Positions 1-64,000 of a stretch of 64,000 nucleotides of DNA are shown one piece after another. The stretch is from positions 138,033 to 202,032 of the forward strand of contig NZ_QKWN01000006.1 of assembly GCF_007279655.1 (NCBI RefSeq), in the 5' to 3' direction. How positions within the stretch are numbered: the stretch's first letter is position 1; each line of letters starts with the position of its first letter. The translations under genes and the position numbers were made by a program. This DNA is from Robertkochia solimangrovi (GTDB taxonomy: Bacteria > Bacteroidota > Bacteroidia > Flavobacteriales > Flavobacteriaceae). Under the pieces are notes generated by a model, which was not told the origin of the DNA, did no database searches, and saw nothing but the letters and a program-made list of their open reading frames with translations.

Positions 1-203
1 AGAGAAGTATTGGCGGTTGTTGCAAATTCCTCTCGAACCATCGCATACGAAGCATTTAATGCCATTTGAAAACCGTCATAGGTTGAATACAATTGATCTG
101 CATAAATATCATCTCGAGGTTCTTCAGTGAGAAAATCCTCTTCGTCACATGACGAACATATACCAAAAAGTATAAGTATCGTAAAATATTTCAATAATTT
201 CAT
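1..203 (-). CDS. SusD/RagB-family outer-membrane lipoprotein (N-terminal part; gene continues beyond window start)
   Basis: Reverse-complement of 1-203 translates in frame to MKLLKYFTILILFGICSSCDEEDFLTEEPRDDIYADQLYSTYDGFQMALNASYAMVREEF... A lipobox (LFGICSSC) is present. The gene lies immediately downstream of a SusC-like gene on the same strand, the canonical SusC-SusD order. Confidence 0.7.
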   Translation of the reverse strand, partial: MKLLKYFTILILFGICSSCDEEDFLTEEPRDDIYADQLYSTYDGFQMALNASYAMVREEFATTANTS

Positions 204-242
204 CTTAGTGTTTTTAATTATTATTTCTATTACAGCACTTGG

Positions 243-3185
243 TTATAAACTGACCTTCAGCCCCATTAAATAACTCTTTGGCATTGGATTTCCCTGATTC
301 GATACATGTTCAGGATCTACACCGATCCAATCGGTCCAGGTATGAACATTCCTTAAATTTATATATACCTGAAGGTTGTCCAACCCTATTTTTTCCAGAA
401 GAGCTTTATCGAAATCATAGCTCAGGGTTATATCCTGCAACCTGACGAAAGTTGCGCTGTCAAAATAATCGGTGTCATATTTATTGGACCCGGGAGTGTT
501 TTTAGGATAGATTGTATTTGTGTTATCTTCTCTCCAATAATCCACGACATCATAGACGTTCTCCAATTGTGGAATGAAATTATTCAGAATCGGATTTCTT
601 CGGTCTATCCCAACGATACTATTCAGGAAGAAACTAAAACTGAAATTCTTATAGGTCATTATATTCGTAAGACCTGCGGTAAAGGAAGGTACTGCACTCC
701 CGATTATTGTCTGATCACTGGTATCCACATCACCATCTCCGTCAACATCCCGATATCGCATATCACCAGGCCGATATCCTTCTTTCATAGTGTCAGGGAT
801 GGTTGGATCCTCAAAATCTTCTACCTGCCAGACCCCATCGATCATATAGTCGTAATTTACATTTATCGGCTGGCCGATAAACCATCGGCTGGCCACATCA
901 TCAATATAATTACCGTTATCATCCGTCAATCCTACATTTACGATTTCCGTGCGGTATTTTGAAAAAACGAAATTTGTTCTCCATTGAAAATCATTTTTAT
1001 CAACATTAATCGTATTCAGGGTTATCTCAAGACCGTTGTTACGGGTTTCTCCAACATTTTCTGTGATTTGATCAGTACCATTCAATGCGGGAATCGTTCT
1101 ATTGAGCAGGAGGTCTGTAGTTTTAGAAAAATAAACGTCAATATTTGCCGAAATTCGATTCTTCCATAAGGAAAAATCAGTCCCGACATTAAACGAACGA
1201 GTTGTCTCCCAGCTCAATGCAGGATTACCCAGTTTTTCGGGATAATAGCCTACTGCTGTCTGATGTTCCTCATCAAGATTTGCTTTGGGGTATAAGGGAG
1301 CCAGTGAACTGTATGGAGCGATTGCTTCATTTCCATTTTCCCCATAGGAAAGCCTTAATTTAAGCTGGGATATAAAATCAAGACTCCTGGAATTCTCCAT
1401 AAAGCTTTCGTTGGAAAGGTTCCAGCCTACTGCAAAAGATGGAAAAACCCCGAATTTATTATTTTGTCCAAAACCTGAATAACCGTCTCTTCGTATCGTA
1501 AACGTGAGTAAATAACGGTCATCATACGTATAGTTACTTCTGAACATTTGGGAAATATAGTTACGCTGTGAATAATCAGAATTTCCTGATAGAGCATTCG
1601 CGTTTGATTGTTGATAATACCCAAGTAGATCGTTTGGGAAGCCTCGGCCGGTGATCGTATTAAACTGATATGAATTTTCCTGAACACTGTAGAGTCCTGT
1701 CAGAAAGAGCTTATGCTTACCAAATGTCCGGTTATAGCTCATTATATTCTCTACCACCCAGTCTTTATCGTACTGATAAGAATTGTAAAGCTCACCATTC
1801 ACTCTATTACCTGTTCTGGTGTCCATACCATAATACCGTTCATATTGTCGATGACTATAGTTATAGCCAACATTTAATCGATACGACAGTCCTTCGATGA
1901 ATGGGATTTTAATATCAAAAAAATTGTTTGTGATGATCCGCCAGGTATCATTATTATTCTTTGCATTGGTATCAGCCATAGGATTAGCTGCCCAAAAAGC
2001 ATCTTCCCAGGAATCCAGCGTGTATGAACCATCTTCATTATAAGCATCACCCAGCGGATTAGAATTAAAGGCTTTATCTACATCGGCAGCAATACCGTCG
2101 CGATCGTAGAACCCGATCTGGGTAGTGGTTCCGAATGTGATCCAATCGGTAATCTTTGTTTCGACATTGGTCCTCAGACTTATTCTTTTAAAACTATCTC
2201 CAACAACAATTCCTTTATTATCGTTTATACCGGCAGATATATAATAACTCGATCTTTCGGAAGCACCACGTATCGAAAAATTGTGCTGTACAGAAGATCC
2301 TGTCCGCGTTGCGATATCCATCCAGTCTGTGGTATGTCCGTTGTCATAATTCTTCTGTTCGATATTGGTGAGTGGTTCTCCATATTCCACTTTTGCATCG
2401 CCAAAACGCTGACCATCCATCATTTTAGGATAGTACCCAACGGCATCCAACCGGTAAAAGGTATCATACGTAATCACAGGCTTACCTGTTTTTCCTTTTT
2501 TGGTGGTAATTAAAATAACACCATTGGCTCCTCTCGATCCATAAATTGCCGTAGAGGAAGCATCTTTCAACACATCCATCGATTGAATATCAACCGGGTT
2601 AATTTCCGAGAGATTTCCGTAATAAGGAATTCCATCGAGAATAATAAGCGGAGAATTAGAGGCTGAAATAGAATTTTGTCCCCTGATCTGAATTGTGGTA
2701 CCAGAGCCTTCCGCATCACTTGAGTTTGCGCGAATATTCAACCCAGATATCTGACCTTGTAAAGCATCGGCAGCATTCGTTTTAGGGAAACGCTCCAGTT
2801 GTTCTGCATTTATGGAAGAAACTGCTCCGGTCAGATCACTTTTTTTCATCTGACCATAACCCACGACAACTACCTCATCTAGTAATTCCTGATTCTCTTC
2901 CAAGCTGATGTTAATGGTACTTTGGTTTCCCACGGTTACTTCCTGAGATTCAAATCCGATATAACTAAAAATCAGCACTGCATTTTCAGAGGAAACGATC
3001 AGGGAGTAATTCCCATCAAAATCGGAGGTGGTGCCATTGCCAGTTCCAGCTTCCATTATGGTAACACCTGGTAGCGGAACCTTGGAAGCATCAGATATTT
3101 TACCCGTAACGTTTATTTGAGCAAACATTACCTGAGTAATAAAAAATGTAATCACAAGAATTACTTTCTTTAAGTCAGCTTTCAT
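243..3185 (-). CDS. SusC/RagA-type TonB-dependent outer membrane receptor
   Basis: 980 aa. N-terminal signal peptide followed by a carboxypeptidase-regulatory-like domain (INVTGKISDASKVPLPGVTIMEAGTGNGTTSDFDGNYSL), a plug domain and a large beta-barrel. A SusD-like gene follows downstream. Confidence 0.85.
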   Translation of the reverse strand: MKADLKKVILVITFFITQVMFAQINVTGKISDASKVPLPGVTIMEAGTGNGTTSDFDGNYSLIVSSENAVLIFSYIGFESQEVTVGNQSTINISLEENQELLDEVVVVGYGQMKKSDLTGAVSSINAEQLERFPKTNAADALQGQISGLNIRANSSDAEGSGTTIQIRGQNSISASNSPLIILDGIPYYGNLSEINPVDIQSMDVLKDASSTAIYGSRGANGVILITTKKGKTGKPVITYDTFYRLDAVGYYPKMMDGQRFGDAKVEYGEPLTNIEQKNYDNGHTTDWMDIATRTGSSVQHNFSIRGASERSSYYISAGINDNKGIVVGDSFKRISLRTNVETKITDWITFGTTTQIGFYDRDGIAADVDKAFNSNPLGDAYNEDGSYTLDSWEDAFWAANPMADTNAKNNNDTWRIITNNFFDIKIPFIEGLSYRLNVGYNYSHRQYERYYGMDTRTGNRVNGELYNSYQYDKDWVVENIMSYNRTFGKHKLFLTGLYSVQENSYQFNTITGRGFPNDLLGYYQQSNANALSGNSDYSQRNYISQMFRSNYTYDDRYLLTFTIRRDGYSGFGQNNKFGVFPSFAVGWNLSNESFMENSRSLDFISQLKLRLSYGENGNEAIAPYSSLAPLYPKANLDEEHQTAVGYYPEKLGNPALSWETTRSFNVGTDFSLWKNRISANIDVYFSKTTDLLLNRTIPALNGTDQITENVGETRNNGLEITLNTINVDKNDFQWRTNFVFSKYRTEIVNVGLTDDNGNYIDDVASRWFIGQPINVNYDYMIDGVWQVEDFEDPTIPDTMKEGYRPGDMRYRDVDGDGDVDTSDQTIIGSAVPSFTAGLTNIMTYKNFSFSFFLNSIVGIDRRNPILNNFIPQLENVYDVVDYWREDNTNTIYPKNTPGSNKYDTDYFDSATFVRLQDITLSYDFDKALLEKIGLDNLQVYINLRNVHTWTDWIGVDPEHVSNQGNPMPKSYLMGLKVSL

Positions 3186-3339
3186 TCTAAGTAGTTTTTA
3201 AAGTTGTTTTTATACATTTACAAACCAAAAAGATAAATCATCAATTTTTTGCCGTAAATTTTGACAATTATATAATTTATAATCATAATTGTTATCATTT
3301 TAATTATTTTTATCAATTTTTACCAATTTTTAGTAAACC

Positions 3340-4485
3340 ATGAATGACCAGACCAACCTTCACCAGGCCTTCATATCGAAACTTGAAAAACACTACGGTA
3401 CGTTTAGCCCGGAAAACAACCGATTTCAGTCTACCAGTAATTCAAAAATTGCCAGAGATCTGTTTTACAGCGATTCTCAATTCTCCAGACTGATTAACAA
3501 TACGGCATCCGAAGGTGAATTACAGAGGGCGGTATCTAATGTGGAACGATTATTAAGGGTCAACGAACTTCAGCGTAAAATTGATCGGTTAGACGGTACG
3601 AAATCGATATATCAAACTTCTAAATGGAAATATGCTACTTTGATAACCCTGGTCATAATCATTATTTCATCTTCTGCCTTCTTTCTTCTACGGGGAAATA
3701 ATAGTATCGACCAGATGCATCCGGCTAACCCCTCCAGATATGAAATGTTAAGATGGAGTTTTGAAAATAATTACATCAGACCCTATATCACTTTGAAAGA
3801 ATTGCCAGATGATTGTAATTATCCCTGCTATAAATATCAGGGAAAATGGGAACTCGAAAAAGAATATAAAATTCCGTTTTTCCGTGAAAGAAATGGATTT
3901 CACTATGTAGCCAAACAGGCAACGATGTATGCCACCAGTACTGATAAAAGCGGATTACAGGGTAACATTTTTGAAGGGTATGAGTATCAGAAGCATGAGA
4001 TTTGGTATGACAAAAGAGAATATCCCATTGATTCCTTTTTAGTAAAAGGTTCTAAATCTAAAGTAAGGCCGGAATATAACGAGTCAGCATTGGAACTGAA
4101 TCCGAATTTTGTGAAATTGGCCTATGTACATACCTTTTTCAAAACCGAATTTACGATCGACTCCACAAGGATAAAACGAACTGGAAAAACCATCGGACGT
4201 GATATCGAATTCCTTGCAGAATCGGAAATTATTCCAAAATTGGATGCGAAAGACCTTCTTAAGGAACTTAAAGGTGAAATAAATGCCATTGCAAGAAACC
4301 GGCTTGAAGATTTCTCAAAGCCGGTTATGTGTAATCCATCAGTAGCACCTAAGGAAGATTTTCATCTGGTGGAAGAAGGAGATATGCTGAGTTTTGACTG
4401 TCAGTTCAGAACGGGAAGATTTCTGGTTGATTATACAAAGAATTATGTTCTAAAGGATCAGTACATAAATAACTATTGCCGGTAA
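3340..4485 (+). CDS. hypothetical single-pass membrane protein (N-terminal cytoplasmic coiled-coil region, one TM helix, ~260-aa extracytoplasmic domain)
   Basis: 381-aa ORF with a hydrophobic segment ATLITLVIIIISSSAFFLL. No recognisable catalytic motif. AT-rich promoter-like region upstream. Confidence 0.5.
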   Translation: MNDQTNLHQAFISKLEKHYGTFSPENNRFQSTSNSKIARDLFYSDSQFSRLINNTASEGELQRAVSNVERLLRVNELQRKIDRLDGTKSIYQTSKWKYATLITLVIIIISSSAFFLLRGNNSIDQMHPANPSRYEMLRWSFENNYIRPYITLKELPDDCNYPCYKYQGKWELEKEYKIPFFRERNGFHYVAKQATMYATSTDKSGLQGNIFEGYEYQKHEIWYDKREYPIDSFLVKGSKSKVRPEYNESALELNPNFVKLAYVHTFFKTEFTIDSTRIKRTGKTIGRDIEFLAESEIIPKLDAKDLLKELKGEINAIARNRLEDFSKPVMCNPSVAPKEDFHLVEEGDMLSFDCQFRTGRFLVDYTKNYVLKDQYINNYCR

Positions 4486-4486
4486 A

Positions 4487-6088
4487 TTAAAGTTCCGGTC
4501 CGGCTTGGTAAATCGCCTCATCGACGACACCTTTAAACTTTCTGAAGTTCTTATGAAATTCCTGTGCCAAATTCCGTGCTACCCGGTAGTATTCCTCTAT
4601 ATTATTCCAACTGTGGCACGGATTCATAATATTTTCAGGTATATCATTGCATGAAAGTGGCATCGACAATTTAAAAACCGGATGTATTCTGTAATTCTCT
4701 TCTGTTAATTCATCCATGTCACCATCGAGTACCGCATTGATCATCGCCCGGGTGTATTTTAAAGGAATCCGTTTGCCGACACCATACACTCCACCCGTCC
4801 AGCCAGTATTAACAAGCCATACCTTTACCTGGTTTTGACATAATTTATCTTGTAACATCGCCGCATACTTTACCGGATTCAACGGTAAAAAAGGCGCTCC
4901 GAAACAGGCTGAAAAGGAAGGTTGAGGCTCCGTAATACCGCATTCAGTACCAGCAACTTTGGCGGTATAGCCAGAAATAAAGTAATAAGCAGCCTGATTC
5001 AAGTTCAATCTGGACAGTGGAGGCAATACCCCGAATGCATCTGCTGTTAGAAAAAATACATTTTTCGGATTTCCACCTATCGATGGAAATTGCACTTTCT
5101 TCAAAAAATTAATCGGATAACTTACTCGTGTATTTTGTGTAATGGAAGTATCCTTATAATCAATCTCATCTTTAACATCTGTCATCACATTCTCCAATAA
5201 GGCTCCCTTTCTAACTGCATTGAATATTTCAGGTTCATTTTCAGCCGAAAGATTGATCACCTTTGCGTAACATCCTCCCTCAAAATTGAATACGCCAGCA
5301 TCCGACCAACCATGCTCATCATCTCCTATAATTTTACGATTCGCCACTGAAGAAAGTGTTGTCTTACCAGTACCTGATAATCCGAAGAATAGTGCGGTAT
5401 CCCCAAATTCACCAATATTTGCCGAGCAATGCATGGGTAAGACCTGGTGGTTCAGTGGTAGCAAAAGATTCAGAACCGAGAATATGGCCTTTTTAATCTC
5501 ACCGGTATAACCGGTACCTCCTATTACTATTATCTTTTCCTTTATATTAATAATAGTGAAGTTCGCCGCCCTTATATTGTGAACGTTCGGATCTGCTTTA
5601 AATCCCGGGGCATTAATAACCGTCCAATCAGGCATGAATGCTTCCAATTCTTCAAATTTTGGCCTTAAAAACATATTATAAACAAATAGATTTGACCAGG
5701 GTAATTCATTAATTACCCGGATAGGCATGCGAAACCGATCGTCAGCACAAGCATAACAATCCCTAACATATAAAGTTCCCTTCAGGTAAGCGGTAACGTC
5801 TTTATATAATAGAGAAAATTCATCGCTGCTAACAGAAATATTAATCGCTCCCCAGTTGACCTTATCCCGTGTAAAATCATCTAAAACGATATACCGATCC
5901 TTTGGCGATCTACCTGTGAATTCACCGGTATTTATCATGAGAACCCCTTCCCGCGATTCTTTTCCCATTCCGGATTTTGTAACCATTTTCTGAAGTTGCT
6001 CCGGTGGCAATTGATAGTGAATTTTATCCGCATCTATACCTATTTTATCCTTCAGGAATGATGATATTGGATTCATCTCTTTTAGCAT
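4487..6088 (-). CDS. pckA: phosphoenolpyruvate carboxykinase (ATP)
   Basis: 533 aa. Kinase-1a/P-loop signature FFGLSGTGKTTLS and overall PEPCK-ATP family layout. Confidence 0.9.
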   Translation of the reverse strand: MLKEMNPISSFLKDKIGIDADKIHYQLPPEQLQKMVTKSGMGKESREGVLMINTGEFTGRSPKDRYIVLDDFTRDKVNWGAINISVSSDEFSLLYKDVTAYLKGTLYVRDCYACADDRFRMPIRVINELPWSNLFVYNMFLRPKFEELEAFMPDWTVINAPGFKADPNVHNIRAANFTIINIKEKIIVIGGTGYTGEIKKAIFSVLNLLLPLNHQVLPMHCSANIGEFGDTALFFGLSGTGKTTLSSVANRKIIGDDEHGWSDAGVFNFEGGCYAKVINLSAENEPEIFNAVRKGALLENVMTDVKDEIDYKDTSITQNTRVSYPINFLKKVQFPSIGGNPKNVFFLTADAFGVLPPLSRLNLNQAAYYFISGYTAKVAGTECGITEPQPSFSACFGAPFLPLNPVKYAAMLQDKLCQNQVKVWLVNTGWTGGVYGVGKRIPLKYTRAMINAVLDGDMDELTEENYRIHPVFKLSMPLSCNDIPENIMNPCHSWNNIEEYYRVARNLAQEFHKNFRKFKGVVDEAIYQAGPEL

Positions 6089-6476
6089 ATGCTAGTAGTT
6101 TAGTAGTTTATCAAAAACAATTTTAGCTACTAAAATTCTAATAAATAGCGGTTTACTGATTTTTATTGGCTTTTATTGATCTTTATTGAATTACTATGAA
6201 AATCAATAACATCATCATTGGAAAAGAACGAAGCTTCCGTCTGATTAAGGGTTATGGATGATATAAGAAGTATATTCACATATAGAAAGGAAGTCAGAAA
6301 AAAATTAAAATGTGCATCAGGAATACTATAAAATGGTTTTATACATTTGTTAAAGATCAGATCAAAAGCATACTAATTCAACGTTCACTGTTTGTGAAAC
6401 TACGGTTGCATTCAGCAAAAAGTACTGAATCACGGGTATTGTCGCAGCACAGTGATATCGACCACCTAACAATACT

Positions 6477-8603
6477 ATGAAACAAAAAACACCTTGGGGT
6501 CTTGCCCTTAACACCGCTGTTATTGCCTTCGCAGGATTACTGCAGAGCCAATACGCTAATGCGCAGGAAATGACGGGCTATTCGCCTTCAGCTATAGCCG
6601 CTCAGGAAAATCTGGAAACCACATTTTTGAATACCGTTGATTTCCCACAATACCGCGAACATCTCAGCCAGCTTACCAAACAACCGCATATTGCAGGGAC
6701 CCCTGCCAATGAAAAGGTTGCAGATTACATTGCTCAGATTATGGGGAATGCGGGGATGGATGTGAAGCGTTATCCCTATGACATCTATATGGCACCGGAA
6801 GCCGGAACTTCGCTGGTGGAGCTGGTCACCCCGATCAGGTTACCGCTCAATCAGCAGGAAAATATTCTCCCTGAAGATCCGTTTTCCGAGGATCCGACCC
6901 TGCTGAAGGGATGGAACGCCTATTCCGGAAGCGGTGATGTAACTGCGGAGGTTGTATATGCCAATTACGGTACCAAAGAAGACTTTGAGAAATTGGCAGA
7001 AATGGGCATCGATGTTAAAGGTAAGATCGTACTGGCACGTTATGGAGGGAACTTCCGGGGGTACAAAGCCAAATTCGCTGAAAAATATGGAGCCTCAGGA
7101 CTGATCATTTTTACCGATCCCGGAGATAGTGGTTATATGAAAGGACTCACCTATCCGGAAGGAGTGTATTATAATGAGAGTGCTATTCAACGTGGGTCTC
7201 TTCTCACGGTAGATTATACCGGAGATCCCCTTACCCCGTTTGAACCCGCACTTCCTCTTGATGGAAAGAAAAAGGTGAAACGCCTCGATCCCGCTAAAAC
7301 CGACTTACACACCATACCGGTACTACCGTTACCCTATGGTTCGGCAAGAGAGATCATCAGCCGAATGAACGGACAGGTGGTTCCAAAAGGCTGGCAAGGA
7401 GGCTTGCCCTACACCTATCGTCTGGATGGGGGGAGTGAACTAAAGATCCGTTTAAAAGTGGACCAGAAAAAGGATTTTGTAAGGGTGAACAATATTGTGG
7501 GTACCTTTAAAGGGAGTACCTATCCTGATGAATGGATCATTTTGGGATGTCACTATGACGCATGGGCATTTGGTGCTACCGATCCGAACAGCGGGACAGC
7601 TATGCTGCTTTCTCTGAGTGAAGCCCTGGGAGAATTGGAAAAGAAAGGATTTTCTCCGAAAAGATCCATCCTGATAGCCCATTGGGATGCTGAGGAACAC
7701 GGGGTTATCGGTTCTTCAGAATGGGTTGAACAGATGAAGGATGAATTAGGAGCCAAGGCCGTTGCCTATATGAATTTTGACGGAGGGGTTTCCGGCAAGA
7801 ACTTTGGGGGCTCTTCCTCTCCCAGCTTAAAGAATATCATGACCGAAATGGCTAAAAAAGTGGATTATCCCTATACCGACAAATCGCTTTTTGATCAATG
7901 GAAAGGCGATAAAGAACAACCGAATATCGGGAATCTGGGCGGAGGTTCAGACCATATCGGTTTCTATATGCATGTGGGGGTGCCATCGCTGAGCGGTGGT
8001 TCGGGTGGTCCTACCCTCTATCATACCAATTACGACGATTTTCATTTTTATGAAACCTATGTAGATCCCGAATTTAAAATGGGCGGAACGATTGAACAAT
8101 GGGCAGGATTAATGGCCCTGCGCATGGCAAATGCTGATGTGATACCGTATGATGTAAAGCGCTATGCGACTGATCTGAAAGACCATTTCGACAATGCCTT
8201 GAAAAAGGTAAAAACCATTCAAAGTGATTTCAACGGATTTACCAAAGTGGATGCAGCTATGGAAGTTCTGGAAAAGAATGCTTCATTGCTGGAGGACAAA
8301 CTTTCTGCAAGTATCCGAAATGGTTCCTTATCTAAAAAAGAAATAAAAAGCATCAATAAACAACTTATTGCCCTTGAAAAGAGTTTTATCGACGAGAAGG
8401 GAATGTATTACGGTTCCTGGTACAGATCGTTATATGCTTCGACGGATCCTTTCAGTGGTTATGCTTCCTGGATTCTTCCCGGTATTGAATACGAAGTATC
8501 GCTCGGTTCCACCGATCGCATGGAAGAATGGGATCAGCGTTATGCAGCTGCCATAGAATCCCTTGCCGGTAAAATACTCGCTTTGGCACAAAGTCTGTCC
8601 TGA
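6477..8603 (+). CDS. M28-family peptidase with PA domain and transferrin-receptor-like dimerisation domain (glutamate carboxypeptidase II-like)
   Basis: 708 aa. Signal peptide, PA-domain region, M28 zinc-site context (HWDAEEHGVIGSSEW, MNFDGG) and a C-terminal TFR-like dimerisation region. Confidence 0.8.
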   Translation: MKQKTPWGLALNTAVIAFAGLLQSQYANAQEMTGYSPSAIAAQENLETTFLNTVDFPQYREHLSQLTKQPHIAGTPANEKVADYIAQIMGNAGMDVKRYPYDIYMAPEAGTSLVELVTPIRLPLNQQENILPEDPFSEDPTLLKGWNAYSGSGDVTAEVVYANYGTKEDFEKLAEMGIDVKGKIVLARYGGNFRGYKAKFAEKYGASGLIIFTDPGDSGYMKGLTYPEGVYYNESAIQRGSLLTVDYTGDPLTPFEPALPLDGKKKVKRLDPAKTDLHTIPVLPLPYGSAREIISRMNGQVVPKGWQGGLPYTYRLDGGSELKIRLKVDQKKDFVRVNNIVGTFKGSTYPDEWIILGCHYDAWAFGATDPNSGTAMLLSLSEALGELEKKGFSPKRSILIAHWDAEEHGVIGSSEWVEQMKDELGAKAVAYMNFDGGVSGKNFGGSSSPSLKNIMTEMAKKVDYPYTDKSLFDQWKGDKEQPNIGNLGGGSDHIGFYMHVGVPSLSGGSGGPTLYHTNYDDFHFYETYVDPEFKMGGTIEQWAGLMALRMANADVIPYDVKRYATDLKDHFDNALKKVKTIQSDFNGFTKVDAAMEVLEKNASLLEDKLSASIRNGSLSKKEIKSINKQLIALEKSFIDEKGMYYGSWYRSLYASTDPFSGYASWILPGIEYEVSLGSTDRMEEWDQRYAAAIESLAGKILALAQSLS

Positions 8604-8629
8604 TATTAAATTCAATATTGAAGGCATTA

Positions 8630-8668
8630 AAAAAGCACCGGGTATCTTAGTGGCCGGTGCTTTTTTGC
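8630..8668 (+). terminator. rho-independent terminator after M28 peptidase gene
   Basis: aaaaaGCACCGGtatcttagtggCCGGTGCtttttt. A 7-bp GC-rich stem followed by a T-tract. Confidence 0.6.
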
Positions 8669-8778
8669 ATTTAGGAGCTCCGAACAAAAAATCAGGTATA
8701 TTATGGAATTCCCTTCCCCCTGATTGAAAAGCAACCCACAAGAATTTAGTATTTTAACGGTCTTAAATTATCAAATCC

Positions 8779-9966
8779 ATGCCTGTCGGACTCATTGTTA
8801 CACTTAAAAAGATCCTGCTCGTACTCGCTGTTTTTAAGGGTATTAGTGCCTATTCCCAATTCGATAGCATTCCCTTTACGGTAAGTATTAATTTTGATCT
8901 GAAACAATCCGAAACCCTGGGGCTTTCGAAAATACAGTCCGCGGAAACAATTACGATTTTCAGACCCGAACCTGACGAAAACACCTATAATCATGGTGTT
9001 GTTCTTTTTCCTTTTAAAGATAAGCTCTATGCGCAATGGCAATGTTCCTCAAAAGATGAAGACGAACAGGATACTCATGTTGTTTATTCGGTAAGTGTTG
9101 ATGGAAAAAAATGGAGCATTCCCAAAGCGTTATCGCCTTCATATCCCAACAGGATCACAACCTCCGGTGGCTGGTGGAGTGACGGAACACAACTTGTCGC
9201 CTACCTCAATGTATGGCCCGATTCGATCAGTCCGAAAGGAGGATATACCGAATACATGATCTCTAAAGATGGAACATCATGGTCATCCCCTGAATCTGTG
9301 CTTGATCGTGAAGGGGACCCCATAGAAGGTATTATCGAACAAGACCTCCGGCTTTTGGAGGATGGAAGGATCCTAACTGCATTTCACCTACAGCCCGGAT
9401 TACATATCACCCCCTTTTATACGGATGATCCATCCGGAATAAGCGGTTGGACTCCCGGAGTGATGCCATTAAATCCTTCTGGAACTGCTATGAGCAGAGA
9501 AATCGAGCCATCCTGGTTCTTCCGGAAAGATACATCACTGGTCATGGTATTCAGAGACCAGAACAGCACCTTTAAAAAATTAGCTTCCATCAGTTTTGAT
9601 CAGGGTGCTCATTGGACGCTCCCGGTAATGGTGGACACGCCAGATTCCAGAGCCAAACAAAGTGCTGGAAATCTTCCGGACGGAATCGCCTTTATGGTAA
9701 ATAATCCTACCGGAAATAAGAATCGGTTTCCACTGGTGATCACCCTGAGTAAAGATGGATATCATTTCGATAAAGCCTTTCTGCTCCGGGATGGTAAAGA
9801 AGACCTTCAACCCATGAGACATGAAGGAAAATACAAACGACCAGGTTATAGTTATCCCAAATCTGTTATTTGGAATGATTTCCTCTATGTGGCCTACGCC
9901 ACGAATAAGGAAGATGTTGAAGTTACCCGTATCCCCCTTAAAGTTCTCTCACAGCTTTACCGCTAG
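8779..9966 (+). CDS. BNR/Asp-box repeat (sialidase-fold) secreted protein
   Basis: 395 aa. Signal peptide and several Asp-box motifs (SVDGKKWS, SKDGTSWS, SFDQGAHWT, SKDGYHF). Confidence 0.6.
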   Translation: MPVGLIVTLKKILLVLAVFKGISAYSQFDSIPFTVSINFDLKQSETLGLSKIQSAETITIFRPEPDENTYNHGVVLFPFKDKLYAQWQCSSKDEDEQDTHVVYSVSVDGKKWSIPKALSPSYPNRITTSGGWWSDGTQLVAYLNVWPDSISPKGGYTEYMISKDGTSWSSPESVLDREGDPIEGIIEQDLRLLEDGRILTAFHLQPGLHITPFYTDDPSGISGWTPGVMPLNPSGTAMSREIEPSWFFRKDTSLVMVFRDQNSTFKKLASISFDQGAHWTLPVMVDTPDSRAKQSAGNLPDGIAFMVNNPTGNKNRFPLVITLSKDGYHFDKAFLLRDGKEDLQPMRHEGKYKRPGYSYPKSVIWNDFLYVAYATNKEDVEVTRIPLKVLSQLYR

Positions 9967-9974
9967 TGAATCTC

Positions 9975-11900
9975 CTACCCTTCCTCTCTCCCCGAATAGA
10001 TCTCTTCCTTCCGAATTCCCAGCTTCTTGATCTTGGAGTTTAAAGTAGAGGTAGGAATCTTTAATATCTCCGCGGCGCCACCTGCACCGAAAATTTTGCC
10101 ATGACAATTTTTAAGGACAGATAAGATATACTCCCGTTCAACCTCCTTAAGGGCCTTGAAACTATCAGGTGAAAAACCGGAGTCAGACCCGGTGATACCA
10201 ATTTCAGGAAATTTCACATCCTCGATGATACCATTACGACTTAACAGTATACTTCTTTCTATGGTATGTTCGAGTTCCCGAATATTTCCCGGCCAGCTAT
10301 AAGCCTTAAATTTTTTCATCGCGTGGTCCGATACCCGAACCGATCTTTGTAAAGAAGCCTTGAACTTATCGATAAAATGATATACTAATAATTCAATATC
10401 CTCTTTTCGCTCCCTTAAAGGAGGCAGGTCGATAGGATATACATAAAGACGATAATACAGATCAAGTCTGAACCGGCCTGCAGCCACCTCTTCTTCCAGG
10501 TTCTTATTGGTAGCTGCGATCACGCGTACATCGGTCTTGATCGGAGTGTTGTTTCCGATTCGCTCAAATTCACGTTCCTGTAATACCCGTAATAACTTTA
10601 CCTGCATCTCGAGTGGCATCTCCCCTATTTCATCCAGGAAGATGGTCCCCTGATCTGCTTGTTCAAATTTACCAATGCTACGATTGGTTGCTCCTGTGAA
10701 ACTTCCCTTTTCATGTCCAAAAAGAATTGATTCTACCAGATTTTCAGGAAACGTTGCACAATTCACAGTTATGAAGGGTTTATTACCGCGGGAGGAATTG
10801 GCATGTATGCTTGAAGCCACCAATTCTTTACCGGTACCACTCTCTCCCAGGATCAATACAGAAGTGTTCATGGGAGCTACATTTCTGATAAGGTCAAAAA
10901 CTCTTAATAAGGATGGACTTTTTCCAACCATTTTATCAAACACAACTTCATCCTCCGAAATTACCCGGCTTTCGTTCATTGTTATCTGTGTATCGAAAGA
11001 ATAGTGCTTGGTGATTGGTCTCGTATCCTCAAGAAGGATCTTATTAATGATTTCCTGAAGGTCGATCAAAATATTCAGGAATTCCGCTGAGAATGCTTCA
11101 TTCAACCTGCTGTAAAAATAAACACACCCTACTGGCGATTGGTCTGTTAGTAAGGGTAGTATCATTACTGATCTCAACCGGAAATGATCGATCATTACAC
11201 TATGTACCGATCCATCATTTCCTATTGCAAGTATTTTATGATCATCAAGAATTTGAGGTGCTTTCGGAAGTATCCTATCCGCTTCATTTGTAAAACTGAC
11301 CTTTGTAATATTTCTGATCTCCGAAATTCCCAGTTTTTGATATTCGTTGAACCCTATTCGCAGATATCCTGTTGAATCGCCCTTTGAAAAGGTATCTATA
11401 TAGCAAAAGTCAAAAGGTATTACCGATTGAAAAGCTCTGACGACAGACATTTGATCCCTATCTGAGGATGCGACCAACTTTTGAAGCCGGTCCTCAAGAG
11501 AACGATATTGCCCGGCCCAATATTCGAGGCTGTGTTGATGGTGATAGAAAGCGATCTCCAGCGTAACCAACACATCCTTTTCACGAAAAGGTTTTACGAT
11601 AAAACCATTCGGCCGGGTAGACTTGGCTTCTTCCAGAATGGTGCGATTGGAATTTGCCGAGATGTAGATAAAGGGTATGAATTTTTCATTTAATTCTCTG
11701 GCAAGATCGATCCCGTTCAGTTTGCCATGAAGGGATATGTCCAATAACACCATATCAGGCCTTGAATCTTCGATAAGATCTCTGGCTGATCTGACAGATC
11801 CTGCAATACCAGTAACTATATATCCCGCTTTCTTTAAGATCAATGACAGGTCATTTGCTACAATGAATTCATCTTCGACTATTAGTAATTTCTTTTTCAT
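9975..11900 (-). CDS. sigma-54-dependent response regulator (REC–GAF–AAA+ σ54 activator–Fis HTH)
   Basis: Start taken at the MKKKLLIVEDE... ATG at 11898-11900. Receiver domain, Walker A GESGTGKE, the GAFTGA-type motif (GSFTGA) and a C-terminal HTH. The longer ORF to 11972 has an improbable leader. Confidence 0.85.
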   Translation of the reverse strand: MKKKLLIVEDEFIVANDLSLILKKAGYIVTGIAGSVRSARDLIEDSRPDMVLLDISLHGKLNGIDLARELNEKFIPFIYISANSNRTILEEAKSTRPNGFIVKPFREKDVLVTLEIAFYHHQHSLEYWAGQYRSLEDRLQKLVASSDRDQMSVVRAFQSVIPFDFCYIDTFSKGDSTGYLRIGFNEYQKLGISEIRNITKVSFTNEADRILPKAPQILDDHKILAIGNDGSVHSVMIDHFRLRSVMILPLLTDQSPVGCVYFYSRLNEAFSAEFLNILIDLQEIINKILLEDTRPITKHYSFDTQITMNESRVISEDEVVFDKMVGKSPSLLRVFDLIRNVAPMNTSVLILGESGTGKELVASSIHANSSRGNKPFITVNCATFPENLVESILFGHEKGSFTGATNRSIGKFEQADQGTIFLDEIGEMPLEMQVKLLRVLQEREFERIGNNTPIKTDVRVIAATNKNLEEEVAAGRFRLDLYYRLYVYPIDLPPLRERKEDIELLVYHFIDKFKASLQRSVRVSDHAMKKFKAYSWPGNIRELEHTIERSILLSRNGIIEDVKFPEIGITGSDSGFSPDSFKALKEVEREYILSVLKNCHGKIFGAGGAAEILKIPTSTLNSKIKKLGIRKEEIYSGREEG

Positions 11901-12175
11901 AAACGGGTTTATTGGCTGTCTGGTCTGAGATCCTGCTATTAAAATTAAGCTAATTTTAAAAACAAGGCTCATTCACTCAGAAAATATATCGGAGTATACT
12001 ATGCTATAACAAAAAATCAGCCGTCATTAAAAATCACTGAATATCAGGCCTTATTTACATTTTTTTCCGTATCATGAACAGGAATTGAACTAAAATAGTC
12101 GATAATTAACGATATATCGCTAATTAAAAGTACTCCTAAACACCTTCTCCCCTAAAATTCACCGACATTCCTGTA

Positions 12176-12195
12176 ATGGCATGTTTATGGCATGC
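12176..12195 (+). promoter_or_regulatory. candidate sigma-54 (-24/-12) promoter upstream of the haloperoxidase gene
   Basis: TGGCATgtttaTGGCA obeys the GG-N10-GC spacing. It lies ~125 bp upstream of the 12319 start and next to the divergent σ54 activator gene. The -12 element deviates from TTGCW. Confidence 0.25.
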
Positions 12196-12318
12196 ATTGA
12201 TCACAGAACATTCAATATGATCGCGAAATATAAGTATTACTCTTTCTTAAGATCTTAAGCAGGAAAAAATAGCTTATAAGACCACATATATCAAAACAGG
12301 AACTTTAAAATAATCAAT

Positions 12319-13140
12319 ATGAAAAAGCTAAAATTAAAAGACGGGGTTGAGATCTTCTATAAAGACTGGGGGTCCGGACAGCCCCTGGTATTTCACCATG
12401 GATGGCCTTTAAGCAGTGATGACTGGGATGCTCAAATGATGTTCTTTCTTGAACAAGGGTATCGGGTCATCGCACATGATCGTCGCGGACATGGTCGTTC
12501 GAGTCAAACGTATTCCGGAAATGAAATGGACACCTATGCCGCAGACGTGGCTGCTTTGGTAGAAGCACTTGATCTTAAAGATGCAATCCACATCGGACAT
12601 TCTACCGGAGGTGGTGAGGTCATACGATATGTAGCTAAATATGGCAAAGGTCGGGCAGCAAAAGCAGTACTGATTGGGGCTGTTCCGCCGGTAATGGTAA
12701 AAAGCGATAAAAATCCTGAAGGTGTTCCCATCTCAGTTTTTGATGAAATCCGCCTGAATACCGCAACCAAACGCTCTCAGTTCTATCAGGATATCACGTT
12801 ACCCTTCTACGGGTATAATCGGGAAGGTGCTGAAATCTCTCAGGGAGTACGCGATAATTGGTGGCGTCAGGGGATGATGGGTGGTATTAAACCTCAATAT
12901 GATTGTATAAAAGCCTTTTCAGAAACCGATTTTACAGAAGATCTTAAAAGTGTGGATATACCCGTGTTGCTAATGCATGGTGAGGATGACCAGATCGTAC
13001 CCTTTGAAACCTCCGCTAAAATAGGAATCACGCTGCTTAAAAAAGGTACACTGATATCCTATCCCGGTTTCCCGCATGGAATGCCAACTACTGAGGCAGC
13101 TACAATCAATAAAGATCTGCTCGATTTTATAAGATCCTGA
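12319..13140 (+). CDS. alpha/beta hydrolase, non-heme haloperoxidase/arylesterase family
   Basis: 273 aa with HGWPLSSDDWD...GHSTGGGEV (nucleophile elbow) and overall chloroperoxidase-like layout. Confidence 0.8.
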   Translation: MKKLKLKDGVEIFYKDWGSGQPLVFHHGWPLSSDDWDAQMMFFLEQGYRVIAHDRRGHGRSSQTYSGNEMDTYAADVAALVEALDLKDAIHIGHSTGGGEVIRYVAKYGKGRAAKAVLIGAVPPVMVKSDKNPEGVPISVFDEIRLNTATKRSQFYQDITLPFYGYNREGAEISQGVRDNWWRQGMMGGIKPQYDCIKAFSETDFTEDLKSVDIPVLLMHGEDDQIVPFETSAKIGITLLKKGTLISYPGFPHGMPTTEAATINKDLLDFIRS

Positions 13141-13185
13141 ATAATCTAATGATACTTACATTTAGTTTATCGATCAATTTTCCGA

Positions 13186-13217
13186 AAGCTCATCGAACGG
13201 ATGAGCTTTTATTTTAT
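13186..13217 (+). terminator. rho-independent terminator after haloperoxidase gene
   Basis: AAGCTCATCgaacgGATGAGCTT followed by ttattttat. Confidence 0.55.
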
Positions 13218-13316
13218 CCCGCTGTTCCATACTAAGAACAGCCACCAATAACCTGAATGAAGAATGCAATTGCAACTGTTCATTATTTGAGGTACATTTA
13301 ATTCATTTCTATTCCT

Positions 13317-15578
13317 ATGTGGCAGGCTCAATTCAAAATATTCGGACTATTAATCTTAATTTTTCAGGGGATGTATGCTGTACCCGGAAGTTCAACCGAT
13401 GCCGCACCCACATTCTCTGACAGGAGCCTTTCACAGGAATCTGACAGTCTTTCTTCCATAAACTATTATCTCAACAAAGGAGAGCAAGATCTGAAAAGAA
13501 TATTTACCGAAAATGAAGCGGTAGAAAGTGCACGATTTAGTTTCGAAAAGGCAATTCTTTTAAGCTCTAAAAAGAATGATCTACCGGCATTGGCCGAGAG
13601 TTATATCGGACTTGGAACTATATATATATTTGAAAATGATCTTGACAAAGGAATTTATTATTTCCAGGAAGCCGTCACCATAAATGACAGTATAGGCAAC
13701 AGAGAGGCGATCGCCGACACATGGTATCAACTGGGAAAAGTGATCTTTATTCATCATCCCGGAAATAAAACCATATATTCCTATGTCGACCAATATTATC
13801 AGAAAGCGATTGTTATATACAGAGAAGAAGGTTTAAAACTCAAGGAGACGCACGTTTTAAAAGATATAGGAGATCTTCTGCTCAACCGGGGTCGTCTTTC
13901 AGAGGCCAGTCGTGTGTTGGAAAATGTATTAAATCGCTATGATTCCCTGCAATATCAGCCGGTGGATAAAGTGTATTATCTGCTCGCCGTTACAAACCGG
14001 TTGAATGGCGATCTGGATAAGGCATTGGAATATGCACTAAAAACTAAAGATATCGCTGAAAATACCGAGAACTTGCCCAGTGCCTCCCTTTATTACAGCG
14101 TGATCGGCGATATTTATCGTGAAATCGGGAACCACGAAGAAAGTATCCAATGGTATAAAAGAGCGATCTATGAATGGGAAATTAACAATAGCAGACAGGA
14201 AAGCAGTATCTATCGCTATATCAATTATCTGACCAAGGAAATGATCGCGGTTTCCCGGGCGAAAGATGCTATGATTTTGATCAGGGACTTTGAAAGTAAA
14301 TACCCGCCTGCAGCTATGCAGCAAAAGATCTTTTTGCTGCAGGCTAAGGCTTATGTTCACTGTGCCCTAAAGGAATTTGGAAAAGCAGAGGATCAGTTTA
14401 AACTGGTACTTGAACTTTATGATAGTATTGGTTCTGCAACCTATCAAATACTCATTTCCGAAGCGAATCTCGAGATGGGAAACTTTTATCTGGATCAAAA
14501 TAGATTTCAGGATGCGAGATACTATCTTACAAAGGCTTTGAATTTTCCGGAAGGGATCATCGCCCTTGCCCGGGAAAAAGATCTTTATCATCTCCTGTTC
14601 AAAACCGATTCTGCAATGGGAAACTATCCGGATGCACTCCACAGTTACCAAAAGTATAAAGAGCTTAGCGATCGGGTTTTCAATGAAAAAATGAGTCAGC
14701 AGATCGCTGAAATGCAGGTTAAATATGAGTCTGAACGCAAAGAAAATCAGATCCATATTTTGCAAAAAGAGAAAAAAACTCAGGAAGCCAGGTTAAAGCA
14801 GGTAAATATTTCGAAGAACTTTACGCTGGGCACTTTGTTTCTTTTTGGGATCATACTGTTATTGCTTTGGCACCAGTATTCCAACAAGCAAAAAAATAAT
14901 AGAATCCTGCTCAGTCAGAAAAATGAGATCGATCAAAAGAATATCACGCTTCAAAATATGGTGAATGATAAGGAATGGTTATTAAAGGAAGTTCATCACC
15001 GCGTAAAGAACAACCTTCAAATGGTCATGAGTCTCTTGAATACCCAATCGAATTATATCAGAAATGAAGAAGCGCTCACTGCTATCCGTAATAGTCAGCA
15101 ACGTTTATATACCATATCCCTGATCCATCAGCGTCTGTATAACACGAATAATGTGAATACTATCGACATGCAGGTTTATATCAATGATCTGGTCGGCTAT
15201 TTACGGGATAGTTTCGATAGCACGCATTCCATTACTTTCAATTATAAAACCGATCCTATAAATTTTACGCAAGCCCTTGCGGTTCCGATAGGACTCATTC
15301 TCAATGAGGCGATCACCAATTCGATTAAACATGCCTTTCCAAAAAATTATAAGGGTGTGATCGATATACAGCTAACCAAGACAACGAAATCATGTTATCT
15401 GCTTGTAATCAGTGACAATGGTATTGGATTTAAAGAAGAGAACGACTATTTAGAGTCTGATTCACTCGGAATGAATCTGATAAAAGGACTGAGCGATCAA
15501 ATACAGGGAACGCTTACCGTCAACAATGAAAACGGCGTTCATCTAAGGATCGAATTCTGTGCGCCGGAAATGACCTGA
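13317..15578 (+). CDS. TPR-repeat sensor histidine kinase (HisKA_2/HWE-type DHp + HATPase_c)
   Basis: 753 aa. N-terminal signal/TM, a long TPR-like region, a TM helix (TLGTLFLFGIILLLLW), a coiled coil, then EVHHRVKNNLQMVMSLL (HisKA_2 H-box) and a C-terminal ATPase region (VISDNGIGF). Confidence 0.8.
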   Translation: MWQAQFKIFGLLILIFQGMYAVPGSSTDAAPTFSDRSLSQESDSLSSINYYLNKGEQDLKRIFTENEAVESARFSFEKAILLSSKKNDLPALAESYIGLGTIYIFENDLDKGIYYFQEAVTINDSIGNREAIADTWYQLGKVIFIHHPGNKTIYSYVDQYYQKAIVIYREEGLKLKETHVLKDIGDLLLNRGRLSEASRVLENVLNRYDSLQYQPVDKVYYLLAVTNRLNGDLDKALEYALKTKDIAENTENLPSASLYYSVIGDIYREIGNHEESIQWYKRAIYEWEINNSRQESSIYRYINYLTKEMIAVSRAKDAMILIRDFESKYPPAAMQQKIFLLQAKAYVHCALKEFGKAEDQFKLVLELYDSIGSATYQILISEANLEMGNFYLDQNRFQDARYYLTKALNFPEGIIALAREKDLYHLLFKTDSAMGNYPDALHSYQKYKELSDRVFNEKMSQQIAEMQVKYESERKENQIHILQKEKKTQEARLKQVNISKNFTLGTLFLFGIILLLLWHQYSNKQKNNRILLSQKNEIDQKNITLQNMVNDKEWLLKEVHHRVKNNLQMVMSLLNTQSNYIRNEEALTAIRNSQQRLYTISLIHQRLYNTNNVNTIDMQVYINDLVGYLRDSFDSTHSITFNYKTDPINFTQALAVPIGLILNEAITNSIKHAFPKNYKGVIDIQLTKTTKSCYLLVISDNGIGFKEENDYLESDSLGMNLIKGLSDQIQGTLTVNNENGVHLRIEFCAPEMT

Positions 15579-15860
15579 AAAAACATGGATAATAAGGGTT
15601 AAAATTCATTCCTGAAAATCAAACCACTTCTTTATAACTCCTACAATAAATCCGGTGAAATCTTCATTTTTTGGTTCTTCAATAGTCGCCGATTTACGAA
15701 ATAACACCACCTAAAAAACTTCATTTACGCTAAAAGACCCTGATATAACGGATTTTTAGTCTTTGGCATCGGTCTTGAATCCATCCTGACACACATTTGT
15801 ATATGTTTAAATAATGTGGATCATTCGCAATGTTCTTTTAACCATTTAAATATTCAAACG

Positions 15861-16400
15861 ATGACAACAAAGACTAAAACCAGGTGGATCGTTGATCCGA
15901 CTCATTCAGAGATCGGGTTTAAAGTGAAACATATGATGTTCACTAACGTTTCAGGGAAATTTGAAAAATTCGAAGCCAGTGTCGAAAGTGATAATGACGA
16001 TTTTGAGGATGCCATATTCACCTTTAAGGGTGAGACAAAATCTATAAACACCGGAAACGGTGATCGGGACACACACCTGAGAAGTGGTGACTTCTTCGAT
16101 GCGGAAGAATTTCCAATTATCGGGTTTGAATCTACTTCATTTAAAGATTCTGACTCCGATGATTTTATTATGAAAGGTATCCTTACCATCAAAGAAATAG
16201 CAAATCCAATTACACTGCATGCCGAATTTATGGGCACTGCAAAAGATCCCTGGGGAAATCTTAAGGCAGGCTTTTCCATGAGTGGAAAGATAAACCGAAA
16301 AGACTGGGGATTAAACTGGAATTCGGCTTTAGAAGCCGGTGGCGTACTGGTGGGTGAGGAAATCCGCCTCCTGATAGATCTTCAGTTCATCAAAGAATAA
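15861..16400 (+). CDS. YceI-family polyisoprenoid-binding protein
   Basis: Start taken at MTTKTKTRWIVDPTHSEIGFKVKHMMFTNVSGKFEKFEA..., the typical YceI N-terminus. The in-frame upstream extension is unlikely. Confidence 0.75.
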   Translation: MTTKTKTRWIVDPTHSEIGFKVKHMMFTNVSGKFEKFEASVESDNDDFEDAIFTFKGETKSINTGNGDRDTHLRSGDFFDAEEFPIIGFESTSFKDSDSDDFIMKGILTIKEIANPITLHAEFMGTAKDPWGNLKAGFSMSGKINRKDWGLNWNSALEAGGVLVGEEIRLLIDLQFIKE

Positions 16401-16433
16401 CCAAAAACTATTAATCTAAAACAACCATTAATT

Positions 16434-17123
16434 ATGAAAAATCTAATGTTAACATTAATGCTGGGAATAACAATCTCTTTCGCATATTCTCAAAAACCCA
16501 GTCCGGAACTTCTAAACCCGGAAAATCACACCCTTGTTCTCATAGATCATGAGAGTCAGATGGCATTTGCCACCACGAACATAACCATTGATGCCCTACG
16601 AAATAATACAGCGATGATCGCCGGAGCTTCCAAGATCTTCAAAGTACCTACCGTGGTAACCACTGTAGCTGAGGAATCCTTCAGTGGACCTGTATTTCCT
16701 GAAATCGAAGAATTCTATCCGAAAGCAACTTCAAATTACATCGATCGTACTACCATGAATAGCTGGGAGGATGTAAATGCGCATAAGGCAATCACTTCTA
16801 AAGGAAAAAAGAAAATTGTTCTCGGTGGTTTATGGACCAGTGTATGTATTGTTGGCCCGGCATTGTCAGCTATTCATGATGGGTACGAGGTTTACGTAAT
16901 CACGGATGCCTGTGGAGATGTGTCCGTTGAAGCACACGAGCAGGCCGTTGCCAGGATGATCCAGGCAGGAGCCAAACCCATGACTGCCATTCAATATCTA
17001 CTGGAATTACAACGGGACTGGGCCAGACAGGAAACCTATGTTGCCGTTACTGATCTTGTTAAACGATATGGTGGTGCCTATGGAATAGGAATTATCTACG
17101 CTCATAAAATGCTACAACATTAA
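16434..17123 (+). CDS. isochorismatase-family cysteine hydrolase (secreted)
   Basis: 229 aa. Signal peptide, the ITDACGDV context and overall isochorismatase fold pattern. Confidence 0.75.
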   Translation: MKNLMLTLMLGITISFAYSQKPSPELLNPENHTLVLIDHESQMAFATTNITIDALRNNTAMIAGASKIFKVPTVVTTVAEESFSGPVFPEIEEFYPKATSNYIDRTTMNSWEDVNAHKAITSKGKKKIVLGGLWTSVCIVGPALSAIHDGYEVYVITDACGDVSVEAHEQAVARMIQAGAKPMTAIQYLLELQRDWARQETYVAVTDLVKRYGGAYGIGIIYAHKMLQH

Positions 17124-17252
17124 AGAATATGGGAGTCTCATACTGCTGAAATTTCAGCGAACAGAGGTTTATTAACGATAAATATACCTTCTCATTTACT
17201 TTCTCACGGGATGACAACCAATTATTGAGACTCCCTCTTTAAAATATTAAAT

Positions 17253-19049
17253 ATGAAAGCATTACTCAATAAAAGTTCACTCATATTGATCATGATCATC
17301 TGGTTCACCGGATGTAAAGATGACAAAGAAAAGCCAACATTATCAGCGGATATGATCATTATAAACGCAAAGGTCAGTCAGGATGATTCACAAGAATTCG
17401 CAGAAGCCTTTGCCGTTAAAGATGGTAAATTCCTTAAAGTGGGATCCAACCGATCCGTAATCGAATACAAAGGCGACAGCACCCAGGTTATCGATGTGCA
17501 TGGAAAAACAGTGATACCGGGACTTAATGACTCCCATACACATCTGATAAGAGCCGGATTAAATTACAATATGGAACTACGATGGGATGGTGTTTCCTCC
17601 ATCGAGACCGCATTACAAATGTTAAAAGAACAAGCTGAACGAACCCCGGAAGGCCAGTGGATACGCGTTATCGGAGGCTGGGGCGCATATCAGTTCAGGG
17701 AGAAAAGACTTCCAACGCTTGAGGAGATCAATGAAGCAGTACCCGACAAACCTGTATACATCCTCTATCTCTATTCGCTGGGCTACCTGAATCAGAAAGG
17801 TATAGAAACTTTAGGCTATAGTTCAGAGACAAAATTTCCGGGAGGAGAAGTGGAAATTAAAAATGGTAAACCCACTGGGTTGCTAATCGCTAAACCCAGC
17901 GCACTGCTATTATATAAAACACTGACGGAACTACCGAAACTTACAGAAGAGCAACAATTGAACTCAACCATACACTATTACAGAGAATTGAATCGTTTGG
18001 GCGTTACCAGTGCGATAGATGCTGGTGGTGGTGGTCAATACTATCCCAACAACTACGCAGTATCCCGCAAGTTAGCAAAAGCCGGAAAGCTAACGGTTCG
18101 TACCTCCTACTACTTGTTCGCAGTTGATAAAGGGACTGAATTCAATTTCTTTGAATCTGCCGTAACGAATGCTAAACCGGGTACAAACGATGATCTGTTC
18201 AAACCGAACGGGTATACCCTGGAAGGTGCCGGAGAGAACCTTACCTGGGCGGCGGCAGATTTCGAAAACTTTCTGGAACCACGACCCGAACTAGGTGCGA
18301 CTATGGAAAATGAGCTGGAAGAAATCGTTACACTTCTTGCCAAAAATAAATGGCCCTTTCGTATACATGCCACTTATAATGAATCCATTGGGAGATTTCT
18401 TGACGTATTTGCTAAGGTTGATAAAAGGTATCCCTTTTTAAATGAAGTTCACTGGATCATCGATCATGCCGAGACCATTGACGATCATAATCTTAGAAGG
18501 ATCAAAGAAATGGGCGGTGGCATTGCTGTTCAGGACCGTATGCTCTTTCAAGGTGAATACTTTACAGAGCGCTATAGCGATACGGCTGCGAAACATACCC
18601 CCCCTATTCGTAAAATCATCGAAATGGGAATACCAATGGGTCTGGGCACCGATGGTACAAGAGTTTCCAGTTTTAACCCGATGCTAACGCTGTATTGGGC
18701 AGTTTCAGGAAAAACCCTTGGTGGACAGAAAATCTATGAAAGTTCAAATACGTTAAATCGTACCGAAGCATTACGGTTTTTAACACATGGAAGTGCTTGG
18801 TTCTCCAACGAAGAAACTGAAAAAGGACTTATAAAAGAAGGTATGCTTGCCGATTTTGCAGTGCTTTCAGAAGACTATTATACCATCCCTGAGGATAAAA
18901 TCAAGAATCTTACTTCAGATCTGACCGTTGTTAACGGAGAAATCGTATTTGCCAAAAATGATTTTAAAAATTATGATCCTGAAGTACCAGAGATCATACC
19001 GACCTGGTCTCCGGTACGATTCTATGGAGGATATCAAAATCCTGAATAA
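17253..19049 (+). CDS. amidohydrolase-family (Amidohydro_3) metal-dependent hydrolase lipoprotein
   Basis: 598 aa. Lipobox (WFTGCKDD) and the HxH metal motif DSHTHLIRAG typical of the amidohydrolase-3 family. Confidence 0.8.
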   Translation: MKALLNKSSLILIMIIWFTGCKDDKEKPTLSADMIIINAKVSQDDSQEFAEAFAVKDGKFLKVGSNRSVIEYKGDSTQVIDVHGKTVIPGLNDSHTHLIRAGLNYNMELRWDGVSSIETALQMLKEQAERTPEGQWIRVIGGWGAYQFREKRLPTLEEINEAVPDKPVYILYLYSLGYLNQKGIETLGYSSETKFPGGEVEIKNGKPTGLLIAKPSALLLYKTLTELPKLTEEQQLNSTIHYYRELNRLGVTSAIDAGGGGQYYPNNYAVSRKLAKAGKLTVRTSYYLFAVDKGTEFNFFESAVTNAKPGTNDDLFKPNGYTLEGAGENLTWAAADFENFLEPRPELGATMENELEEIVTLLAKNKWPFRIHATYNESIGRFLDVFAKVDKRYPFLNEVHWIIDHAETIDDHNLRRIKEMGGGIAVQDRMLFQGEYFTERYSDTAAKHTPPIRKIIEMGIPMGLGTDGTRVSSFNPMLTLYWAVSGKTLGGQKIYESSNTLNRTEALRFLTHGSAWFSNEETEKGLIKEGMLADFAVLSEDYYTIPEDKIKNLTSDLTVVNGEIVFAKNDFKNYDPEVPEIIPTWSPVRFYGGYQNPE

Positions 19050-19076
19050 AGCCCTTGTAACCCTAAAAATGAAACC

Positions 19077-19520
19077 GTGATGAAAAAATTGATTCAATTC
19101 CTTTCTAAAACTCATATTCCGGTTAAACGAATGGATTGGTTATTATATGCCTTTCGTTCTATGGTGTCTCTCGAACTTATGATCGTACATGGATTTAAAA
19201 AAATCGGATTGGGGATCACTACCACAGAAATTGTCCCCAATCCTTATCACCTGCCGGAAAGCCTCAATCAAGGATTTGCCATTTTGGCGAATCTGTTATT
19301 CCCGATTATGGTGATCTTCGGGTTTCTAACGCGGTTGGCGGTAATTCCCATTCTTATGGTAACCATCTCCGGATACTTTGCAGTGCATTGGCATGATTCC
19401 TTACTCGTCAAGGATGTTCCTTTTATGTACTCCACTGCCTTTCTTTTCATCCTTTTCTCTGGTCCGGGAAGGATTTCAGTTGACCATTATCTTTTTAAAA
19501 AATATACGTATGAAAGCTAA
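19077..19520 (+). CDS. DoxX-family membrane protein
   Basis: 147 aa with 3-4 TM helices and a DoxX-like profile. Confidence 0.6.
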   Translation: MMKKLIQFLSKTHIPVKRMDWLLYAFRSMVSLELMIVHGFKKIGLGITTTEIVPNPYHLPESLNQGFAILANLLFPIMVIFGFLTRLAVIPILMVTISGYFAVHWHDSLLVKDVPFMYSTAFLFILFSGPGRISVDHYLFKKYTYES

Positions 19521-19962
19521 CCTCATCTTAATACTGTTTGCGGTACTTGCCGGAGCCGTTCTTCCCATCCAGGCCGGACTCAATGTTCAACTGGGCAAAT
19601 CGGTTCATCAACCTGTTTTCGCTGCATTTGCTTCATTCCTCATCGGTTCGATAGGCTTGCTAATCTATCTTGTTATCATCAAATTTGATTTCGGGAGTGT
19701 GGTACAAGTACGTGAGGTTTCACCGACAGTATGGCTTGCCGGGATTCTTGGAGCTTTCTATGTAGCGGCCGTGATCGTACTGGCACCAAAACTTGGAACC
19801 GCACTCACCTTCTCACTGGTGGTTACTGGCCAAATGATCATCTCCCTCGTTCTCGATCATTATGGTCTATTAAGCCTGCCCGTGCAGGAGATCAATTGGC
19901 AACGCCTGATAGGCGTGGTATTACTCACAGCCGGAGTATTAATGATTCGGGGGTTTAATTAA
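19510..19962 (+). CDS. DMT-superfamily (DUF606/YdcZ-like) membrane transporter
   Basis: Start taken at the MKANLILILFAVLAGAVLPIQAGLNVQLG ATG at 19510. The profile is hydrophobic throughout. It overlaps the DoxX gene by 11 bp. Confidence 0.6.
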   Translation: MKANLILILFAVLAGAVLPIQAGLNVQLGKSVHQPVFAAFASFLIGSIGLLIYLVIIKFDFGSVVQVREVSPTVWLAGILGAFYVAAVIVLAPKLGTALTFSLVVTGQMIISLVLDHYGLLSLPVQEINWQRLIGVVLLTAGVLMIRGFN

Positions 19963-19965
19963 ATC

Positions 19966-21312
19966 ATGAAGTTCCGGACAGTCATATGGTTCTGTATTCT
20001 AAATATTTCGATTGGTCTGGCTCAGCGTTCTGAATCACTCACCTTCAAGTTACTAAGTCAGTATAATGAAGTAGGATTCCTAAGGGATAAATCACAAAAA
20101 TCACCTTACGAAAAGTTGAAATATATACCGCTTAACAATCAAACCTTTATCACTTTCGGGGGTGGATACAGGTTTCAGGCGGAGAGCTTTATCAACGAAC
20201 AATTTTTAAAGGCAGGCAGGCAGGACAACCTATGGTATTTGAACCGGATTCTTCTGTATACCCAAATCGTTATAAACGACCGGTTCGAGGTCTTTGCTGA
20301 ACTAAATTCCAGTACCGTACTAAATAAAAATGAATTATCACCTGTTGATAAAGATATACTTGCCTTTAACCAATTGTTCTTCAAATACCATATAACTAAA
20401 AACTGGAACCTGCTTATCGGTCGTGAAAATCTTATGTTGGGAAGCCGCAGATTGGTAGATCTGCGTGAAGGTCCAAATGTCAGACGTTCTTTTGATCTGG
20501 TGGATTTATCCTTTATAACAGATCGCATAACGATGAAAGCATTTGCAGGTATACCTGTTAAACCCAAAGAAGGAGTATTCGACAATGAAAGTTTGAATGG
20601 AGAAGAATTATTGACAGGTCTTTATCTGACTCATAGTCGATCTACTTCATTGAATTTTGACTTTTATGGACTCTACCAGAAAGATCCCAAAGTGACATAT
20701 AATGCAGAGACGTCTGATGAACATCGTTATTCTTTCGGTAGCCGCTTTTTTGGCAACTCGGGTAAGTTCAGCTATAACCATGAATTCGTTTATCAATTCG
20801 GCAAGTTCGGTAATAAAACTATCTCAGCCTATACCCTTTCCTTTCTCGGTGATCTGAAAATAAGTTCAAAAGGCCTGATCGGCTTGAAGACCGAACTCAT
20901 CAGTGGAGATAAGGACCCCAAAGATAACTTGCAGAATACATTTGATGCAATGTATCCGAGAGGCGCATATTTCGGAAGAGTTGCCCGGTTCGGTCCTGCA
21001 AACCTGATCGATATCCATCCCTACATAAATTTCACCTTGTCCAAATTTTTCTTTGAATTAGACTATGATGCGTTCTGGAAATATTCAAGAAATGATGTGG
21101 TATATGATGCTGCATTAATGCCGGCCTATACCGAAAATCGTAACAGCACATTCATCGCTCATCAAATCGGCTCTTTTCTAAGTTATGAATATAATAATCA
21201 TTTGAGTTTTGAATTGGAAACCAACTTTATCATTCCAGGAAAATTCCTGATCGACAGTGAACTAGAAGACACTTTGTACCATTTTGTCTTCAGTATGGAA
21301 TTCAGATTCTGA
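19966..21312 (+). CDS. putative outer-membrane beta-barrel protein (alginate-export-like porin)
   Basis: 448 aa. Signal peptide, alternating amphipathic beta-strand pattern and a C-terminal aromatic residue (ends ...MEFRF). Confidence 0.4.
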   Translation: MKFRTVIWFCILNISIGLAQRSESLTFKLLSQYNEVGFLRDKSQKSPYEKLKYIPLNNQTFITFGGGYRFQAESFINEQFLKAGRQDNLWYLNRILLYTQIVINDRFEVFAELNSSTVLNKNELSPVDKDILAFNQLFFKYHITKNWNLLIGRENLMLGSRRLVDLREGPNVRRSFDLVDLSFITDRITMKAFAGIPVKPKEGVFDNESLNGEELLTGLYLTHSRSTSLNFDFYGLYQKDPKVTYNAETSDEHRYSFGSRFFGNSGKFSYNHEFVYQFGKFGNKTISAYTLSFLGDLKISSKGLIGLKTELISGDKDPKDNLQNTFDAMYPRGAYFGRVARFGPANLIDIHPYINFTLSKFFFELDYDAFWKYSRNDVVYDAALMPAYTENRNSTFIAHQIGSFLSYEYNNHLSFELETNFIIPGKFLIDSELEDTLYHFVFSMEFRF

Positions 21313-21352
21313 AATTCCACAAAGTTAAAAAGGTGTTTCACCTTTGAGACCT

Positions 21353-22138
21353 TCAGGGAATTTGATTAAGCCAGTTATAAATAAACTCTGCACTTATTTC
21401 CCACCCCTGTTGTTGCAGAAAAAAATGATTATTTCCATCATATTCTTTATAGATAGTGACGGAGTCCTTGTGCGTATATCCTTTATAATTCCGATAGTTC
21501 ACCGCTGCCGGCACAAATCGATCTTTACCACCGGCGATAAATAATAAAGGTACATGTGGTTTGGTGAAATCTATGCGAGCCTTTGCAGTAAATATATCGC
21601 TCAACAAGGCATTTGATTCCGGCACGGCATATTTGTCATAGGTCGATTTTTGTTCATCCGATGAAAGTCCGTTAACCATCACCTTTCGCCATAAACGGAT
21701 GGGCATCAGCAAGGATCCTCGCTGCGAAGAGAAAATTCCACGGGCACGCAACAACGTTGCATAATAAGTGAAGTTTAAAGGAAAAATGCCTTTAGGCGGT
21801 ATGGAATTCATGATCACACCGGCAGCTATCGTATATCGCTGCTGTAATAACTGAACCAATAATCCTCCCAGGGAATGACCGATGAGGATTGGTGGTTCAG
21901 ACAATTCCTCAATGATCCCTCCATAAAAATCGATCAACGTATTCAATCGTACTGAGGCTGTTAAAGGATCAGGGTGTCGGCTTCTCAAGGTTTCGGAATC
22001 CACATTTCTGAATGGCCAGGATGGGGTCAGTACCTTGTAGCCTCTGACACTGAAAAAAGTTTTCCAATCTTCCCAGTAACTGGCATGATGAAAGGCTCCA
22101 CTGATCAATAGTATATTCTTGGCTAAAATCGGACTCAT
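21353..22138 (-). CDS. alpha/beta-fold hydrolase
   Basis: 261 aa with the GHSLGG nucleophile elbow. Confidence 0.7.
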   Translation of the reverse strand: MSPILAKNILLISGAFHHASYWEDWKTFFSVRGYKVLTPSWPFRNVDSETLRSRHPDPLTASVRLNTLIDFYGGIIEELSEPPILIGHSLGGLLVQLLQQRYTIAAGVIMNSIPPKGIFPLNFTYYATLLRARGIFSSQRGSLLMPIRLWRKVMVNGLSSDEQKSTYDKYAVPESNALLSDIFTAKARIDFTKPHVPLLFIAGGKDRFVPAAVNYRNYKGYTHKDSVTIYKEYDGNNHFFLQQQGWEISAEFIYNWLNQIP

Positions 22139-22322
22139 TGGGATAAATGTTATGATTAGTTACATTTTGGTTTACAAAAATTCAACCATTATCATAACAC
22201 CTTGATTATCCTTAAACAAGATGTAACCTAATTTCATTTTAACGAAATATCCCTGATAAATTGGTGACATATCGACAATGACCTTAAGAATTACCTTAAA
22301 AAGAGGGAATTAAAAACGAGCA

Positions 22323-24710
22323 TCATCTACGACCTCCGGAATAGGTCATTGCTTCTCCCTTTCCGAAGCTATAACTGAAGCCGAGGGTTAAAAAGCGTCC
22401 TCTCAACGATTGATTATATTGGTAAAAGTCAGCTTGCCGAATATTGTTTTCCTCGATTCTTGAGGCAAACAGATCCCTTACCCCCAGATTGATAATCGCT
22501 TTTCCCTGCCAAAGCTTCTTACGCAACCCAGCATCAAGAAAGGCAAACCCACTGATCTCCCCTTGTACCGTTTTGTATTTCGACTGATAATTCCCGGTTA
22601 TTTCAAGATCGATAGCTGCCGGCAATCCGAACTTTAAGGTTGAATTGACAGACCAGCGATTCCCATTAAAATCAAAGTCCTGATCCTCAAACGAGCCATT
22701 TCTAAAAAAATAACCATAATTCAGATCTCCGGTAATGGTAAGCCAATTCGCGGCTACATACTTCCCATTCAATTCCAAACCATATTGATCACGTGTTCCG
22801 ATATTCTGGGGAGTAGTAATATTTACATTGCCTTCAAATCGGGAAACCGACTCCACAACATCGGTGGTATGGAGATAATATAAGCTGGCGTTCAACGAGA
22901 GTTTATCGAGATCTGCTATTCCGGTAAGCTCATAGGAGTCTGAGAATTCAGGTTGTAAAAAGGGATTTCCCCGTCTGATATTATAAGTATTCTGTATACT
23001 GAAAAAGGGATTCAGGTCCCAAAGCCTGGGTCTGAATATTCGTCTGGAGAATCCGAGTTGAATCGAAAGATCATCCGATAATTTATAGGAGGAATGAACG
23101 GTTGGGAACAGGTTGGTATAGTTCTGATCGTTCGTCTCACGTGTATTGACCAACAAGGTATTCAGATTGGTAATTTCAACTCGCATTCCTAACTTAATTC
23201 CCCAGTGTTCACCTTCATAGGAACCAGTTGCATAGAGTCCCAGTACCTTCTGATTATATCGAAAATCATTGGTGAGATCCTCATCGATTATCCAGGATCC
23301 ATCCTCCCGGTTATATACTATATAATCATTACCGACATCATTGATCTCATACATCCCGCCGGACTCCAGGGTATAATTGTCATTGATCGGATTGGTATAA
23401 TCGAGTTTAAATGTATAATCCGATTGATAAAAATCGGTTTCTGTTCTTTGGTCTGTATCGGTAAGCTCTCCGGCCAGCAATAGATTGGTAAAAGTAGATT
23501 CCTGCTTCTTCCCGAAAAAGTTACCGGTAGCACTACCCAATAACACATGGTCTTCATTATCACCGATTTGTTTTTTGTATTGCAGATCAAACTGATATTT
23601 TGGATTATCAGCGGATGTCTCCCCTATTCGTCTGTAGGAAGATGTTAGCTTCGAATCTTCGTCCTGTGAATCGATCTTATAATCCGAAGGAGAATCTTCC
23701 TTTTCAAAGGCAAAGTTCCCGGAGAGAGTAATGATATTTCTTGGGTTCAGATAATAATCAGCTCCCAGCGTAATATTTACAAAGGTTTCATTTCTGAATT
23801 CCTTCCCATCGGTTATTACTGCGGTCTGCGATTCAAGATTTCGGTTCAAACTTTCTCTTTCTGTTGGCAATGACCGGTAACCTACACCTATCTGGGAAAA
23901 AAGGTTGAACTTTTCTGAGCGATTGTTGAGGCTAACTCCTAAACTGTGATTATCCGGAATTCCTCCGTTAACCGATATAGAACCATTAAATCCTCGTTTT
24001 TCTTCTTTTTTTAAGATGATATTGATGATCCCGGAGGTTCCTCCGGCCTCATACTTGGCAGATGGATTGGTGATCACTTCGATACTTTCGATCATATCTG
24101 CAGTAATAGTTCCCAGCGCATTACCGGAATCATCCGCAAGTACGGATGGCTTACCATTGATCAGGATCTGCACGCCACGGTTACCTCGTAAACTGACCTG
24201 ACCTTCAATATCGACAGTTACTGAGGGCACATTATTAAGAACATCCAGAGCCCCCATTCCTGTACTGCTGATATCCTTCCCCACATTGAACACACGTCGG
24301 TCGAGTTTGAACTCCACTGTAGACACTTCACCCTCTACAACTACGGCTTCCAGCGACTCCAATTGTGGATGCAGCTGAATAACTCCAAAGTCATTAGTAC
24401 CCTGGGAAATATGCAGGTTATTCATTGTCCTGGTCCTATAGCCCATAAAACTTATCTCTATAAAGATTTCCGAAGCTTCCGTACTCACGGAAAATTCACC
24501 GGACTCAGCAGTTACTCCACCGGTGATTACCTGTGAATTCAACGTACTCTTAATCGTAATCGTGGCAAAAGGAATCGGGTCTCCAGAGATACTGTCAATA
24601 ACCTTCCCGGTTATGGTAATGGCTGAATTTTGAGACCATCCTATCACCATACCGACAAAGATCAGCAGTATGGAAATAATTCTTATGTCAGGTACAAAAT
24701 GCAGTAACAT
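22323..24710 (-). CDS. TonB-dependent receptor (non-Sus type) with N-terminal carboxypeptidase-regulatory-like domain
   Basis: 795 aa. Signal peptide, a CarbopepD_reg-like N-terminal domain, a plug domain and a beta-barrel with a terminal aromatic residue. Confidence 0.8.
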   Translation of the reverse strand: MLLHFVPDIRIISILLIFVGMVIGWSQNSAITITGKVIDSISGDPIPFATITIKSTLNSQVITGGVTAESGEFSVSTEASEIFIEISFMGYRTRTMNNLHISQGTNDFGVIQLHPQLESLEAVVVEGEVSTVEFKLDRRVFNVGKDISSTGMGALDVLNNVPSVTVDIEGQVSLRGNRGVQILINGKPSVLADDSGNALGTITADMIESIEVITNPSAKYEAGGTSGIINIILKKEEKRGFNGSISVNGGIPDNHSLGVSLNNRSEKFNLFSQIGVGYRSLPTERESLNRNLESQTAVITDGKEFRNETFVNITLGADYYLNPRNIITLSGNFAFEKEDSPSDYKIDSQDEDSKLTSSYRRIGETSADNPKYQFDLQYKKQIGDNEDHVLLGSATGNFFGKKQESTFTNLLLAGELTDTDQRTETDFYQSDYTFKLDYTNPINDNYTLESGGMYEINDVGNDYIVYNREDGSWIIDEDLTNDFRYNQKVLGLYATGSYEGEHWGIKLGMRVEITNLNTLLVNTRETNDQNYTNLFPTVHSSYKLSDDLSIQLGFSRRIFRPRLWDLNPFFSIQNTYNIRRGNPFLQPEFSDSYELTGIADLDKLSLNASLYYLHTTDVVESVSRFEGNVNITTPQNIGTRDQYGLELNGKYVAANWLTITGDLNYGYFFRNGSFEDQDFDFNGNRWSVNSTLKFGLPAAIDLEITGNYQSKYKTVQGEISGFAFLDAGLRKKLWQGKAIINLGVRDLFASRIEENNIRQADFYQYNQSLRGRFLTLGFSYSFGKGEAMTYSGGRR

Positions 24711-24983
24711 ATTCTTTTGAAGTTTTAAAAAATAATGGGAACCAATAGGGTTATTTTCTGCTTTGGGTATCAGAAATTCATTTTAACACCTATTAATTTA
24801 GGATTTTTTAAATCTTCAAAAGAATATTTTAAACTATTTAATAAATAATTAAGGAATTGACTTATAGCCATTTACAGCATATAACTATTACTGACAGGTC
24901 TGGTCATCTTACCACGTGGAAAGAATCTAAGGGGAATCAAATATTTTATAGTATTTTTGCCATAATTCAAATATAATTATTTC

Positions 24984-25027
24984 AATCAGGAAGCTCTTCT
25001 ATAATAAGGCTTCCTGATTTTTTTTAT
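24984..25027 (+). terminator. strong hairpin followed by T8 (oriented for the + strand; may act bidirectionally for the dinB-like gene)
   Basis: AATCAGGAAGCtcttctataataagGCTTCCTGATTtttttttat. Confidence 0.5.
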
Positions 25028-25049
25028 CACAGCGGTACTTTCTTTACCG

Positions 25050-25547
25050 TTAACGTTCATAAAATGCCGGTGGTTCGATTCCCAGAGCCCTGAGGTAAAC
25101 AAAACCCTGACCCCGGTGATGAATCTCATTATCGATAAAGTAAAAGATCGAAGACCATACTGTTCCGTCGTATTGTCCGAATATTTTGATCTTCTCCTGA
25201 AATTGTTCCGGTTTGATCTGTTGCCAATACGTATTGATGGTCTCTGTAGTCTCATCCCATAGTTTCAGATATGCCTCTTTCTTATTTCCCAGATCCCGAT
25301 TTTCATCAAAGGCCTGGACCTGTCCTGTAGCGATCTCCCTGACACCGGGTCCGGCTATTGCCAGTAACTCCAGCACCATCGCTGAAAAAGGTCGCATACC
25401 TCCGATCGTAAAATTGAAAAAATCCTCCTCAGGAAATTTTTCGATCACTCTGCGGGTCAGGTTTCGGTGGCCTTGAAAATGAGCTAAAAGCTCCTCTGAT
25501 GTAATGACTTGTGACATAGATTCTTGCTTGTTTACTAATGTATCCAT
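25050..25547 (-). CDS. DinB/YfiT-family (DinB_2) metal-dependent protein
   Basis: 165 aa with a DinB_2 four-helix-bundle profile. The conserved His residues (HFQGH, HHRGQ) are present. Confidence 0.75.
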   Translation of the reverse strand: MDTLVNKQESMSQVITSEELLAHFQGHRNLTRRVIEKFPEEDFFNFTIGGMRPFSAMVLELLAIAGPGVREIATGQVQAFDENRDLGNKKEAYLKLWDETTETINTYWQQIKPEQFQEKIKIFGQYDGTVWSSIFYFIDNEIHHRGQGFVYLRALGIEPPAFYER

Positions 25548-25806
25548 TTTCTTATTTTTTGATTATGAAACAAATTTAAAGGAGGCCTGTGACAACGGTT
25601 TGTCAGTAGTCTTTTTTTAATTTAAAACATTGGTATTCAATTAAATTCTCCCTTTCCCTAATCAAATACTCATCAAGCCTTAAGATACAATCCTTTTCCC
25701 TATCCATATCATTTAAAGGACACCTAAATCCCTTAACCAACCAACACTAAAACATAATTCTTAATCCAAAGCATTATTTCCCCAAGTATCCTGAATCCTC
25801 TGTATC

Positions 25807-26778
25807 TTGCATAACATTATGAGTACAGACACTGTTAAACGTTTCGACAGGATCATTGCGATTCTGGTCCAGTTACAATCAAAGCGAATCGTAAAAGCCC
25901 AGGAACTAGCCGATCGTTTTGAAGTAAGTCTGCGCACCATCTATCGGGACGTCAGAACCCTGGAGACCTCGGGCATCCCCATTGTAAGTGAAGCAGGTGT
26001 AGGGTATTCGATCATGGAAGGTTACCGCCTTCCTCCGGTCATGTTCACCCGTGAAGAAGCAGGTAGTTTTGTCGCTGCTGAGAAGTTCATGCAAAAATTT
26101 CTGGATAAGACCCTGGGAAGTTATCATGAATCAGCCATGTTCAAGATCAAATCGGTGCTAAGAGGGAGAGAAAAAGACTGGGTGGAAGCACTTGAATCTC
26201 AAATCGTAGTCGATCCTTCTGCAGATCTTTTCAATACGGAGATACCCGACGCATTACAGATCATTTTTGAAAGTATTGCTGAAAAGAATCAGGTTTTTCT
26301 TAGTTATCACGCTTCCCGTAGTGACGAAACTACGGAAAGAAACATCGAACCGGTAGGACTCTTTCATGAAAATGGATTCTGGTATATCATGGCTTATTGC
26401 CATTTTAGAAAAGATTATCGACAGTTTCGCACCGACAGGATCGTGGATATTAAACGTACTAACTTAGACTTTACCCTGGATCATGGAAGTTTAGATGAAT
26501 ATCGAAAGGACACCGATTCCTGTCCGAAGATAAAAGTCAGGATCGCTGTAGATAAACATGTGATCCCTTATATAAACAGTGGAAAGAATTATTATGGTTT
26601 CGTTTCCCAGCAAGCTGAAGGCAATACGGTTGAAATGACTTTTATGACCCGCGATATTCACAACAGCTTTTCGAGATGGTACCTGATGTTCTGCGACTAC
26701 GCCACCATCCTCGAACCGGAAAGTTTGAAAATCAGGGTACGTGAAATTATTGAAAAAGGACTCACTAACATTGGTTAG
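25807..26778 (+). CDS. WYL-domain transcriptional regulator (HTH + WYL + WCX-like C-terminus; YafY/PafBC-like)
   Basis: 323 aa. N-terminal HTH (VKAQELADRFEVSLRTIYRDVRTLE), a WYL core (GFWYIMAYCHFRKDYRQFRTDRI) and a C-terminal extension. Confidence 0.8.
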   Translation: MHNIMSTDTVKRFDRIIAILVQLQSKRIVKAQELADRFEVSLRTIYRDVRTLETSGIPIVSEAGVGYSIMEGYRLPPVMFTREEAGSFVAAEKFMQKFLDKTLGSYHESAMFKIKSVLRGREKDWVEALESQIVVDPSADLFNTEIPDALQIIFESIAEKNQVFLSYHASRSDETTERNIEPVGLFHENGFWYIMAYCHFRKDYRQFRTDRIVDIKRTNLDFTLDHGSLDEYRKDTDSCPKIKVRIAVDKHVIPYINSGKNYYGFVSQQAEGNTVEMTFMTRDIHNSFSRWYLMFCDYATILEPESLKIRVREIIEKGLTNIG

Positions 26779-26785
26779 TTACCAT

Positions 26786-29497
26786 TCAGATCTCTTCTTC
26801 CATCATTTCCGAGGTCTCTTCCTGACCATTATTAACGGTAGTTTCATCTTCTTCAGGCTCTTCAATGGTCTCACCGGCAGCGTTCCTTTGCTCCAGTAAA
26901 AAATATAAACCATTCATGGAATCTTCATAAACAGAGATAGCAACTCCGTCACTGTTCTCTGCCAACTCATTATTTTCATTATACCGGCTGATCTTACCAA
27001 CAATTCCGGAGTTGAACAGTTCATAATCATAAATGGCAGTTCCGTAGGTATCATTCATAAGCTTCAAATCTGCACCATAGGTTTCAGACCGACTGATCTC
27101 ACCCACCGGCTCCCAGGTATAACGTATCTTATGATATCCGTAATCACCGATCACAGGAACACCGTCCTTATCAAAATATGCATAGGTCAGGGTATGCCCG
27201 AGTTCATTTAATTCGATTTTTGTAAAGGAGATTCCAGCATAATTATCAACAGTACTATCATCTTCATCCAGAAACCGGAGTGAAGTTAACCAGCCACGCT
27301 CATTATAGGTCTTAACCTCTGCACTGATCCCGGTTGCTTCTCTTGCCCGTCTGCCATGCTTATCAAAAAATGCGATCTTCAGTAATGAGCCGTATGCGTT
27401 ATAATATTTCTTGCTGGTACAGGCACCCTCAATCAATTTTGAATCGATACCATACTTTTGAAGAATCGTTTCATTTCCCCATTTATCGTAAGATTTTCGG
27501 GTCATATGAACTCCCTCGGCCAGGATTGGTTCCCCTGTACCATTAAAAATACGGGACTCAATCAAGCGGTCACGACTATCATATTTAAATTTAATTATGC
27601 TTTTTATGCCTTCCTCTTCCGTCGCAGTGTATTCTGTTTGCTGGATGACATTTCCATGATCATCAAAATCGTATTCATAACGGGCTACACCATCAACGTT
27701 GGCAATATTGATTCCCAGGGAATCCAGTGATCTTTTCTCCCTGGCATACCCTTCAGCATTACGATTAAAAGTATATGTACAGATTCCATCCGGGGTTTTT
27801 GCCGGATTTTCGTCCGCTCCGAAATAACGCTCCATTAATAAATTTCCCGAAGCGTCCTTTTTAGATTCGATGATGGCCACATTATTAGTATTCTCTATAA
27901 TATTCCCATAGGCATCGAGATTTAATTGACGAACAATGCTATCACCCATATATTCATAACGGGTACCTCCCCATTTATAATCATCATACCTGAGAACATA
28001 TCCCGGATAATAAGTAGCCTCATATCGCTTCCTTCCCAGATCATCATACGCTGTAACTCTTTCGAAGATATCGTCGTTGGCAATAATGGGCTCATGGTTT
28101 ACATTGAATCGCTTCTCGCTTATTTCACGATCATTACGGTCATAACGATATTCATATATGGATGCTCCGTTATCATCATAAGTAAGCTGCCCGTCTTCAT
28201 CCAGAGAGCTAACCTGAATTACATTCCCTCGTTCATCATATTCATATTTCAGATTGAAATCTGATAAATATTTGGCAGGCCTGCCCTGGTCATCATACAT
28301 ACGGTAAGCGATCTTTCGATGTTGCATGTTATATTCAAATTCAGACCGGCCTATGAGGTCTTTATCCAGAACCAGCTGCAGCTTATGATCCAGATTTTCC
28401 ACGCTTATGGTATGTCCGCTTCCGTCGAGTTTTATACGACTATGAAAAATTCCATGCTCATCAGCTACCGATTTGCCTTTTTTATCAAGATATGAACTGA
28501 CATAAGTAGAATCGACGGCATTGTAAACCCATTTGATCTGACTATAATTGAAAGGGGACACTTTTTGATCCTTAGCATCCAAAAACTCGATCAACCGTTC
28601 ATCATCACTTGTTTTTACAGATCTGTGTCGGTAGTTTTTAAGTTTCGTATTGAAGGTGCCATCACTGTTTAAAAGCCTGAATTCGATTTCACCATCTCTG
28701 TTTTTAATGATACGGGTGATGGCAGTTTCGAAATATCCTCCGTTAACCAAGGTTCCGTTCTTATAAAACCTTATTTCTTTGACCCAGGCACTTGCGTTAT
28801 GAATCTCATAAACTTCATTATTTTCAAAATCGTAATCATCGGCTGGATAAGAATATAGTATCGTTCCATCATGGGTAACGTAGATCTTTCTGTAATACTT
28901 CGAGCTATTACTCGAATAACGACGGTAATGCTGAATGTTCTCATCCCCATAATAGGCAGTCTGGCGTAGCCAGTCATCGATCTGTAATTCCCAAAACCTT
29001 TGTTTTGGTGTATCGGCATTATGGTCGGCTTCAGTGTCATACTGATTCTGCAAACTATCCCGCAAGGTATTGTATTTGAGTCTCAGGGAATCCATTACCG
29101 CATAGTTTAGTCCATTCATTCCCAATGTTACAATATCTCTTCTCAAAAGTCGCGCACAATATTCCGTTATATTGAAATGATATTGTTCGTGGGTGAGTAC
29201 ATTATAGGAATCGTATTCATCCTTCAATTTTTCCGATTGATTCGGATCCATATAAGCAAAGACCCGGTTATTGGTATCTGTGATTAGTCGCGGACACGAT
29301 ATTCCGGAATAGATGGTTGCCACGTATTCGTCTTCCAAATAAGAAACCTCTGTAAAATCATCCCAGGATAGTGATCTTTCTGACCAGGTTAGATTCGGTT
29401 TGACTATCGTTGATTTCCTTTCATTGTGGGTAACACCAAAACCAAGTATTAGGATCAGTAAAATTCCGGAAGTAATAAGATGGTGTTTAGTTTTCAT
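26786..29497 (-). CDS. secreted multidomain protein: N-terminal HExxH (DUF922-like putative zinc peptidase) domain, long RHS/YD-type repeat region and an acidic disordered C-tail
   Basis: 903 aa. Signal/TM N-terminus and an HEQYH motif. Repeated YxYDxxGN units (YEYDERGNV, YEYDFDDHGNV, KYDSRDRLI, TAYDDLGRK). C-terminus is EEPEEDETTVNNGQEETSEMMEEEI. No RHS core/toxin tip was recognised. Confidence 0.55.
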   Translation of the reverse strand: MKTKHHLITSGILLILILGFGVTHNERKSTIVKPNLTWSERSLSWDDFTEVSYLEDEYVATIYSGISCPRLITDTNNRVFAYMDPNQSEKLKDEYDSYNVLTHEQYHFNITEYCARLLRRDIVTLGMNGLNYAVMDSLRLKYNTLRDSLQNQYDTEADHNADTPKQRFWELQIDDWLRQTAYYGDENIQHYRRYSSNSSKYYRKIYVTHDGTILYSYPADDYDFENNEVYEIHNASAWVKEIRFYKNGTLVNGGYFETAITRIIKNRDGEIEFRLLNSDGTFNTKLKNYRHRSVKTSDDERLIEFLDAKDQKVSPFNYSQIKWVYNAVDSTYVSSYLDKKGKSVADEHGIFHSRIKLDGSGHTISVENLDHKLQLVLDKDLIGRSEFEYNMQHRKIAYRMYDDQGRPAKYLSDFNLKYEYDERGNVIQVSSLDEDGQLTYDDNGASIYEYRYDRNDREISEKRFNVNHEPIIANDDIFERVTAYDDLGRKRYEATYYPGYVLRYDDYKWGGTRYEYMGDSIVRQLNLDAYGNIIENTNNVAIIESKKDASGNLLMERYFGADENPAKTPDGICTYTFNRNAEGYAREKRSLDSLGINIANVDGVARYEYDFDDHGNVIQQTEYTATEEEGIKSIIKFKYDSRDRLIESRIFNGTGEPILAEGVHMTRKSYDKWGNETILQKYGIDSKLIEGACTSKKYYNAYGSLLKIAFFDKHGRRAREATGISAEVKTYNERGWLTSLRFLDEDDSTVDNYAGISFTKIELNELGHTLTYAYFDKDGVPVIGDYGYHKIRYTWEPVGEISRSETYGADLKLMNDTYGTAIYDYELFNSGIVGKISRYNENNELAENSDGVAISVYEDSMNGLYFLLEQRNAAGETIEEPEEDETTVNNGQEETSEMMEEEI

Positions 29498-30272
29498 AGG
29501 ATACCGGTTGTTTTTTAGAAATTAAAACATAGGTACTTTCAAAAGGATAGCAAAGGATGCTGATCACCAGAATATAAATGAGATCAAGTGGAAAAATCTC
29601 AAAAGGCAGCCCTCCAAATTGCTTAAAATACATAGTACACAGTATCCAGTAAAAGGTTGAAAACAGCATACGTTCTCGGAATCTTTTGAAGGAATCCGGA
29701 ATGGCATAACCTGAAAAACTTATCCAGAGATATAAAAAATAGAATACTAACGGGGTCAAAAAAAGTACAGCTAAAACTAACGGTATTGAATAGGCGAAAA
29801 TATGGGCTATCAATACAACCACAAGTACACTCGATAATAAAGGAGTACTCATCAAAATGAGTCGGGATACATTATGCTGAGTGAGACAGAATAATTTTTG
29901 AAAAGTCAAAACCTCTGTGTTATTCGTATAAGGATCAATCGCTTTAGGATTAGTACCGTAACGATTTTCTAACCCTGACCCTTCACTAAATAACTGCACT
30001 AAAATATAGAATGGTATAAATTGATTAAATCCAGATTCTCCCAGATCATGACATCGCTTTGTTCCCTGAGCTATCATAAACCAAGTAACTATAGCACCCA
30101 TCAAATAGAATAGCGCTGGTATCTGGTCCAGGGTATTTTCAAACGCGAAAATAATACTATCGGCTGCAATTGCAATAATAAGGCTCAATCCAAATTCAAG
30201 TCGTCTGATGCGACCGTCGAACGAAAATGGTGCTAAAAACATAATAAGTAGGTTGGTCAATCTGAAAAGCAA
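29487..30272 (-). CDS. DUF805-family inner-membrane protein with additional C-terminal TM region
   Basis: 261 aa. DUF805 hallmarks (GRIRRLEF, RCHDLGESG, ENRYGTNP) and extra TM helices. It overlaps the downstream large gene by 11 bp, suggesting translational coupling. Confidence 0.65.
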   Translation of the reverse strand: MLFRLTNLLIMFLAPFSFDGRIRRLEFGLSLIIAIAADSIIFAFENTLDQIPALFYLMGAIVTWFMIAQGTKRCHDLGESGFNQFIPFYILVQLFSEGSGLENRYGTNPKAIDPYTNNTEVLTFQKLFCLTQHNVSRLILMSTPLLSSVLVVVLIAHIFAYSIPLVLAVLFLTPLVFYFLYLWISFSGYAIPDSFKRFRERMLFSTFYWILCTMYFKQFGGLPFEIFPLDLIYILVISILCYPFESTYVLISKKQPVSYEN

Positions 30273-30535
30273 GGTAAATCTTTCTTTTAAACTAAAAAAT
30301 CATTTTATGGATTTTATCACATCCTGAATCCTTAAATGAACTACTTTCATTGGTGAATTTTAAAGGATTTACTGTGATACAACTCATAATTCTTTGGTGT
30401 CCGATTAAAATCTTATGGTCTGCTGGAGCAATGGAAACCAATTAATTAAGGATTATGAATTATGGAAAATAGTTAGCTCCATTTCTTCATTCTAAATTAA
30501 TAATTCTCAATTCTTCATTCTTAATCTTTAATTTA

Positions 30536-30585
30536 TGTAACCAGTTACGTAATTTGTATTACATTTGCGTAACCGGTAACGTATC
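30536..30585 (+). promoter_or_regulatory. direct repeats GTAACCRGTWACGTA ×2 upstream of the marR-like gene (candidate operator)
   Basis: gtaaccagttacgtaa at 30536-30551 and gtaaccggtaacgta at 30569-30583. Both lie immediately 5' of the MarR start at 30592. Confidence 0.3.
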
Positions 30586-30591
30586 TTAACG

Positions 30592-31074
30592 ATGGAAAAC
30601 GATTTTTTATATGAAATGGAGTATCCGGGTCTGACCGGAAGATTGAAAAGGCTGAGCGACCTTTTCATCTATCAGACCAAGCAATTTTACCGCGATCATG
30701 ATCTGGATATCGAACCGAACTGGCATCCCATATTCGAGCTTTTAAAAAAACACGAAAGGCTTACGATAACCGAGATCGCAACATACCTGCATTTCACGCA
30801 TCCGGCTATTGTGAAGCTCATCGACAAGATGAAAGCCCATGGTTATATAAAATCGATCAGGGATAAAACAGACAAGCGTAAATTTCAGCTTGAACTCTCC
30901 GAAAAGGCCCGATCGAAAATGCCGTTGTTGGAAACATACTGGGCAGCAGGAAATCTGGCACTGGAGCAAATGCTGGAGTTTGATGATTCACTCCTGCAAC
31001 AAATGAAAGTCCTGGAAAGCAATATGTCATCCCGGGAATTCAACAGAAGAATGGAAGACAATTTAAAAAATTAA
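30592..31074 (+). CDS. MarR-family transcriptional regulator
   Basis: 160 aa with a winged-helix region (LTITEIATYLHFTHPAIVKLIDKMKAHGYIKSIRDKTDKR). Confidence 0.8.
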   Translation: MENDFLYEMEYPGLTGRLKRLSDLFIYQTKQFYRDHDLDIEPNWHPIFELLKKHERLTITEIATYLHFTHPAIVKLIDKMKAHGYIKSIRDKTDKRKFQLELSEKARSKMPLLETYWAAGNLALEQMLEFDDSLLQQMKVLESNMSSREFNRRMEDNLKN

Positions 31075-31088
31075 GTTTATCGAAAGGA

Positions 31089-31346
31089 TTGATGAAGATA
31101 TTATTGGATCTATCAGGATGGCTCGGGTCATTTATGGTGCTGCTTTCATATGCACTGACCCTTTCAAAATCGAAAGATTTTAGTGTCGTAAACCGCTATC
31201 TGAACCTGATGGGCGGAATACTGATCGCCGTAAATTGTTTATACTATAAGGCCATGCCGTCATTTGTTACCAATGTGATCTGGAGTTTGATCGCATTTGT
31301 TTCCTTATATAGAGCGCGTCAGCATCTCTTAAAGAATTTGAAATAA
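31089..31346 (+). CDS. small two-TM membrane protein (CBU_0592-like)
   Basis: 85 aa with two hydrophobic helices. Immediately downstream of marR. Confidence 0.5.
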   Translation: MMKILLDLSGWLGSFMVLLSYALTLSKSKDFSVVNRYLNLMGGILIAVNCLYYKAMPSFVTNVIWSLIAFVSLYRARQHLLKNLK

Positions 31347-31419
31347 CCCGAAAGATTTTAAAGAAATATTTTAAGGTAATTTTCCGTTTCTTATGAGCAG
31401 TATTGCTTGTAAGAGAAAA

Positions 31420-31447
31420 GAACGCGCCGACATTCGTTGACGCGTTC
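31420..31447. terminator. hairpin between convergent genes (bidirectional terminator candidate)
   Basis: GAACGCGccgacattcgttgaCGCGTTC with A/T-rich flanks. Confidence 0.4.
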
Positions 31448-31450
31448 TTC

Positions 31451-32551
31451 CTATTTATTAACGGCAAATATCTCTTTCAACTGGCCGATCATATTTCCGT
31501 TACCAGCCACAGTAATTTCTCCGATTTTATCTGCAATCTTCTCAACATACTCCATTTCCTTGAGTTTATAAAGCATTGCACTTTCTTCCATCAATTTAGC
31601 AGAATTCAATAAATTTCTGGTCGCTGCTGCCTCCTCTCTTCTTGTGATAATGTTGGCCTGAGCTCTTTTCTGAGCTACCAGAACCTGGTTCATGATATCC
31701 CTCATCTCACCGGGTAAGATTATATCCCGGATACCGAATTTTAAAACTTTGACTCCCAAGGCCTCCACATCTGTTTTCATGCTATTGAATACCGATGTTG
31801 CCAGCCCCTTCTTATCACCTAACAGATCATCAAGTGTATACTCACCGACATATGTCCTTAGCATCATCTGTGCTGCCACATACAATTGCTTTTGATAATC
31901 CCGGTTTTCAATCAAGGCTTTTTCGATATCAAAAACCCTGTAAACAATATCAGCATTGATTCTGACCGCAGCCTTATCCTTGGTCAATAATTCCTGACCG
32001 GAGATCTCAAGTTGCAGTTGTCTCATATCTGCTAAAAGAATTTCAATTTTGGATTGGTTCTTCCAGTATCGGTAAATTCCCGTACCCAGAGTTCTTTGAT
32101 ATACCCCATCGATATACAATAACCCTTTAGAATATGCATCTACCCCATATGATCGTAGATATGATGCCAGTATAGGATTATCATACCAGGATTTGTTGAT
32201 CCTTTCATCCACTTCATTATCTTCGAGATCAATGTATTCAAACCTGTAATCGACGAGTACATTCCAGTAGTAATAATTCCCTGCGGTCAATACTTTTTTC
32301 AGTATACCCTTCTCCAGAACAATTACAATCTGATCATCCCTAACAGCAATAACATGAAGCATTGCCGTAAGCTCTTTATCCTGCAGTAATATTTCTGCGG
32401 GTATCTGAGATTCGAATGGCCTTGTCAAATCATAATTGATCACCTGTTCTCCAAAACCCAACCAATAGTTACCGGAAGTTAATACCCTGCTATAATTTCC
32501 TCTTTTTATGACTAGTCCGACCTGACCGTCTCTAATTTTTACATGTTTCAT
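31451..32551 (-). CDS. SPFH/band-7 domain protein (stomatin/flotillin-like)
   Basis: 366 aa. C-terminal SPFH region with a coiled coil (...ILPGEMRDIMNQVLVAQKRAQANIITRREEAAA...). Confidence 0.7.
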   Translation of the reverse strand: MKHVKIRDGQVGLVIKRGNYSRVLTSGNYWLGFGEQVINYDLTRPFESQIPAEILLQDKELTAMLHVIAVRDDQIVIVLEKGILKKVLTAGNYYYWNVLVDYRFEYIDLEDNEVDERINKSWYDNPILASYLRSYGVDAYSKGLLYIDGVYQRTLGTGIYRYWKNQSKIEILLADMRQLQLEISGQELLTKDKAAVRINADIVYRVFDIEKALIENRDYQKQLYVAAQMMLRTYVGEYTLDDLLGDKKGLATSVFNSMKTDVEALGVKVLKFGIRDIILPGEMRDIMNQVLVAQKRAQANIITRREEAAATRNLLNSAKLMEESAMLYKLKEMEYVEKIADKIGEITVAGNGNMIGQLKEIFAVNK

Positions 32552-33002
32552 TTTATATATTTAATTGGTTTACTAATAAATTTCCAATTCTAAACTTTCG
32601 GTCATTTTCATTGTAATGCCCCTAAAAGCTTATAGGTTTCAGCTATGCAATTACCGGCATTCCATCTGAACAATCAGGATCATCAGCTTTTCCTTAGTAT
32701 TTTAAAGTATGTTTAAGACAGTGGGCACTATTCCTTAATCCTGTTTCAATGCTGAAAAACGATTCTGAACGGCTAACTGTCTAAACCCACTTCTCCTACC
32801 TTCGGATCTAAAGAGACCAGTGAGCGGTCAGATTTACTTTGTAAGCAACAAATGACGGATTACCGGTATTGATAGCACTTTAGCCTTGCGACCGTGATCA
32901 TTTTAAAGATGATCGAACTTCAAACAAACCTTTCAGTCCGTGCATAAAAATGGCGACTTAAGCCATGCGATACTGTTCTACCAATTGAACTAACTTCCTT
33001 TG

Positions 33003-33040
33003 ATCAGGAAGACGGGATTCGAACCCGCAACACGTACTCG
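33003..33040 (-). other. tRNA 3'-end-like fragment (T-arm + acceptor 3' strand) without a complete cloverleaf
   Basis: The minus strand reads GTGTTGCGGGTTCGAATCCCGTCTTCCTGA. This is a canonical T-stem/loop (GCGGG-TTCGAAT-CCCGT) followed by 7 nt and a discriminator. No matching 5' acceptor, D arm or anticodon arm could be built from the upstream sequence. Confidence 0.3.
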
Positions 33041-33232
33041 AGAACCATTATATGGTCAAGGTCCCAAACCTTCAATCGGGCTGTATACAGATTACTGATA
33101 CCCAAGGGTAAGTCTCTGCACATCGATGCTATTGGAAACATCAGACCCGGCCTGATCGAAATCCTTAACCTCCGGTATCGATGAATGCCACCAAAACCTA
33201 CCGGAGGTTTGTATCCCTCCTTTCAGGAACAC

Positions 33233-33757
33233 TTATTTCTTGGCTTTCGCTTTTTTCTTTTTCTTGCCCTCTTGCTTACCGATTCTCTTCTTCACTTTTT
33301 GGATCTCATCCTCAAGTTCAGTTAATGTATTCTTATCGGTATAGTATTTACCAGCCCTTTTATACGAACGCATAGCCTCTTTGTACTGCCCCTTGTACTC
33401 CCTTAACCTTCCCTCATAAAAAGCAAGTACTCCTTTGTGCACCTTCTGTATACTGTCCGCAAAACAGATCAGTTTTTCCGCTGCATCGAAATCCTGAGTT
33501 CTAAAAAGAACTGTGATAAACAACGGATAAATCCCGGGCCATTCGATATCGATGCTCATCGCCTGTTCGAAACAACTTTTGGCTGCTTCATAATCCTGAA
33601 ATTGTTCCATATGTACTCTGCCAAGCATACACCAAACCTGAACATTCAGATCATCATAAGACATCGCAAATTGCAAGGCTTCCATGGTCTCCGATATTTC
33701 ATATGGGTAGGCATCGAAAGCTTTATATAAATGTGGATTGTATGTTATTCTTTCCAT
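33233..33757 (-). CDS. TPR-like hypothetical protein with poly-Lys C-terminus
   Basis: 174 aa with helical-repeat character. C-terminus is KRIGKQEGKKKKKAKAKK. Confidence 0.5.
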   Translation of the reverse strand: MERITYNPHLYKAFDAYPYEISETMEALQFAMSYDDLNVQVWCMLGRVHMEQFQDYEAAKSCFEQAMSIDIEWPGIYPLFITVLFRTQDFDAAEKLICFADSIQKVHKGVLAFYEGRLREYKGQYKEAMRSYKRAGKYYTDKNTLTELEDEIQKVKKRIGKQEGKKKKKAKAKK

Positions 33758-34241
33758 AACGGTAATAATATTCGGTTCGGATTAAAATTTTTCCGAATCC
33801 TTGATTTATAAAGATTGATAGATTAAAAACTGAAATTTTAGTTTTCGATCCGTTACATTTCTATGGTATGCCCCGGATCTTTGTACTCAGTTATCTACTG
33901 GTGTGGAAAGAACCGAAGCCCAAAACGAGATTGTCTTACAATCTGCGTTTTTCTGGAATCACTGCAATAAGATAGCATGGCTTCGTAATTTTAAATTATT
34001 CTGATATTCTAATATTTTGTCTGTATTGAACGACGGTGCAAATATGAACTTGAAATTTTAAATATCCAAATAAAAATAGGTTTTAATTATTTGATTTTCA
34101 ATTACTTATAGATAAAATTAAACATATGTTTCCCTGTCCCCCAATACGGCGGATACAATGATATCGCTAAGTATTTCATTCTCAAATATTTTCTAAAACT
34201 CACATGTTGTTTTTAGTTTATTCATCAGTTAAAAAAATTTT

Positions 34242-34279
34242 CAAAAAAAAACGCCCGAGAGATATCGGGCGTTTTTTAA
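34242..34279 (+). terminator. orphan rho-independent terminator in a gene-free divergent intergenic region
   Basis: aaaaaaaaACGCCCGAgagatatCGGGCGTtttttt. A perfect 8-bp GC stem with an A-tract 5' and a T-tract 3' (bidirectional architecture). Confidence 0.6.
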
Positions 34280-34562
34280 AGTATCTTCAAATGATATATG
34301 TTATCACATTTTAGCCTTTAAAATAGAAAATATTCGCCCATTCCTTGAATTTAGTCCTCCTAAATCACGGTTTTTAATGCTACTGCATGGTAGCCCTGGT
34401 GACGTATATTTTTGAAAAATTTTCATTTCGAATACAAATATGCGAATTTTATTACTAAAATTCCAGTTTCCATCCTAACAGTTTCTTCCTGAAGGATTCA
34501 GTCCAGGTAAGAATTCAGCGCTATTCATTGATTATTCTTTATAGAAATCGTAAACTAGTTCT

Positions 34563-35321
34563 ATGAAACACAAACGCAGAGAATTTTTTAGGAAAATGGG
34601 TTTGGCCGGTATAGCCTTAGGAACTGTGCCAAATATAATTGCTCAAGAATTAAAATCAGAAGTACCGACTACTCCAACTCTGGATCCGGGTATGAAGATC
34701 CTTTTTCAAGGAGATTCGATCACCGATGGGAATCGCAGTAGAAATGACGACTGGAATCATGTTATGGGCCATGGATATGCCTATCTTATTGCCAGCAGAC
34801 TCTGGTATGACTTTCCTGATAAACAATATATGTTTTACAACCGTGGTATCAGTGGAAATACAGTGAAGGATCTTAACGATCGCTGGCAGGAAGACACCTT
34901 AAAACTCAATCCTGATCTGATCAGCATTCTCGCAGGGGTCAATGATATCTTTTACGATATTTATGACCAAAAAACAATTGACTACAAAGCCTTAATGGAA
35001 TCATACTCCGAACTTATAGAAAAAAGCAGGGAAAATAATCCGAACGTAAAAATAGTCTTATGTGAACCTTTCACACTCAGGGTTGGTCATGTAGAAAAGG
35101 ACCCTGCCAATTGGGAAAGCAAAGTCGGTAAACTTCAGGAATTGGTTCGGGAACTTGCCGCAACTTATAAAGCCCATTTTGTCGCTCTTCAAAAACCTTT
35201 TAATGATCATTTAAAACTAGCTCCTGCAAAATACTGGATCTGGGATGGCATACATCCCATGCCTGCCGGACATGAACTGATTGCCCGTGAATGGCTTAAA
35301 CAGACCCAAGGACTTTATTGA
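34563..35321 (+). CDS. SGNH/GDSL-family hydrolase, Tat-secreted
   Basis: 252 aa. Twin-arginine leader (RREFFRKMGLAGIALG), a GDSITDG block and a C-terminal DGIHP block. Confidence 0.8.
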   Translation: MKHKRREFFRKMGLAGIALGTVPNIIAQELKSEVPTTPTLDPGMKILFQGDSITDGNRSRNDDWNHVMGHGYAYLIASRLWYDFPDKQYMFYNRGISGNTVKDLNDRWQEDTLKLNPDLISILAGVNDIFYDIYDQKTIDYKALMESYSELIEKSRENNPNVKIVLCEPFTLRVGHVEKDPANWESKVGKLQELVRELAATYKAHFVALQKPFNDHLKLAPAKYWIWDGIHPMPAGHELIAREWLKQTQGLY

Positions 35322-36440
35322 TCAATTAAATTCTTTCCACCAGGCATCATATTGAATGGAATCGTTCTCCCAGAAAACTTTCTCACCGATCTCCGGTGTG
35401 ATTATACGAATGCTTCCGTCATTTGCCTTGACCACAGCCTCAATGGGCTCCTTCCAGGTATGCATGGCAAGAGCGAACTTTGAATTATGAACCGGGATAT
35501 ATCTTTTAGCATTCAGATCCTTTAAAGCTTGAATCTGTTCTCCAGGAATCATATGAATGTATTTCCAGGCACTGTTATACTGCCCCGTTTCCAATATCGC
35601 AAGGTCAATGCTGCCATACTTCTTACCTATCACTTTAAAATGATCATCATAACCTGAATCTCCTCCTATATAAATCTTCTGTCCTCCGATTTCCAGTAAG
35701 TAACTCGCCCATAAGGTTCCGTTTCTTTTAAATCCACGACCGGAAAAATGTCTCGCGGGTTCCGCATTGAAGGTGACGAAATTATCGAAGCTCACACTTT
35801 CATACCAGTCCAGTTCCGTAATAGTGTCCGGATTAAAGTCCCAGTGTTCCAGATGTGCCCCTACCCCCAATGGGGCAATGACATGCTTGATTCGAGATCG
35901 CAGTGCCGTTACCGTTTCATAATCGAGGTGATCCCAGTGATCATGAGAAATAACCAGGTAATCTATTTCCGGAATATCTTCAGCCTTGTACACATCACTG
36001 CCTGGAAAAGCACGGGTAGTAAAACTCAACGGACTCGCAGCTCCGCTCAGTACCGGATCCACCAGAAATCTCTTTCCTCCGGTTTGAATGAAATACGAGG
36101 AGTGCCCCATCCATATATAAACCTCATCTGCTTTATCAAGCGTCTTCAGGTCGGTTTTAGAGAATTTCAAAGTATCTGCAGGCTTAACACCATCTTTCTT
36201 CTCAAAGAGAAATTTGAACATCACCCCGGCCATAGAGGCATCTTCAGCCAATTGCGGTGTTTCACTTAAATTCTGAAAACTTCCTTCCCGAAAGTTGGGT
36301 GATTGTTCCATCCGTTCCAGACGTGCCCCTTCAGGTGCTTTTCCGAATTTCGGATGTTGCATAAAAAGCCAGGTAGCCAAAACCAGAAATAGAGCAAGAA
36401 AGATAATTGTCATCACAATACGTTTTAATAATTTCACCAT
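35322..36440 (-). CDS. MBL-fold metallo-hydrolase, membrane-anchored
   Basis: 372 aa with an N-terminal TM and an HxHxDH-type motif (SHDHWDHLD). Confidence 0.75.
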   Translation of the reverse strand: MVKLLKRIVMTIIFLALFLVLATWLFMQHPKFGKAPEGARLERMEQSPNFREGSFQNLSETPQLAEDASMAGVMFKFLFEKKDGVKPADTLKFSKTDLKTLDKADEVYIWMGHSSYFIQTGGKRFLVDPVLSGAASPLSFTTRAFPGSDVYKAEDIPEIDYLVISHDHWDHLDYETVTALRSRIKHVIAPLGVGAHLEHWDFNPDTITELDWYESVSFDNFVTFNAEPARHFSGRGFKRNGTLWASYLLEIGGQKIYIGGDSGYDDHFKVIGKKYGSIDLAILETGQYNSAWKYIHMIPGEQIQALKDLNAKRYIPVHNSKFALAMHTWKEPIEAVVKANDGSIRIITPEIGEKVFWENDSIQYDAWWKEFN

Positions 36441-36635
36441 TAAGATTCAGTAATTATTCCCGGGCAGACCAGCATTGTTGCTCCCGAATTAAACAAGTCT
36501 TTACCGTCATGAATTCCTTACAAAAAAAGTTCATTTTTGAAGGGAACAAATGTAAAGGATAAGAGGGATGAAAAATTGCAGAAATCAAATCGTGAGTTGT
36601 AAATTTCAAACAAAATCCTATGGAAAGGCAGTAAT

Positions 36636-36700
36636 AATGGGGACAATGGGGACACTAATGACACTGGGGACACTAGTGACACTAGTAACAATGGGGACAA
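36636..36700. repeat. 9-bp periodic tandem repeat (GACACTAGT family) ×7
   Basis: atggggaca/atggggaca/ctaatgaca/ctggggaca/ctagtgaca/ctagtaaca/atggggaca. Confidence 0.8.
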
Positions 36701-36730
36701 TGTTGATAATGGCAAAGATTAACCTTCTTG

Positions 36731-36846
36731 AATTCTCAATTCTACATTCTAAATCCATAATCCTTAATTCATAATCCTTAATCCTTAATTCATAATCCTT
36801 AATCCTTAATCCTTAATCCATAATCCTTAATCCATAATCCTTCATT
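36731..36846. repeat. 25-bp dispersed motif followed by a (CCTTAAT/YCATAAT)n 7-bp tandem repeat ×13
   Basis: aattctcaattctacattctaaatc, then ccataat ccttaat tcataat ccttaat ... The same 25-mer, with 2 mismatches, occurs at 30500-30524. Confidence 0.8.
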
Positions 36847-36861
36847 TAAAAAAACAAAAAA

Positions 36862-36902
36862 CCAGTTTGCAGTTACGTTTTACGGTCGATACAAACTGGT
36901 TC
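36862..36902 (-). terminator. rho-independent terminator of the molybdopterin oxidoreductase operon
   Basis: On the minus strand: AACCAGTTTGtatcgaccgtaaaacgtaactgCAAACTGGTT followed by ttttgttttttt. Confidence 0.55.
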
Positions 36903-36925
36903 TTCAAAATTAATTATAAAGACGA

Positions 36926-39220
36926 CTAACTTTTAAGTTTTCTTTCAGCGACAAAAGGTTGATGGTAATGTCGTTCTCCTGTTGCTTTATACAAGGCATT
37001 TGCCAGGGCACCAACAACCGGAGGGAAAGGTGGCTCTCCTAAACCTGTAGGGTGAATATCATTTTGAACGAATGCTACTTCCAGTTCTTTAGGTGCTTCA
37101 CTATGTCGGATCATCCGATACCTGTCGAAATTGGATTGTTCAGGCCTACCTTCTTTGAAGGTCAGACCGCAGAACATAGACTGTCCGATACCATCAATGG
37201 TACCCCCTTCCACCATATTAGAGGCTGCGATCGGATTTACCACGATTCCGCAATCAACTGCACACCATACTTTCTCGATGACTGGAGTATCGTTATCCAT
37301 TGTCATTTCAAGTACATTGGCGACATAACTGTTATGGCAGAAATAGGCAGAAACCCCTCTGTGGTGGGTACTATCCTGATCCCATCCCGATTTTTCCCGT
37401 ACGAGTTTCAGTACACCTGCGTAGCGGTCGGCTTCATAATCATTATTTTCTCCTACCGGATCTTTTTGCGCTTTTTCGAGTAATTCCAAACGGAAATCAA
37501 TCGGATCCTTACCTACCGCTTCCGCGACTTCATCGAGGAATGCCTGTTCGACACCAGCGATAAAGTTCGAACGTGGAGCCCGGAAGGCACCTACGGAAAT
37601 ATTCGAATCCATTTCCCATGATTCTGCAAGATAGTTATCGATGGCTCCTGCCGGGAATCTGTTTGCAAACAACGGACTCTCAGGAATACCCCCTGCTCTT
37701 ACATGGAATCCGATAAGGTTGTTATCCGCGTCCAGGGCAGCTCTGTAATAGGCATGATAGGAAGGGCGATAATTACCAAAGGTCATGTCATCTTCCCGGG
37801 TATATACCAGTTTAACAGGAGCTTTAACCTTCTGAGAAATCGCGGCCGCTTCTACAACGAAATGTCCGTATAATCTTCTACCAAAGCCTCCTCCCTGACG
37901 GGTCATTTGAATATCGATCTTTTCCAGCGGGAGTCCGATACGGGCAGAAACTGCCTTTTCCATGAATTCCGGTGTCTGAATAGGTCCGATCAGTGTTGCT
38001 TTCTCATCGGTCACGTCCGCATAGAAGTTCATAGGCTCCATCGTGTTATGAGCAAGAAAGGGTGCTGTATAACTTCTTTCGATCACCTTGGCAGCATTTT
38101 TAAACGCTTTTTCGGGATCGCCATCTTTGCGTACTTCTTTAGCCAGCTTTTCAGACATGGTCTCCATACGTTGCTGATGAACCTCCGTACTTTCAAATCC
38201 GGCGGGTACCTTACTCGGATAAGGATCACCACCTCCAAAGCCAGTATAATAATCTTCGTAACTTTCAAAAGGCTCCCACGTTACTTTGAGTGCTTTCTTA
38301 GCCTTCATAACTTCCCAGGTGGAATCACCGGTGATTACCACCAGCTCTTTAAAGGCATCCGCATCAAACATACTCATGGTATATCCTTCTTCATAGGTCT
38401 TAATGGTGAAAATATCCTTAATACCCGGCATATCGCGAACTCCGGTATCATCAAACGATTTGAACTTGAGTCCAAAGGCCGGGGGATGAATGATCATTGC
38501 GATCTGCATTCCTTCCTTATAGGTGTCAAGTCCGAATAAAGGTTTTCCGGTAACGATCTTCATTCCGTCCACATTATTACGGGAGGTCCGTATGATCTTA
38601 AAGTCTTTAACTTCCTTGAGCTCGACTTTTTCCGGAACTTCAAGAGTTGCCGCCAGCGAAGCCATTTCTCCATACCCGGCCGATTTTCCACTAGCTTCAT
38701 GGTAAAGCACGCCGGCATCCGTGGTGATCTCCTCTACGGGAACCTGCCAGGTCTTTGCTGCCGCTTCTTTGAGCATATGTCGTGCAGTTCCCCCAGCCAT
38801 TCGAAGTCCGTCCCATCCTTGTCGGATAGACTGACTACCTCCGGCTATCTGTCTTGAAAATACTGCTGTATTCAGGGGAGCCTGTTCAACGATCACATTA
38901 TTCCAATCGATATCCAGTTCTTCCGCGACGATCATCGGCATGGAAGTTTTTACGTTCTGACCGATCTCAGGATTTGGAGACATGATGGTGACTACGCCAT
39001 TTTCTCCGATCTTCAGAAACCCATTGATCTCATACCACTCCTCCGGTAATTCCAGAGTAGCCATGGTACTTTCAGTTTCGGTTTTACAGGAAGCGAACCA
39101 ACTGAAGCCAATCAGCATTCCCCCACCGGCCATAGCCGAGGTCTTTAAAAAGGAACGTCTTCCCAATGATGTTTTTATAAGTGCCACTTGATTATTTTTT
39201 AAGTTATTGATGGAATACAA
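36926..39220 (-). CDS. xanthine dehydrogenase/aldehyde oxidase-family molybdopterin-binding subunit (IorB-like), Tat-exported
   Basis: 764 aa. Tat leader (RRSFLKTSAMAGGGMLIGF) and molybdopterin-binding domain layout. It is paired with an upstream 2Fe-2S subunit gene. Confidence 0.85.
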   Translation of the reverse strand: MYSINNLKNNQVALIKTSLGRRSFLKTSAMAGGGMLIGFSWFASCKTETESTMATLELPEEWYEINGFLKIGENGVVTIMSPNPEIGQNVKTSMPMIVAEELDIDWNNVIVEQAPLNTAVFSRQIAGGSQSIRQGWDGLRMAGGTARHMLKEAAAKTWQVPVEEITTDAGVLYHEASGKSAGYGEMASLAATLEVPEKVELKEVKDFKIIRTSRNNVDGMKIVTGKPLFGLDTYKEGMQIAMIIHPPAFGLKFKSFDDTGVRDMPGIKDIFTIKTYEEGYTMSMFDADAFKELVVITGDSTWEVMKAKKALKVTWEPFESYEDYYTGFGGGDPYPSKVPAGFESTEVHQQRMETMSEKLAKEVRKDGDPEKAFKNAAKVIERSYTAPFLAHNTMEPMNFYADVTDEKATLIGPIQTPEFMEKAVSARIGLPLEKIDIQMTRQGGGFGRRLYGHFVVEAAAISQKVKAPVKLVYTREDDMTFGNYRPSYHAYYRAALDADNNLIGFHVRAGGIPESPLFANRFPAGAIDNYLAESWEMDSNISVGAFRAPRSNFIAGVEQAFLDEVAEAVGKDPIDFRLELLEKAQKDPVGENNDYEADRYAGVLKLVREKSGWDQDSTHHRGVSAYFCHNSYVANVLEMTMDNDTPVIEKVWCAVDCGIVVNPIAASNMVEGGTIDGIGQSMFCGLTFKEGRPEQSNFDRYRMIRHSEAPKELEVAFVQNDIHPTGLGEPPFPPVVGALANALYKATGERHYHQPFVAERKLKS

Positions 39221-39221
39221 A

Positions 39222-39680
39222 TCAGCTGTTTACAGCTGCTGACTTTATCGCTGCCTTGATGCGTTTATAGGTCCCGCACCGACAAATGTTTCCGTTCATA
39301 GCTGCATCGATATCAGCATCCGTAGGATTCGGATTGGTTTTGAGTAGTGCTGCTGCAGACATGATCTGTCCCGCCTGACAATATCCGCATTGCGGAACAT
39401 CAAGTTCAAGCCAGGCCTTTTGAACGGGATGATCCCCGTTTTCTGACAACCCTTCTATAGTGGTGATTTTCTGATCACCGATGGCTCCCACCTGAATCTG
39501 ACAGGATCGAACCGGAATACCTTCAAGATGAACCGTACAGGCTCCACACTGTGCGATCCCGCAACCGAATTTAGTTCCGGTAAGCTGTAAATGATCCCGC
39601 AAGACCCACAGCAACGGCGTATCCTCAGCCACATTTACGGTCTCGGTATTGCCATTAATGACTATTTTGAATTCTGACAT
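39222..39680 (-). CDS. (2Fe-2S)-binding small subunit of the molybdopterin oxidoreductase (IorA-like)
   Basis: 152 aa with two Cys clusters ([13 protein letters not shown] and [16 protein letters not shown]...CRCGTY). Confidence 0.85.
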
Positions 39681-40061
39681 GATATTTTTTTTACAAATTA
39701 GTGAAATTTAATCAGGATATAATTAAATATTTCACGCAATAAGTTAATGAATTGAAACATTCTGTCAGTTTTAACATAATTTTATAAAGCACTGAAATCA
39801 GCATGCAATTATCAGGATATGAATATCGATTATGAGTTTAGAAAATAGAGTACGGAAAACGGAAAACTGCTTACAGCTTTACAAGGTGACAGGTGACAGC
39901 GTTATCCGTGACGGAAAAAAGACAGCTTACTGCGTTACTCCTTCACTGCTTCACAAGGTAACAGGTAACTTTGTAACTAAAACAAAAAGAGAACAGATTT
40001 TAAAATTTTGTTTTGAAAATTGAAGAATTTAAATTTACTTTGTTTTTCAAAGTACTTTTAT

Positions 40062-40670
40062 ATGAGCAATAAGGACTACTTAAAGGACATACATCTCATC
40101 AAGGATATGATGAACCGATCTTCCCGCTTTATCTCACTAAGCGGTTTGTCCGGCATCTTTGCAGGAATATATGCCATCGCCGGAGCGATCTTCGCCTATT
40201 TTTACATCTTCCCTTCCGATGAGCAACCGTTACTGATAAACAGTGCTCCCTATAACGGGATACTGATTCTCCTCGCTTCCATCGCCATATTGAGTATCGT
40301 TACCGCATTTTTACTTACCACACGTAAAGCAAGAATGAACAATGAAAAGATCTGGGATATCACTACCTACCGCCTGTTGATCAATTTTATGATACCACTG
40401 GTCACCGGAGGAATCTATATTTTAATTAAATTGAACAGTCAGCACTATGGTTTAACAGCCTCATTGATGTTGATCTTCTACGGACTAGCCCTGGTCAATG
40501 CTTCCAAATATACGCTTGGAAATATTCGGTATCTCGGATTAGCTGAAATTCTGGCCGGATTGATATGTGCAGCCATGCCTGGCTATGGTTTTTGGTTCTG
40601 GGTCATCGGATTCGGTCTGTTTCATATCATCTATGGAAGCATTATGTATATTCAGGAAAAAAGAAGTTAA
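40062..40670 (+). CDS. polytopic membrane protein (first gene of a membrane protein–HTH_34–CreD cluster)
   Basis: Start taken at MSNKDYLKD... A 5-6 TM profile. Confidence 0.55.
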   Translation: MSNKDYLKDIHLIKDMMNRSSRFISLSGLSGIFAGIYAIAGAIFAYFYIFPSDEQPLLINSAPYNGILILLASIAILSIVTAFLLTTRKARMNNEKIWDITTYRLLINFMIPLVTGGIYILIKLNSQHYGLTASLMLIFYGLALVNASKYTLGNIRYLGLAEILAGLICAAMPGYGFWFWVIGFGLFHIIYGSIMYIQEKRS

Positions 40671-40672
40671 CC

Positions 40673-40960
40673 TTGGGGATAATAGATAACATCAACAAAC
40701 TTTTCGACCACCGGGTTCGCCTTGGGATCATGTCGGTACTCGTGGTCAATGATGAAGCAGACTTTAACCGGCTTAAAGAATTGCTGGACGTCACAGACGG
40801 CAACCTGGCAAGCCACCTTAAAGCCCTGGAGAAAGCAGAATACATCAGTGTAAGAAAAGCATTTGTGGGTCGTAAACCTCAAACCACATACAGGGCAACG
40901 AAATCAGGCAAAGAAGCCTTTAAAAAGCATATTGAAGCCATCGAACGATTGATAAAATAA
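40673..40960 (+). CDS. winged-helix (HTH_34-type) transcriptional regulator
   Basis: Start taken at the in-frame TTG at 40673 (MGIIDNINKLFDHRVRLGIMSVL...TDGNLASHLKALEKAEYISV...GRKPQTTYRATKSG). The long ATG-initiated form would overlap the upstream gene by ~100 bp. Confidence 0.6.
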   Translation: MGIIDNINKLFDHRVRLGIMSVLVVNDEADFNRLKELLDVTDGNLASHLKALEKAEYISVRKAFVGRKPQTTYRATKSGKEAFKKHIEAIERLIK

Positions 40961-41012
40961 TTTTTTTTAACCACTAACTTTGAATTTCAAAGTACTTTAA
41001 AACTATACAAAC

Positions 41013-42356
41013 ATGGAACTCAACAAAAGTAAATTTCAAATTTGGCTACGCGAATCTATTACCTTAAAGATGCTGGTCGTAGGGTTTTTATTCCTGGTAC
41101 TCCTCATACCACTGGTATTTGCACAAGACCTGATCACGGAACGAAAGGCCAGACAACAGGAAGTGATCAATGAGATCAACGGTAAATGGGGTAATCCGGT
41201 AACCCTAACCGGTCCCATTTTCAAAGTACCCTATAAAACCCAAAAAGAAACACGCATTTTCAACAAAGAGACCGACTCCTATGAAATAAAGCACGAAGAG
41301 GTTACCCATTACGCCTATTTCCTACCGGAAACGGTAAAGTTCGATTCAGAGATCGAATCAAAACCCCTGAACAGGAGCATTTATAAATCAGTCGTATTCA
41401 CTTCCGATACGGAGATCACAGGAGACTTCCCGGAACTGCGCCTCAATCATGAAAACATCATTCCCGAAGACATCCTTTGGGAAAAGGCCACATTGATCAT
41501 GCAAACTTCGAATCTTAAGGGAATTCGAAATAATGTTTCCATAACGCTGAACGGACAAACTTATGAAATGAATCCCATTTACGATAAAAGCGCCATGAAC
41601 ACCCTTGAAAGTGAACCCGTAAAGGATCTTGCAGCCCGAATTCAGGATCCGGGTCACTTTCAAATGCATCTGGAAATCAACGGAAGTGAACGCATGCGTT
41701 ATATTCCTGTAGGGAGAACAACACTGGCAAGCATGAGTTCTGATTGGAAATCACCTAAGTTCGATGGTATGTTCCTTCCGGAGGACGGTTCAAGGGAAAT
41801 CACTTCAGAAGGATTCAAAGCCGATTGGAAAGTGCTTCAGATCAACCGTCAGTTCGAACAAATATTCTATAATGAATTACCGGACCTCCGCAAATTCGCA
41901 TTTGGAAGTGATCTGATCATCCCGGTAAACGAGTATGTTAAAAGTGAACGTGCCTCCAAATACGGGGCGATGGTGATCGGACTCACACTACTGGTATTTT
42001 TATTGATACAACTGGTCAGCAGGATCTACATCCACCCCTTCCAATACGTAATGATCGGACTCGCATTAGTGATGTTCTATACATTACTGATCTCCATTTC
42101 AGAACACAGTTCTTTCATGACCGCTTATCTCGTCGCTTCGGTTTCGGTAATCGGGCTTATCACCTTATACTCTCGAACGATTTTGAAAGGCTTTAAATTT
42201 TCCTTACTGATCGCCGCAGCACTGACCAGCTTATACGGATTCCTGTATATTATCCTGCAACTGGAAGATTACGCATTGCTGGTAGGCAGTATCGGTCTAT
42301 TCGTTATTCTGGCCATAGTGATGTTCGCAACTAAAAGGATCGATTGGAACCGATGA
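41013..42356 (+). CDS. creD: CreD-family cell-envelope integrity inner-membrane protein
   Basis: 447 aa. N-terminal TM, a large periplasmic domain and a C-terminal cluster of TM helices. The N-terminus (…LITERKARQQEVINEINGKWG…) matches the CreD pattern. Confidence 0.75.
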   Translation: MELNKSKFQIWLRESITLKMLVVGFLFLVLLIPLVFAQDLITERKARQQEVINEINGKWGNPVTLTGPIFKVPYKTQKETRIFNKETDSYEIKHEEVTHYAYFLPETVKFDSEIESKPLNRSIYKSVVFTSDTEITGDFPELRLNHENIIPEDILWEKATLIMQTSNLKGIRNNVSITLNGQTYEMNPIYDKSAMNTLESEPVKDLAARIQDPGHFQMHLEINGSERMRYIPVGRTTLASMSSDWKSPKFDGMFLPEDGSREITSEGFKADWKVLQINRQFEQIFYNELPDLRKFAFGSDLIIPVNEYVKSERASKYGAMVIGLTLLVFLLIQLVSRIYIHPFQYVMIGLALVMFYTLLISISEHSSFMTAYLVASVSVIGLITLYSRTILKGFKFSLLIAAALTSLYGFLYIILQLEDYALLVGSIGLFVILAIVMFATKRIDWNR

Positions 42357-42484
42357 TATGTACCGGAAACCGATTGACCATTCAATCGGTTTCCTCTTTA
42401 TTTATCACGGTAGCTACATAAATTCATACGGATATAACACAAACACGGTTTCTGCTGAACAACCATAAAACCATCAAAAATACC

Positions 42485-42877
42485 ATGCGATTCAATGCAC
42501 ATCATTTTCTGAAATTTTCCCTGTTACTACTTACCGAGGTTTTGATAGCGATCTATATTCACCATGGCTTCATAAGAGGATTTGCAGGTGATGTACTGGT
42601 GATCCTGATGCTGTATTATGGCATCAAATGTATATTGCCCAGACCTTCATCTGAACAAATTCTTAAATTTGTGCTCTTGTTTGCCTGTATCGTGGAACTC
42701 CTACAATTATTCGAAATAACACGCTACCTGCATATGGAAAACCGTCTGCTGCGTACCCTGTTGGGCACTACCTTTGATCCGTTAGATATAATTGCCTATG
42801 TCACAGGCTACTTGTTGACATTGTTCTTTATTAAATATTCATCACTGGCTGAACCGAAGGATATCTATCTTGAATAA
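42485..42877 (+). CDS. small polytopic membrane protein (DUF2809-like)
   Basis: 130 aa with four hydrophobic segments and a GFIRGFAGDVLVILMLYYG motif. Confidence 0.45.
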   Translation: MRFNAHHFLKFSLLLLTEVLIAIYIHHGFIRGFAGDVLVILMLYYGIKCILPRPSSEQILKFVLLFACIVELLQLFEITRYLHMENRLLRTLLGTTFDPLDIIAYVTGYLLTLFFIKYSSLAEPKDIYLE

Positions 42878-43127
42878 TGAAGCCATCAGCATCGTCTAAA
42901 CAAAATTCCGTACGTAACAATTTAAAATTCATTTGTGTAAATATTTATTTAGCTTATTAACAACAGACCGACATTATTATTCGTATTTTTAAATAAACCA
43001 GTGAAATCCCGCTGTCGGGAAAGAAGTTAGCCTGCTAAAGCCCGGATCTGTTGACCACTTGTTAACAAAATTCATTTTCAAAACTCACAAATAATCGTAT
43101 TTTTACCTGATAAATCTATTTATTCTC

Positions 43128-43901
43128 ATGGGTAAAATAATTGCTGTAGCAAACCAAAAAGGTGGTGTAGGTAAAACAACCACTTCGGTAAACCTGGCTG
43201 CCGCCTTGGGAGTTCTGGAAAAAAAAGTGTTGCTTATCGATGCCGACCCTCAGGCAAATGCAACCTCAGGACTTGGGATTGATGTGGAAAGTGTTGAAAG
43301 TGGTACCTATCAGTTACTGGAACACTCCCTACCGGCTTCAGAAACCATAATCCGGACCGACTCCCCAAATGTCGATCTGATCCCAGCACATATTGACCTT
43401 GTCGCCATCGAAATAGAATTGGTCGACAAAGATCAACGTGAATATATGCTGAAGACTGCCATGGCACCGATCAAAGACCAGTATGATTACATCCTGATCG
43501 ATTGTGCTCCCTCATTAGGATTACTGACACTTAATGCGCTGACAGCATCCGACTCCGTGATCATTCCGATCCAATGTGAATATTTTGCTTTGGAAGGTTT
43601 AGGAAAGCTGCTTAATACAATCAAAAGTGTTCAGAAAATCCATAATTCAGGACTCGATATTGAAGGATTGCTTTTAACGATGTACGATTCCCGCTTAAGA
43701 CTTTCCAATCAGGTAGTTGAAGAAGTTCAAAAACATTTCAGCGACATGGTGTTCGACACGATCATTCAACGAAATGTACGTTTGAGTGAAGCACCTAGTT
43801 ACGGAGAAACTATAATTAATTACGATGCGACAAGTAAAGGTGCTACAAATTACCTAAATTTGGCGCACGAAATCATCAAAAAGAATAAGCAAGCGGTCTA
43901 A
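43128..43901 (+). CDS. parA: ParA/Soj chromosome-partitioning ATPase
   Basis: 257 aa. Deviant Walker A (KGGVGKTTT) and the ParA layout. Followed by parB. Confidence 0.9.
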   Translation: MGKIIAVANQKGGVGKTTTSVNLAAALGVLEKKVLLIDADPQANATSGLGIDVESVESGTYQLLEHSLPASETIIRTDSPNVDLIPAHIDLVAIEIELVDKDQREYMLKTAMAPIKDQYDYILIDCAPSLGLLTLNALTASDSVIIPIQCEYFALEGLGKLLNTIKSVQKIHNSGLDIEGLLLTMYDSRLRLSNQVVEEVQKHFSDMVFDTIIQRNVRLSEAPSYGETIINYDATSKGATNYLNLAHEIIKKNKQAV

Positions 43902-44809
43902 TGGCAAAAGCAACTAAAAAACAAGCTTTAGGAAGAGGATTATCAGCCCTGTTGAAAGATCCGGAGAACGATATTCAATCGGCTTCGGATAAAAATGCGG
44001 ACAAGGTGGTTGGGAATATCGTAGAGCTCGAATTGGATGCTATCGAAGTTAACCCGTTTCAGCCAAGAACCAATTTCAATGAAGAGGCCCTTCAGGAACT
44101 GGCTGTATCCATTCGCGAACTTGGGGTTATTCAACCCATCACAGTTCGTAAGATCGAATTCAACAAATACCAGCTGGTATCCGGAGAACGTCGTTTACGG
44201 GCATCGAAACTTGCAGGACTGGAAACTGTTCCGGCATATATTCGTATCGCGAACGACCAGGAATCTCTGGAAATGGCATTGGTGGAGAACATCCAGCGCC
44301 AGGACCTCGATCCTATTGAAGTTGCCTTATCGTACCAGCGTCTCATCGATGAGATTAATATTACCCAGGAAAAACTAAGTGATCGTGTAGGTAAAAAACG
44401 ATCGACCATTACCAACTACCTTCGTTTATTAAAGCTTGATCCAATCATTCAGACCGGAATGAGAGACGGTTTCGTCAGCATGGGTCACGGAAGAGCTTTG
44501 ATCAATATTGAAAACAAAAAAGACCAGATCGAAATTTACGAAAAGGTGATCTCGAATTCCCTTTCCGTCAGAGAAACGGAAAAACTCGTAAGAGATTATC
44601 AACTCAGAAAGGAAACAGGAGTAACAGGTAAATCAGAACCTGCTGCAGCCTCCTCCGTACCTGAATATGTAAGCGAGAGTATCGATGGTCTTACCGAGTA
44701 TTTATCCTCAAAGGTAGATGTAAAGGTGGCAAAGAATGGAAAAGGAAAACTCATCATTCCTTTTCATTCCAAGGAAGACTTTTTACGTCTTGCAAAACTT
44801 TTAAAATAG
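43901..44809 (+). CDS. parB: ParB/Spo0J partition protein
   Basis: 302 aa with ParB box GERRLRA and an HTH. Confidence 0.9.
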   Translation: MAKATKKQALGRGLSALLKDPENDIQSASDKNADKVVGNIVELELDAIEVNPFQPRTNFNEEALQELAVSIRELGVIQPITVRKIEFNKYQLVSGERRLRASKLAGLETVPAYIRIANDQESLEMALVENIQRQDLDPIEVALSYQRLIDEINITQEKLSDRVGKKRSTITNYLRLLKLDPIIQTGMRDGFVSMGHGRALINIENKKDQIEIYEKVISNSLSVRETEKLVRDYQLRKETGVTGKSEPAAASSVPEYVSESIDGLTEYLSSKVDVKVAKNGKGKLIIPFHSKEDFLRLAKLLK

Positions 44810-45525
44810 TGTTTGGAAAACGTATTGCTATAATTTTCTTCCTTTTCTTTCATCTTATCATCAATGCTCAGGAAAAGGAAAAGGATACTACAACGACCCG
44901 CAGGGAACCCCTGAAAACGGACAACAAACCTGTTCTTACTTCTCAGGATAGTACTTCTGCTGATTCGGTTGCCGTACTGAGTAAACGCGAACTTCGAAAG
45001 ATCCGAAAACAACAGGAAAAAGACAGTATCGCAAGATCGAAACCGATCAATCCACTATCTCCGGCTAAAGCAGCCTTTTATTCAGCGATCCTGCCGGGAC
45101 TCGGACAGATCTATAATAAAAGCTACTGGAAAGTCCCTCTGGTATACGGAGCCATCGGAACTGGAATGTATTTCTATATCAGCAATACTAATGAATACAA
45201 TCGCTATCGTGACGCCTATAAAAGCAGGCTTGCCGGTTTTGAAAACGATGAATTCTACGATATCAATAACAGCGGAATCGTATCAGGAAGTCCTGATGTA
45301 AGCGATGCCGCCTTAAGAGATGCTCAGGAGTATTATCAGCGAAACAGAGACCTTTCTCTCCTGATCACTATCGGACTATATGCATTGAACATTATCGATG
45401 CCAATGTCGATGCGCATTTAAAACAATACAACATCAGTGATGAATTGACCTTTAAACCTTATATTCAGCAAAATCAGAATACAGCAGTCACGAGTTACGG
45501 ACTATCACTGAACTTTAATTTTTAA
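44809..45525 (+). CDS. DUF5683-family protein (conserved parB neighbour in Bacteroidetes)
   Basis: 238 aa. Signal peptide and an AAFYSAILPGLGQIYNKSYWKVPLVYG motif. Confidence 0.6.
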   Translation: MFGKRIAIIFFLFFHLIINAQEKEKDTTTTRREPLKTDNKPVLTSQDSTSADSVAVLSKRELRKIRKQQEKDSIARSKPINPLSPAKAAFYSAILPGLGQIYNKSYWKVPLVYGAIGTGMYFYISNTNEYNRYRDAYKSRLAGFENDEFYDINNSGIVSGSPDVSDAALRDAQEYYQRNRDLSLLITIGLYALNIIDANVDAHLKQYNISDELTFKPYIQQNQNTAVTSYGLSLNFNF

Positions 45526-45546
45526 GACAACACAAGTTACATTCAC

Positions 45547-46248
45547 ATGAAAATAGCGCTTTTAGGATACGGAAAAATGGGGAAAATGATCGAAAGGATC
45601 GCAACGGAAAGAGGTCATGAAATCGTCACTAAGATCGATGTGAATAACAGTGATTTTGATATCTCAAACGCTGATGTAGCTATCGACTTCAGCATTCCGG
45701 ATGCCGCTTTTCAGAACATCAGCAATTGTATTACGAACGGCGTGCCGGTGATCTCCGGAACTACAGGATGGCTCGACCGATATGATGAGGCAGCAGCTCT
45801 TTGTAAAGAAAAAGGAGGAGCCTTTATCTATGCTTCGAATTATAGCCTGGGGGTAAATATCTTCTTTCAGCTCAATGAATATCTTGCCGGGATGATGTCG
45901 AAGTTAAAGGAATATAACGTAAGTATGGAAGAGATTCACCATACCCAAAAACTCGATGCACCCAGCGGTACCGCGATCACGCTTGCTGAAGGTATTATTA
46001 ATAATACCGATAAAACAGGCTGGAAGCTGGACACGGCATCAGAAAATGAGATTCCGATCATAGCCAAACGTATTGAGAACGTACCGGGTACACACAGTAT
46101 AACCTATGAAAGTTCTGTCGACAAGATCGAGATCACCCATACTGCTCACAATCGTGAAGGGTTCGCTCTTGGAGCCGTTATAGCAGCAGAATGGATCCAG
46201 GGTAAAACAGGAGTTTTCAGCATGAAAGATGTGTTAAACTTGGGTTAA
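45547..46248 (+). CDS. dapB: 4-hydroxy-tetrahydrodipicolinate reductase
   Basis: 233 aa. N-terminal Rossmann motif (MKIALLGYGKMGKMI) and the DapB layout. Confidence 0.85.
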   Translation: MKIALLGYGKMGKMIERIATERGHEIVTKIDVNNSDFDISNADVAIDFSIPDAAFQNISNCITNGVPVISGTTGWLDRYDEAAALCKEKGGAFIYASNYSLGVNIFFQLNEYLAGMMSKLKEYNVSMEEIHHTQKLDAPSGTAITLAEGIINNTDKTGWKLDTASENEIPIIAKRIENVPGTHSITYESSVDKIEITHTAHNREGFALGAVIAAEWIQGKTGVFSMKDVLNLG

Positions 46249-46366
46249 AAACTCTTTTGCCAGCGGTATTTACAGTTCCTGTGGTGAATTTCCTGTAAAA
46301 AAATTTATTTTTACCCTTATTTTAGAGCGCTGATCACAAGGGTGGCCAGCATATAAATTCTTACTT

Positions 46367-48067
46367 ATGACATTTACACAGTGGTTTATCTTTTTCCTGG
46401 TACTTCAGGTAATTCATTTCCTGGGCACCTGGAAATTATATGTTAAAGCCGGTAGAAAAGCGTGGGAAGCTCTTATTCCCGTATACAATGCAGTCATTTT
46501 AATGAAGATCATCAACCGCCCGTGGTGGTGGGTTATCCTGCTCTTCCTTCCTATTATAAACCTGATTATGTTCCCGGTAGTCTGGGTGGAAACCATCCGG
46601 AGTTTCGGCAGGAACAGCACCCTTGATACATGGCTGGTAATCCTCACACTTGGATTCTACATCTATTATGTAAACTACGCACTGGATGTCAAATATATCG
46701 AAGAAAGAGATCTGAAACCACGTACCGCTACGGGAGAATGGATCAGCTCCATACTTTTTGCGGTGGTTGCTGCTACTTTGGTGCATACATACTTTATGCA
46801 GCCATACGTGATACCCACTTCCTCCCTGGAGCAAACCCTTCTGGTTGGGGATTTTCTTTTTGTGAGTAAATTTCATTACGGAGCCAGGGTGCCTATGACC
46901 ACCGTGGCGTTCCCTATGGTTCACGATACAATTCCCGTTCTTAAATCAAGATCCTATATCAAGAAACCGCAATTACCCTATATGCGTATACCCGGTTTCC
47001 AGAAGATCAAGCGAAACGATATTGTGGTCTTTAGCTGGCCTGCAGATACGGTGGAGAGGTTCTTCCAGTATACCGATAAACGTATTCGAAAACCCATAGA
47101 TAAGAAATCCAATTACGTTAAACGATGTGTAGGTATTGCAGGAGACAGCATCGAGATTCGTGATGGTTACGTTTATATCAATGGCGAACGATTGGTACTT
47201 TCAGATCGCGCAAAGACACAATACACGTACCTGGTTAAAGGCTCGAAAGGTGTTTCTTCGACCGCCTTGCTGGATGCCGGAGCCAGAGAGATCACCAGAA
47301 CCTATGTTGCTAGCGGTATGAATCAGAATCAGCTGGATGCAGTTCTTCCTTACCTGAGTCGCAATCCGGAAAGAGTGCAGAACGGGATCGCCTTGATCAC
47401 CGGAAAGAACGGAATACCGATGAATTTGGTCAACAAACTTCGTTTGAACATTTCTGAAATTACCAATGTAGAACGCGAAGCAACTCTGACCGAGGAAGGT
47501 GCCGAAAAACTAAGAGCAAATTCTTCCATCGACAGCGTCATCCGTTACATCATGCCGGAATCGATCACCAGTACCTCCTTCTTCCCAAATGATAATGCTT
47601 ACCAATGGAATCTTGATCATATGGGACCTTTCTATATCCCTGAAAAAGGAAAAACGATAACACTCAACCTGAACAATCTTCCGCTGTACAAGAAAATCAT
47701 CGTTGAATACGAACACAATGCATTACGCGTGAATGGAAACCAGATCTACATCAATGATCAACCCGTGACCGAATACACGTTCCAACAAGATTATTACTGG
47801 ATGATGGGAGATAACCGTCACAGATCTGAAGACAGCAGATATTGGGGCTTTGTTCCCTTTGATCACGTTGTGGGTAAACCGGTATTCATCTGGATGAGTA
47901 TCGAAAATATCCACGATGGTATCTCAAACTTTAAGATTCGCTGGGACCGCGTATTCACGACGGTAGGAGGTGAAGGTAAACCTCGTTCCTATTTCATCTA
48001 TTTTGTAATAGCCGTTGTTGCCTGGATCATTTTCAGCCAGTTCAGAAAACGTAAAAAAGCGAAATAA
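46367..48067 (+). CDS. lepB: signal peptidase I (long Bacteroidetes form)
   Basis: 566 aa with the S26 catalytic boxes (...GDNRHRSEDSRYWGFVPFDHVVGK). Confidence 0.85.
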   Translation: MTFTQWFIFFLVLQVIHFLGTWKLYVKAGRKAWEALIPVYNAVILMKIINRPWWWVILLFLPIINLIMFPVVWVETIRSFGRNSTLDTWLVILTLGFYIYYVNYALDVKYIEERDLKPRTATGEWISSILFAVVAATLVHTYFMQPYVIPTSSLEQTLLVGDFLFVSKFHYGARVPMTTVAFPMVHDTIPVLKSRSYIKKPQLPYMRIPGFQKIKRNDIVVFSWPADTVERFFQYTDKRIRKPIDKKSNYVKRCVGIAGDSIEIRDGYVYINGERLVLSDRAKTQYTYLVKGSKGVSSTALLDAGAREITRTYVASGMNQNQLDAVLPYLSRNPERVQNGIALITGKNGIPMNLVNKLRLNISEITNVEREATLTEEGAEKLRANSSIDSVIRYIMPESITSTSFFPNDNAYQWNLDHMGPFYIPEKGKTITLNLNNLPLYKKIIVEYEHNALRVNGNQIYINDQPVTEYTFQQDYYWMMGDNRHRSEDSRYWGFVPFDHVVGKPVFIWMSIENIHDGISNFKIRWDRVFTTVGGEGKPRSYFIYFVIAVVAWIIFSQFRKRKKAK

Positions 48068-48084
48068 TCTTTAAATAATCCGGT

Positions 48085-48699
48085 ATGTACAAGTTACTGC
48101 ATCCGACCTATTTCCCTCCGATCACTCATTTTGTTGCTTTCGCTCAGGGGGAAATTTTACTGGAAGCTTGTGATAACTATCAGAAACAGACCTATCGCAA
48201 CCGAGCCTATATTTACGGAGCGAACGGAAAGCAGATTCTTTCCGTTCCGATCAAACATACCGGAAATGGAGGGCAACGCTTATACCGCGAGGTTATCCTG
48301 GAAGATAATTTCAATTGGAAAAAGCAGCACTGGAAAACCATTCAAACCGCGTATCGCACTTCCCCATTCTTTGAATATTACGAAGACGACCTCGCTCCCT
48401 TTTTCGAAAAAAAACACGATTCCATCTTTCAAATGAATCTGGAAAGTATTGAATTAATCGCAGAGTGCCTGCAAATGGAAATTTCATTTGACTTCACAGA
48501 ACGCTATCAGATCGATTATACCAATCTTAATGACCTGCGCCACCTCGTAGATGCTAAAACGCCACCAAACTTCGGTTTTGACCCTTATATTCAGGTATTC
48601 GAGACTAAACACGGCTATATGGAGAACCTGAGTATCCTTGACCTTCTTTTCAATGAAGGTCCGAATGCACTGCATTACCTTCAATCACAAGAACTCTGA
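48085..48699 (+). CDS. WbqC-family protein
   Basis: 204 aa with a WbqC-like N-terminus (YFPPITHFVAF...YQKQTYRNR). Confidence 0.7.
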   Translation: MYKLLHPTYFPPITHFVAFAQGEILLEACDNYQKQTYRNRAYIYGANGKQILSVPIKHTGNGGQRLYREVILEDNFNWKKQHWKTIQTAYRTSPFFEYYEDDLAPFFEKKHDSIFQMNLESIELIAECLQMEISFDFTERYQIDYTNLNDLRHLVDAKTPPNFGFDPYIQVFETKHGYMENLSILDLLFNEGPNALHYLQSQEL

Positions 48700-48702
48700 T
48701 CC

Positions 48703-49017
48703 ATGCGCCCAATAGTTCATTACGGTATCCATTTCCTGGTACCCGTACTGGTTGCGTGGTTATTTTACAGGGAATCCTTCAGGCGATCCGCGATTATCCT
48801 GCTGGCAGGCATCATCATCGACATCGACCATTTGCTGGCACACCCCATTTTCGATCCTGATCGCTGCAGCATCGGCTTTCATATACTACACACCTACCCG
48901 TTCATAGTCTTCTACCTGATACTAGCCCTATTTCGCAAAACACGACTCTACGGACTCGCCCTGATGATTCATATTATTGCCGATACTGTCGATTGCTGGC
49001 TGAACAACGGATTTTAG
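48703..49017 (+). CDS. small membrane protein (DUF6122-like)
   Basis: 104 aa with three TM helices. Conserved follower of the WbqC gene. Confidence 0.5.
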   Translation: MRPIVHYGIHFLVPVLVAWLFYRESFRRSAIILLAGIIIDIDHLLAHPIFDPDRCSIGFHILHTYPFIVFYLILALFRKTRLYGLALMIHIIADTVDCWLNNGF

Positions 49018-49405
49018 TGGTACGTGGTGAATCCAGCATGAAAAATTGAGACGCTTATCATTATCCCTCTGTGAGACCACTACGCACCCTACACTTTTTC
49101 ATGATGATACCGTCGCATAGAACCAGCTCACTACTCACCCAGTGACGATCTGCTTTTCCGCGCATGCGTCGAGTGTCGCCGCGATCATAGTGCTGACACA
49201 CGATGATACTCGAGTGTCGTTTTCTGTAACGTAAATTTATTACTATTTAGTTCTCTTAACATTATGAAGCATATCAAGGAGTTTGCTTAGCCTTTTGCTA
49301 AGGGCAGAATTTGTATGTTTTCAAAGACAATAGAACTTACGGTACACAAAGAGGCTCAAACGAATAGCCGAAGGCTGAAGGCAGGATCGCACTATCCAAA
49401 CCAAT

Positions 49406-50419
49406 CTACAATCTGATTCTGGAAATAACCGGATAATGGTCGGATAATTCTTCGTAACGATTTTTATGAGTAACCACATGCATGGAAGGATCTGCCAGAA
49501 TAAAATCGATACGCAAGGGATAATAAGGAAAATAGAAAGTTTTACCGGTACCGCTGCCCTTTTCGTCATAGGTGTCGATACAATCACCTTTGATCTGGTG
49601 ATAGATGGCTGAGAACTGATTATTATTCAGATCCCCACAGATGATCACACGGTACGGACAACTATTTCGATGGTTGATAAAGATATCGGTTTGCACCTGT
49701 TGTTTGGTAAACGCCTTCCCCATACGATTGACGATGCGGTTTGAATTCTCCTGACTGATCTCCTCACTTTCCGGATCAATATTGAAAGACTGCATATGCA
49801 AATTATAGATCCTTACCGTATCATGATCCATTAAGAGATCGGTGAAGATCGCATTGTTCCCTGAATCGGGAAAATCAAGCGAACCCTGATTGACGATCTT
49901 ATACCTGGAAAATATGGCCTGACCGGCATTTCCACCCTTCACTTTTACATAATGATAGGGGTAATTATTGAACTCCGGTTGTACATCATCGTAGAATTCC
50001 TGTAAACAAAGAATATCAGGATCTTCATCTCTTATTTCCTGAAGGATTCTTTTTTCAGTATCCTTTCCCTGGATCCAGTCATACCGATCGAACAGCCTTA
50101 CGTTATAGGTCATAAGCTTAACCCCTGAGGTCGTTACCACCTCATTCGTTCCTCCGAACTTATAAATGGAATTCACCTTGTTAAAGCCCAGCAATAGCAC
50201 GATAAAAGAAAGCAACCACTGCCTGCGCCATTGTAACAACCAGAAGATTATAAACAATATATTAACGATGACAAGCGGCGGAACGGACAGGCTGAAGATT
50301 CCGAATTTTGGAAATGAACTGATCGGAACATAAGGTACCGCAAAACTGATAAGCAATAACAAAGCGAACAACGTATTCAGGAAGAAGAGTCCCTTTTGCA
50401 ACCAGTTGAGTTTTTTCAT
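49406..50419 (-). CDS. endonuclease/exonuclease/phosphatase (EEP) family protein, membrane-anchored
   Basis: Start taken at MKKLNWLQ, just downstream of the preceding gene's stop. TM helices followed by an EEP domain (LCLQEF ... SDHYP). Confidence 0.7.
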   Translation of the reverse strand: MKKLNWLQKGLFFLNTLFALLLLISFAVPYVPISSFPKFGIFSLSVPPLVIVNILFIIFWLLQWRRQWLLSFIVLLLGFNKVNSIYKFGGTNEVVTTSGVKLMTYNVRLFDRYDWIQGKDTEKRILQEIRDEDPDILCLQEFYDDVQPEFNNYPYHYVKVKGGNAGQAIFSRYKIVNQGSLDFPDSGNNAIFTDLLMDHDTVRIYNLHMQSFNIDPESEEISQENSNRIVNRMGKAFTKQQVQTDIFINHRNSCPYRVIICGDLNNNQFSAIYHQIKGDCIDTYDEKGSGTGKTFYFPYYPLRIDFILADPSMHVVTHKNRYEELSDHYPVISRIRL

Positions 50420-50423
50420 ACAC

Positions 50424-51290
50424 CTATTCTTCTTTACCGGCTTTAAACAGAAAATCCTTCTCCTCTTTAGACAGACTTTCATATCCACTCTTACTGATCT
50501 TATCCAGGATTTCGTCTATCTGTTTCTGATATTCACGTTTATTAGGAGTAGCACTATAATGAGCATCCTTTTTCTTATGTACGGTTTTCAATGGGGACTT
50601 CTTTTTACGATCAAATAGAGATCCTAATCCAGTGACAGCTTTTTCAAAACCTGTACCGATATCGGTTCCTTCCATCAGACGTTTAGCATAGATAAACCCG
50701 AGTAGTTCCCCTCCGAGATGCGCGAGATGTCCGCCTGAATTCCCCATCGGTAGCTGGATCAGATCCGAAAGAACGACGAACACACCGATATACCAAAGTT
50801 TGATATTAAAGAAGAACACTCTCACTTCCTGATTCGGCATATAGGTACATATGAATACCAACACAGCCATCACCGCTGCAGAGGCTCCGATCAAAGAGGT
50901 TTGAATTCGGGAAAAGACAGGGAAAATATTATAACTAAGCAGAAATACAGCTCCTCCACAGATCGCGCCGAGAAAATATACATTCAAAAAAGTTTTACTG
51001 CTGAAAAGGTTGAGAAACATTCTTCCAGCATAATACAGGATGAGCATATTCATAAAGATATGCCAGAACCCTCCATGAAGAAAAGCATAGGAAATGATCG
51101 ACCAGGGTTGCACGATAAAATCCTGAACAGCTTTGGGTAATTCCAGCCATTTCATGATCGTATCCGGGCTCAATTGAAACAGGAACGTAACCAGTGAAAC
51201 CACAATGAAGATGGCCACATTGATCACGATGAGTTTTTCAGCTACGTTTAGAGTAGCGAATTTATATTTTAAATCCTTGGTTATACTCAT
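50424..51290 (-). CDS. rhomboid-family intramembrane serine protease
   Basis: 288 aa. GASAAVMAVL (catalytic Ser context) and the AHLGG (His) motif. Confidence 0.75.
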   Translation of the reverse strand: MSITKDLKYKFATLNVAEKLIVINVAIFIVVSLVTFLFQLSPDTIMKWLELPKAVQDFIVQPWSIISYAFLHGGFWHIFMNMLILYYAGRMFLNLFSSKTFLNVYFLGAICGGAVFLLSYNIFPVFSRIQTSLIGASAAVMAVLVFICTYMPNQEVRVFFFNIKLWYIGVFVVLSDLIQLPMGNSGGHLAHLGGELLGFIYAKRLMEGTDIGTGFEKAVTGLGSLFDRKKKSPLKTVHKKKDAHYSATPNKREYQKQIDEILDKISKSGYESLSKEEKDFLFKAGKEE

Positions 51291-52043
51291 TTAATCCCAG
51301 CGGTTGTTATTAAACTGATTCCTTTTCCAGTACCACATCATGATAAATCCAAATAAGGCGCCTCCAATGTGTGCGAAATGCGCGATCCCGGAACCGAATA
51401 TGGAAATCCCTGTAACTCCTGAAAACAAATCTAATGCAATTATTACCGGAATAAAAAATTTAGCTTTGATAGGTACGGGAAAAAATATCAACATCAACTC
51501 CGCATTCGGGAACATCATAGCAAACGCCACAAGTATCCCATATATTGCACCGGAAGCACCGACTGCCGGAATGGTATAGGCGCTGGCGAAATTCTGCATT
51601 ACAGACTCCGGGATCTCAGGGACATTGAGATACCTGCCGGCTGTTAACTTACTAAGTGCATCACCGATTTGATCAGGAGAATAACCCGCACTTAACAACG
51701 CATCATATCCGGCGTTAAAATGATAATAGTTCACCAATGTGTGTATCATTGCAGCTCCGAGTCCGGCAGAAAAATAAAAGAACAGAAACTTATTACGTCC
51801 CCACATCTGTTCCAGAGGAGAACCGAAAGCCCAAAGCGCATACATATTAAAAAAGATATGGAAAATAGACGTTTTATCATGCATAAACATGTGCGTCACG
51901 AATTGCCATAATCCAAAATGCGGATTCTTTGGAAACCATAGTGCCATGGAGTAAAAGAACTGATCGTTCAATACCAGTGCAGCGACATAAAAAAGGACGT
52001 TGATGATCAGCAGATGCTTGATCGCTTCGGTTAGTCTTCCCAT
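51291..52043 (-). CDS. rhomboid-family intramembrane serine protease (paralog)
   Basis: 250 aa with GASGAIYGILVAF and AHIGG motifs. Confidence 0.75.
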   Translation of the reverse strand: MGRLTEAIKHLLIINVLFYVAALVLNDQFFYSMALWFPKNPHFGLWQFVTHMFMHDKTSIFHIFFNMYALWAFGSPLEQMWGRNKFLFFYFSAGLGAAMIHTLVNYYHFNAGYDALLSAGYSPDQIGDALSKLTAGRYLNVPEIPESVMQNFASAYTIPAVGASGAIYGILVAFAMMFPNAELMLIFFPVPIKAKFFIPVIIALDLFSGVTGISIFGSGIAHFAHIGGALFGFIMMWYWKRNQFNNNRWD

Positions 52044-53879
52044 TTACAAAAATCTTTTATCTATTTCTTCGACCGTCATGGTTATATAAATCGGTTTATG
52101 AAAAGGTGATACTGAGGGATCTTTCGTGGCAAAAAGATTATTGACCAAGGCTTCCTGAGACGCCTTGTTCAACACCTCTCCGGTTCTCACCGCAAGAGTT
52201 TTACACATCGTTTTTGCAAGCATATCGGCCTGTGAAAAGTTGGAGTCAGGAATTTCATTCTGAAAATCAGAAAGCAATTGATCCAGCACAATAGCCACTT
52301 CACTTTCGCTGATATTGATCGGTATACCAATAATCACTACCGTATCTTTTTCAAAGGATTCAAAGACAAATCCGGTATTTTCGAGACTGTCTTTCATCTC
52401 GCTAAGCAATTGTATATCAACGCTTGAAAAATTCAGATTTAAAGGAAATAGCAATTGCTGACTAACCCCTTTCTGAACGGTAATATTCTTAAGATATTCC
52501 TCATACAACACCCGTTGATGAGCGCGTTGCTGATCGATGATCACCATTCCCGATTTGATGGTGGTGACGATATATTTTTTATGTAATTGATAGGTTGTGG
52601 CCTCGCTAACTTCATTTTCCTTCTCGAACAACGAACCTGTTACTTCTTCACTTTCAAGTTCAATGGCGCTGAAATCATTCGATTTCTCAAGCCCTACATA
52701 AAGCTGTTCCCAGCTTCCTGACGGTTTACGAGAAGAACGACTGAACGACATTTTTTCTTTAGCCGGTTCCTTTTCAAAAGGATTAAAATTCACATCGACC
52801 TCAATTGCCGGCATCGATGCAGACCTCCCTTCATAATTATAGGGAGTGTCGAGATTCGAATCCCTGTCGAAATCCAGGATCGGCGCAACATTAAACTGCC
52901 CGAGACTGTGTTTCACAGCAGAACGTAATATTGCATATAAAGTATGCTCATCATCAAACTTGATCTCGGTCTTGGTTGGATGAATATTGATATCGATACT
53001 TGACGGATCAACATCCAGAAAAAGAAAATAACTAGGATGAGTCTGATCTTTTATAAGTCCTTCGAATGCGCTGGTCACGGCATGATGAAGATAGGAATTC
53101 TTGATAAACCGGTCATTGACGAAGAAAAACTGCTCTCCTCTTGTCTTTTTTGCAAACTCTGGTTTACAGACAAACCCAGAGACCTTTACAACACCGGTCT
53201 CTTCCTCTACCGGAACGAGTTTCTCATTGGTTTTAGGACCAAATACATGAACGATACGCTGACGTATATTCGTTGCGGGAAGTTTAAATAATTCACTTCC
53301 GTTATTATAAAAATCAAAACCAACTCCTGGATGTGCCAGAGCCACCCGTTGAAACTCATCGATGATATGACGGAGTTCAACCTGGTTTGATTTCAGGAAA
53401 TTTCTCCTGGCGGGAATATTATAGAAAAGATTCTTTACAGCGATGGAAGTACCGCGCTGACAAGTCGTAACTTCCTGGCTTACGATCTTACCACCTTCCA
53501 TTCGTATTTCGGTTCCGATCTGATCCTCTTCATCACTGGTCACCATTTCCACATGTGCGATCGCACCAATGGAAGCCAGCGCCTCTCCTCTGAATCCTTT
53601 GGTATGTAATTGAAAAAGATCTTCAGCCATTTTGATCTTGGAGGTCGCATGACGGGAGAATGATAGCCGGGCATCTGTCGTACTCATACCTTTACCGTTA
53701 TCGACCACCTGAACCAGGGTTTTACCGGCATCCTTTACGATGAGCATGACCTCAGAAGATCCTGCATCGATGGCATTTTCAAGCAATTCCTTTACCACGG
53801 AGGCAGGCCTTTGAACCACCTCACCTGCAGCAATCTGGTTTGCAACATGATCAGGTAAAAGCTGTATAATGTCTGCCAT
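52044..53879 (-). CDS. mutL: DNA mismatch repair protein MutL
   Basis: 611 aa with a GHKL ATPase N-terminus (MADIIQLLPDHVANQIAAGEVVQRPASVVKELLENAIDAG). Confidence 0.9.
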   Translation of the reverse strand: MADIIQLLPDHVANQIAAGEVVQRPASVVKELLENAIDAGSSEVMLIVKDAGKTLVQVVDNGKGMSTTDARLSFSRHATSKIKMAEDLFQLHTKGFRGEALASIGAIAHVEMVTSDEEDQIGTEIRMEGGKIVSQEVTTCQRGTSIAVKNLFYNIPARRNFLKSNQVELRHIIDEFQRVALAHPGVGFDFYNNGSELFKLPATNIRQRIVHVFGPKTNEKLVPVEEETGVVKVSGFVCKPEFAKKTRGEQFFFVNDRFIKNSYLHHAVTSAFEGLIKDQTHPSYFLFLDVDPSSIDINIHPTKTEIKFDDEHTLYAILRSAVKHSLGQFNVAPILDFDRDSNLDTPYNYEGRSASMPAIEVDVNFNPFEKEPAKEKMSFSRSSRKPSGSWEQLYVGLEKSNDFSAIELESEEVTGSLFEKENEVSEATTYQLHKKYIVTTIKSGMVIIDQQRAHQRVLYEEYLKNITVQKGVSQQLLFPLNLNFSSVDIQLLSEMKDSLENTGFVFESFEKDTVVIIGIPINISESEVAIVLDQLLSDFQNEIPDSNFSQADMLAKTMCKTLAVRTGEVLNKASQEALVNNLFATKDPSVSPFHKPIYITMTVEEIDKRFL

Positions 53880-54172
53880 TAAAAGAGTTTATCGAGATTA
53901 ATATATTTGAGTGCCGCCAGAGCAAACATGAATAAAAAGGCAAGAATAACGTAAAAACGGACCCTGGAATTCTTGTCGACACCAGGCTTTCTCACGGTTT
54001 TCCAGTCTTCACGATAGCTTTTCTTCCGGTATCCTTTGAAATAATCTTCATCGGAATGCACCTCCTTATTGCGCTTGAGATTCTCCAGACGCTCTTTGCG
54101 CTCATCATAATACCGGGGCGTATAACCATACGCCTTAGGCTGCCTTTGTTTAAATAAAGTCGGAAGTTTCAT
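53879..54172 (-). CDS. small hypothetical protein with C-terminal TM helix
   Basis: 97 aa, basic. Sits between ribH and mutL on the same strand. Confidence 0.4.
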   Translation of the reverse strand: MKLPTLFKQRQPKAYGYTPRYYDERKERLENLKRNKEVHSDEDYFKGYRKKSYREDWKTVRKPGVDKNSRVRFYVILAFLFMFALAALKYINLDKLF

Positions 54173-54311
54173 AACCTCAAATTTACTTAAAATGGCAGAG
54201 AATAAAGGGCTACATCTCCTAAAAAATGTTAACAGTCTCTATTAACATCCGGATAGAACGCTATTCAGCATAAATGTAAGCAATTAGGAAAGAAATAAAG
54301 AAAATAACCGG

Positions 54312-54794
54312 TTAGCGATCCAGCGCAGCCATTTTTATGGCAGCGATCGCAGCCTCCGTTCCTTTATTACCATGAATACCACCACTACGAGCACGTGATT
54401 GATCGATCGTATTATCGGTAAGCACACAGAAGATCACGGGTACATTATGACGAACATTAAGGTCCATTATACCTTGAGCAGTTGCCTGGCAAACAAAATC
54501 AAAATGCTTGGTTTCCCCCTGGATTACGCTTCCGATCGCTATGATCGCATCAGGTTCATAATCATAGATAAGTTTCTTTGCACCGAAGGTTAGCTCAAAA
54601 CTACCCGGAACGTTAAGACGAATGATTTCACTTTCCTGAGCCCCACAATCGATGAGTGCATCATAGGCCCCTTTAAAGAGCGCTTCAGTGATCTCTTCAT
54701 TCCATTCAGAAACAACGATCCCAAACCGAAATTTACTCGCGTTTGGGATCGTGTTTTTATCGTAAGCTGATAAATTTTTATTTTCTGTAGCCAT
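54312..54794 (-). CDS. ribH: 6,7-dimethyl-8-ribityllumazine synthase
   Basis: 160 aa matching the lumazine synthase pattern (FRFGIVVSEWNEEIT...). Confidence 0.9.
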   Translation of the reverse strand: MATENKNLSAYDKNTIPNASKFRFGIVVSEWNEEITEALFKGAYDALIDCGAQESEIIRLNVPGSFELTFGAKKLIYDYEPDAIIAIGSVIQGETKHFDFVCQATAQGIMDLNVRHNVPVIFCVLTDNTIDQSRARSGGIHGNKGTEAAIAAIKMAALDR

Positions 54795-54796
54795 TA

Positions 54797-55585
54797 TCAG
54801 AGATTTTCGGCCTTACCAATATAGATATCGATAGTTCTACCCTCTTCAGAATTAGGGAAATCCGATTTAATTCTGTTGAAGTATTTTACAGCCTTAGCCT
54901 TATCTCCCATTTGCATCGCCAATGTACCTGCCTTAAACAGAAATTTAGGGGCTGTAAAACCGTTATCACTATGTTCGAAAGCTTTTTCATAATAAGAAAG
55001 CGCTTCACCATCCTGAGTCAATTGCACAAATGCATCACCGATTCCTCCTTTAGCAAGTGCTCCAAGGATCGGATCATCTGATTTAAACTCTTGCAGATGC
55101 TTGATCGCTTCATCATATTTCTGAAGATTCAAATAAGCCATACCTGAACTATACTGAGCCAGATTAGCTGCTTTTGTACCGCTGTAATTATCGATGATAT
55201 CCAGTAAACCATATTTTCCGTCAGCTCCGTTCAGTGCAAGTCCGTACAAAGAATCCTTCTGCGTACTGTTTACCGCTTCATTGAAATATTGCTGAGCGAA
55301 GAACATTTCGTTCGATGCTTCTGCTTCTTTAGGTTTTTGAATGAACTGCTCAAATCCGAGGTAACCCAAAACCACCAATACAATGATCCCGATTCCGCCA
55401 AGGATGAACTTTTGATTTTTAGATACCCACTCCTCTGTCTTGGTAGCGCTTTCATCCAGCGTACTGAATACCTCAGCCGTTGCACTATGCTCTTCCTGTA
55501 CCTTTACTTCTTCCTCTTTGGTCTGTGGTTTATAGCCTCTTTTCTTGTACGTTGCCATTACATCATATTTAGTTAAGCGTCGCAA
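54797..55585 (-). CDS. tetratricopeptide-repeat protein with N-terminal TM anchor
   Basis: 262 aa with a TM helix then TPR-like helices. Operonic with ribH. Confidence 0.6.
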   Translation of the reverse strand: MRRLTKYDVMATYKKRGYKPQTKEEEVKVQEEHSATAEVFSTLDESATKTEEWVSKNQKFILGGIGIIVLVVLGYLGFEQFIQKPKEAEASNEMFFAQQYFNEAVNSTQKDSLYGLALNGADGKYGLLDIIDNYSGTKAANLAQYSSGMAYLNLQKYDEAIKHLQEFKSDDPILGALAKGGIGDAFVQLTQDGEALSYYEKAFEHSDNGFTAPKFLFKAGTLAMQMGDKAKAVKYFNRIKSDFPNSEEGRTIDIYIGKAENL

Positions 55586-55691
55586 AAATAAAATTTTTAT
55601 TCAAATAGGAAAGGGATTTTATTTGATAATTTTCAATATTTTGCAGCCGTTCCCAAGGGGATTATCCCAGAATTTTTGAAGGCTGAGTTCC

Positions 55692-56783
55692 ATGGTTTTA
55701 AAGCAATTATCCTTAATTAATTATAAGAATTTCAAGACGGCAGACTTCGGGTTTGACGAGAAGATCAATTGTTTTGTGGGAAGTAACGGGATCGGAAAGA
55801 CCAATGCGCTGGATGCGATCTACCAACTGGCATTCGGGAAAAGCTACTTCAATCCCATCGCTTCTCAAAACATCCGACATGGTGAGGAATTCTATGTGGT
55901 TGATGGTGTATTCGAAAAACATGGCAAGGAAGAAAAGATCGTTTGCTCCCTGAAAAAGAACCAAAAGCGCGTCATCAAAAGAAACGGTAAGATATATGAT
56001 CGTCTTTCCGATCATATCGGACTCATACCGCTGGTGATCATTTCTCCCGCCGATCGTGATCTTATTATCGAAGGCAGTGAGACGCGCAGAAAGTTCATGG
56101 ATGGCGTGATCGCTCAGAGCAACAAATCCTATCTGCACAATTTACTCAATTACAACAAGGTTCTGTCACAACGGAATTCGCTTTTGAAATACTTCGCATT
56201 GAACAACACCTTCGACCCCGCCACACTGGAAGTCTATAATGAGCAATTAAATGAATACGGAAGTATGATCTATGAAGAGCGTAAAAAGTTCCTCGATATC
56301 TTCATTCCGATATTCAGAAAGCGGTATGTTTCCATTTCCGGGAAGGATGAACAGATCGGACTCGACTATGAAAGCCAGTTACATGAAAGTTCCCTTCTAG
56401 CCTTGCTACAGTTAAACCTCGGAAAGGATCGCGCTGTTCAGTATACAAGTCAGGGAATTCACAAAGATGATCTGAACTTTTCGATCGCAGGCCATCCCAT
56501 TAAAAAATTCGGCAGCCAGGGCCAACAAAAATCATTGCTCATCGCTCTAAAACTGGCTCAATTCGACTTTTTACGGGATCTGGCCGGAGATACACCCATT
56601 CTGTTACTCGATGACATCTTTGATAAACTGGATGAGAACAGGGTCGGTCAGATCGTCCAATTGGTGGATGATCAGCACTTCGGGCAGATATTTATCAGTG
56701 ACACACATCCGGAGCGTACAGAAAAAGTTGTTAAAGCAACACATCAGACGTATAAAATGATTAACTTAGAGTCAGACCTGTAA
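55692..56783 (+). CDS. recF: DNA replication and repair protein RecF
   Basis: 363 aa with Walker [10 protein letters not shown] and the RecF signature region. Confidence 0.9.
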
Positions 56784-56786
56784 TCC

Positions 56787-57218
56787 ATGAAAAAAAATTT
56801 GCTTACCACCCAGATCTTGATACTGAGCTGCCTTTTTCTGAGCAGTTGCGGGGGTGATTTTCCCTCAGACACTTCTTTACTGCAAGGCTATTGGGAGATC
56901 GAATCAGTAGAATTTCCGGATGGAGGTCATAAAGATTATCAGATCAGTACCACGATCGATCAGTTTGTTTTTGAATCGGATTCAACGGGATACCGGCAAA
57001 AGGTACAACCCCGGCTTGACGGAACCTATACTGGCTCCGGTGATCACGAACAATTTACGATTCTAAAAAGAGACCGGCAGCTCATTCTCCATTTTACGGG
57101 CCTTATGAGCGAACATGAAGAGAAATTACTCAGCCTTAACAATGATCAATTGATCTTGTTGAATGAACAGAATAAAAAATATATCTATCAACGTTACGAA
57201 CCCATTGATATAAAATGA
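56787..57218 (+). CDS. hypothetical lipoprotein
   Basis: 143 aa with lipobox LSSCGG. Confidence 0.5.
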   Translation: MKKNLLTTQILILSCLFLSSCGGDFPSDTSLLQGYWEIESVEFPDGGHKDYQISTTIDQFVFESDSTGYRQKVQPRLDGTYTGSGDHEQFTILKRDRQLILHFTGLMSEHEEKLLSLNNDQLILLNEQNKKYIYQRYEPIDIK

Positions 57219-57517
57219 ACATGGCCAGAAGAAAGAACGAATACATATCTCTCAGTGATGCACTCAAAGAATTCGTGAGTGAGAATAAGCTGGAAAAGGG
57301 GCTCGACAAGATCGAAGTAAGAGAAGCCTGGACTAACCTGATGGGAAATGGTGTCAACAATTACACCCGTGATATAAAACTACATAATGAAACCCTTTAT
57401 GTAGATCTTTCTTCTTCTGTATTAAGAGAGGAATTATCGTATGGCAAAGCCAAGATCATCAGTATGATCAACGAAGAGCTGGGACGTGAACTGGTCCAAA
57501 AGATCGTTTTGAGATAA
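57215..57517 (+). CDS. DUF721-domain protein (recF-associated)
   Basis: 100 aa. Conserved recF-downstream small protein. Confidence 0.6.
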   Translation: MNMARRKNEYISLSDALKEFVSENKLEKGLDKIEVREAWTNLMGNGVNNYTRDIKLHNETLYVDLSSSVLREELSYGKAKIISMINEELGRELVQKIVLR

Positions 57518-57556
57518 AAAAAAATCCATTCCGAAGAACGAAATGGATTTTTTTAA
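57515..57556. terminator. bidirectional rho-independent terminator between DUF721 gene and ndk
   Basis: aaaaaaaaATCCATTccgaagaacgaAATGGATttttttt. Confidence 0.6.
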
Positions 57557-57573
57557 TTTTTATATAATCCCGA

Positions 57574-57993
57574 TTAGAAGATCTCTCTTCCGGAAAAATG
57601 GAAAGCTCCTTCAATAGCAGCGTTCTCATCACTGTCTGACCCGTGAACCGCATTTTCTCCGATTGAAGTCGCAAATAATTTTCTGATAGTCCCTTCCGCC
57701 GCTTCTGCAGGGTTGGTCGCTCCGATCAAAGTTCTGAAGTCTTCAACTGCATTATCCTTTTCCAGGATGGCTGCCACGATAGGACCTCTGCTCATAAAAG
57801 TTACAAGCTCATCAAAGAACGGACGCTCCTTATGGATCTCATAAAACAATTCCGCATCTCTTCTGCTTAATTGAGTGTACTTCATCGCCACGATACGGAA
57901 TCCGGCTGCTGTGATTTTTTCAAGGATAGCTCCGATGTGTCCGTTTTCAACAGCATCAGGCTTGATCATTGTAAAAGTTCTGTTTGTTGCCAT
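57574..57993 (-). CDS. ndk: nucleoside-diphosphate kinase
   Basis: 139 aa with NDK active-site His context (NAVHGSDS). Confidence 0.9.
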
Positions 57994-58037
57994 GTGTATT
58001 TTTAATTTCGCGGCAAAAATAAGGCTTTTAATTAGAA

Positions 58038-58152
58038 ATCTAAATTTAGAATGGAGAATTTAAAGTAAAACTAATATTAGTGATACTAGTAACAATAGTA
58101 TTATTAGTGACACTAGTGTCATCTGTGTCACCCGTATCATCAGTGTCACTAG
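58038..58152. repeat. inverted copy of the 25-bp motif followed by the 9-bp periodic GACACTAGT-family repeat ×9
   Basis: aaatttagaatggagaatt is the reverse complement, with 2 mismatches, of the 25-mer at 36731. It is followed by aatattagt gatactagt aacaatagt attattagt gacactagt gtcatctgt gtcacccgt atcatcagt gtcactagc. Confidence 0.75.
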
Positions 58153-58163
58153 CCAAGACTACA

Positions 58164-59198
58164 TCAATACGCTTGCTTGTATTCCTGATAAACCTGTTTG
58201 TTATTACCGATCATTTCCATGGTAGCGGTCTTTGATCTGAAATTCAGTTTTAGTAGTCCGAAGCTTTTATTCTTCACAACCCTTCCGATTCGATAAGGAT
58301 TCTCCTCTTCCTCGAATTCGGTATAGGTATGGGTTAGTCCGCTTGAAGTAAAATCGATCAGCGGGTAGTTCACACCTGGAATATTGATCTGCGAGAATTC
58401 AGATATATGACGGTCGCCTGACAAAAGGATCACTCCTTTAGCCTGACTTTCAGCGATCAGGTCAAAAAGTCGTTTCACCTCATTAGGAAAATTCCCCCAG
58501 GTTTCAAATCCATGTTTGTTTGACAGCACCTGAATACTGCTTACGATAATATTGAAATCAGCCTCAGAATCCTTCAGTTGTTCCGTGAACCAGAGCCATT
58601 GTTGTGCTCCGAGAATCGTACCCTCTGAATTATTGTTTGGAATATATTTTCTTCCACTCTCGCCAAGGTTCCGGGTAAGCGGGCTCCGGAAGTAACGTGT
58701 ATCGAGAACGATCACTTTAACAGTACCTTCAGCCGTCGGGTACACATAACTTTCATAGACACCTTCTCTGAATCTCCTGGGATGATTTTTCGGAACCTCC
58801 ATAAAATTCAGAAATAACTCCTGAGATTCTTTCTTCATCGGGTATTCTTCACCGGCATCATTCGCTCCATAGTCATGATCATCCCAGGTTCCGATAACCT
58901 CCACCTGCTTGGTAAGATCCCTGTAGCCATGCTGCCATCGTTGCTCTTCGTAGTCCTTTCGCATCTCACGAACATCATCCGTATCTGCATAGATATTGTC
59001 ACCTCCCCAGATCCAGATATTCGGATCAAAAGCGAGCACATCGTCCCAGAGATAGTTCTCTTCCGTCTGCCGGTTACAGGATCCGAATGCGATCACAAAA
59101 TCCCCATCACGTAATGGATAGCGGGCCTCAGAAGACTTCGAAGAACCACACCCCATCAACAAAAGCAATGGCAGTATCGTGTAGTAAATAGTACGCAT
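58164..59198 (-). CDS. PhoD-like metallophosphatase lipoprotein
   Basis: 344 aa with a lipobox (LLLMGCGSS) and GGDNIYAD, GTWDDHDYGAND motifs. Confidence 0.75.
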   Translation of the reverse strand: MRTIYYTILPLLLLMGCGSSKSSEARYPLRDGDFVIAFGSCNRQTEENYLWDDVLAFDPNIWIWGGDNIYADTDDVREMRKDYEEQRWQHGYRDLTKQVEVIGTWDDHDYGANDAGEEYPMKKESQELFLNFMEVPKNHPRRFREGVYESYVYPTAEGTVKVIVLDTRYFRSPLTRNLGESGRKYIPNNNSEGTILGAQQWLWFTEQLKDSEADFNIIVSSIQVLSNKHGFETWGNFPNEVKRLFDLIAESQAKGVILLSGDRHISEFSQINIPGVNYPLIDFTSSGLTHTYTEFEEEENPYRIGRVVKNKSFGLLKLNFRSKTATMEMIGNNKQVYQEYKQAY

Positions 59199-59273
59199 CA
59201 GTTTAATTTATGCTCTACAAATGTACTACTACTTTTTAAACTATTATATTATTAAATCGTATATTAGCACGCT

Positions 59274-60287
59274 ATGACAGAGCAAAAGACAGCAGCCTTA
59301 AAATCGTTACTGACAGACCCCAAAAATATCGTGATCATTCCGCATAAGAACCCGGATGGCGATGCTATCGGTGCCTGTCTGGCCATATTTCTTTACCTTA
59401 AGAAAAAGGGGCATAATGCAACAATTACTGCACCCAATGATTATCCGGATTTCCTTAAATGGATGCCGGGTACCGAAGAGGTGATCAACTATGAATCTCA
59501 ACGGGAAAGCTGCAGAAATGCCATAGATAAAGCCGATATTATTTTCACACTTGACTTTAATGATCTCAGCCGTATAGGAGACCTTCAGTTTGCGTTGGCA
59601 GACTTCAAAGGAAAATATATCATGATCGATCATCACCAACAGCCATCAGACTATGCCTGGTTACAGTATTCCGATGTCATGATGAGCAGCACTTGTGAAA
59701 TGGTCTGGCATTTTCTGGATACATTAGAAGAAACACACGCTGTGGATGCAGCTATTGCCAGCTGTTTATACGCCGGGATCATGACCGATACCGGATCTTT
59801 CAGATTCCCCTCCACCAGTAGCACAACGCATCGGGTGGTTGCTGAATTGATCGATAAAGGGGCCGATAACGCTGCGATACACAATGCAGTTTTTGATTCG
59901 AACTCACCGGATAAACTTCAACTCTTGGGTTGTGCCTTATCCAATCTGGAAACCCTGCCTGAATATCACACGGCCATTATCACACTGAATTCGGAGGAAT
60001 TGAACCGGCACAATTTCAAAAAAGGAGATACGGAAGGCTTTGTAAACTACGGGTTAAGTATGAAGGGAATCCGTTTCGCGGTGATCCTTATCGAAAGTGC
60101 CCAGGAACAGATCATAAAGATCTCCCTGCGCTCCAAGGGCGATTTCTCCGTAAATCAATTTGCCAGAGATCACTTTAATGGTGGCGGACATATCAATGCT
60201 GCCGGAGGTCGTAGTGAACTTTCTTTAGAAGAAACGAAGAAAAAATTCAAATCCCTATTACCTTTATACAAAGATCAATTGTCGTAG
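59274..60287 (+). CDS. nrnA: DHH-family bifunctional oligoribonuclease/pAp phosphatase NrnA
   Basis: 337 aa with DHH motifs (HKNPDGDAIGA, IDHH) and a DHHA1 C-terminus (GGGH). Confidence 0.8.
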   Translation: MTEQKTAALKSLLTDPKNIVIIPHKNPDGDAIGACLAIFLYLKKKGHNATITAPNDYPDFLKWMPGTEEVINYESQRESCRNAIDKADIIFTLDFNDLSRIGDLQFALADFKGKYIMIDHHQQPSDYAWLQYSDVMMSSTCEMVWHFLDTLEETHAVDAAIASCLYAGIMTDTGSFRFPSTSSTTHRVVAELIDKGADNAAIHNAVFDSNSPDKLQLLGCALSNLETLPEYHTAIITLNSEELNRHNFKKGDTEGFVNYGLSMKGIRFAVILIESAQEQIIKISLRSKGDFSVNQFARDHFNGGGHINAAGGRSELSLEETKKKFKSLLPLYKDQLS

Positions 60288-60288
60288 T

Positions 60289-60846
60289 ATGAAAAAATTT
60301 GTCTTCATCATAGGAATAATCGCATTGACTACTACAGCTTGCAGTCAGCCGGATGCACGTCGGCCGGTAAGCAGTAAATCAGGGAGCTTTATGCGTTCTT
60401 CCATCGAAAGAAATAAAAGCCTGCTCGACTATGAGGAAACGCTTATCGATTCTATCATTGCATCAGACTCGATCAACACCTATATAGTTTCTCAGAACGG
60501 CTATCAATACTTTTACAATACCGAGAATGCCGAAGATACGATATCCCCGGAAGAGGGTGATGTTGTAAAGATTACATACAATGTCAGAACGTTAACCGAA
60601 GACACGATCTACACCAACGACGATATTGGAATCGTTGAATTCCGTATCGACAAAGAAGCCTTGTTTCCCGGCCTCCGTACCGCGGTAAAACTCATGAATA
60701 CCGGTGAAACAGCCACATTCTATTTTCCATCTTCCATGGGATACGGCTATCACGGCGATGAAAAGCGTATCGGTACCAATGAGCCACTGATCAGTACGAT
60801 CAGTCTTTTGGAGATCAAAAAAGAAAACAACGCAAATTCTAACTGA
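60289..60846 (+). CDS. FKBP-type peptidyl-prolyl isomerase lipoprotein (GldI-like)
   Basis: 185 aa with a lipobox (LTTTACSQ) and an FKBP-like C-terminal half. Confidence 0.55.
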   Translation: MKKFVFIIGIIALTTTACSQPDARRPVSSKSGSFMRSSIERNKSLLDYEETLIDSIIASDSINTYIVSQNGYQYFYNTENAEDTISPEEGDVVKITYNVRTLTEDTIYTNDDIGIVEFRIDKEALFPGLRTAVKLMNTGETATFYFPSSMGYGYHGDEKRIGTNEPLISTISLLEIKKENNANSN

Positions 60847-60869
60847 TAAATTTCAATTAATTACTTACC

Positions 60870-61982
60870 ATGAAGAAGTTTAGTTTCTTATTATTACTAA
60901 CACTGATTATCCAGTCTTGTTCCAGCACAAAATATGCTGATCTAGGAGATGGGATTTTTGCCGATATCCAGACCAACAAAGGAGATATCGTTGTAAAATT
61001 ATTCTATAAAGAAACCCCATTGACCGTTGCCAACTTCGTTTCCTTAGCAGAAGGAACCAACACGTATGTCAGCGAAGATTTAAAAGGGAAGAAATATTAT
61101 GACAGTGTCATATTCCACAGGGTCATCAAGGATTTCATGATCCAGTCAGGCGACCCGACCGGAACCGGAAGAGGTGGTCCGGGATACAAATTCGAGGATG
61201 AGTTTGTAGATTCACTTACACACGATAAAAAAGGAATATTATCCATGGCCAATGCCGGACCAAATACCAATGGAAGTCAGTTTTTCATCACTCAGGTTCC
61301 AACACCGCACCTCAATGGTAAACATACTGTTTTCGGAGAAGTCGTAAAAGGCCTGGAAGTCATTGACAGCATTGCAGATGCTCCTATGAGCAAGGCAAAT
61401 CCTAGTCGTCCGGAGACTGATATTGTGATGAATCATGTAGTTATCGTTCGCAACGGAAAAGAGGCGAGAAAATTCGATGATCAGGCTATTTTGGCGGAGT
61501 ATTTTGGCAAAGCTGAAGCGGAAGCTAAAAAGATAGCTGAGGCCCGTCAGGCATTGGTTGATGAGTTCAAAACTCAGGAGGCCATAGCTGACTCAACTAA
61601 GACCGGATTAAAATTCATTCAACTCACTCCCGGTACTGATGAAAAGCCTTCATTGAATCAAACGGCATTGATCAACTATGCCGGATATTATGCCGAAAGT
61701 GGAGAACTTTTCGACACCAGTTGGCTGGAGGTCGCAGAAGATTGCGGTAGTGTAAACCCACAAAAGAAAGCGGCAGGAGCCTATCGCCCTGTTCCTATGA
61801 AGATCAGTCCGGATGCACAATTGGTAGCAGGATTCAAAGAAGGATTATTCCTGTTACATAAAGGAGAAAAAATAAGAATCTTCATTCCTTCTCATCTGGG
61901 ATACGGAGAAGCAGGATACGGTCCTATTCCTCCGAACACAGATTTGGTATTCGATCTGGAAATGGTAGATATACAGGAATAA
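60870..61982 (+). CDS. peptidyl-prolyl cis-trans isomerase, cyclophilin-type domain fused to FKBP-type domain
   Basis: 370 aa. Cyclophilin signature ([31 protein letters not shown]) followed by a C-terminal FKBP-like region. Confidence 0.8.
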
Positions 61983-61988
61983 GACCCT

Positions 61989-62084
61989 ATTAGTAACACT
62001 GGTGACACTAGTGATATTGGTGACATACATTAGTTTCACTAGTGTCACTTTATATCACCAGTGTCATTTATACCATTAGTAGTA
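61989..62084. repeat. 9-bp periodic GACACTAGT-family repeat (third locus)
   Basis: tattagt aacactggt gacactagt gatattggt gaca... ttcactagt gtcacttta tatcaccagt gtcatttat accattagt. Confidence 0.75.
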
Positions 62085-63548
62085 TTATTCTTTATTCGGA
62101 ATATCAGCAAGTATAGCTTTGGTAAATTCCCAGAATTTCTGCACTGAAGCTACCTCCGCACGCTCATCGGGAGAATGCGCTCCTTTGATGGTCGGACCAA
62201 AACTGATCATATCCATATCCGGATAATTCTGCCCCAATATCCCACATTCCAGTCCTGCATGACAGGCAACCACATTAGGAGTGCTCTTGAAAAGCACTTC
62301 ATACTTTGATTGCAACACTTTCAGGATATCACTTCCCATATTCGGCTTCCAGCCGGGATAACTCCCGCTTAATTCCACTGAACAACCACAAAGCTCGAAT
62401 ACAGCTCTTAGAGTATTAGAAAGATCTGTTTTGGAAGACTCCACGGAAGATCTGGTCAGACAATGCACCTTGATCTTTCCGTTACCGATCTTCACTCTGG
62501 CAATATTATTAGAGGTCTGCACTAACCCTTCCATATCCGGACTCATACAATAAACTCCGTTATGAGCGGCATAAATGGCTCTAGTAATACCTTCCTGCAC
62601 CCCGAGTTCCATGACAGTTTCCGGTACTTCCACCACTTCCCCGGTGATCGTAAGTGAAGGTTCTGTTACCTGAAGTTCCTTCTTAATAACAGTGGCAAGC
62701 TGATTAAATTCAAAAGCAAAGGCATCATGGTGGATCTTATCGACCACGACAATCGCTTCACTTTCCCGAGGAATCGCATTTCGAAGTCCACCTCCATCGA
62801 TCATTGAAATTCGAAGTCCGAAATTCTCAAAACCATCGAATAACAGACGGTTCATAATTTTATTGGCATTTCCAAGACCTCTGTGAATATCCATTCCACT
62901 ATGTCCGCCTTGCAATCCTTTAACCGTGATCTTACAGGCGATCACCCCTTCAGGAGTAGCTTCCACGCGATAGGTACGACTTGCGGTAACATCGATTCCT
63001 CCGGCACATCCGATATCGATCTCATCATCTTCTTCAGTATCAAGATTCAGGAGGATCTCACCTTTAAGCACACCTCCGTTTAATCCCATCGCTCCGGTCA
63101 TACCTGTTTCCTCATCGATCGTAAAAAGGGCTTCAATAGCAGGATGTGAAATCGTTTTACTTTCGAGGATCGCCATAATCGCGGCAACCCCCAATCCATT
63201 ATCAGCCCCTAGAGTCGTTCCTTTAGCTTTTACCCAGCCATTCTCTTCAAACATTTCAATACCCTGACTGTTAAAATCAAAATCAGTGTCGTTATTTTTC
63301 TGGTGCACCATATCCAGATGCGATTGCAAGACCACGGTTTTCCGCCCCTCCATTCCGGGGGTCGCAGGTTTTCTGATAATAACATTACCCACCTCATCCG
63401 AAAAAGTCTCAAGTCCGAGATTTCGTCCGAATTCCTTCATAAAAGCGATCACCCGCTCTTCTTTTTTTGAAGCTCTGGGTACCGCATTAAGGTCCGCAAA
63501 GTTCTTCCAGACCTCACGAGGCTCCAGAAGACGTATTTCTGAATTCAT
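62085..63548 (-). CDS. pepD: aminoacyl-histidine dipeptidase (M20C, PepD-type)
   Basis: 487 aa with a GHLDMV block and the M20 metal-ligand layout. Confidence 0.85.
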   Translation of the reverse strand: MNSEIRLLEPREVWKNFADLNAVPRASKKEERVIAFMKEFGRNLGLETFSDEVGNVIIRKPATPGMEGRKTVVLQSHLDMVHQKNNDTDFDFNSQGIEMFEENGWVKAKGTTLGADNGLGVAAIMAILESKTISHPAIEALFTIDEETGMTGAMGLNGGVLKGEILLNLDTEEDDEIDIGCAGGIDVTASRTYRVEATPEGVIACKITVKGLQGGHSGMDIHRGLGNANKIMNRLLFDGFENFGLRISMIDGGGLRNAIPRESEAIVVVDKIHHDAFAFEFNQLATVIKKELQVTEPSLTITGEVVEVPETVMELGVQEGITRAIYAAHNGVYCMSPDMEGLVQTSNNIARVKIGNGKIKVHCLTRSSVESSKTDLSNTLRAVFELCGCSVELSGSYPGWKPNMGSDILKVLQSKYEVLFKSTPNVVACHAGLECGILGQNYPDMDMISFGPTIKGAHSPDERAEVASVQKFWEFTKAILADIPNKE

Positions 63549-63653
63549 TTACATCTTTTTTGGTTCAGCACAAAGGTAATTAATGAATCTCATTCACTCA
63601 ACCCGAGAATCTTTTTGATACCGAATCTTAAAAAATTAACCCCATAAATAAAG

Positions 63654-63968
63654 ATTTACGCCAGCAAAACAATCAAGGTGAAGCGAAGCAAACCCATAAT
63701 TTACGCCAGTAAATCCATAAAGCCGAGGCAAAGCAAACCCATTATTTACGCCAGTAAATCCATCAAGGCGAAGCGAAGCAAACCCATTATTTACGCCAGT
63801 AAATCCATAAAGCCGAGGCAAAGCAAACCCATGATTTACGCCAGTAAATCCATAAAGGCGAGGCGAAGCGAACCCATGATTTACGCCAGTAAATCCATAA
63901 AGGCGAGGCAAAGCAAACCCATTATTTACGCCAGTAAATCCATCAAGGCGAGGCGAAGCGAGCACTAA
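63654..63968. repeat. 45-bp tandem repeat ×7, each unit carrying an 18-nt perfect hairpin (GATTTAC-GCCA-GTAAATC); array runs to the window edge
   Basis: Units begin at 63654, 63699, 63744, 63789, 63834, 63879 and 63924. Consensus: atttacgccagtaaatccatMaaRgcgaRgcRaagcRaacccatK. Confidence 0.8.
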
Positions 63969-64000
63969 GGTCACTCAAGGAAGTTTTGCGCCAGCAAAAC

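Follow-up and report, generated by a model that had tools for sequence, protein, structure and literature searches.

Do the two divergent genes at positions 25050-26778 of the Robertkochia solimangrovi window, that is, of the whole 64-kb stretch of DNA analysed here, form a regulator and its target, and would such a unit respond to DNA damage independently of LexA? The pair consists of a 165-aa DinB-family gene on the minus strand (25050..25547) and the gene of a 319-aa WYL regulator on the plus strand (25819..26778), and the divergent arrangement of a DinB/YfiT-family and a WYL gene described in the first-pass annotation is therefore correct for both genes. The label “DinB_2” given there to the small gene has to be changed, since PF12867 gives no match at E≤0.01 and the protein matches PF05163 (“DinB family”) instead, PF05163 and PF12867 being parts of one DinB/YfiT-like superfamily. 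The start of the regulator is most likely the conserved ATG at 25819, which gives the 319-aa form, and the R. solimangrovi protein at NCBI matches this form from end to end at 100% identity. Because of this start, the intergenic region measures 271 bp, and the length of 259 bp proposed earlier holds only if the TTG at 25807 is taken as the start codon.

Between the two genes lies the palindrome TGACAACGGTTTGTCA (25590..25605, no strand assigned), with the core TGACA-N6-TGTCA. It had been picked previously as TGACAA-N5-TTGTCA at 25589-25605, with the right arms and a loop and start that are each off by one nucleotide, given that the actual loop is N4 and the repeat spans 25590-25605. This operator is the sole perfect match in the 64-kb window. 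Taken within the window alone, it would be easy to see it as a chance repeat of an AT-rich intergenic region flanked by genes that are mere neighbours, since 32% of the intergenic shuffles contain a comparable perfect inverted repeat (6-bp arms, loop of 3-6 nt), which is not significant, and a search of the window at one mismatch yields 3 matches vs. 1.9 expected, which is not above chance. The significance of the repeat rests on its conservation across relatives and not on the window. When conserved operator motifs were searched across the orthologous loci, the very repeat that had been picked turned out to be the conserved operator, with its core present in 79/79 orthologous intergenic regions at no more than one mismatch in the 10 core bases, while the rest of the sequence has diverged. 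Exact matches to the composite of this operator and its promoter box all fall inside these intergenic regions (153/153), with none elsewhere in 753 kb of related sequence, a specificity that is sufficient to predict regulon members from genome sequence. Together with the conserved adjacency of the two genes in every testable locus, these data refute the chance reading, whose probability we put at practically nil.

The adjacency itself is found in 78 of 80 GTDB loci, where the two genes are divergently arranged; of the remaining two loci, one has a truncated DinB-family match and the other is cut by the end of its contig, so that the divergent pair covers about 20 genera and all of the testable loci (79/79). 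The WYL gene is, then, not paired with unrelated neighbours. No neighbour except the DinB-family gene is conserved from one lineage to another, and the other families occur in at most 27/81 loci; one of them is alkB, located downstream of the WYL gene on the same strand in 27/81 loci, 14 of these 27 having an ada-like gene and a PF09859 oxygenase in between. A TonB-dependent receptor downstream of dinB and an RHS-like gene beside the WYL gene, both present in R. solimangrovi, are not conserved partners. A conserved operon extending beyond the pair was rejected, given that the flanking genes vary between lineages and that a strong hairpin follows dinB. This hairpin (24984..25019, minus strand), a likely terminator of dinB, lies 30 nt past the dinB stop codon, is followed by T8 on the plus strand, and has an RNA folding energy of -24.6 kcal/mol with a z-score of -6.3 against shuffles; dinB is likely monocistronic in view of it. 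A simple terminator scan called no terminator-like site in the region, this hairpin included, and such a sigma-70 promoter and terminator scan is uninformative on a Bacteroidota genome. A defence-island regulator in a CapW/BrxR-like context was likewise rejected by PADLOC and the neighbourhood analysis, since PADLOC assigned the regulator to generic WYL profiles only and gave its neighbours no assignment, and the gene does not lie beside an anti-phage defence operon (CBASS, BREX or others). In metagenomic orthologs with 46-73% identity, the two genes are still adjacent, in a divergent or often convergent orientation, and the autoregulatory operator is absent in the convergent-type loci, which rules out autoregulation as a universal feature. 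Judged by these sequence comparisons, the conserved pairing and the conserved operator at the chosen repeat bear out the earlier regulator-target reading, and show the two genes to be a conserved, self-contained regulator-target unit of marine Flavobacteria with TGACA-N6-TGTCA as its predicted cognate site. We found no published account of this dinB-WYL pair in Flavobacteria in the literature.

How would this operator work? The dinB-like gene has a Bacteroidota-type -7 box, TAAATTTG (25571..25578, minus strand), located 23 nt before the ATG and 11 nt past the operator, and the latter consequently spans about -38 to -23 of the dinB promoter, the usual place of the -33 element. The TGTCA-N11-T[AT]nnTTT[GA] spacing is fixed in 78/79 dinB promoters and in 74/77 WYL promoters of the orthologous loci, and the composite of operator and -7 box (TAnnTTTG) usually occurs once per promoter. 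Bacteroidetes promoters usually keep 19-21 nt between their -33 and -7 elements. The TTG contained in TTGTCA is only 14 nt away from the -7 box, and many dinB sites read CTGTCA; therefore, the dinB promoters have no canonical -33 element, that is, no TTG at canonical spacing. In the ortholog promoters, the operator thus stands at a fixed distance from the -10-type element, where it takes the place of the -35 element, and this fixed position appears to copy what is seen in other phyla at promoters under DNA-damage activators. Most relatives carry a second copy of the operator, spaced in the same way, at the regulator gene's own promoter. At the R. solimangrovi locus, no such second copy was found with up to three mismatches, and Pricia likewise has no clear second operator. 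A single palindrome may serve both divergent promoters in R. solimangrovi, given that a candidate -7-like box, TTAATTTA (25617..25624, plus strand), lies 11 nt from the same palindrome on its other side, in an imperfect 24-nt mirror symmetry around the operator (25572-25595/25600-25623). This box is imperfect and weaker, its final G being an A; as a possible promoter of the WYL gene, it would give a leader of about 190 nt and would share the single operator. None of the 79 intergenic regions contains a Bacteroidetes LexA box, either GGA-N5-TCC or CTAA-N5-TTAG (motifs from PMC8565304), and it is from this absence that the module is proposed to be LexA-independent.

The same pair and operator may also be read with the WYL protein as a repressor of the CapW/BrxR type, which would occupy the operator in its ligand-free state, block RNA polymerase at the -33 position and be released by ssDNA; in the relatives, it would block its own promoter as well, and the outcome, damage induction of the dinB-like gene, would be unchanged. 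An operator that covers the -33 position next to a near-consensus -7 box is an ideal repressor site, perfect TAnnTTTG boxes could support a constitutive transcription in need of repression, and divergent, autoregulated local regulators are commonly repressors. However, repressor sites usually tolerate variable placement, and the N11 spacing between operator and box is rigid in two independent promoter sets over about 20 genera, in the same register as that of PafBC. The missing -33 element at canonical spacing and the lack of a defence-system context also speak against repression, which we consider less likely than activation on the whole, and the structural evidence on the regulator points the same way.

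The regulator is a YafY-type wHTH-WYL-WCX transcription regulator according to Pfam and Foldseek, and this matches the domain order HTH-WYL-C-terminal extension assigned to it earlier. Its winged HTH (residues 11-63; 25849..26007, plus strand) scores 58 bits against Pfam HTH_11 (cutoff 25) and carries the recognition-helix motif S37-L-R39-T-I-Y-R43-D, while its WYL domain (residues 145-212; 26251..26454, plus strand) scores 71.5 bits against Pfam WYL (cutoff 21.8). The WCX-like C-terminal domain (residues 237-313; 26527..26757, plus strand) is weaker in Pfam, with 20.8 bits, under the cutoff of 23.9 (E 5e-4). We accept it in spite of this score on account of orthologs with a precomputed PF25583 assignment, the AF2 pLDDT of about 78-94 over the WCX region, and the fold matches to full-length wHTH-WYL-WCX proteins. 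The AF2 monomer, which also shows five to six strands at residues 157-217, is moderate as a whole (pLDDT 68, with about 30 in the linker) and served domain-level fold matching only. All 31 significant Foldseek matches in the PDB (31/31) are wHTH-WYL-WCX regulators, ranked as PafB/C > DriD > CapW > BrxR, with PafBC and PafB as the nearest relatives in the PDB (17-20% identity). In favour of a repressor, CapW and BrxR have the same architecture and are significant matches in sequence and fold, but the activators PafBC and DriD stand above them in sequence and fold similarity, and the CapW alignment spans the WYL domain only, whereas that of PafBC spans the HTH, the linker and the WYL domain. DriD itself gives no sequence-level match to the regulator, even by profile.

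The residues expected to contact DNA point to the activators as well. R39 and R43 of the recognition helix are invariant in 81 orthologs and correspond to the R-x3-R pairs R46/R50 of PafB, R37/R41 of DriD, R38/R42 of SiwR and R47/R51 of DdaA, which read a GTC triplet in these four proteins (PMC8635444, PMC10853764, PMC13004042, PMC13010146, PMC10693628). Here, the triplet and the arginine pair occur together, and R39/R43 are predicted to read the GTC/GAC triplets in the TGACA/TGTCA half-sites, the perfect palindrome being consistent with a symmetric dimer of the regulator. In the WYL domain, the ortholog alignment keeps Y163, R174, W188-Y189, R201-x-F203-R204 and R207 invariant, a pattern that fits the ssDNA contacts Y168, R178, Y192 and R204-x-W206-R207 of DriD, R204/R207 of SiwR, and those of DdaA; the correspondence is by motif mapping and without structural superposition, because DriD is undetectable by sequence.

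On the other side of the operator, the presumed regulated target meets the PF05163 profile with 71.5 bits (E 1.1e-19; cutoff 23) and also has conserved His-containing motifs, as expected from a YjoA/DR0053-like member of that family, whose proteins we take to be four-helix-bundle metalloproteins. H27, D139, N140, E141, I142, H143, H144 and R145 are kept in at least 97% of the 79 orthologs. The closest solved relative is DR0053 of Deinococcus radiodurans (PDB 6IZ2; E 5.3e-32 over residues 14-165), a near full-length match within the same DinB subfamily, with the GHR and DNE[IV]HHRGQG motifs common to both. In D. radiodurans, gamma radiation and mitomycin C both induce dr0053, and a mutant of the gene shows sensitivity to these two agents and none to H2O2 (PMC4338110). 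In contrast to the control proposed here, that induction needs PprI, RecA and DrtR/S, and the paper names no WYL regulator (PMC4338110).

A wider view of the promoter came from metagenomic Bacteroidota, scanned with a pattern in which the N11 spacing was fixed, so that these counts do not test the spacing independently. Among 120 metagenomic stretches chosen by motif alone, 53 also contain a WYL-like gene whose placement is stereotyped, with target genes that differ, which ties the motif to the WYL protein and not to the target. The composite promoter precedes recA, uvrB (twice), ssb and tag in these organisms. At recA, it is conserved in 4/4 members of one narrow clade and absent in four other Flavobacteriaceae; recA was therefore rejected as a general regulon member, its control being lineage-specific. 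The regulator adjoining such promoters, where present, is a short paralog of about 230 aa with 36-47% identity to the R. solimangrovi regulator, and since these recA, uvrB, ssb and tag promoters come from other organisms with short paralogs, the link to damage that they provide is one of family analogy. Most of the other genes behind the composite promoter encode small ligand-binding or detoxification proteins: GyrI-like/Cass2, glyoxalase/bleomycin-resistance, PhnB-like, AHSA1, YdeI, alpha/beta hydrolase and PNPOx.

This last group favours a different view of the locus, in which the unit would be a xenobiotic or electrophile detoxification switch, with a WYL domain that senses another ligand (e.g., a nucleotide second messenger or a small molecule) and a DinB-family protein acting as a thiol- or metal-dependent detoxifying enzyme. 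The DinB/YfiT superfamily does include thiol transferases, Pfam PF04978 being named “Mycothiol-S-transferase”, and one WYL regulator is reported to bind c-di-GMP (PMC11880434). However, the putative counterparts, by motif, of the Arg/Tyr set that binds ssDNA in DriD, SiwR, CapW and DdaA are invariant here; either the promoter type or the regulator gene is linked to recA, uvrB, ssb, tag and alkB/ada operons; mutation of dr0053 brings sensitivity to radiation and mitomycin C but none to H2O2; and many of the “detox” families act on genotoxins, e.g., bleomycin, so that a damage model fits them equally. We therefore regard a detoxification switch as improbable.

We favour instead, as reasonably probable by analogy with the described systems, a SiwR-like, ssDNA-responsive regulator-target pair in which the WYL protein probably acts as an activator at the dinB promoter. 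A homodimer of the WYL protein would bind the palindrome, using the winged HTH for contact and R39/R43 to read the GTC triplets. The ssDNA arising from DNA damage would then bind the WYL domain, and transcription would be activated at the hybrid promoter formed by the operator and the -7 box without a -33 element, on the model of PafBC (“sigma adaptation” at a -26 element), DriD, DdaA and, above all, SiwR. The protein made would be a putative DR0053-like DinB-family metalloprotein, and the second operator copy present in most relatives would drive the regulator's own gene, which amounts to positive feedback under the activator model. Taken together, the earlier damage-response reading receives indirect support from the promoter architecture and the predicted DNA- and ssDNA-contact residues that match PafBC, DriD, SiwR and DdaA, and further from the kinship with DR0053, the absence of a LexA box in the 79 regions and the recA/uvrB/ssb/tag promoters.

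More tentatively, and with somewhat less confidence than in the local activator, we suggest that Bacteroidota may have a class of WYL-dependent TGACA-N6-TGTCA-N11-TAnnTTTG hybrid promoters, served by YafY-type regulators and sigma reprogramming in a LexA-independent genotoxic-stress network. Its regulators would be full-length HTH-WYL-WCX proteins as well as the ~230-aa paralogs, apparently without WCX, and, standing in place of the -33 element, they would reprogram the unusual Bacteroidota primary sigma factor in a PafBC-like “sigma adaptation”. The members would depend on the lineage and might include recA, uvrB, ssb, tag, alkB/ada, the DinB-family gene and small genotoxin-binding or detoxifying proteins (GyrI-like, bleomycin-resistance/glyoxalase, AHSA1 and YdeI), the dinB-WYL pair being the most conserved local module of such a network.

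The locus deserves attention given that ssDNA-sensing WYL regulators have recently come forward as the chief alternative to LexA in turning on DNA-damage responses, and those reported so far come from Actinobacteria, Alphaproteobacteria and Acinetobacter. In Bacteroidota, where it took until 2021 to define the SOS system and where an unusual sigma factor and -33/-7 promoters are in place, we found no report of an ssDNA-sensing WYL damage regulator in the literature. This is a known kind of regulator-target pair in a new phylum, and it offers a clean, minimal and highly conserved test case, with one regulator, one 16-bp operator and one target, which could show whether activation by an operator that replaces the -35 element works with the Bacteroidota RNA polymerase. 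It would also be a fourth route to stress-inducible DinB-family proteins, besides LexA in Bacillus (as reported in PMC10693628), the PprI-dependent route in Deinococcus and SiwR in mycobacteria, and this sharpens the question of what DinB-family proteins do after DNA damage.

Compared with known systems, PafBC is the best sequence and fold match of the regulator in the PDB, and its motif tGTCgg(N10)tA(N3)T works at promoters without a -35 element by “sigma adaptation” at -26/-10 hybrid promoters (PMC8635444). Both systems have TGTC in the half-site, the T of TGTC is 16 nt from the T of TA in both, neither promoter type has a -35/-33 element, and both combine a GTC triplet with two arginines spaced four residues apart. 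In contrast, PafBC is a heterodimer or a fusion that has one specific half-site only and controls about 150 genes, whereas a homodimer, a full palindrome and a local target are expected here, and the sigma factor and its -33/-7 recognition also differ.

DriD of Caulobacter and DdaA of Acinetobacter are WYL activators of LexA-independent damage responses (PMC10853764, PMC13004042, PMC13010146), and both are homodimers that bind pseudo-palindromes with GAC/GTC cores, CGAC-N7-GTCG and, in the DdaA box, CGACA-N5-TGTCG, and use conserved Tyr and Arg residues to bind ssDNA. The DriD site extends over the -35 position, with its distance from the -10 element fixed, and DriD binds its own promoter, as the WYL protein would in most relatives; DdaA motifs are predicted at the recA, ssb and uvrA promoters, among others, which mirrors the metagenomic recA, ssb and uvrB promoters. 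The core triplets here are one base pair wider apart (GAC-N8-GTC), however, and the R. solimangrovi regulator has only a local target in the available sequence and no linked cell-division inhibitor.

The WYL repressors CapW of CBASS, which ssDNA releases from its operator, and BrxR of BREX (PMC11662680) share with our regulator the wHTH-WYL-WCX fold and a palindromic operator within a bidirectional promoter, and the ligand of CapW would be the same as the one proposed here. Unlike them, our regulator has no adjacent defence genes, and its sequence and fold similarity to them is weaker than that to the activators.

The closest parallel is SiwR with the msmeg_1357-56 operon of Mycobacterium smegmatis (Keller, Flattich & Weber-Ban 2023, PMC10693628), compared here through the published description of the system. 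The regulator-target design seen in the first-pass annotation is supported, but it is less novel than was implied there, since SiwR with its divergent DinB-superfamily genes was already published in 2023 (PMC10693628). In both cases, a wHTH-WYL-WCX regulator, homodimeric in SiwR, is encoded divergently from DinB/YfiT-superfamily genes; the target promoter has a palindrome between its -35 and -10 positions, SiwR requiring the -26 region; and an R-x3-R in the HTH is combined with an R-x-x-R in the WYL domain, both being essential in SiwR, whose ligand is ssDNA and whose system is induced upon genotoxic stress (PMC10693628). The two systems differ in their phylum, Actinobacteria vs. Bacteroidota, and in their target, which in SiwR is a two-gene operon of DinB_2 (PF12867) and DUF664/MST (PF04978) and here is a single DR0053/YjoA-like gene that matches PF05163 only. 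They also differ in their operator, a 19-bp imperfect palindrome with GGA at -26 in SiwR vs. the 16-bp TGACA-N6-TGTCA, which is set here beside a Bacteroidota -7 box and repeated, in the relatives, at the regulator's own promoter.

In the window, a dinB-like gene (25050-25547, minus strand, 165 aa) and the gene of a wHTH-WYL-WCX regulator (25807/25819-26778, plus strand) are transcribed divergently, as the first-pass annotation described, and the HTH-WYL-C-terminal extension that it gave the regulator was borne out by Pfam (HTH_11, 58 bits; WYL, 71.5 bits), with the WCX match below threshold (20.8 vs. 23.9 bits). Its label of DinB_2 for the small gene is replaced by PF05163 ("DinB family", 71.5 bits), and its intergenic length of 259 bp by 271 bp from the ATG at 25819, because the first residues of this 319-aa form, which matches the annotated Robertkochia solimangrovi protein residue for residue from end to end, are conserved in relatives. 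A strong hairpin (24984-25019, -24.6 kcal/mol, z -6.3) between the dinB-like gene and a TonB-dependent receptor gene (22323-24710, minus) is followed by T8 on the plus strand, and thus it may terminate transcription both ways. Convergent with the WYL gene after a 7-bp gap lies the gene of a 903-aa protein (26786-29497, minus) that weakly matches RHS repeats, has a hydrophobic N-terminal segment and is strongly acidic at its C-terminus; the start of this gene and the end of one for a DUF805 membrane protein (29487-30272, minus) overlap by 11 nt, and neither of these two genes is kept beside the pair in relatives.

We scanned one genome per GTDB species for relatives of the regulator and used the best 80 of the 200 returned as loci, these being 66-75% identical and spread over ~20 genera of Flavobacteriaceae plus Marivirga. 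The DinB-family gene lies directly upstream of the regulator gene, on the opposite strand, in 78/80 loci (58-74% identity, tblastn), one of the remaining two having a truncated DinB match and the other being cut by the contig end; the proposed regulator-target pair is therefore not one with unrelated neighbours. After clustering all ORFs of the 81 loci, DinB and WYL were the sole universal families, the next commonest neighbour family reaching 27/81, which makes dinB-WYL a self-contained module of two genes. A convergent polA sits immediately 3' of the WYL gene in 16/81 loci (Tenacibaculum, Snuella and related), as at 4965-7817 (minus) of locus L006.

The inverted repeat previously reported between the two genes is real, its spacer being N4 rather than N5 and its position 25590-25605 rather than 25589-25605 (palindrome TGACAA-N4-TTGTCA). 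Within the window alone it does not stand out: when the intergenic region is shuffled, 32% of the shuffles yield a perfect repeat with 6-bp arms and a 3-6-nt loop, and one-mismatch core matches number 3 vs. 1.9 expected, which is no excess. The suggested search for an operator motif across orthologous loci found the exact repeat in 51/79 intergenic regions, the repeat with at most 2 mismatches over the 12 arm bases in 79/79, and the 10-base core TGACA-N6-TGTCA with at most one mismatch likewise in 79/79, and the window repeat is a conserved candidate operator with a fixed place in the promoter. Nearly all relatives carry two copies, one 37-56 bp from the dinB start and the other nearer the regulator gene, with the consensus, from ungapped site alignment, tTTTTt.CTaC-TGACA.aggGcTGTCA-C..cccc..t.-TAatTTTG on the dinB side and T.tTGACAa...GtTGTCAc-N10-T...TTTG on the regulator side. 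We take TAnnTTTG to be the Bacteroidota promoter -7 box, following promoter studies in Bacteroides and Flavobacterium; the usual -33 TTTG of this phylum precedes it by 19-21 nt. The TGTCA-N11-box spacing holds in 78/79 dinB promoters and 74/77 regulator promoters, and since the only nearby TTG is the one inside TTGTCA, 14 nt from the -7 box, with many dinB-side sites reading CTGTCA, the operator takes the place of the -33 element. All 153 matches of this composite promoter (palindrome, N11, -7 box) in 753 kb of loci plus window fall inside dinB-WYL intergenic regions. The dinB-side operator flanks of the 80 loci are asymmetric, with a conserved T-run and CTAC on the upstream side and, downstream, a C and then 10 nt of C-rich spacer.

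The intergenic region of the window itself holds one palindrome only, with symmetry extending imperfectly to 24-nt arms. The -7 box of the dinB-like gene, TAAATTTG (25578-25571, minus), lies N11 from it and 23 nt before the dinB ATG, and an imperfect -7-like box, TTAATTTA (25617-25624, plus), lies N11 from it on the other strand; this single operator may therefore be shared by both divergent promoters, the imperfection of the plus-strand box qualifying such a reading. An A-run replaces the T-run on the dinB-oriented strand here, thereby creating the plus-strand box.

A search of metagenome contigs with the exact composite pattern gave at least 120 stretches, among which 31 matches precede DinB-family orthologs (46-73% identical), with the WYL gene adjoining divergently in 6 and convergently, tail to tail, in 16. 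A WYL-like gene is present in 53 of the 120 motif-bearing stretches listed, and where the target is not DinB the regulator is generally a paralog, mostly 30-47% identical to that of the window, often short (~230 aa) and ending, on the same strand, just 5' of the motif, as in stretch L094 (regulator end 9694, motif 9711-9745, target start 9768, plus). The targets comprise, besides a second DinB type, GyrI-like/Cass2, glyoxalase/bleomycin-resistance, PhnB-like, AHSA1, YdeI/OmdA, DUF4345, DUF1761, alpha/beta hydrolase, PNPOx and TfoX_C proteins. What recurs beside the motif is the WYL gene and not the target gene, as would be expected of a regulator and its cognate site, and since the WYL gene recurs while the targets vary, the motif belongs to the WYL protein and not to the DinB gene. 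The short regulators (L094:9158-10226, plus, and many others of this set) match query residues 1-228 only, so they apparently lack the WCX domain, and their genes lie directly upstream of those for GyrI-like/Cass2, glyoxalase/bleomycin-resistance, DUF1761, DUF4345 and similar small proteins. In distant DinB/WYL orthologs (L090, L107, L109, L113, L131 and others) the regulators are 41-61% identical and the genes convergent, tail to tail; in convergent-type loci the regulator gene lacks a separate operator.

Among solved structures, the dinB-like protein has its closest relative in PDB 6IZ2 (E 5.3e-32), which is DR0053 of D. radiodurans. Gamma radiation and mitomycin C strongly induce DR0053, and its mutant is sensitive to both, not to H2O2 (PMC4338110). 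In 27/81 loci, of Flagellimonas/Allomuricauda, a gene for an AlkB-type 2OG-Fe(II) oxygenase (PF13532) follows the regulator gene on the same strand (for example L013:5042-7486 and L048:4977-5588, plus), and in 14 of those an Ada-like AraC-HTH/MGMT fusion and PF09859 ("Oxygenase-NA", "oxidative demethylation of damaged DNA") lie between, which may form an operon for alkylation repair, transcribed from the operator-bearing promoter of the regulator gene. The 16 loci with a convergent polA are others than these 27. Metagenomic composite promoters also stand upstream of ssb (L199), tag, for 3-methyladenine glycosylase (L085:7847-7881), uvrB and recA. The two uvrB copies (L167:3989-4023, plus; L192, minus) lie 114-124 nt upstream of the gene, with UvrB 93% identical, the motif kept and the upstream flank different; these contigs also show a second -7-like box, TATTTTTG, nearer the ATG, with a short conserved ORF-like stretch between. 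The recA motif, catgtTGACAyACwGTTGTCA-N11-TACTTTTG, is perfectly kept with diverged flanks in one uncultured Flavobacteriaceae clade, namely in L156 (6192-6226, minus) and 3/3 close relatives fetched, with RecA 95-97% identical (L205:2413-2447; L206:2368-2402; L207:2399-2433), and the recA genes of four Flavobacteriaceae that are more distant (L201-L204) lack it upstream. A short (227 aa) HTH-WYL paralog lies just upstream in L156 and L206 and not in L205 and L207 (2/4). In Lutibacter sp. A80 (L203), another DinB-family gene (PF05163/PF12867; 1888-2403, minus) is divergent from recA (2501-3514, plus), and the 97 bp between them hold no TGACA-N6-TGTCA site. Neither of the Bacteroidetes LexA boxes, GGA-N5-TCC or CTAA-N5-TTAG (PMC8565304), occurs in any of the 79 dinB-WYL intergenic regions. 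A LexA-independent genotoxic-stress role is supported for the regulator clade, and for the window regulator itself it is supported by analogy rather than directly. The many detoxification-type targets behind the motif would suit a minority alternative, in which the ligand is a xenobiotic or second messenger unrelated to damage, against which stand the repair-gene targets and the conservation of ssDNA-type residues.

Adjacency, palindromic site, promoter geometry and putative contact residues are all conserved. The regulator would bind the palindrome as a homodimer, with ssDNA as its signal, and would activate the dinB-like promoter. Its sequence matches in the PDB are PafBC (E 2e-16; HTH, linker, WYL), PafB (E 6e-10; part of HTH, linker, WYL), and then CapW, PafC and BrxR, aligned over the WYL domain alone. 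Its AlphaFold model (pLDDT 68; three domains moderately to well modelled, linker poor) gave 31 significant Foldseek matches, all wHTH-WYL-WCX, ranked PafB/C > DriD > CapW > BrxR. PafBC binds tGTCgg(N10)tA(N3)T in promoters without a -35, PafB contacting a "-26 element" (-23 to -28) with R46 and R50 reading the GTC triplet (PMC8635444); the T of TGTC and that of TA are 16 nt apart, the same as in dinB-WYL promoters. A WYL repressor is plausible, given that the site would occlude RNA polymerase, that the -7 boxes are near consensus and that CapW-type repressors share the ssDNA ligand (PMC11662680). Nevertheless, we hold activation to be about twice as probable, because the operator-to-box register, which is that of PafBC, is rigid over many genera and in both promoter sets, because the promoters have no -33 element, and because the protein resembles activators more than repressors. 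Under either model DNA damage would induce the dinB-like gene; the two part ways in the regulator-deletion phenotype and in how ssDNA would change operator affinity.

DriD binds ATACGAC-N7-GTCGTAT via R37 and R41, including at its own promoter, its sites overlapping the -35 position, always equally far from the -10, in promoters without a -35, and Acinetobacter DdaA binds CGACAATATGTGTCG via R47 and R51, with motifs predicted in recA, ssb and uvrA promoters, among others; the DriD contact set is Y168, R178, Y192 and R204-x-W206-R207 (PMC10853764, PMC13004042, PMC13010146). In the window regulator, R39 and R43 (SLRTIYRD), together with Y163, R174, W188-Y189, R201-x-F203-R204 and R207, are invariant in 81 orthologs, and the DriD set fits these Tyr/Arg residues, a correspondence by motif only since DriD is undetectable by sequence. 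The M. smegmatis SiwR gene, published in 2023, is divergent from two DinB-superfamily genes, and SiwR binds a palindrome between -35 and -10, with the -26 region required, activates in response to H2O2 or zeocin, and uses R204 and R207 to bind ssDNA (PMC10693628). Given this published design, and WYL damage-response activators already known in three other lineages, the dinB-WYL pair belongs to a known kind, being a well-supported, directly testable hypothesis and not a surprise. The literature searched gave no example of a WYL damage-response regulator in Bacteroidota. What is new relative to these systems is the phylum, the DR0053-like DinB subfamily of the target, the operator sequence and its pairing with the -7 box, and the dual-site or shared-site bidirectional layout, together with an indication, also new, that in Bacteroidota promoters of this type mark a broader set of genes, part of it connected with repair.

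Follow-up and report, generated by a model that had tools for sequence, protein, structure and literature searches.

The window, a stretch of 64,000 nucleotides from Robertkochia solimangrovi, carries two overlapping open reading frames on its minus strand, one at 26786..29497 (903 aa, ATG start) and one upstream of it at 29487..30272 (261 aa, TTG start), and both were recovered as an earlier note on this DNA had described them. The 903-aa protein is 100% identical to the annotated Robertkochia solimangrovi protein P0001, and the product of the smaller gene is 100% identical to an annotated 251-aa protein of the same species (P0100, NCBI). Because P0100 is 251 aa long and fused homologues begin with MF(T/K)SPFSFKGRIRR, comparison of these sequences makes the ATG at 30242 (MFLAPFSFDGRIRR, 251 aa) the most likely start of the smaller gene, rather than the TTG at 30272. 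The gene at 29487..30242 (minus strand) is assigned to a polytopic membrane protein of the DUF805 family from the open reading frame, the Pfam DUF805 match, the identity to P0100 and the alignment with fused homologues. Recomputation placed the overlap of the two genes at 29487..29497 (minus strand), again in agreement with the earlier note; in these 11 nt (ATGAAAACTAA), codons 3-4 of the downstream M-K-T-K contain the TAA that ends the DUF805 reading frame. Loci L001, L003, L006, L009-L012, L014, L015 and L022 show the same 11-nt geometry, as do L024-L026, where the start is TTG. A run of six adenines (A6) lies just upstream of the overlap, at 29510-29515, and the removal of one A would fuse the two frames.

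The upstream product matches Pfam DUF805 (PF05656), a family that we take to comprise inner-membrane proteins of the E. coli YhaH/YhaI type, at 42.6 bits, which passes the cut-off of 25.7. The DUF805 core occupies residues 1-100 (29943..30242, minus strand), as delimited by translation and by conservation in 27 partner sequences, among which the motifs MFxxPFSFxGRIRRxE, QGxKRCHDxGxSGFxQxIPFY and NxYGxNPK are conserved; reasoning from charge and topology suggests that all three face the cytoplasm. Beyond the core, a transmembrane (TM) extension of four further helices spans approximately residues 118-241 (29520..29891, minus strand), as previously proposed, and is placed from the AF2 model of the fused homologue P0005, whose helices run through residues 118-142, 147-169, 179-204 and 213-239. 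This extension is family-specific and poorly conserved in sequence, and the full length of the query is covered only by P0100-P0104. The window protein thus resembles the DUF805 family in residues 1-100, which score above the cut-off and hold the hallmark GR.RR and KR.HD..SG motifs, whereas it differs from other members in its four-helix extension and in being coupled or fused to a large, presumably periplasmic protein; the others carry FHA, kinase, DnaJ or GYF domains that are cytoplasmic.

The downstream gene (26786..29497, minus strand) encodes a chain that runs from a TM anchor through a DUF922-like domain and 22 RHS-like hairpin repeats to an acidic tail, and the AF2 model of this chain is confident (pLDDT 89.7, pTM 0.85). 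Its N-terminal hydrophobic helix, residues 3-27 (29417..29491, minus strand), is defined by the AF2 helix, by hydropathy and by homology to the internal TM of the fused proteins, and is a signal-anchor, possibly also a cleavable signal peptide. The protein had previously been called secreted, a description that is not supported: in the fused homologues this segment lies within the chain as a TM helix, no lipobox was found, and no type IX secretion (T9SS) C-terminal domain (PF18962/TIGR04183) appeared at E <=1 in Pfam or NCBIfam. Charge and TM-parity arguments point instead to an inner-membrane protein that probably faces the periplasm and is anchored in place. The loops ahead of the anchor helix are strongly positive, in keeping with the positive-inside rule, and the number of TM passes before the anchor is even in four independent architectures (DUF805 with four TM helices, DUF805 alone, four TM helices alone, and two TM helices). 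The FHA, kinase and DnaJ domains of other DUF805 proteins are taken as N-terminal fusions, with the domain order assumed, and would therefore set the DUF805 N-terminus inside the cell. Such a topology would demand that the third hydrophobic segment of DUF805 be re-entrant and not membrane-spanning. Cleavage by signal peptidase at a GFG|V site in the 903-aa protein could release the protein into the periplasm.

Residues 35-185 (28943..29395, minus strand) form a DUF922-like putative zincin domain in which three long helices come after four short strands. The HEQYH motif noted earlier is present at residues 103-107 (29177..29191, minus strand) as a putative zinc-binding and catalytic site, and is invariant or nearly so: among 47 homologues, E104 and H107 never vary and H103 shows at least 90% conservation, and across 47 family members together with 29 stand-alone DUF922 proteins, HExxH, E112, Y153-D154 and H159 are all invariant or nearly invariant. 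A direct match to Pfam DUF922 (PF06037) remains below the cut-off of 27 (the whole protein scores 15.9 bits and the isolated domain 19.3 bits), and the previously suggested DUF922 likeness is upheld by profile search and by the shared invariant residues. When a profile built on the domain is used as the query, stand-alone DUF922 proteins are recovered at approximately 1e-25, and these pass the PF06037 cut-off at 38-43 bits; in addition, DUF922 is the top family for all 18 of the 18 family N-domains tested (best E 2e-6), and relatives of the domain are annotated as DUF922 Zn-dependent protease. DUF922 has been proposed as a zincin by prediction, with FFAS -7.4 (PMC3650047). In the AF2 model, the order of a beta-sheet, a helix with HExxH and a second long helix fits the zincin topology. 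The domain shares with DUF922 (PF06037; COG5661, 'predicted secreted Zn-dependent protease') its fold elements, an N-terminal signal or anchor, and the common invariants W..F, HExxHF...E..R, YD...H and Q..W. In contrast, typical DUF922 members are stand-alone proteins of approximately 180 aa, whereas the window protein lies below the Pfam cut-off, and its domain is fused to a repeat region of approximately 700 aa and has a polytopic membrane protein as coupled partner. The neighbourhoods of four stand-alone DUF922 genes revealed no common partner; two of the four genes follow der and a generic ABC ATPase unnamed by NCBIfam.

The model and the RHS_repeat and TIGR01643 matches place 22 beta-hairpin repeats of the RHS/YD-like class, with a period of approximately 32 aa, at residues 201-871 (26885..28897, minus strand). 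Both matches are above their cut-offs and both are marginal (RHS_repeat, PF05593, 24.4 bits against 22; TIGR01643, 19.4 bits against 15.8). Searches of the PDB by sequence and by profile, using the whole 903-aa protein and the N-domain, returned nothing significant, with YenC2 appearing in the profile search only at E = 3.6. The earlier note had counted at least eight degenerate YD-type repeats of the form YxYDxxGN[VL]; the class assignment stands, with nine occurrences of a loose form of the motif and 22 modelled hairpins, while the strict motif occurs once. Foldseek gives Rhs, teneurin and Tc proteins as the best structural matches of the repeats, and its list also holds single-layer beta-sheets and TcdA CROPs. 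The global TM-score to Rhs shells is at most 0.36, and the shape is therefore not that of a standard Rhs cocoon. The acidic C-terminal tail, residues 879-903 (26789..26863, minus strand), contains 12 D/E in the last 25 residues and is disordered (pLDDT <50 for residues 882-903); it is real in the window protein, as was claimed, but lineage-specific, being missing from homologues and hence not a family feature.

Bacterial teneurin-like proteins (PMC13018210) are among the nearest known YD-repeat systems. When compared with the shells of Rhs, Tc BC and teneurin proteins (Tse15 8uxt, RhsP 8h8a, RhsA 7q97, YenB/YenC2 4igl, teneurins), the window protein uses the same building block, a beta-hairpin with YD..G or D..G turns, and its chain begins, as in teneurins, with a membrane anchor. 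It differs from them in a repeat period of approximately 32 aa against approximately 21, in having only 22 hairpins, and in the lack of an RHS core, an aspartyl autoprotease, an encapsulated C-terminal toxin and an immunity gene; moreover, its cargo-like domain, a conserved putative enzyme, stands at the N-terminus, and the likely place of the protein is at the inner membrane and periplasm, not at the cell surface or in the medium. The small Bacteroides proteins of the DUF3836/BF3112 type (3msw, 4r8o, 4r03) comprise approximately 100-140 aa and approximately three hairpins, without an enzyme domain.

Across relatives, a DUF805 homologue lies immediately upstream of the large-protein gene in 24 of 36 related loci, with overlaps between the paired genes of 4, 8, 11 or 14 nt that are clade-specific, and in four further loci (L007, L013, L031, L034) DUF805 is fused in frame to give proteins of approximately 1132 aa. 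R. flava also possesses the pair, with a 4-nt overlap. Since the junction type is clade-specific, it is taken to be inherited. Such co-location in other genomes, namely those of marine Flavobacteriaceae, was what the earlier note had asked for, and together with the short conserved overlaps and the fusions it backs the idea that the pair is a functional unit; as judged from these sequences, the pair is a conserved and uncharacterised one of marine Flavobacteriaceae, present as one fused gene in some relatives. In some of these relatives, the membrane module is swapped for 2TM, 4TM or zinc-ribbon-plus-TM variants, it is missing in L005, L029 and L035, and the DUF805 core is lacking in several clades that retain the periplasmic part; DUF805 is therefore not strictly required for the periplasmic part. 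No conserved neighbour other than the DUF805 partner surrounds the pair in the 37 loci compared. A WYL gene does stand tail-to-tail with it across a 7-nt gap, as previously stated, but none of the 36 related loci has WYL or MarR neighbours, nor does R. flava, and a link of the pair to either was therefore rejected. The description of the surroundings as an accessory-looking block is likewise not supported: GC content is flat at 0.37-0.41, there is no tRNA, and no mobile-element genes were seen among the ORFs examined. Scans with Rfam and for tRNAs, promoters and terminators yielded nothing bearing on the operon. PADLOC anti-phage defence models gave no match for either protein at E <=0.1, and the literature found on DUF805 and DUF922 consists of passing mentions, with no functional, biochemical or genetic study; the architecture, as the earlier note remarked, matches no described system.

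We favour, with a probability of about 0.5, an inner-membrane complex in which the DUF805 protein is joined to a juxtamembrane putative metallopeptidase that bears an RHS-like binding or caging domain. The two genes would encode two halves of this complex. The upstream product would be polytopic, its DUF805 core motifs directed toward the cytoplasm and followed by the four TM helices, and the N-terminal helix of the downstream product would tether it to that membrane. The DUF922-type HExxH domain, taken as an active zinc metallopeptidase, would then sit at the periplasmic surface of the membrane, and the curved sheet of approximately 670 residues and 22 RHS-like hairpins would extend into the periplasm as a scaffold that binds, senses or encloses the substrate of the enzyme. 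The 11-nt overlap may couple translation, so that synthesis of the two chains is simultaneous and equal in amount, and gene fusion in some relatives would achieve the same outcome. The module would act alone, without a secretion system or a toxin or immunity partner. The fused and split forms predict an interaction of DUF805 with DUF922, both widespread domains without known function, and their link would turn two orphan families into one testable system.

Among the competing explanations, a classical Rhs/YD polymorphic toxin or contact-dependent effector, which the RHS_repeat and TIGR01643 matches and the Rhs effectors at the top of the structural matches might recommend, is already largely refuted and is considered very improbable. 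As the earlier note had recognised, the RHS-associated core and the toxin tip are lacking: there is no match to TIGR03696 in NCBIfam at E <=1 and no DPxGL motif. Throughout the family the last 100 residues are conserved where a toxin would be variable, and contain no toxin domain; the protein has no PAAR, VgrG, TcA or T9SS C-terminal domain, nor any other domain that would tie it to delivery by T6SS or T7SS; its N-terminal segment is an inner-membrane helix; and the low TM-scores to Rhs shells weigh in the same direction. In the 37 loci, neither a toxin, an immunity gene, a secretion-system neighbour nor a conserved downstream gene is found, and the suggestion of a contact-dependent module was consequently dropped. 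To our knowledge, RHS/YD repeats are known almost only as toxin-packaging cocoons; a related but distinct array with a conserved putative enzyme and an inner-membrane tether, and without toxin logic, would indicate wider use of the fold. Equally hard to credit is a single gene split by a frameshift, whether through sequencing error, as a pseudogene, or by programmed frameshifting that yields a fusion protein. The fused homologues and the A6 run, where deletion of one A would join the frames, speak for it, whereas over 20 genomes from many genera show the split at the same position, with a proper start and with overlaps specific to the clade, and NCBI annotates two intact proteins. Programmed frameshifting at the A6 run was rejected, as junction sequences differ between clades and a stop closes the downstream frame of L010 and L022 two codons before the ATG, which leaves no room for a conserved shift site.

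Two further readings retain the membrane setting and are each judged unlikely, though far less so than the preceding pair. The pair may be an envelope sensor, in which the RHS-like repeats are an extracytoplasmic ligand receptor whose signal is relayed via the TM helices to the cytoplasmic motifs of DUF805, these recruit a soluble partner, and the HExxH domain is regulatory or ligand-binding instead of degrading. Such a sensor agrees with the finding that, in Ser/Thr kinases, TIR proteins and STAND NTPases, repeats of the same 32-aa class come after the single TM, on its C-terminal side, with the fusion of DUF805 elsewhere to FHA, kinase, DnaJ and GYF domains, and with the clustering of conserved DUF805 core residues in loops that are presumably cytoplasmic (27 partners); it is weakened by the lack of an output domain or conserved regulator gene alongside the pair, by the clades that keep the periplasmic part without the DUF805 core, and by a strict conservation of HExxH that is more typical of catalysis. 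Somewhat less probable again is a structural or adhesive periplasmic protein, whose repeat sheet would bind an envelope polymer (peptidoglycan or polysaccharide) and tether it to the inner membrane, with the zincin-like domain either trimming the peptide part of the polymer or being vestigial. A large elongated domain anchored beside the membrane would suit this role, as would a fold class common to wall- and carbohydrate-associated YD proteins and the presence of single-layer beta-sheets and TcdA CROPs in the Foldseek list, but Pfam and NCBIfam recognise no peptidoglycan- or carbohydrate-binding domain in the protein and no conserved cell-wall or polysaccharide gene is located nearby.

Apart from the preferred reading of the pair as a membrane-bound peptidase complex, the distant homologues of the repeats (P0077-P0099) permit a broader and speculative proposal. 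The array of 32-aa period may be an extracytoplasmic receptor or cage domain of a class not recognised before, and the whole family may consist of transmembrane envelope-surveillance devices, a conjecture to which we assign little weight. In the window pair, the array would present or enclose the membrane-proximal zincin and be coupled to the cytoplasmic face of DUF805; in the relatives, a single TM helix would connect it to modules of the TIR, Ser/Thr-kinase or STAND kind. If so, the TIR versions would be analogous in topology to Toll-like receptors. The presence of one repeat class in kinase, TIR and STAND proteins, all of them TM-linked, hints at a shared extracytoplasmic recognition domain. 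These homologues are single-pass proteins of the Ser/Thr kinase, TIR and STAND kinds that carry YD-like repeats of 32 aa at the C-terminus, homologous to those of the window protein at E 1e-35 to 4e-9 with 21-26% identity. They resemble the window protein in the repeat period and in the position of the repeats after a TM helix, whereas in place of DUF805 they have a signalling domain in the cytoplasm, and the DUF922 domain is missing from them. As the repeats lie C-terminal to a single TM, they are likely extracytoplasmic; exactly one TM segment separates the cytoplasmic domain from the repeats in 21 of the 23 proteins.

The two genes stand as the earlier note had given them, both on the minus strand: the large gene (26786..29497) is a 903-aa ORF that shares an 11-nt overlap with the small one (29487..30272), which encodes 261 aa when read from a TTG codon, and both products are identical to annotated Robertkochia solimangrovi proteins. 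Only the DUF805 start is moved; because the annotated protein has 251 aa and fused homologues begin with MF(T/K)SPFSFKGRIRR, the true start is placed at ATG 30242, which should also be the upper bound of the feature. The domain calls are likewise upheld: the small protein matches Pfam DUF805 at 42.6 bits (cut-off 25.7), and the large protein scores 24.4 bits against RHS_repeat (cut-off 22) and 15.9 bits against DUF922 (under the cut-off of 27, and backed by a profile search), besides a weak match to DUF3836, with TIGR01643 YD_repeat_2x as the sole addition from NCBIfam. The HEQYH motif occupies residues 103–107 of the large protein, and 12 of its final 25 residues are D/E.

With 47 homologues as input, AlphaFold2 gave a confident model of the large protein (pLDDT 89.7, pTM 0.85). 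It predicts a TM helix (residues 3–27) joined by a short linker of low confidence to an alpha/beta domain of four short strands followed by three long helices (residues 35–185), then 22 beta-hairpin units that repeat about every 32 aa (residues 201–871), and an acidic, disordered C-terminal tail. As modelled, the hairpin unit and its local curvature are RHS-like, while the overall shape departs from that of a standard Rhs cocoon; the alternative that the repeats belong to a propeller or lipoprotein family was checked, and the fold is neither. Searches with Pfam, NCBIfam and motifs found no RHS core (TIGR03696 or DPxGL) and no toxin domain in this protein; Pfam and NCBIfam found no T9SS C-terminal domain, and a lipobox is lacking, no Cys being present among the first 30 residues.

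Within the N-terminal domain, the invariant residues are E104, H107, E112, Y113, R116, R119, Y153, D154, H159, Q166 and W169, and H103 comes close to invariance. DUF922 was the best family, below threshold, for all 18 N-domains tested. A profile search returned 4888 cluster representatives, mostly stand-alone proteins of ~180 aa, which have the invariant residues in common with the window N-domain; four of five tested exceed the Pfam cut-off (38–43 bits) and the fifth scores 26.2 against 27, and relatives in Bacteroidota are annotated as "DUF922 domain-containing Zn-dependent protease". DUF922 has been proposed as a putative zincin owing to its fully conserved HExxH, with a weak FFAS score (PMC3650047). 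The same N-domain occurs in Cytophagales joined to an unrelated C-terminal part; at these loci (L037–L044, from Algoriphagus, Cyclobacteriaceae, Flexithrix and Flammeovirgaceae), the match at ~8001–8520 comprises the anchor and a HEQYHFNITEY domain, and a region of ~150–300 aa takes the place of the repeats. In more distant DUF922 proteins (P0238, P0239, P0235 and P0179), which also have RHS/MORN-like repeats, other membrane modules come first, among them a CxxC...C zinc-ribbon followed by 4–5 TM helices, so the membrane module is interchangeable. At two further loci, L048 (3314–4555) and L049 (3375–4555), der (EngA) and a generic 209–227-aa ABC ATPase that NCBIfam does not name lie upstream of a stand-alone DUF922 gene, with a 4-nt overlap between the two genes in L049; this arrangement was not found in the other two stand-alone DUF922 loci examined.

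Full-length homologues of the large protein number ~75, all from marine Flavobacteriaceae, and many entries of ~1130 aa carry DUF805 at the N-terminus and are thus fusions of both window proteins. Among 36 fetched loci of full-length or end-truncated relatives, with DUF805 located by tblastn, a separate DUF805 gene lies directly upstream in 24 and is fused in frame in four (L007, L013, L031 and, with a short linker, L034), which bears out the proposed operon; five have another N-terminal multi-TM extension without the DUF805 core (L008, L018, L021, L028, L033), and three a single anchor alone (L005, L029, L035). Split junctions overlap by 11, 4, 8 or 14 nt: the overlap is 4 nt for the R. flava pair, and in Aequorivita the 11-nt geometry comes with TTG as the start codon. 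Since each junction type is confined to one clade of a neighbour-joining tree, the arrangement is inherited rather than accidental, so that a single gene that has been broken is a scarcely credible account of the pair. A conserved programmed frameshift is excluded, because in L010 and L022 a stop codon shuts the downstream frame two codons ahead of its ATG. In Aquimarina (L009, L010, L012, L014, L015; ~7975–8000), a GGAGG Shine-Dalgarno-like sequence, unusual for Bacteroidota, lies ~8–10 nt ahead of the large-gene ATG within the DUF805 coding sequence, and may be a mere by-product of purine-rich Arg/Lys/Glu codons in a basic loop.

The large protein's "signal peptide" corresponds, in fused homologues, to helix eight of a single chain, preceded by a strongly basic loop (RKRTPRIVKPK in P0005, a fused homologue; SKKQPVSYEN, then MKTKHH, in the window). 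Together with the missing T9SS domain and lipobox, this leaves the earlier claim of a secreted protein unsupported, although signal peptidase may cut after GFG. The charges of the loops alternate consistently in the four-helix extension, a pattern that would put the large domain outside and leave the linker that follows the DUF805 core in the cytoplasm. Four independent architectures have an even count of membrane passes ahead of the anchor, namely DUF805+4TM, DUF805 alone (P0021, L034), 4TM alone (L008) and 2TM (L018, L021, L028, L033). DUF805 domains elsewhere accompany cytoplasmic FHA, kinase or DnaJ domains, which, if N-terminal, would put the DUF805 N-terminus inside. For this topology to hold, the third hydrophobic segment of DUF805, which is short and a broken, low-confidence helix in the fused-homologue model, must be re-entrant; the conserved motifs GRIRR, KRCHD..SGF.Q.IPFY and N.YG.NPK would then all face the cytoplasm.

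Repeats of this class recur in 23 distant homologues (P0077–P0099), signalling proteins that match the repeat region only (query residues ~300–860) and have a Ser/Thr kinase, TIR or STAND/AAA domain at the N-terminus; some have a PDZ domain at the other end. Exactly one TM segment separates the cytoplasmic domain from the repeats in 21 of them, implying that this repeat class lies outside the cytoplasm. After the TM helix, the 32-aa YD-like repeats run for 600–900 aa, PF27244 (a Pfam entry) is recorded on three of these proteins, and the TIR versions would mirror Toll-like receptor topology if the repeats lie outside the cell.

At about even odds (~0.5), the pair is a self-contained inner-membrane complex, in which a DUF805-type polytopic subunit would join a co-translated, periplasm-facing subunit composed of a putative juxtamembrane DUF922 metallopeptidase and an RHS-like array that may bind, sense or enclose its substrate. 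A non-proteolytic sensor is unlikely, and a structural or polymer-binding tether, for which the long hairpin array might serve, somewhat more so. A classical Rhs toxin would share the repeats and is highly improbable; the absence of an RHS core or toxin domain, and neighbours not conserved across 37 loci, also leave the earlier suggestion of a contact-dependent module unsupported. Returning to the inner-membrane complex, every domain belongs to a known family, though uncharacterised or differently used; in the literature searched, no description was found of the DUF805+DUF922+repeat combination, of the 32-aa repeat variant or its inner-membrane setting, or of fusion/fission evidence tying DUF805 to DUF922.

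All-against-all ORF clustering of the 37 loci recovered the pair itself (35 loci) as the sole shared element, the next-best neighbour cluster reaching at most 8 loci; the WYL, MarR, SPFH and DinB neighbours in the window are therefore incidental, and none was found at the R. flava pair. The region shows a flat GC content and holds no tRNA gene, so the accessory block once proposed is not retained; the window as a whole gave neither tRNA nor Rfam hits. The convergent neighbour (25807–26778, plus strand), an HTH-WYL-WCX regulator 7 nt from the large-gene stop that strongly matches the "WYL" model of PADLOC (E 3e-60), is not conserved beside the pair in other genomes. Elsewhere in the window, GC rises to ~0.47 at 7001–8000 and 37001–39000, against a background of ~0.40, and a 252-aa ORF (34563–35321, plus strand) begins with MKHKRREFFRKMGLAGIALG, which resembles a twin-arginine export signal.

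Follow-up and report, generated by a model that had tools for sequence, protein, structure and literature searches.

Dispersed 7-bp and 9-bp repeat arrays in spacers of Robertkochia solimangrovi, probably lineage-specific tandem repeats rather than a clearly bounded mobile element

Introduction

Short sequence units of 7 and 9 bp recur in the spacers of a 64,000-nucleotide stretch of the Robertkochia solimangrovi genome (hereafter the window, meaning the whole of the DNA that was analysed; GC content ~0.41). A sequence-only reading had described them as a family of modules, consisting of 9-bp units built on a palindromic core, a separate 25-bp motif, and tandem CCTTAAT-type heptamers, dispersed over four intergenic loci and behaving like a composite MITE- or REP-like element. 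Rehm et al. 2015 (PMC4692102) remark that repeats with units of 6-9 nt have seldom been investigated, and the locus raises the question of whether such units are carried from spacer to spacer by a bounded element, or whether they are tandem arrays that expand where they lie. The four loci, A to D, are listed in Table 1 with the features that adjoin them.

Table 1. Coordinates of the repeat arrays and associated features in the window
Feature	Position	Strand	Description
Locus B, inverted CCTTAAT-type units	30441..30465	-	~2.5 units; blastn-short E 3e-5 to locus A
Locus B, AATTCTN-type array	30483..30533	+	7.3 units (TRF); 25-mer with 2 mismatches at 30502-30526
Locus A, whole	36632-36846	+	9-bp array, then one 7-bp-period array
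Locus A, 9-bp array	36632..36714	+	~7.4 direct units TGGGGACAC / TAATGACAC / TAGTGACAC / TAGTAACAA; TRF
Locus A, 25-mer	36731..36755	+	3.4 AATTCTN heptamers: AATTCTC AATTCTA CATTCTA AATC; TRF period 7, pattern search
Locus A, heptamers	36752..36846	+	13 units CCTTAAT / CCATAAT / TCATAAT; TRF score 133
Terminator beside array A	36846..36906	-	AACCAGTTTG...CAAACTGGTT then T run; dG -19.8, z -4.2
Cluster of short units	39852..39967	.	ACGGAAA x2.3, AGGTGAC x2.3, GCTTCACT x3.9, GGTAACA x2
Locus C, heptamer remnant	58038..58062	-	AATTCTC CATTCTA AAT; 16/17 match to locus A
Locus C, 9-bp units	58070..58152	.	forward arm 58070-58114, inverted arm 58115-58152; TRF
Locus D, 9-bp units	61986..62084	.	forward arm then inverted arm; TRF, fold

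Four repeat loci within 32 kb

Every one of the four loci lies between open reading frames, and a span of 32 kb holds them all. By Pfam, their neighbours are ordinary housekeeping genes. Exact and near-exact searches with the repeat units gave counts that exceed dinucleotide-shuffle expectation by large factors. The 9-bp unit TAGTGACAC has 3 exact matches in the window against 0.19 expected, GACACTAGT has 6 exact matches, all within loci A, C and D, and CCTTAATCCTTAAT, with up to 2 mismatches allowed, has 16 matches where 1.0 is expected; the 25-mer of locus A, for which the expected number is 0, returns at locus B with 2 mismatches. When the 30 intergenic regions were compared all against all by blastn, the only pairs above noise were A-B, A-C, A-D and C-D, and the sequence common to these loci is confined to unit stretches of 13-25 bp. 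Within the window, 3 loci contain the 9-mer and 2-3 contain the heptamers. The window contains 16 intergenic short tandem arrays versus 4.4 in Markov shuffles, ~4x expectation, and the top TRF score in its intergenic DNA is 133 against a null maximum of 59. Tandem units of 5-11 nt beyond chance, an intergenic position, and occurrence of a unit at several loci, three of the features by which LSSRs are recognized, are found within the scope of the window. Comparison with Rfam, at the gathering score and at E<=1, assigned no family to any locus, with only chance microRNA-type hairpin matches at D, and TAACTGA repeats are absent from the window.

The repeats at the four loci are real, non-coding and far above chance. 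The claim of a dispersed, intergenic and modular repeat family therefore holds, in that shuffles, TRF and blastn recover all four loci as non-random, and the possibility that the sequence-only reading had raised against itself, of chance low-complexity matches, is contradicted by unit counts, tandem-repeat scores and alignments far beyond the null.

Structure and context of locus A

Locus A lies on the downstream side of a Fer2/xanthine-dehydrogenase-family operon and on the upstream side of the gene for an MBL-fold hydrolase, all of these being on the minus strand (Pfam). Its 9-mer unit is TAGTGACAC, with variants that include TGGGGACAC and TAGTAACAA, and the core of the unit, ACTAGT, is self-complementary. 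TRF delimits three tracts: 36636-36702 with period 9 and 7.4 copies, 36731-36754 with period 7 and 3.4 copies, and 36752-36842 with period 7, 13.0 copies and a score of 133, the last of these agreeing with the 13 tandem CCTTAAT/YCATAAT units seen before. The 25-mer is in register with the CCTTAAT-type array downstream of it, and is not a module of its own, corresponding instead to the first 3.4 units of the 7-bp-period array. Two features of the locus are signs of recent in-place expansion, namely the higher-order periods of 18 bp and 27 bp that TRF detects in the 9-mer array, and an exact 21-bp (3-unit) duplication in the heptamers, where 36762-36782 is identical to 36783-36803.

The supposed 16-bp palindromic core of the 9-bp units, GTGACACTAGTGTCAC, occurs nowhere exactly, its nearest matches having 1 mismatch at 58107 and 2 at 36667 and 62033. 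Because the 9-bp units of locus A are all direct, there is no palindrome there, and the 9-mer array forms no hairpin (fold z -0.3 on the plus strand and -1.8 on the minus strand); the plus strand of the heptamer array is likewise unstructured, with a fold dG of -0.6. The stable hairpin that directly follows the heptamers (Table 1) stands outside the repeat family; it is a normal intrinsic terminator that belongs to the xanthine-dehydrogenase-family gene upstream.

Two observations concern the surroundings of locus A. Homologs of the neighbouring MBL hydrolase are at most 62% identical and mostly from Weeksellaceae such as Kaistella and Chryseobacterium, and no orthologous-site comparison from this side of the locus was obtained from homologs at that level of identity. 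Upstream of the Fer2/xdh operon, TRF reports a composite cluster of short units (39852..39967, Table 1), of the same feature class as the four loci and composed of different units; it is among the 16 intergenic arrays counted above.

Structure and context of locus B

Locus B occupies the spacer from which a DUF805 gene and a MarR-family gene diverge (Pfam), with its AATTCTN array upstream of the latter. What it shares with the other loci is heptamers only, and it possesses no 9-mers. Its inverted units have an exact 18-bp match to locus A, and a 57-nt alignment of its AATTCTN array to locus A scores 59 against a null maximum of 28. Both pieces that had been reported here, a second 25-mer with 2 mismatches and a reverse-complement heptamer pair, are present at shifted positions: the first lies at 30502-30526 by pattern search rather than at 30500-30524, and the second at 30444-30465 by blastn rather than at 30428-30450, the earlier coordinates being off by 2-16 bp in places. 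Folding of locus B is not significant. With z between -0.3 and -1.8 at A and B, a hairpin or terminator role general to the loci was rejected.

Several features near locus B were noted in passing. Between the array and the start of the MarR-family gene, the stretch 30535-30585 contains the near-palindromic sites GTAACCAGTTACGTAA and CGTAACCGGTAACGTA, which by sequence look like operator sites. Further along, on the minus strand at 32944-33051, a full-length match to YrlA (Y RNA-like) falls below threshold (36.3 bits versus a gathering score of 69, E 2.9e-5); it lies in a 681-bp spacer whose neighbours encode Band_7 and TPR proteins, with no adjacent Ro/Rsr-type gene, and ARAGORN found no tRNA. 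At 25807-29497, a gene for an HTH-WYL regulator adjoins a 903-aa ORF that has no Pfam match at E<=1e-5.

Fold-back arms at loci C and D

Two minus-strand genes, one for a PhoD-like phosphatase and the other ndk, flank locus C (Pfam). Its 9-bp units begin 11 bp past the PhoD-like stop codon, and its heptamer remnant abuts the ndk -7 promoter box (58014-58021). The inverted 25-mer claimed for this locus is a partial match, shorter by one heptamer, that agrees with locus A at 16/17 positions (58044-58060) and is not the full 25-mer. Locus D, by comparison, fits its earlier description as a copy with 9-bp units only, given as 61989-62084, and it fills the whole of the 102-bp spacer between convergent genes for a cyclophilin-FKBP isomerase (PPIase) and an M20 peptidase (Pfam). 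Both loci are quasi-palindromes of ~85-100 bp at gene 3' ends, as REP and REPIN sequences are, although their ends differ; A and B have no such structure. The fold of locus C is weak (z ~-2). Locus D folds into a hairpin of ~95 nt with dG -37.2 and z of -4.7 on the plus and -4.0 on the minus strand. A terminator consensus scan, in which stems could have at most 20 pairs, loops 3-8 nucleotides, and a T run was required, gave no match in the spacers of C and D, and hairpin D is without a canonical T run. From its position, hairpin D probably marks transcript ends, or stabilises 3' ends, in both directions. Past the M20 peptidase gene, a separate 45-bp unit ATTTACGCCAGTAAATCCATAAAGGCGAGGCGAAGCAAACCCATT is repeated 6.8 times with 90% identity (63654-63959) in a spacer stretch that reaches nearly to the window end.

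The 9-bp period of these units is a multiple of three, and it could be asked whether the arrays are coding remnants or small ORFs, with the 9-mers specifying Thr-x-Asp repeats, for instance as decayed C-terminal tails. One frame does read (T-x-D)n, at D this frame runs straight on from the PPIase stop codon, and in other phyla many GACACT 9-mer arrays sit in long ORFs as DTx repeats. The arrays of the window, however, offer little room for coding: mechanical ORFs of 65-68 aa cross the array at A, those fully inside the arrays at B, C and D do not exceed 36 aa (the longest at C), longer ones there merely clipping the edges, and array D is covered by none. Nor could inverted arms encode the same peptide or 7-bp arrays code at all, and in relatives the orthologous proteins for the most part differ little in length (PPIase 366-375 aa in most matches, PhoD 342-350 aa). 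The coding reading, largely refuted by the short ORFs, the inverted arms and the 7-bp period, was rejected and retains hardly any probability.

A related search concerned the 9-mer in other phyla. Across genome contigs, GACACTNNNGACACTNNNGACACT has at least 120 matches in diverse phyla, many of them coding for DTx repeats. Control patterns of matched composition (CAGTCA and ACTCAG, at the same spacing) were likewise abundant in viral contigs, among the matches listed, so that the cross-phylum GACACT matches do not show GACAC to be special.

Comparison with relatives

The history of loci C and D can be read against two congeners, R. flava (L139) and R. aurantiaca (L140), for each of which a 21-kb syntenic locus was compared. 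The gene order NDK-PhoD-DHH-FKBP-PPIase is kept in both, and in R. flava M20 adjoins PPIase as it does in the window. The PhoD/NDK spacer is 170 bp in the window versus 56 bp in R. flava and 55 bp in R. aurantiaca, the surplus of ~115 bp being locus C, and the ndk -7 box TAnnTTTG, conserved with the congeners, has been retained beside the array. At the site that locus D occupies in the window, the PPIase/M20 spacer of R. flava contains two canonical terminators. In the 21-kb loci of both congeners, TRF detected no array with a period of 7 or 9 bp that reached three units. That the sites of C and D are free of arrays in congeners that conserve gene order indicates, by sequence comparison, that both were gained in the R. 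solimangrovi lineage. The repeats of the four loci look like recent acquisitions.

The same comparison bears on a functional explanation, according to which the arrays are binding sites for a DNA- or RNA-binding protein (a regulator, a nucleoid protein, or a post-transcriptional factor) and have been selected in several spacers. Consistent with this, GACAC and ACTAGT, the cores of the units, are conserved and the adjoining positions variable, arrays adjoin promoters at the ndk -7 box and in the MarR-gene spacer, and TAACTGA heptamers that precede start codons have been suggested to act in this way (PMC4679880). Yet the orthologous spacers of the congeners, flanked by the same genes, have no arrays, spacings of 9 bp and 7 bp are out of helical phase, orientation and distance to the neighbouring genes are inconsistent over A-D, and the four sets of flanking genes have no common function by Pfam. 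Selection as binding sites is accordingly an improbable explanation for the arrays.

For locus A, the closest xdh ortholog (77% aa identity) is encoded on a metagenome contig, L508, on which a perfect (TAGGCAG)x7.9 array at the contig end (12265-12319) begins 5 bp past the orthologous xdh stop codon, at the site that corresponds to locus A. The assembly appears to break within this repeat.

Arrays of other units are present in further relatives. R. marina has CGTACCC, ACAATCT/TAATCCT and TAACTGA-like heptamer arrays, and its spacer corresponding to the 39852..39967 cluster holds different heptamer arrays from those of the window. On its contig L509, the regions 8746-8806 and 4987-5445 comprise TAACTGA-like heptamers and the arrays of the Fer2/xdh-upstream spacer; the former (CAAACTG, TAACCGA, AAACTGA) end a few bases before a start codon, and the spacer upstream of the Fer2/xdh operon combines several other heptamer arrays with two occurrences of the motif CAGATCGCCACGTTCAYT. 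In Joostella CR20, two or more spacers contain 8-bp GATTGAAA/GATTAAAA arrays; on its contig L147, dispersed 8-bp arrays of GATTGAAA / GATTAAAA / GATTTAAG are found at 5693-5740 and 12861-13147, one 8-bp array lying inside a 120-bp higher-order repeat of 2.3 copies with 97% identity. GC-rich structured spacer elements with GTCGAG and GCCTGCC...GGCAGAC motifs occur both in Joostella (L147 11215-11320) and in R. marina (L509 5080-5230 and 8290-8420), and may represent another dispersed element family.

Two observations from other genomes belong beside these. In Bizionia arctica (L071 813-1034), ~25 perfect TTTAGACAC units fill a spacer upstream of a gene that by eye resembles tgt. Six Bacteroidales genomes (L128, L095, L107, L137, L051 and L109) have three non-coding GACACTNNN units followed ~100 bp on by an inverted set, NNNAGTGTC, and L107 and L137 are near-identical around this set.

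Similar units in unrelated organisms

If the 25-mer marked a specific element, its distribution outside the window would be of interest. Searched as AATTCTCAATTCTWCATTCTWAATC, it is found exactly in 5 metagenome contigs from 3 unrelated organisms (GC 0.37, 0.42 and ~0.50), always within heptamer arrays that are accompanied by an inverted partner. The 25-mer is thus a form that a generic (AATTCTN)n satellite takes repeatedly. The two arrays that were folded, on contigs L143 and L145, are AU-rich hairpins between genes. On L145, a 15-unit AATTCTG/TTAATTC array (7420-7527) is open in one frame and mechanically fuses ORFs judged from their translation to be RmlD-like and RmlA-like into a 592-aa frame.

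Arrays of CCTTAAT also occur in 18 unrelated viral contigs, two of which have them in most between-gene spacers. In IMG/VR contigs L002 and L005 (sample 3300009494), (AGGATTA)n, which on comparison is the reverse complement of the CCTTAAT units of the window, occupies most spacers between co-directional genes; of three spacers examined in L002, two have arrays followed by a pyrimidine-rich CCCTTAT-type stretch resembling the inverted partner. In the metagenome-assembled genome 'bacterium STA_72' (L104 and L034), long chains of differing 7-bp and 9-bp arrays lie within single spacers, and a conserved motif, GGATTTATCCCGAAGGGTTTATCTGAG, found on both contigs, is scattered among them.

A bounded mobile element or seeded tandem arrays?

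A further claim made for the loci was that of a MITE/REP-like composite, and one part of it stands: C and D, each with a forward and an inverted arm and of similar length, are quasi-palindromes that adjoin gene 3' ends and are missing from the orthologous spacers of two congeners. These observations, together with the strong hairpin at D, the order of 9-mers followed by AATTCTC common to A and C, and a C-D alignment with 75% identity over 80 bp, are what would be expected of a MITE/REPIN-like non-autonomous element, in which a ~85-100-bp 9-mer palindrome, sometimes linked to heptamers, was inserted by a transposase or RAYT encoded elsewhere and then underwent local decay or expansion. The part of the claim that is not supported is the bounded element itself. 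When units were permuted within the arms of C, 319 of 1000 permutations scored equally well or better against D, so the C-D alignment reflects shared units and arm layout rather than colinear descent, and colinear homology of the two loci was rejected. Near-identical colinear copies, which define MITEs, were not found among the loci, whose common matches extend over 13-25 bp only; the unique sequence shared between them never exceeds 25 bp, and unit number, order and orientation are different at every locus. Set against the empty sites of R. flava and R. aurantiaca, loci C and D have no visible target-site duplication in their flanks, and their ends are not conserved. Locus A has direct units only, locus B lacks 9-mers, and heptamer arrays bearing the 25-mer exist in unrelated organisms. 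Finally, no transposase was found among 15 window proteins, mostly encoded by genes flanking the loci, that were scanned against Pfam. A MITE/REPIN-like element is thus a rather unlikely source of the four loci.

Instead, the loci are probably dispersed 7-bp and 9-bp LSSRs, lineage-specific and STRR-like, that have been expanded by slippage. Under the slippage reading, replication slippage would lengthen and shorten the arrays, and copy-number variation of the tandem modules, as suggested earlier, is plausible, with the exact 21-bp duplication inside the heptamers of locus A as indirect support. In C and D, the self-complementary ACTAGT core of the 9-mer could have been the point at which strand-switch (fold-back) copying gave rise to the inverted arms. 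That one 9-mer and one set of heptamers recur at four spacers in 32 kb is more than slippage by itself can account for, and we infer from this some seeding between spacers: new spacers would be reached by the copying of short multi-unit seeds, through ectopic recombination or some form of mobilisation, after which each locus would diverge independently. The string TAGTGAYACTAGTAACAAT is common to A and C, and an exact 18-mer to A and B (blastn). In both A and C, 9-mers are followed by AATTCTC heptamers on one strand, a hint that a composite seed was transferred whole. Most copies are probably near-neutral spacer DNA, and a change of copy number in the promoter-adjacent arrays (A, B and C) could alter promoter context.

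A more far-reaching version of the seeding idea would have R. solimangrovi and its relatives possess an active process by which spacers, above all those at gene ends, are seeded with short-unit arrays, 9-mer and heptamer seeds are copied between loci, and fold-back arms able to replace canonical terminators are built; such a process is unlikely. On this version, the array of a different unit that L508 has at the A-orthologous site would suggest hotspots prone to arrays, with units that turn over quickly, and a 'mobile satellite' mechanism unlike IS/MITE or RAYT transposition. Regardless of how they arose, the loci form a compact test case, with the same units in four spacers within 32 kb and clean empty sites in congeners, to which the position of locus D in place of two canonical terminators adds value. 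Were their copy number to vary, the arrays could be used as markers for typing, and could be a source of expression variation for ndk, the MarR-family regulator and neighbouring genes.

Relation to known repeat systems

On present evidence, the loci exemplify something already known and do not constitute a new system, and by analogy would probably be the flavobacterial counterpart of the cyanobacterial STRR and of the heptamer arrays of Gramella, Aequorivita and Elizabethkingia. Such repeats (STRR, LSSR and TAACTGA arrays) have been catalogued for decades, and to our knowledge there is no agreement on their mechanism of spread or their function. The STRR (short tandemly repeated repetitive heptamers) recur in a genome at numerous scattered positions outside coding sequence, and we know of no established mechanism for their spread. 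Their likeness to the present loci, here counted within the window, consists of identical heptamer units in tandem at dispersed non-coding sites; they differ in belonging to another phylum and in unit sequence, and the loci add a family of 9-bp units.

Elements with defined boundaries provide a second comparison. The pneumococcal BOX is a modular, MITE-like element with the structure boxA-boxB(n)-boxC and conserved, bounded end modules. The loci resemble it in being modular and intergenic, with an internal unit of variable copy number, but have neither conserved ends nor unique modules, the '25-mer' being itself array sequence. RAYT-mobilised REP/REPIN sequences are closer to C and D, since both are imperfect palindromic doublets of ~100 bp that form hairpins at gene 3' ends and are lineage-specific. 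Unlike REP/REPIN sequences, however, C and D have arms with an internal 9-bp periodicity, show no conserved terminal tetranucleotide, and are colinear as copies at the unit level only, and no RAYT was identified among the window proteins scanned.

The closest resemblance is to LSSRs and to the arrays described in other Flavobacteriaceae. Composite heptamer direct repeats have been reported from spacers of Gramella forsetii, Aequorivita sublithincola and Elizabethkingia (MacGregor 2015, PMC4679880), and close relatives have the same spacers without them (PMC4679880). Heptamers are the commonest LSSR class, for which polymerase slippage has been invoked, according to the summary of Mrazek 2007 given in PMC4679880. 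These arrays differ from the loci in that MacGregor's TAACTGA is replaced here by CCTTAAT, AATTCTN and TAGTGACAC, in that the 9-mers here are arranged in forward and inverted arms, and in that none of the loci lies directly upstream of a start codon. As far as that summary describes LSSRs (5-11 nt units; Mrazek, Guo & Shah 2007), they and the MacGregor arrays have in common with the loci head-to-tail units of 7-9 nt beyond chance in intergenic DNA, several different units per spacer with heptamers dominant, and a presence in one species, the same spacer of close relatives being free of them.
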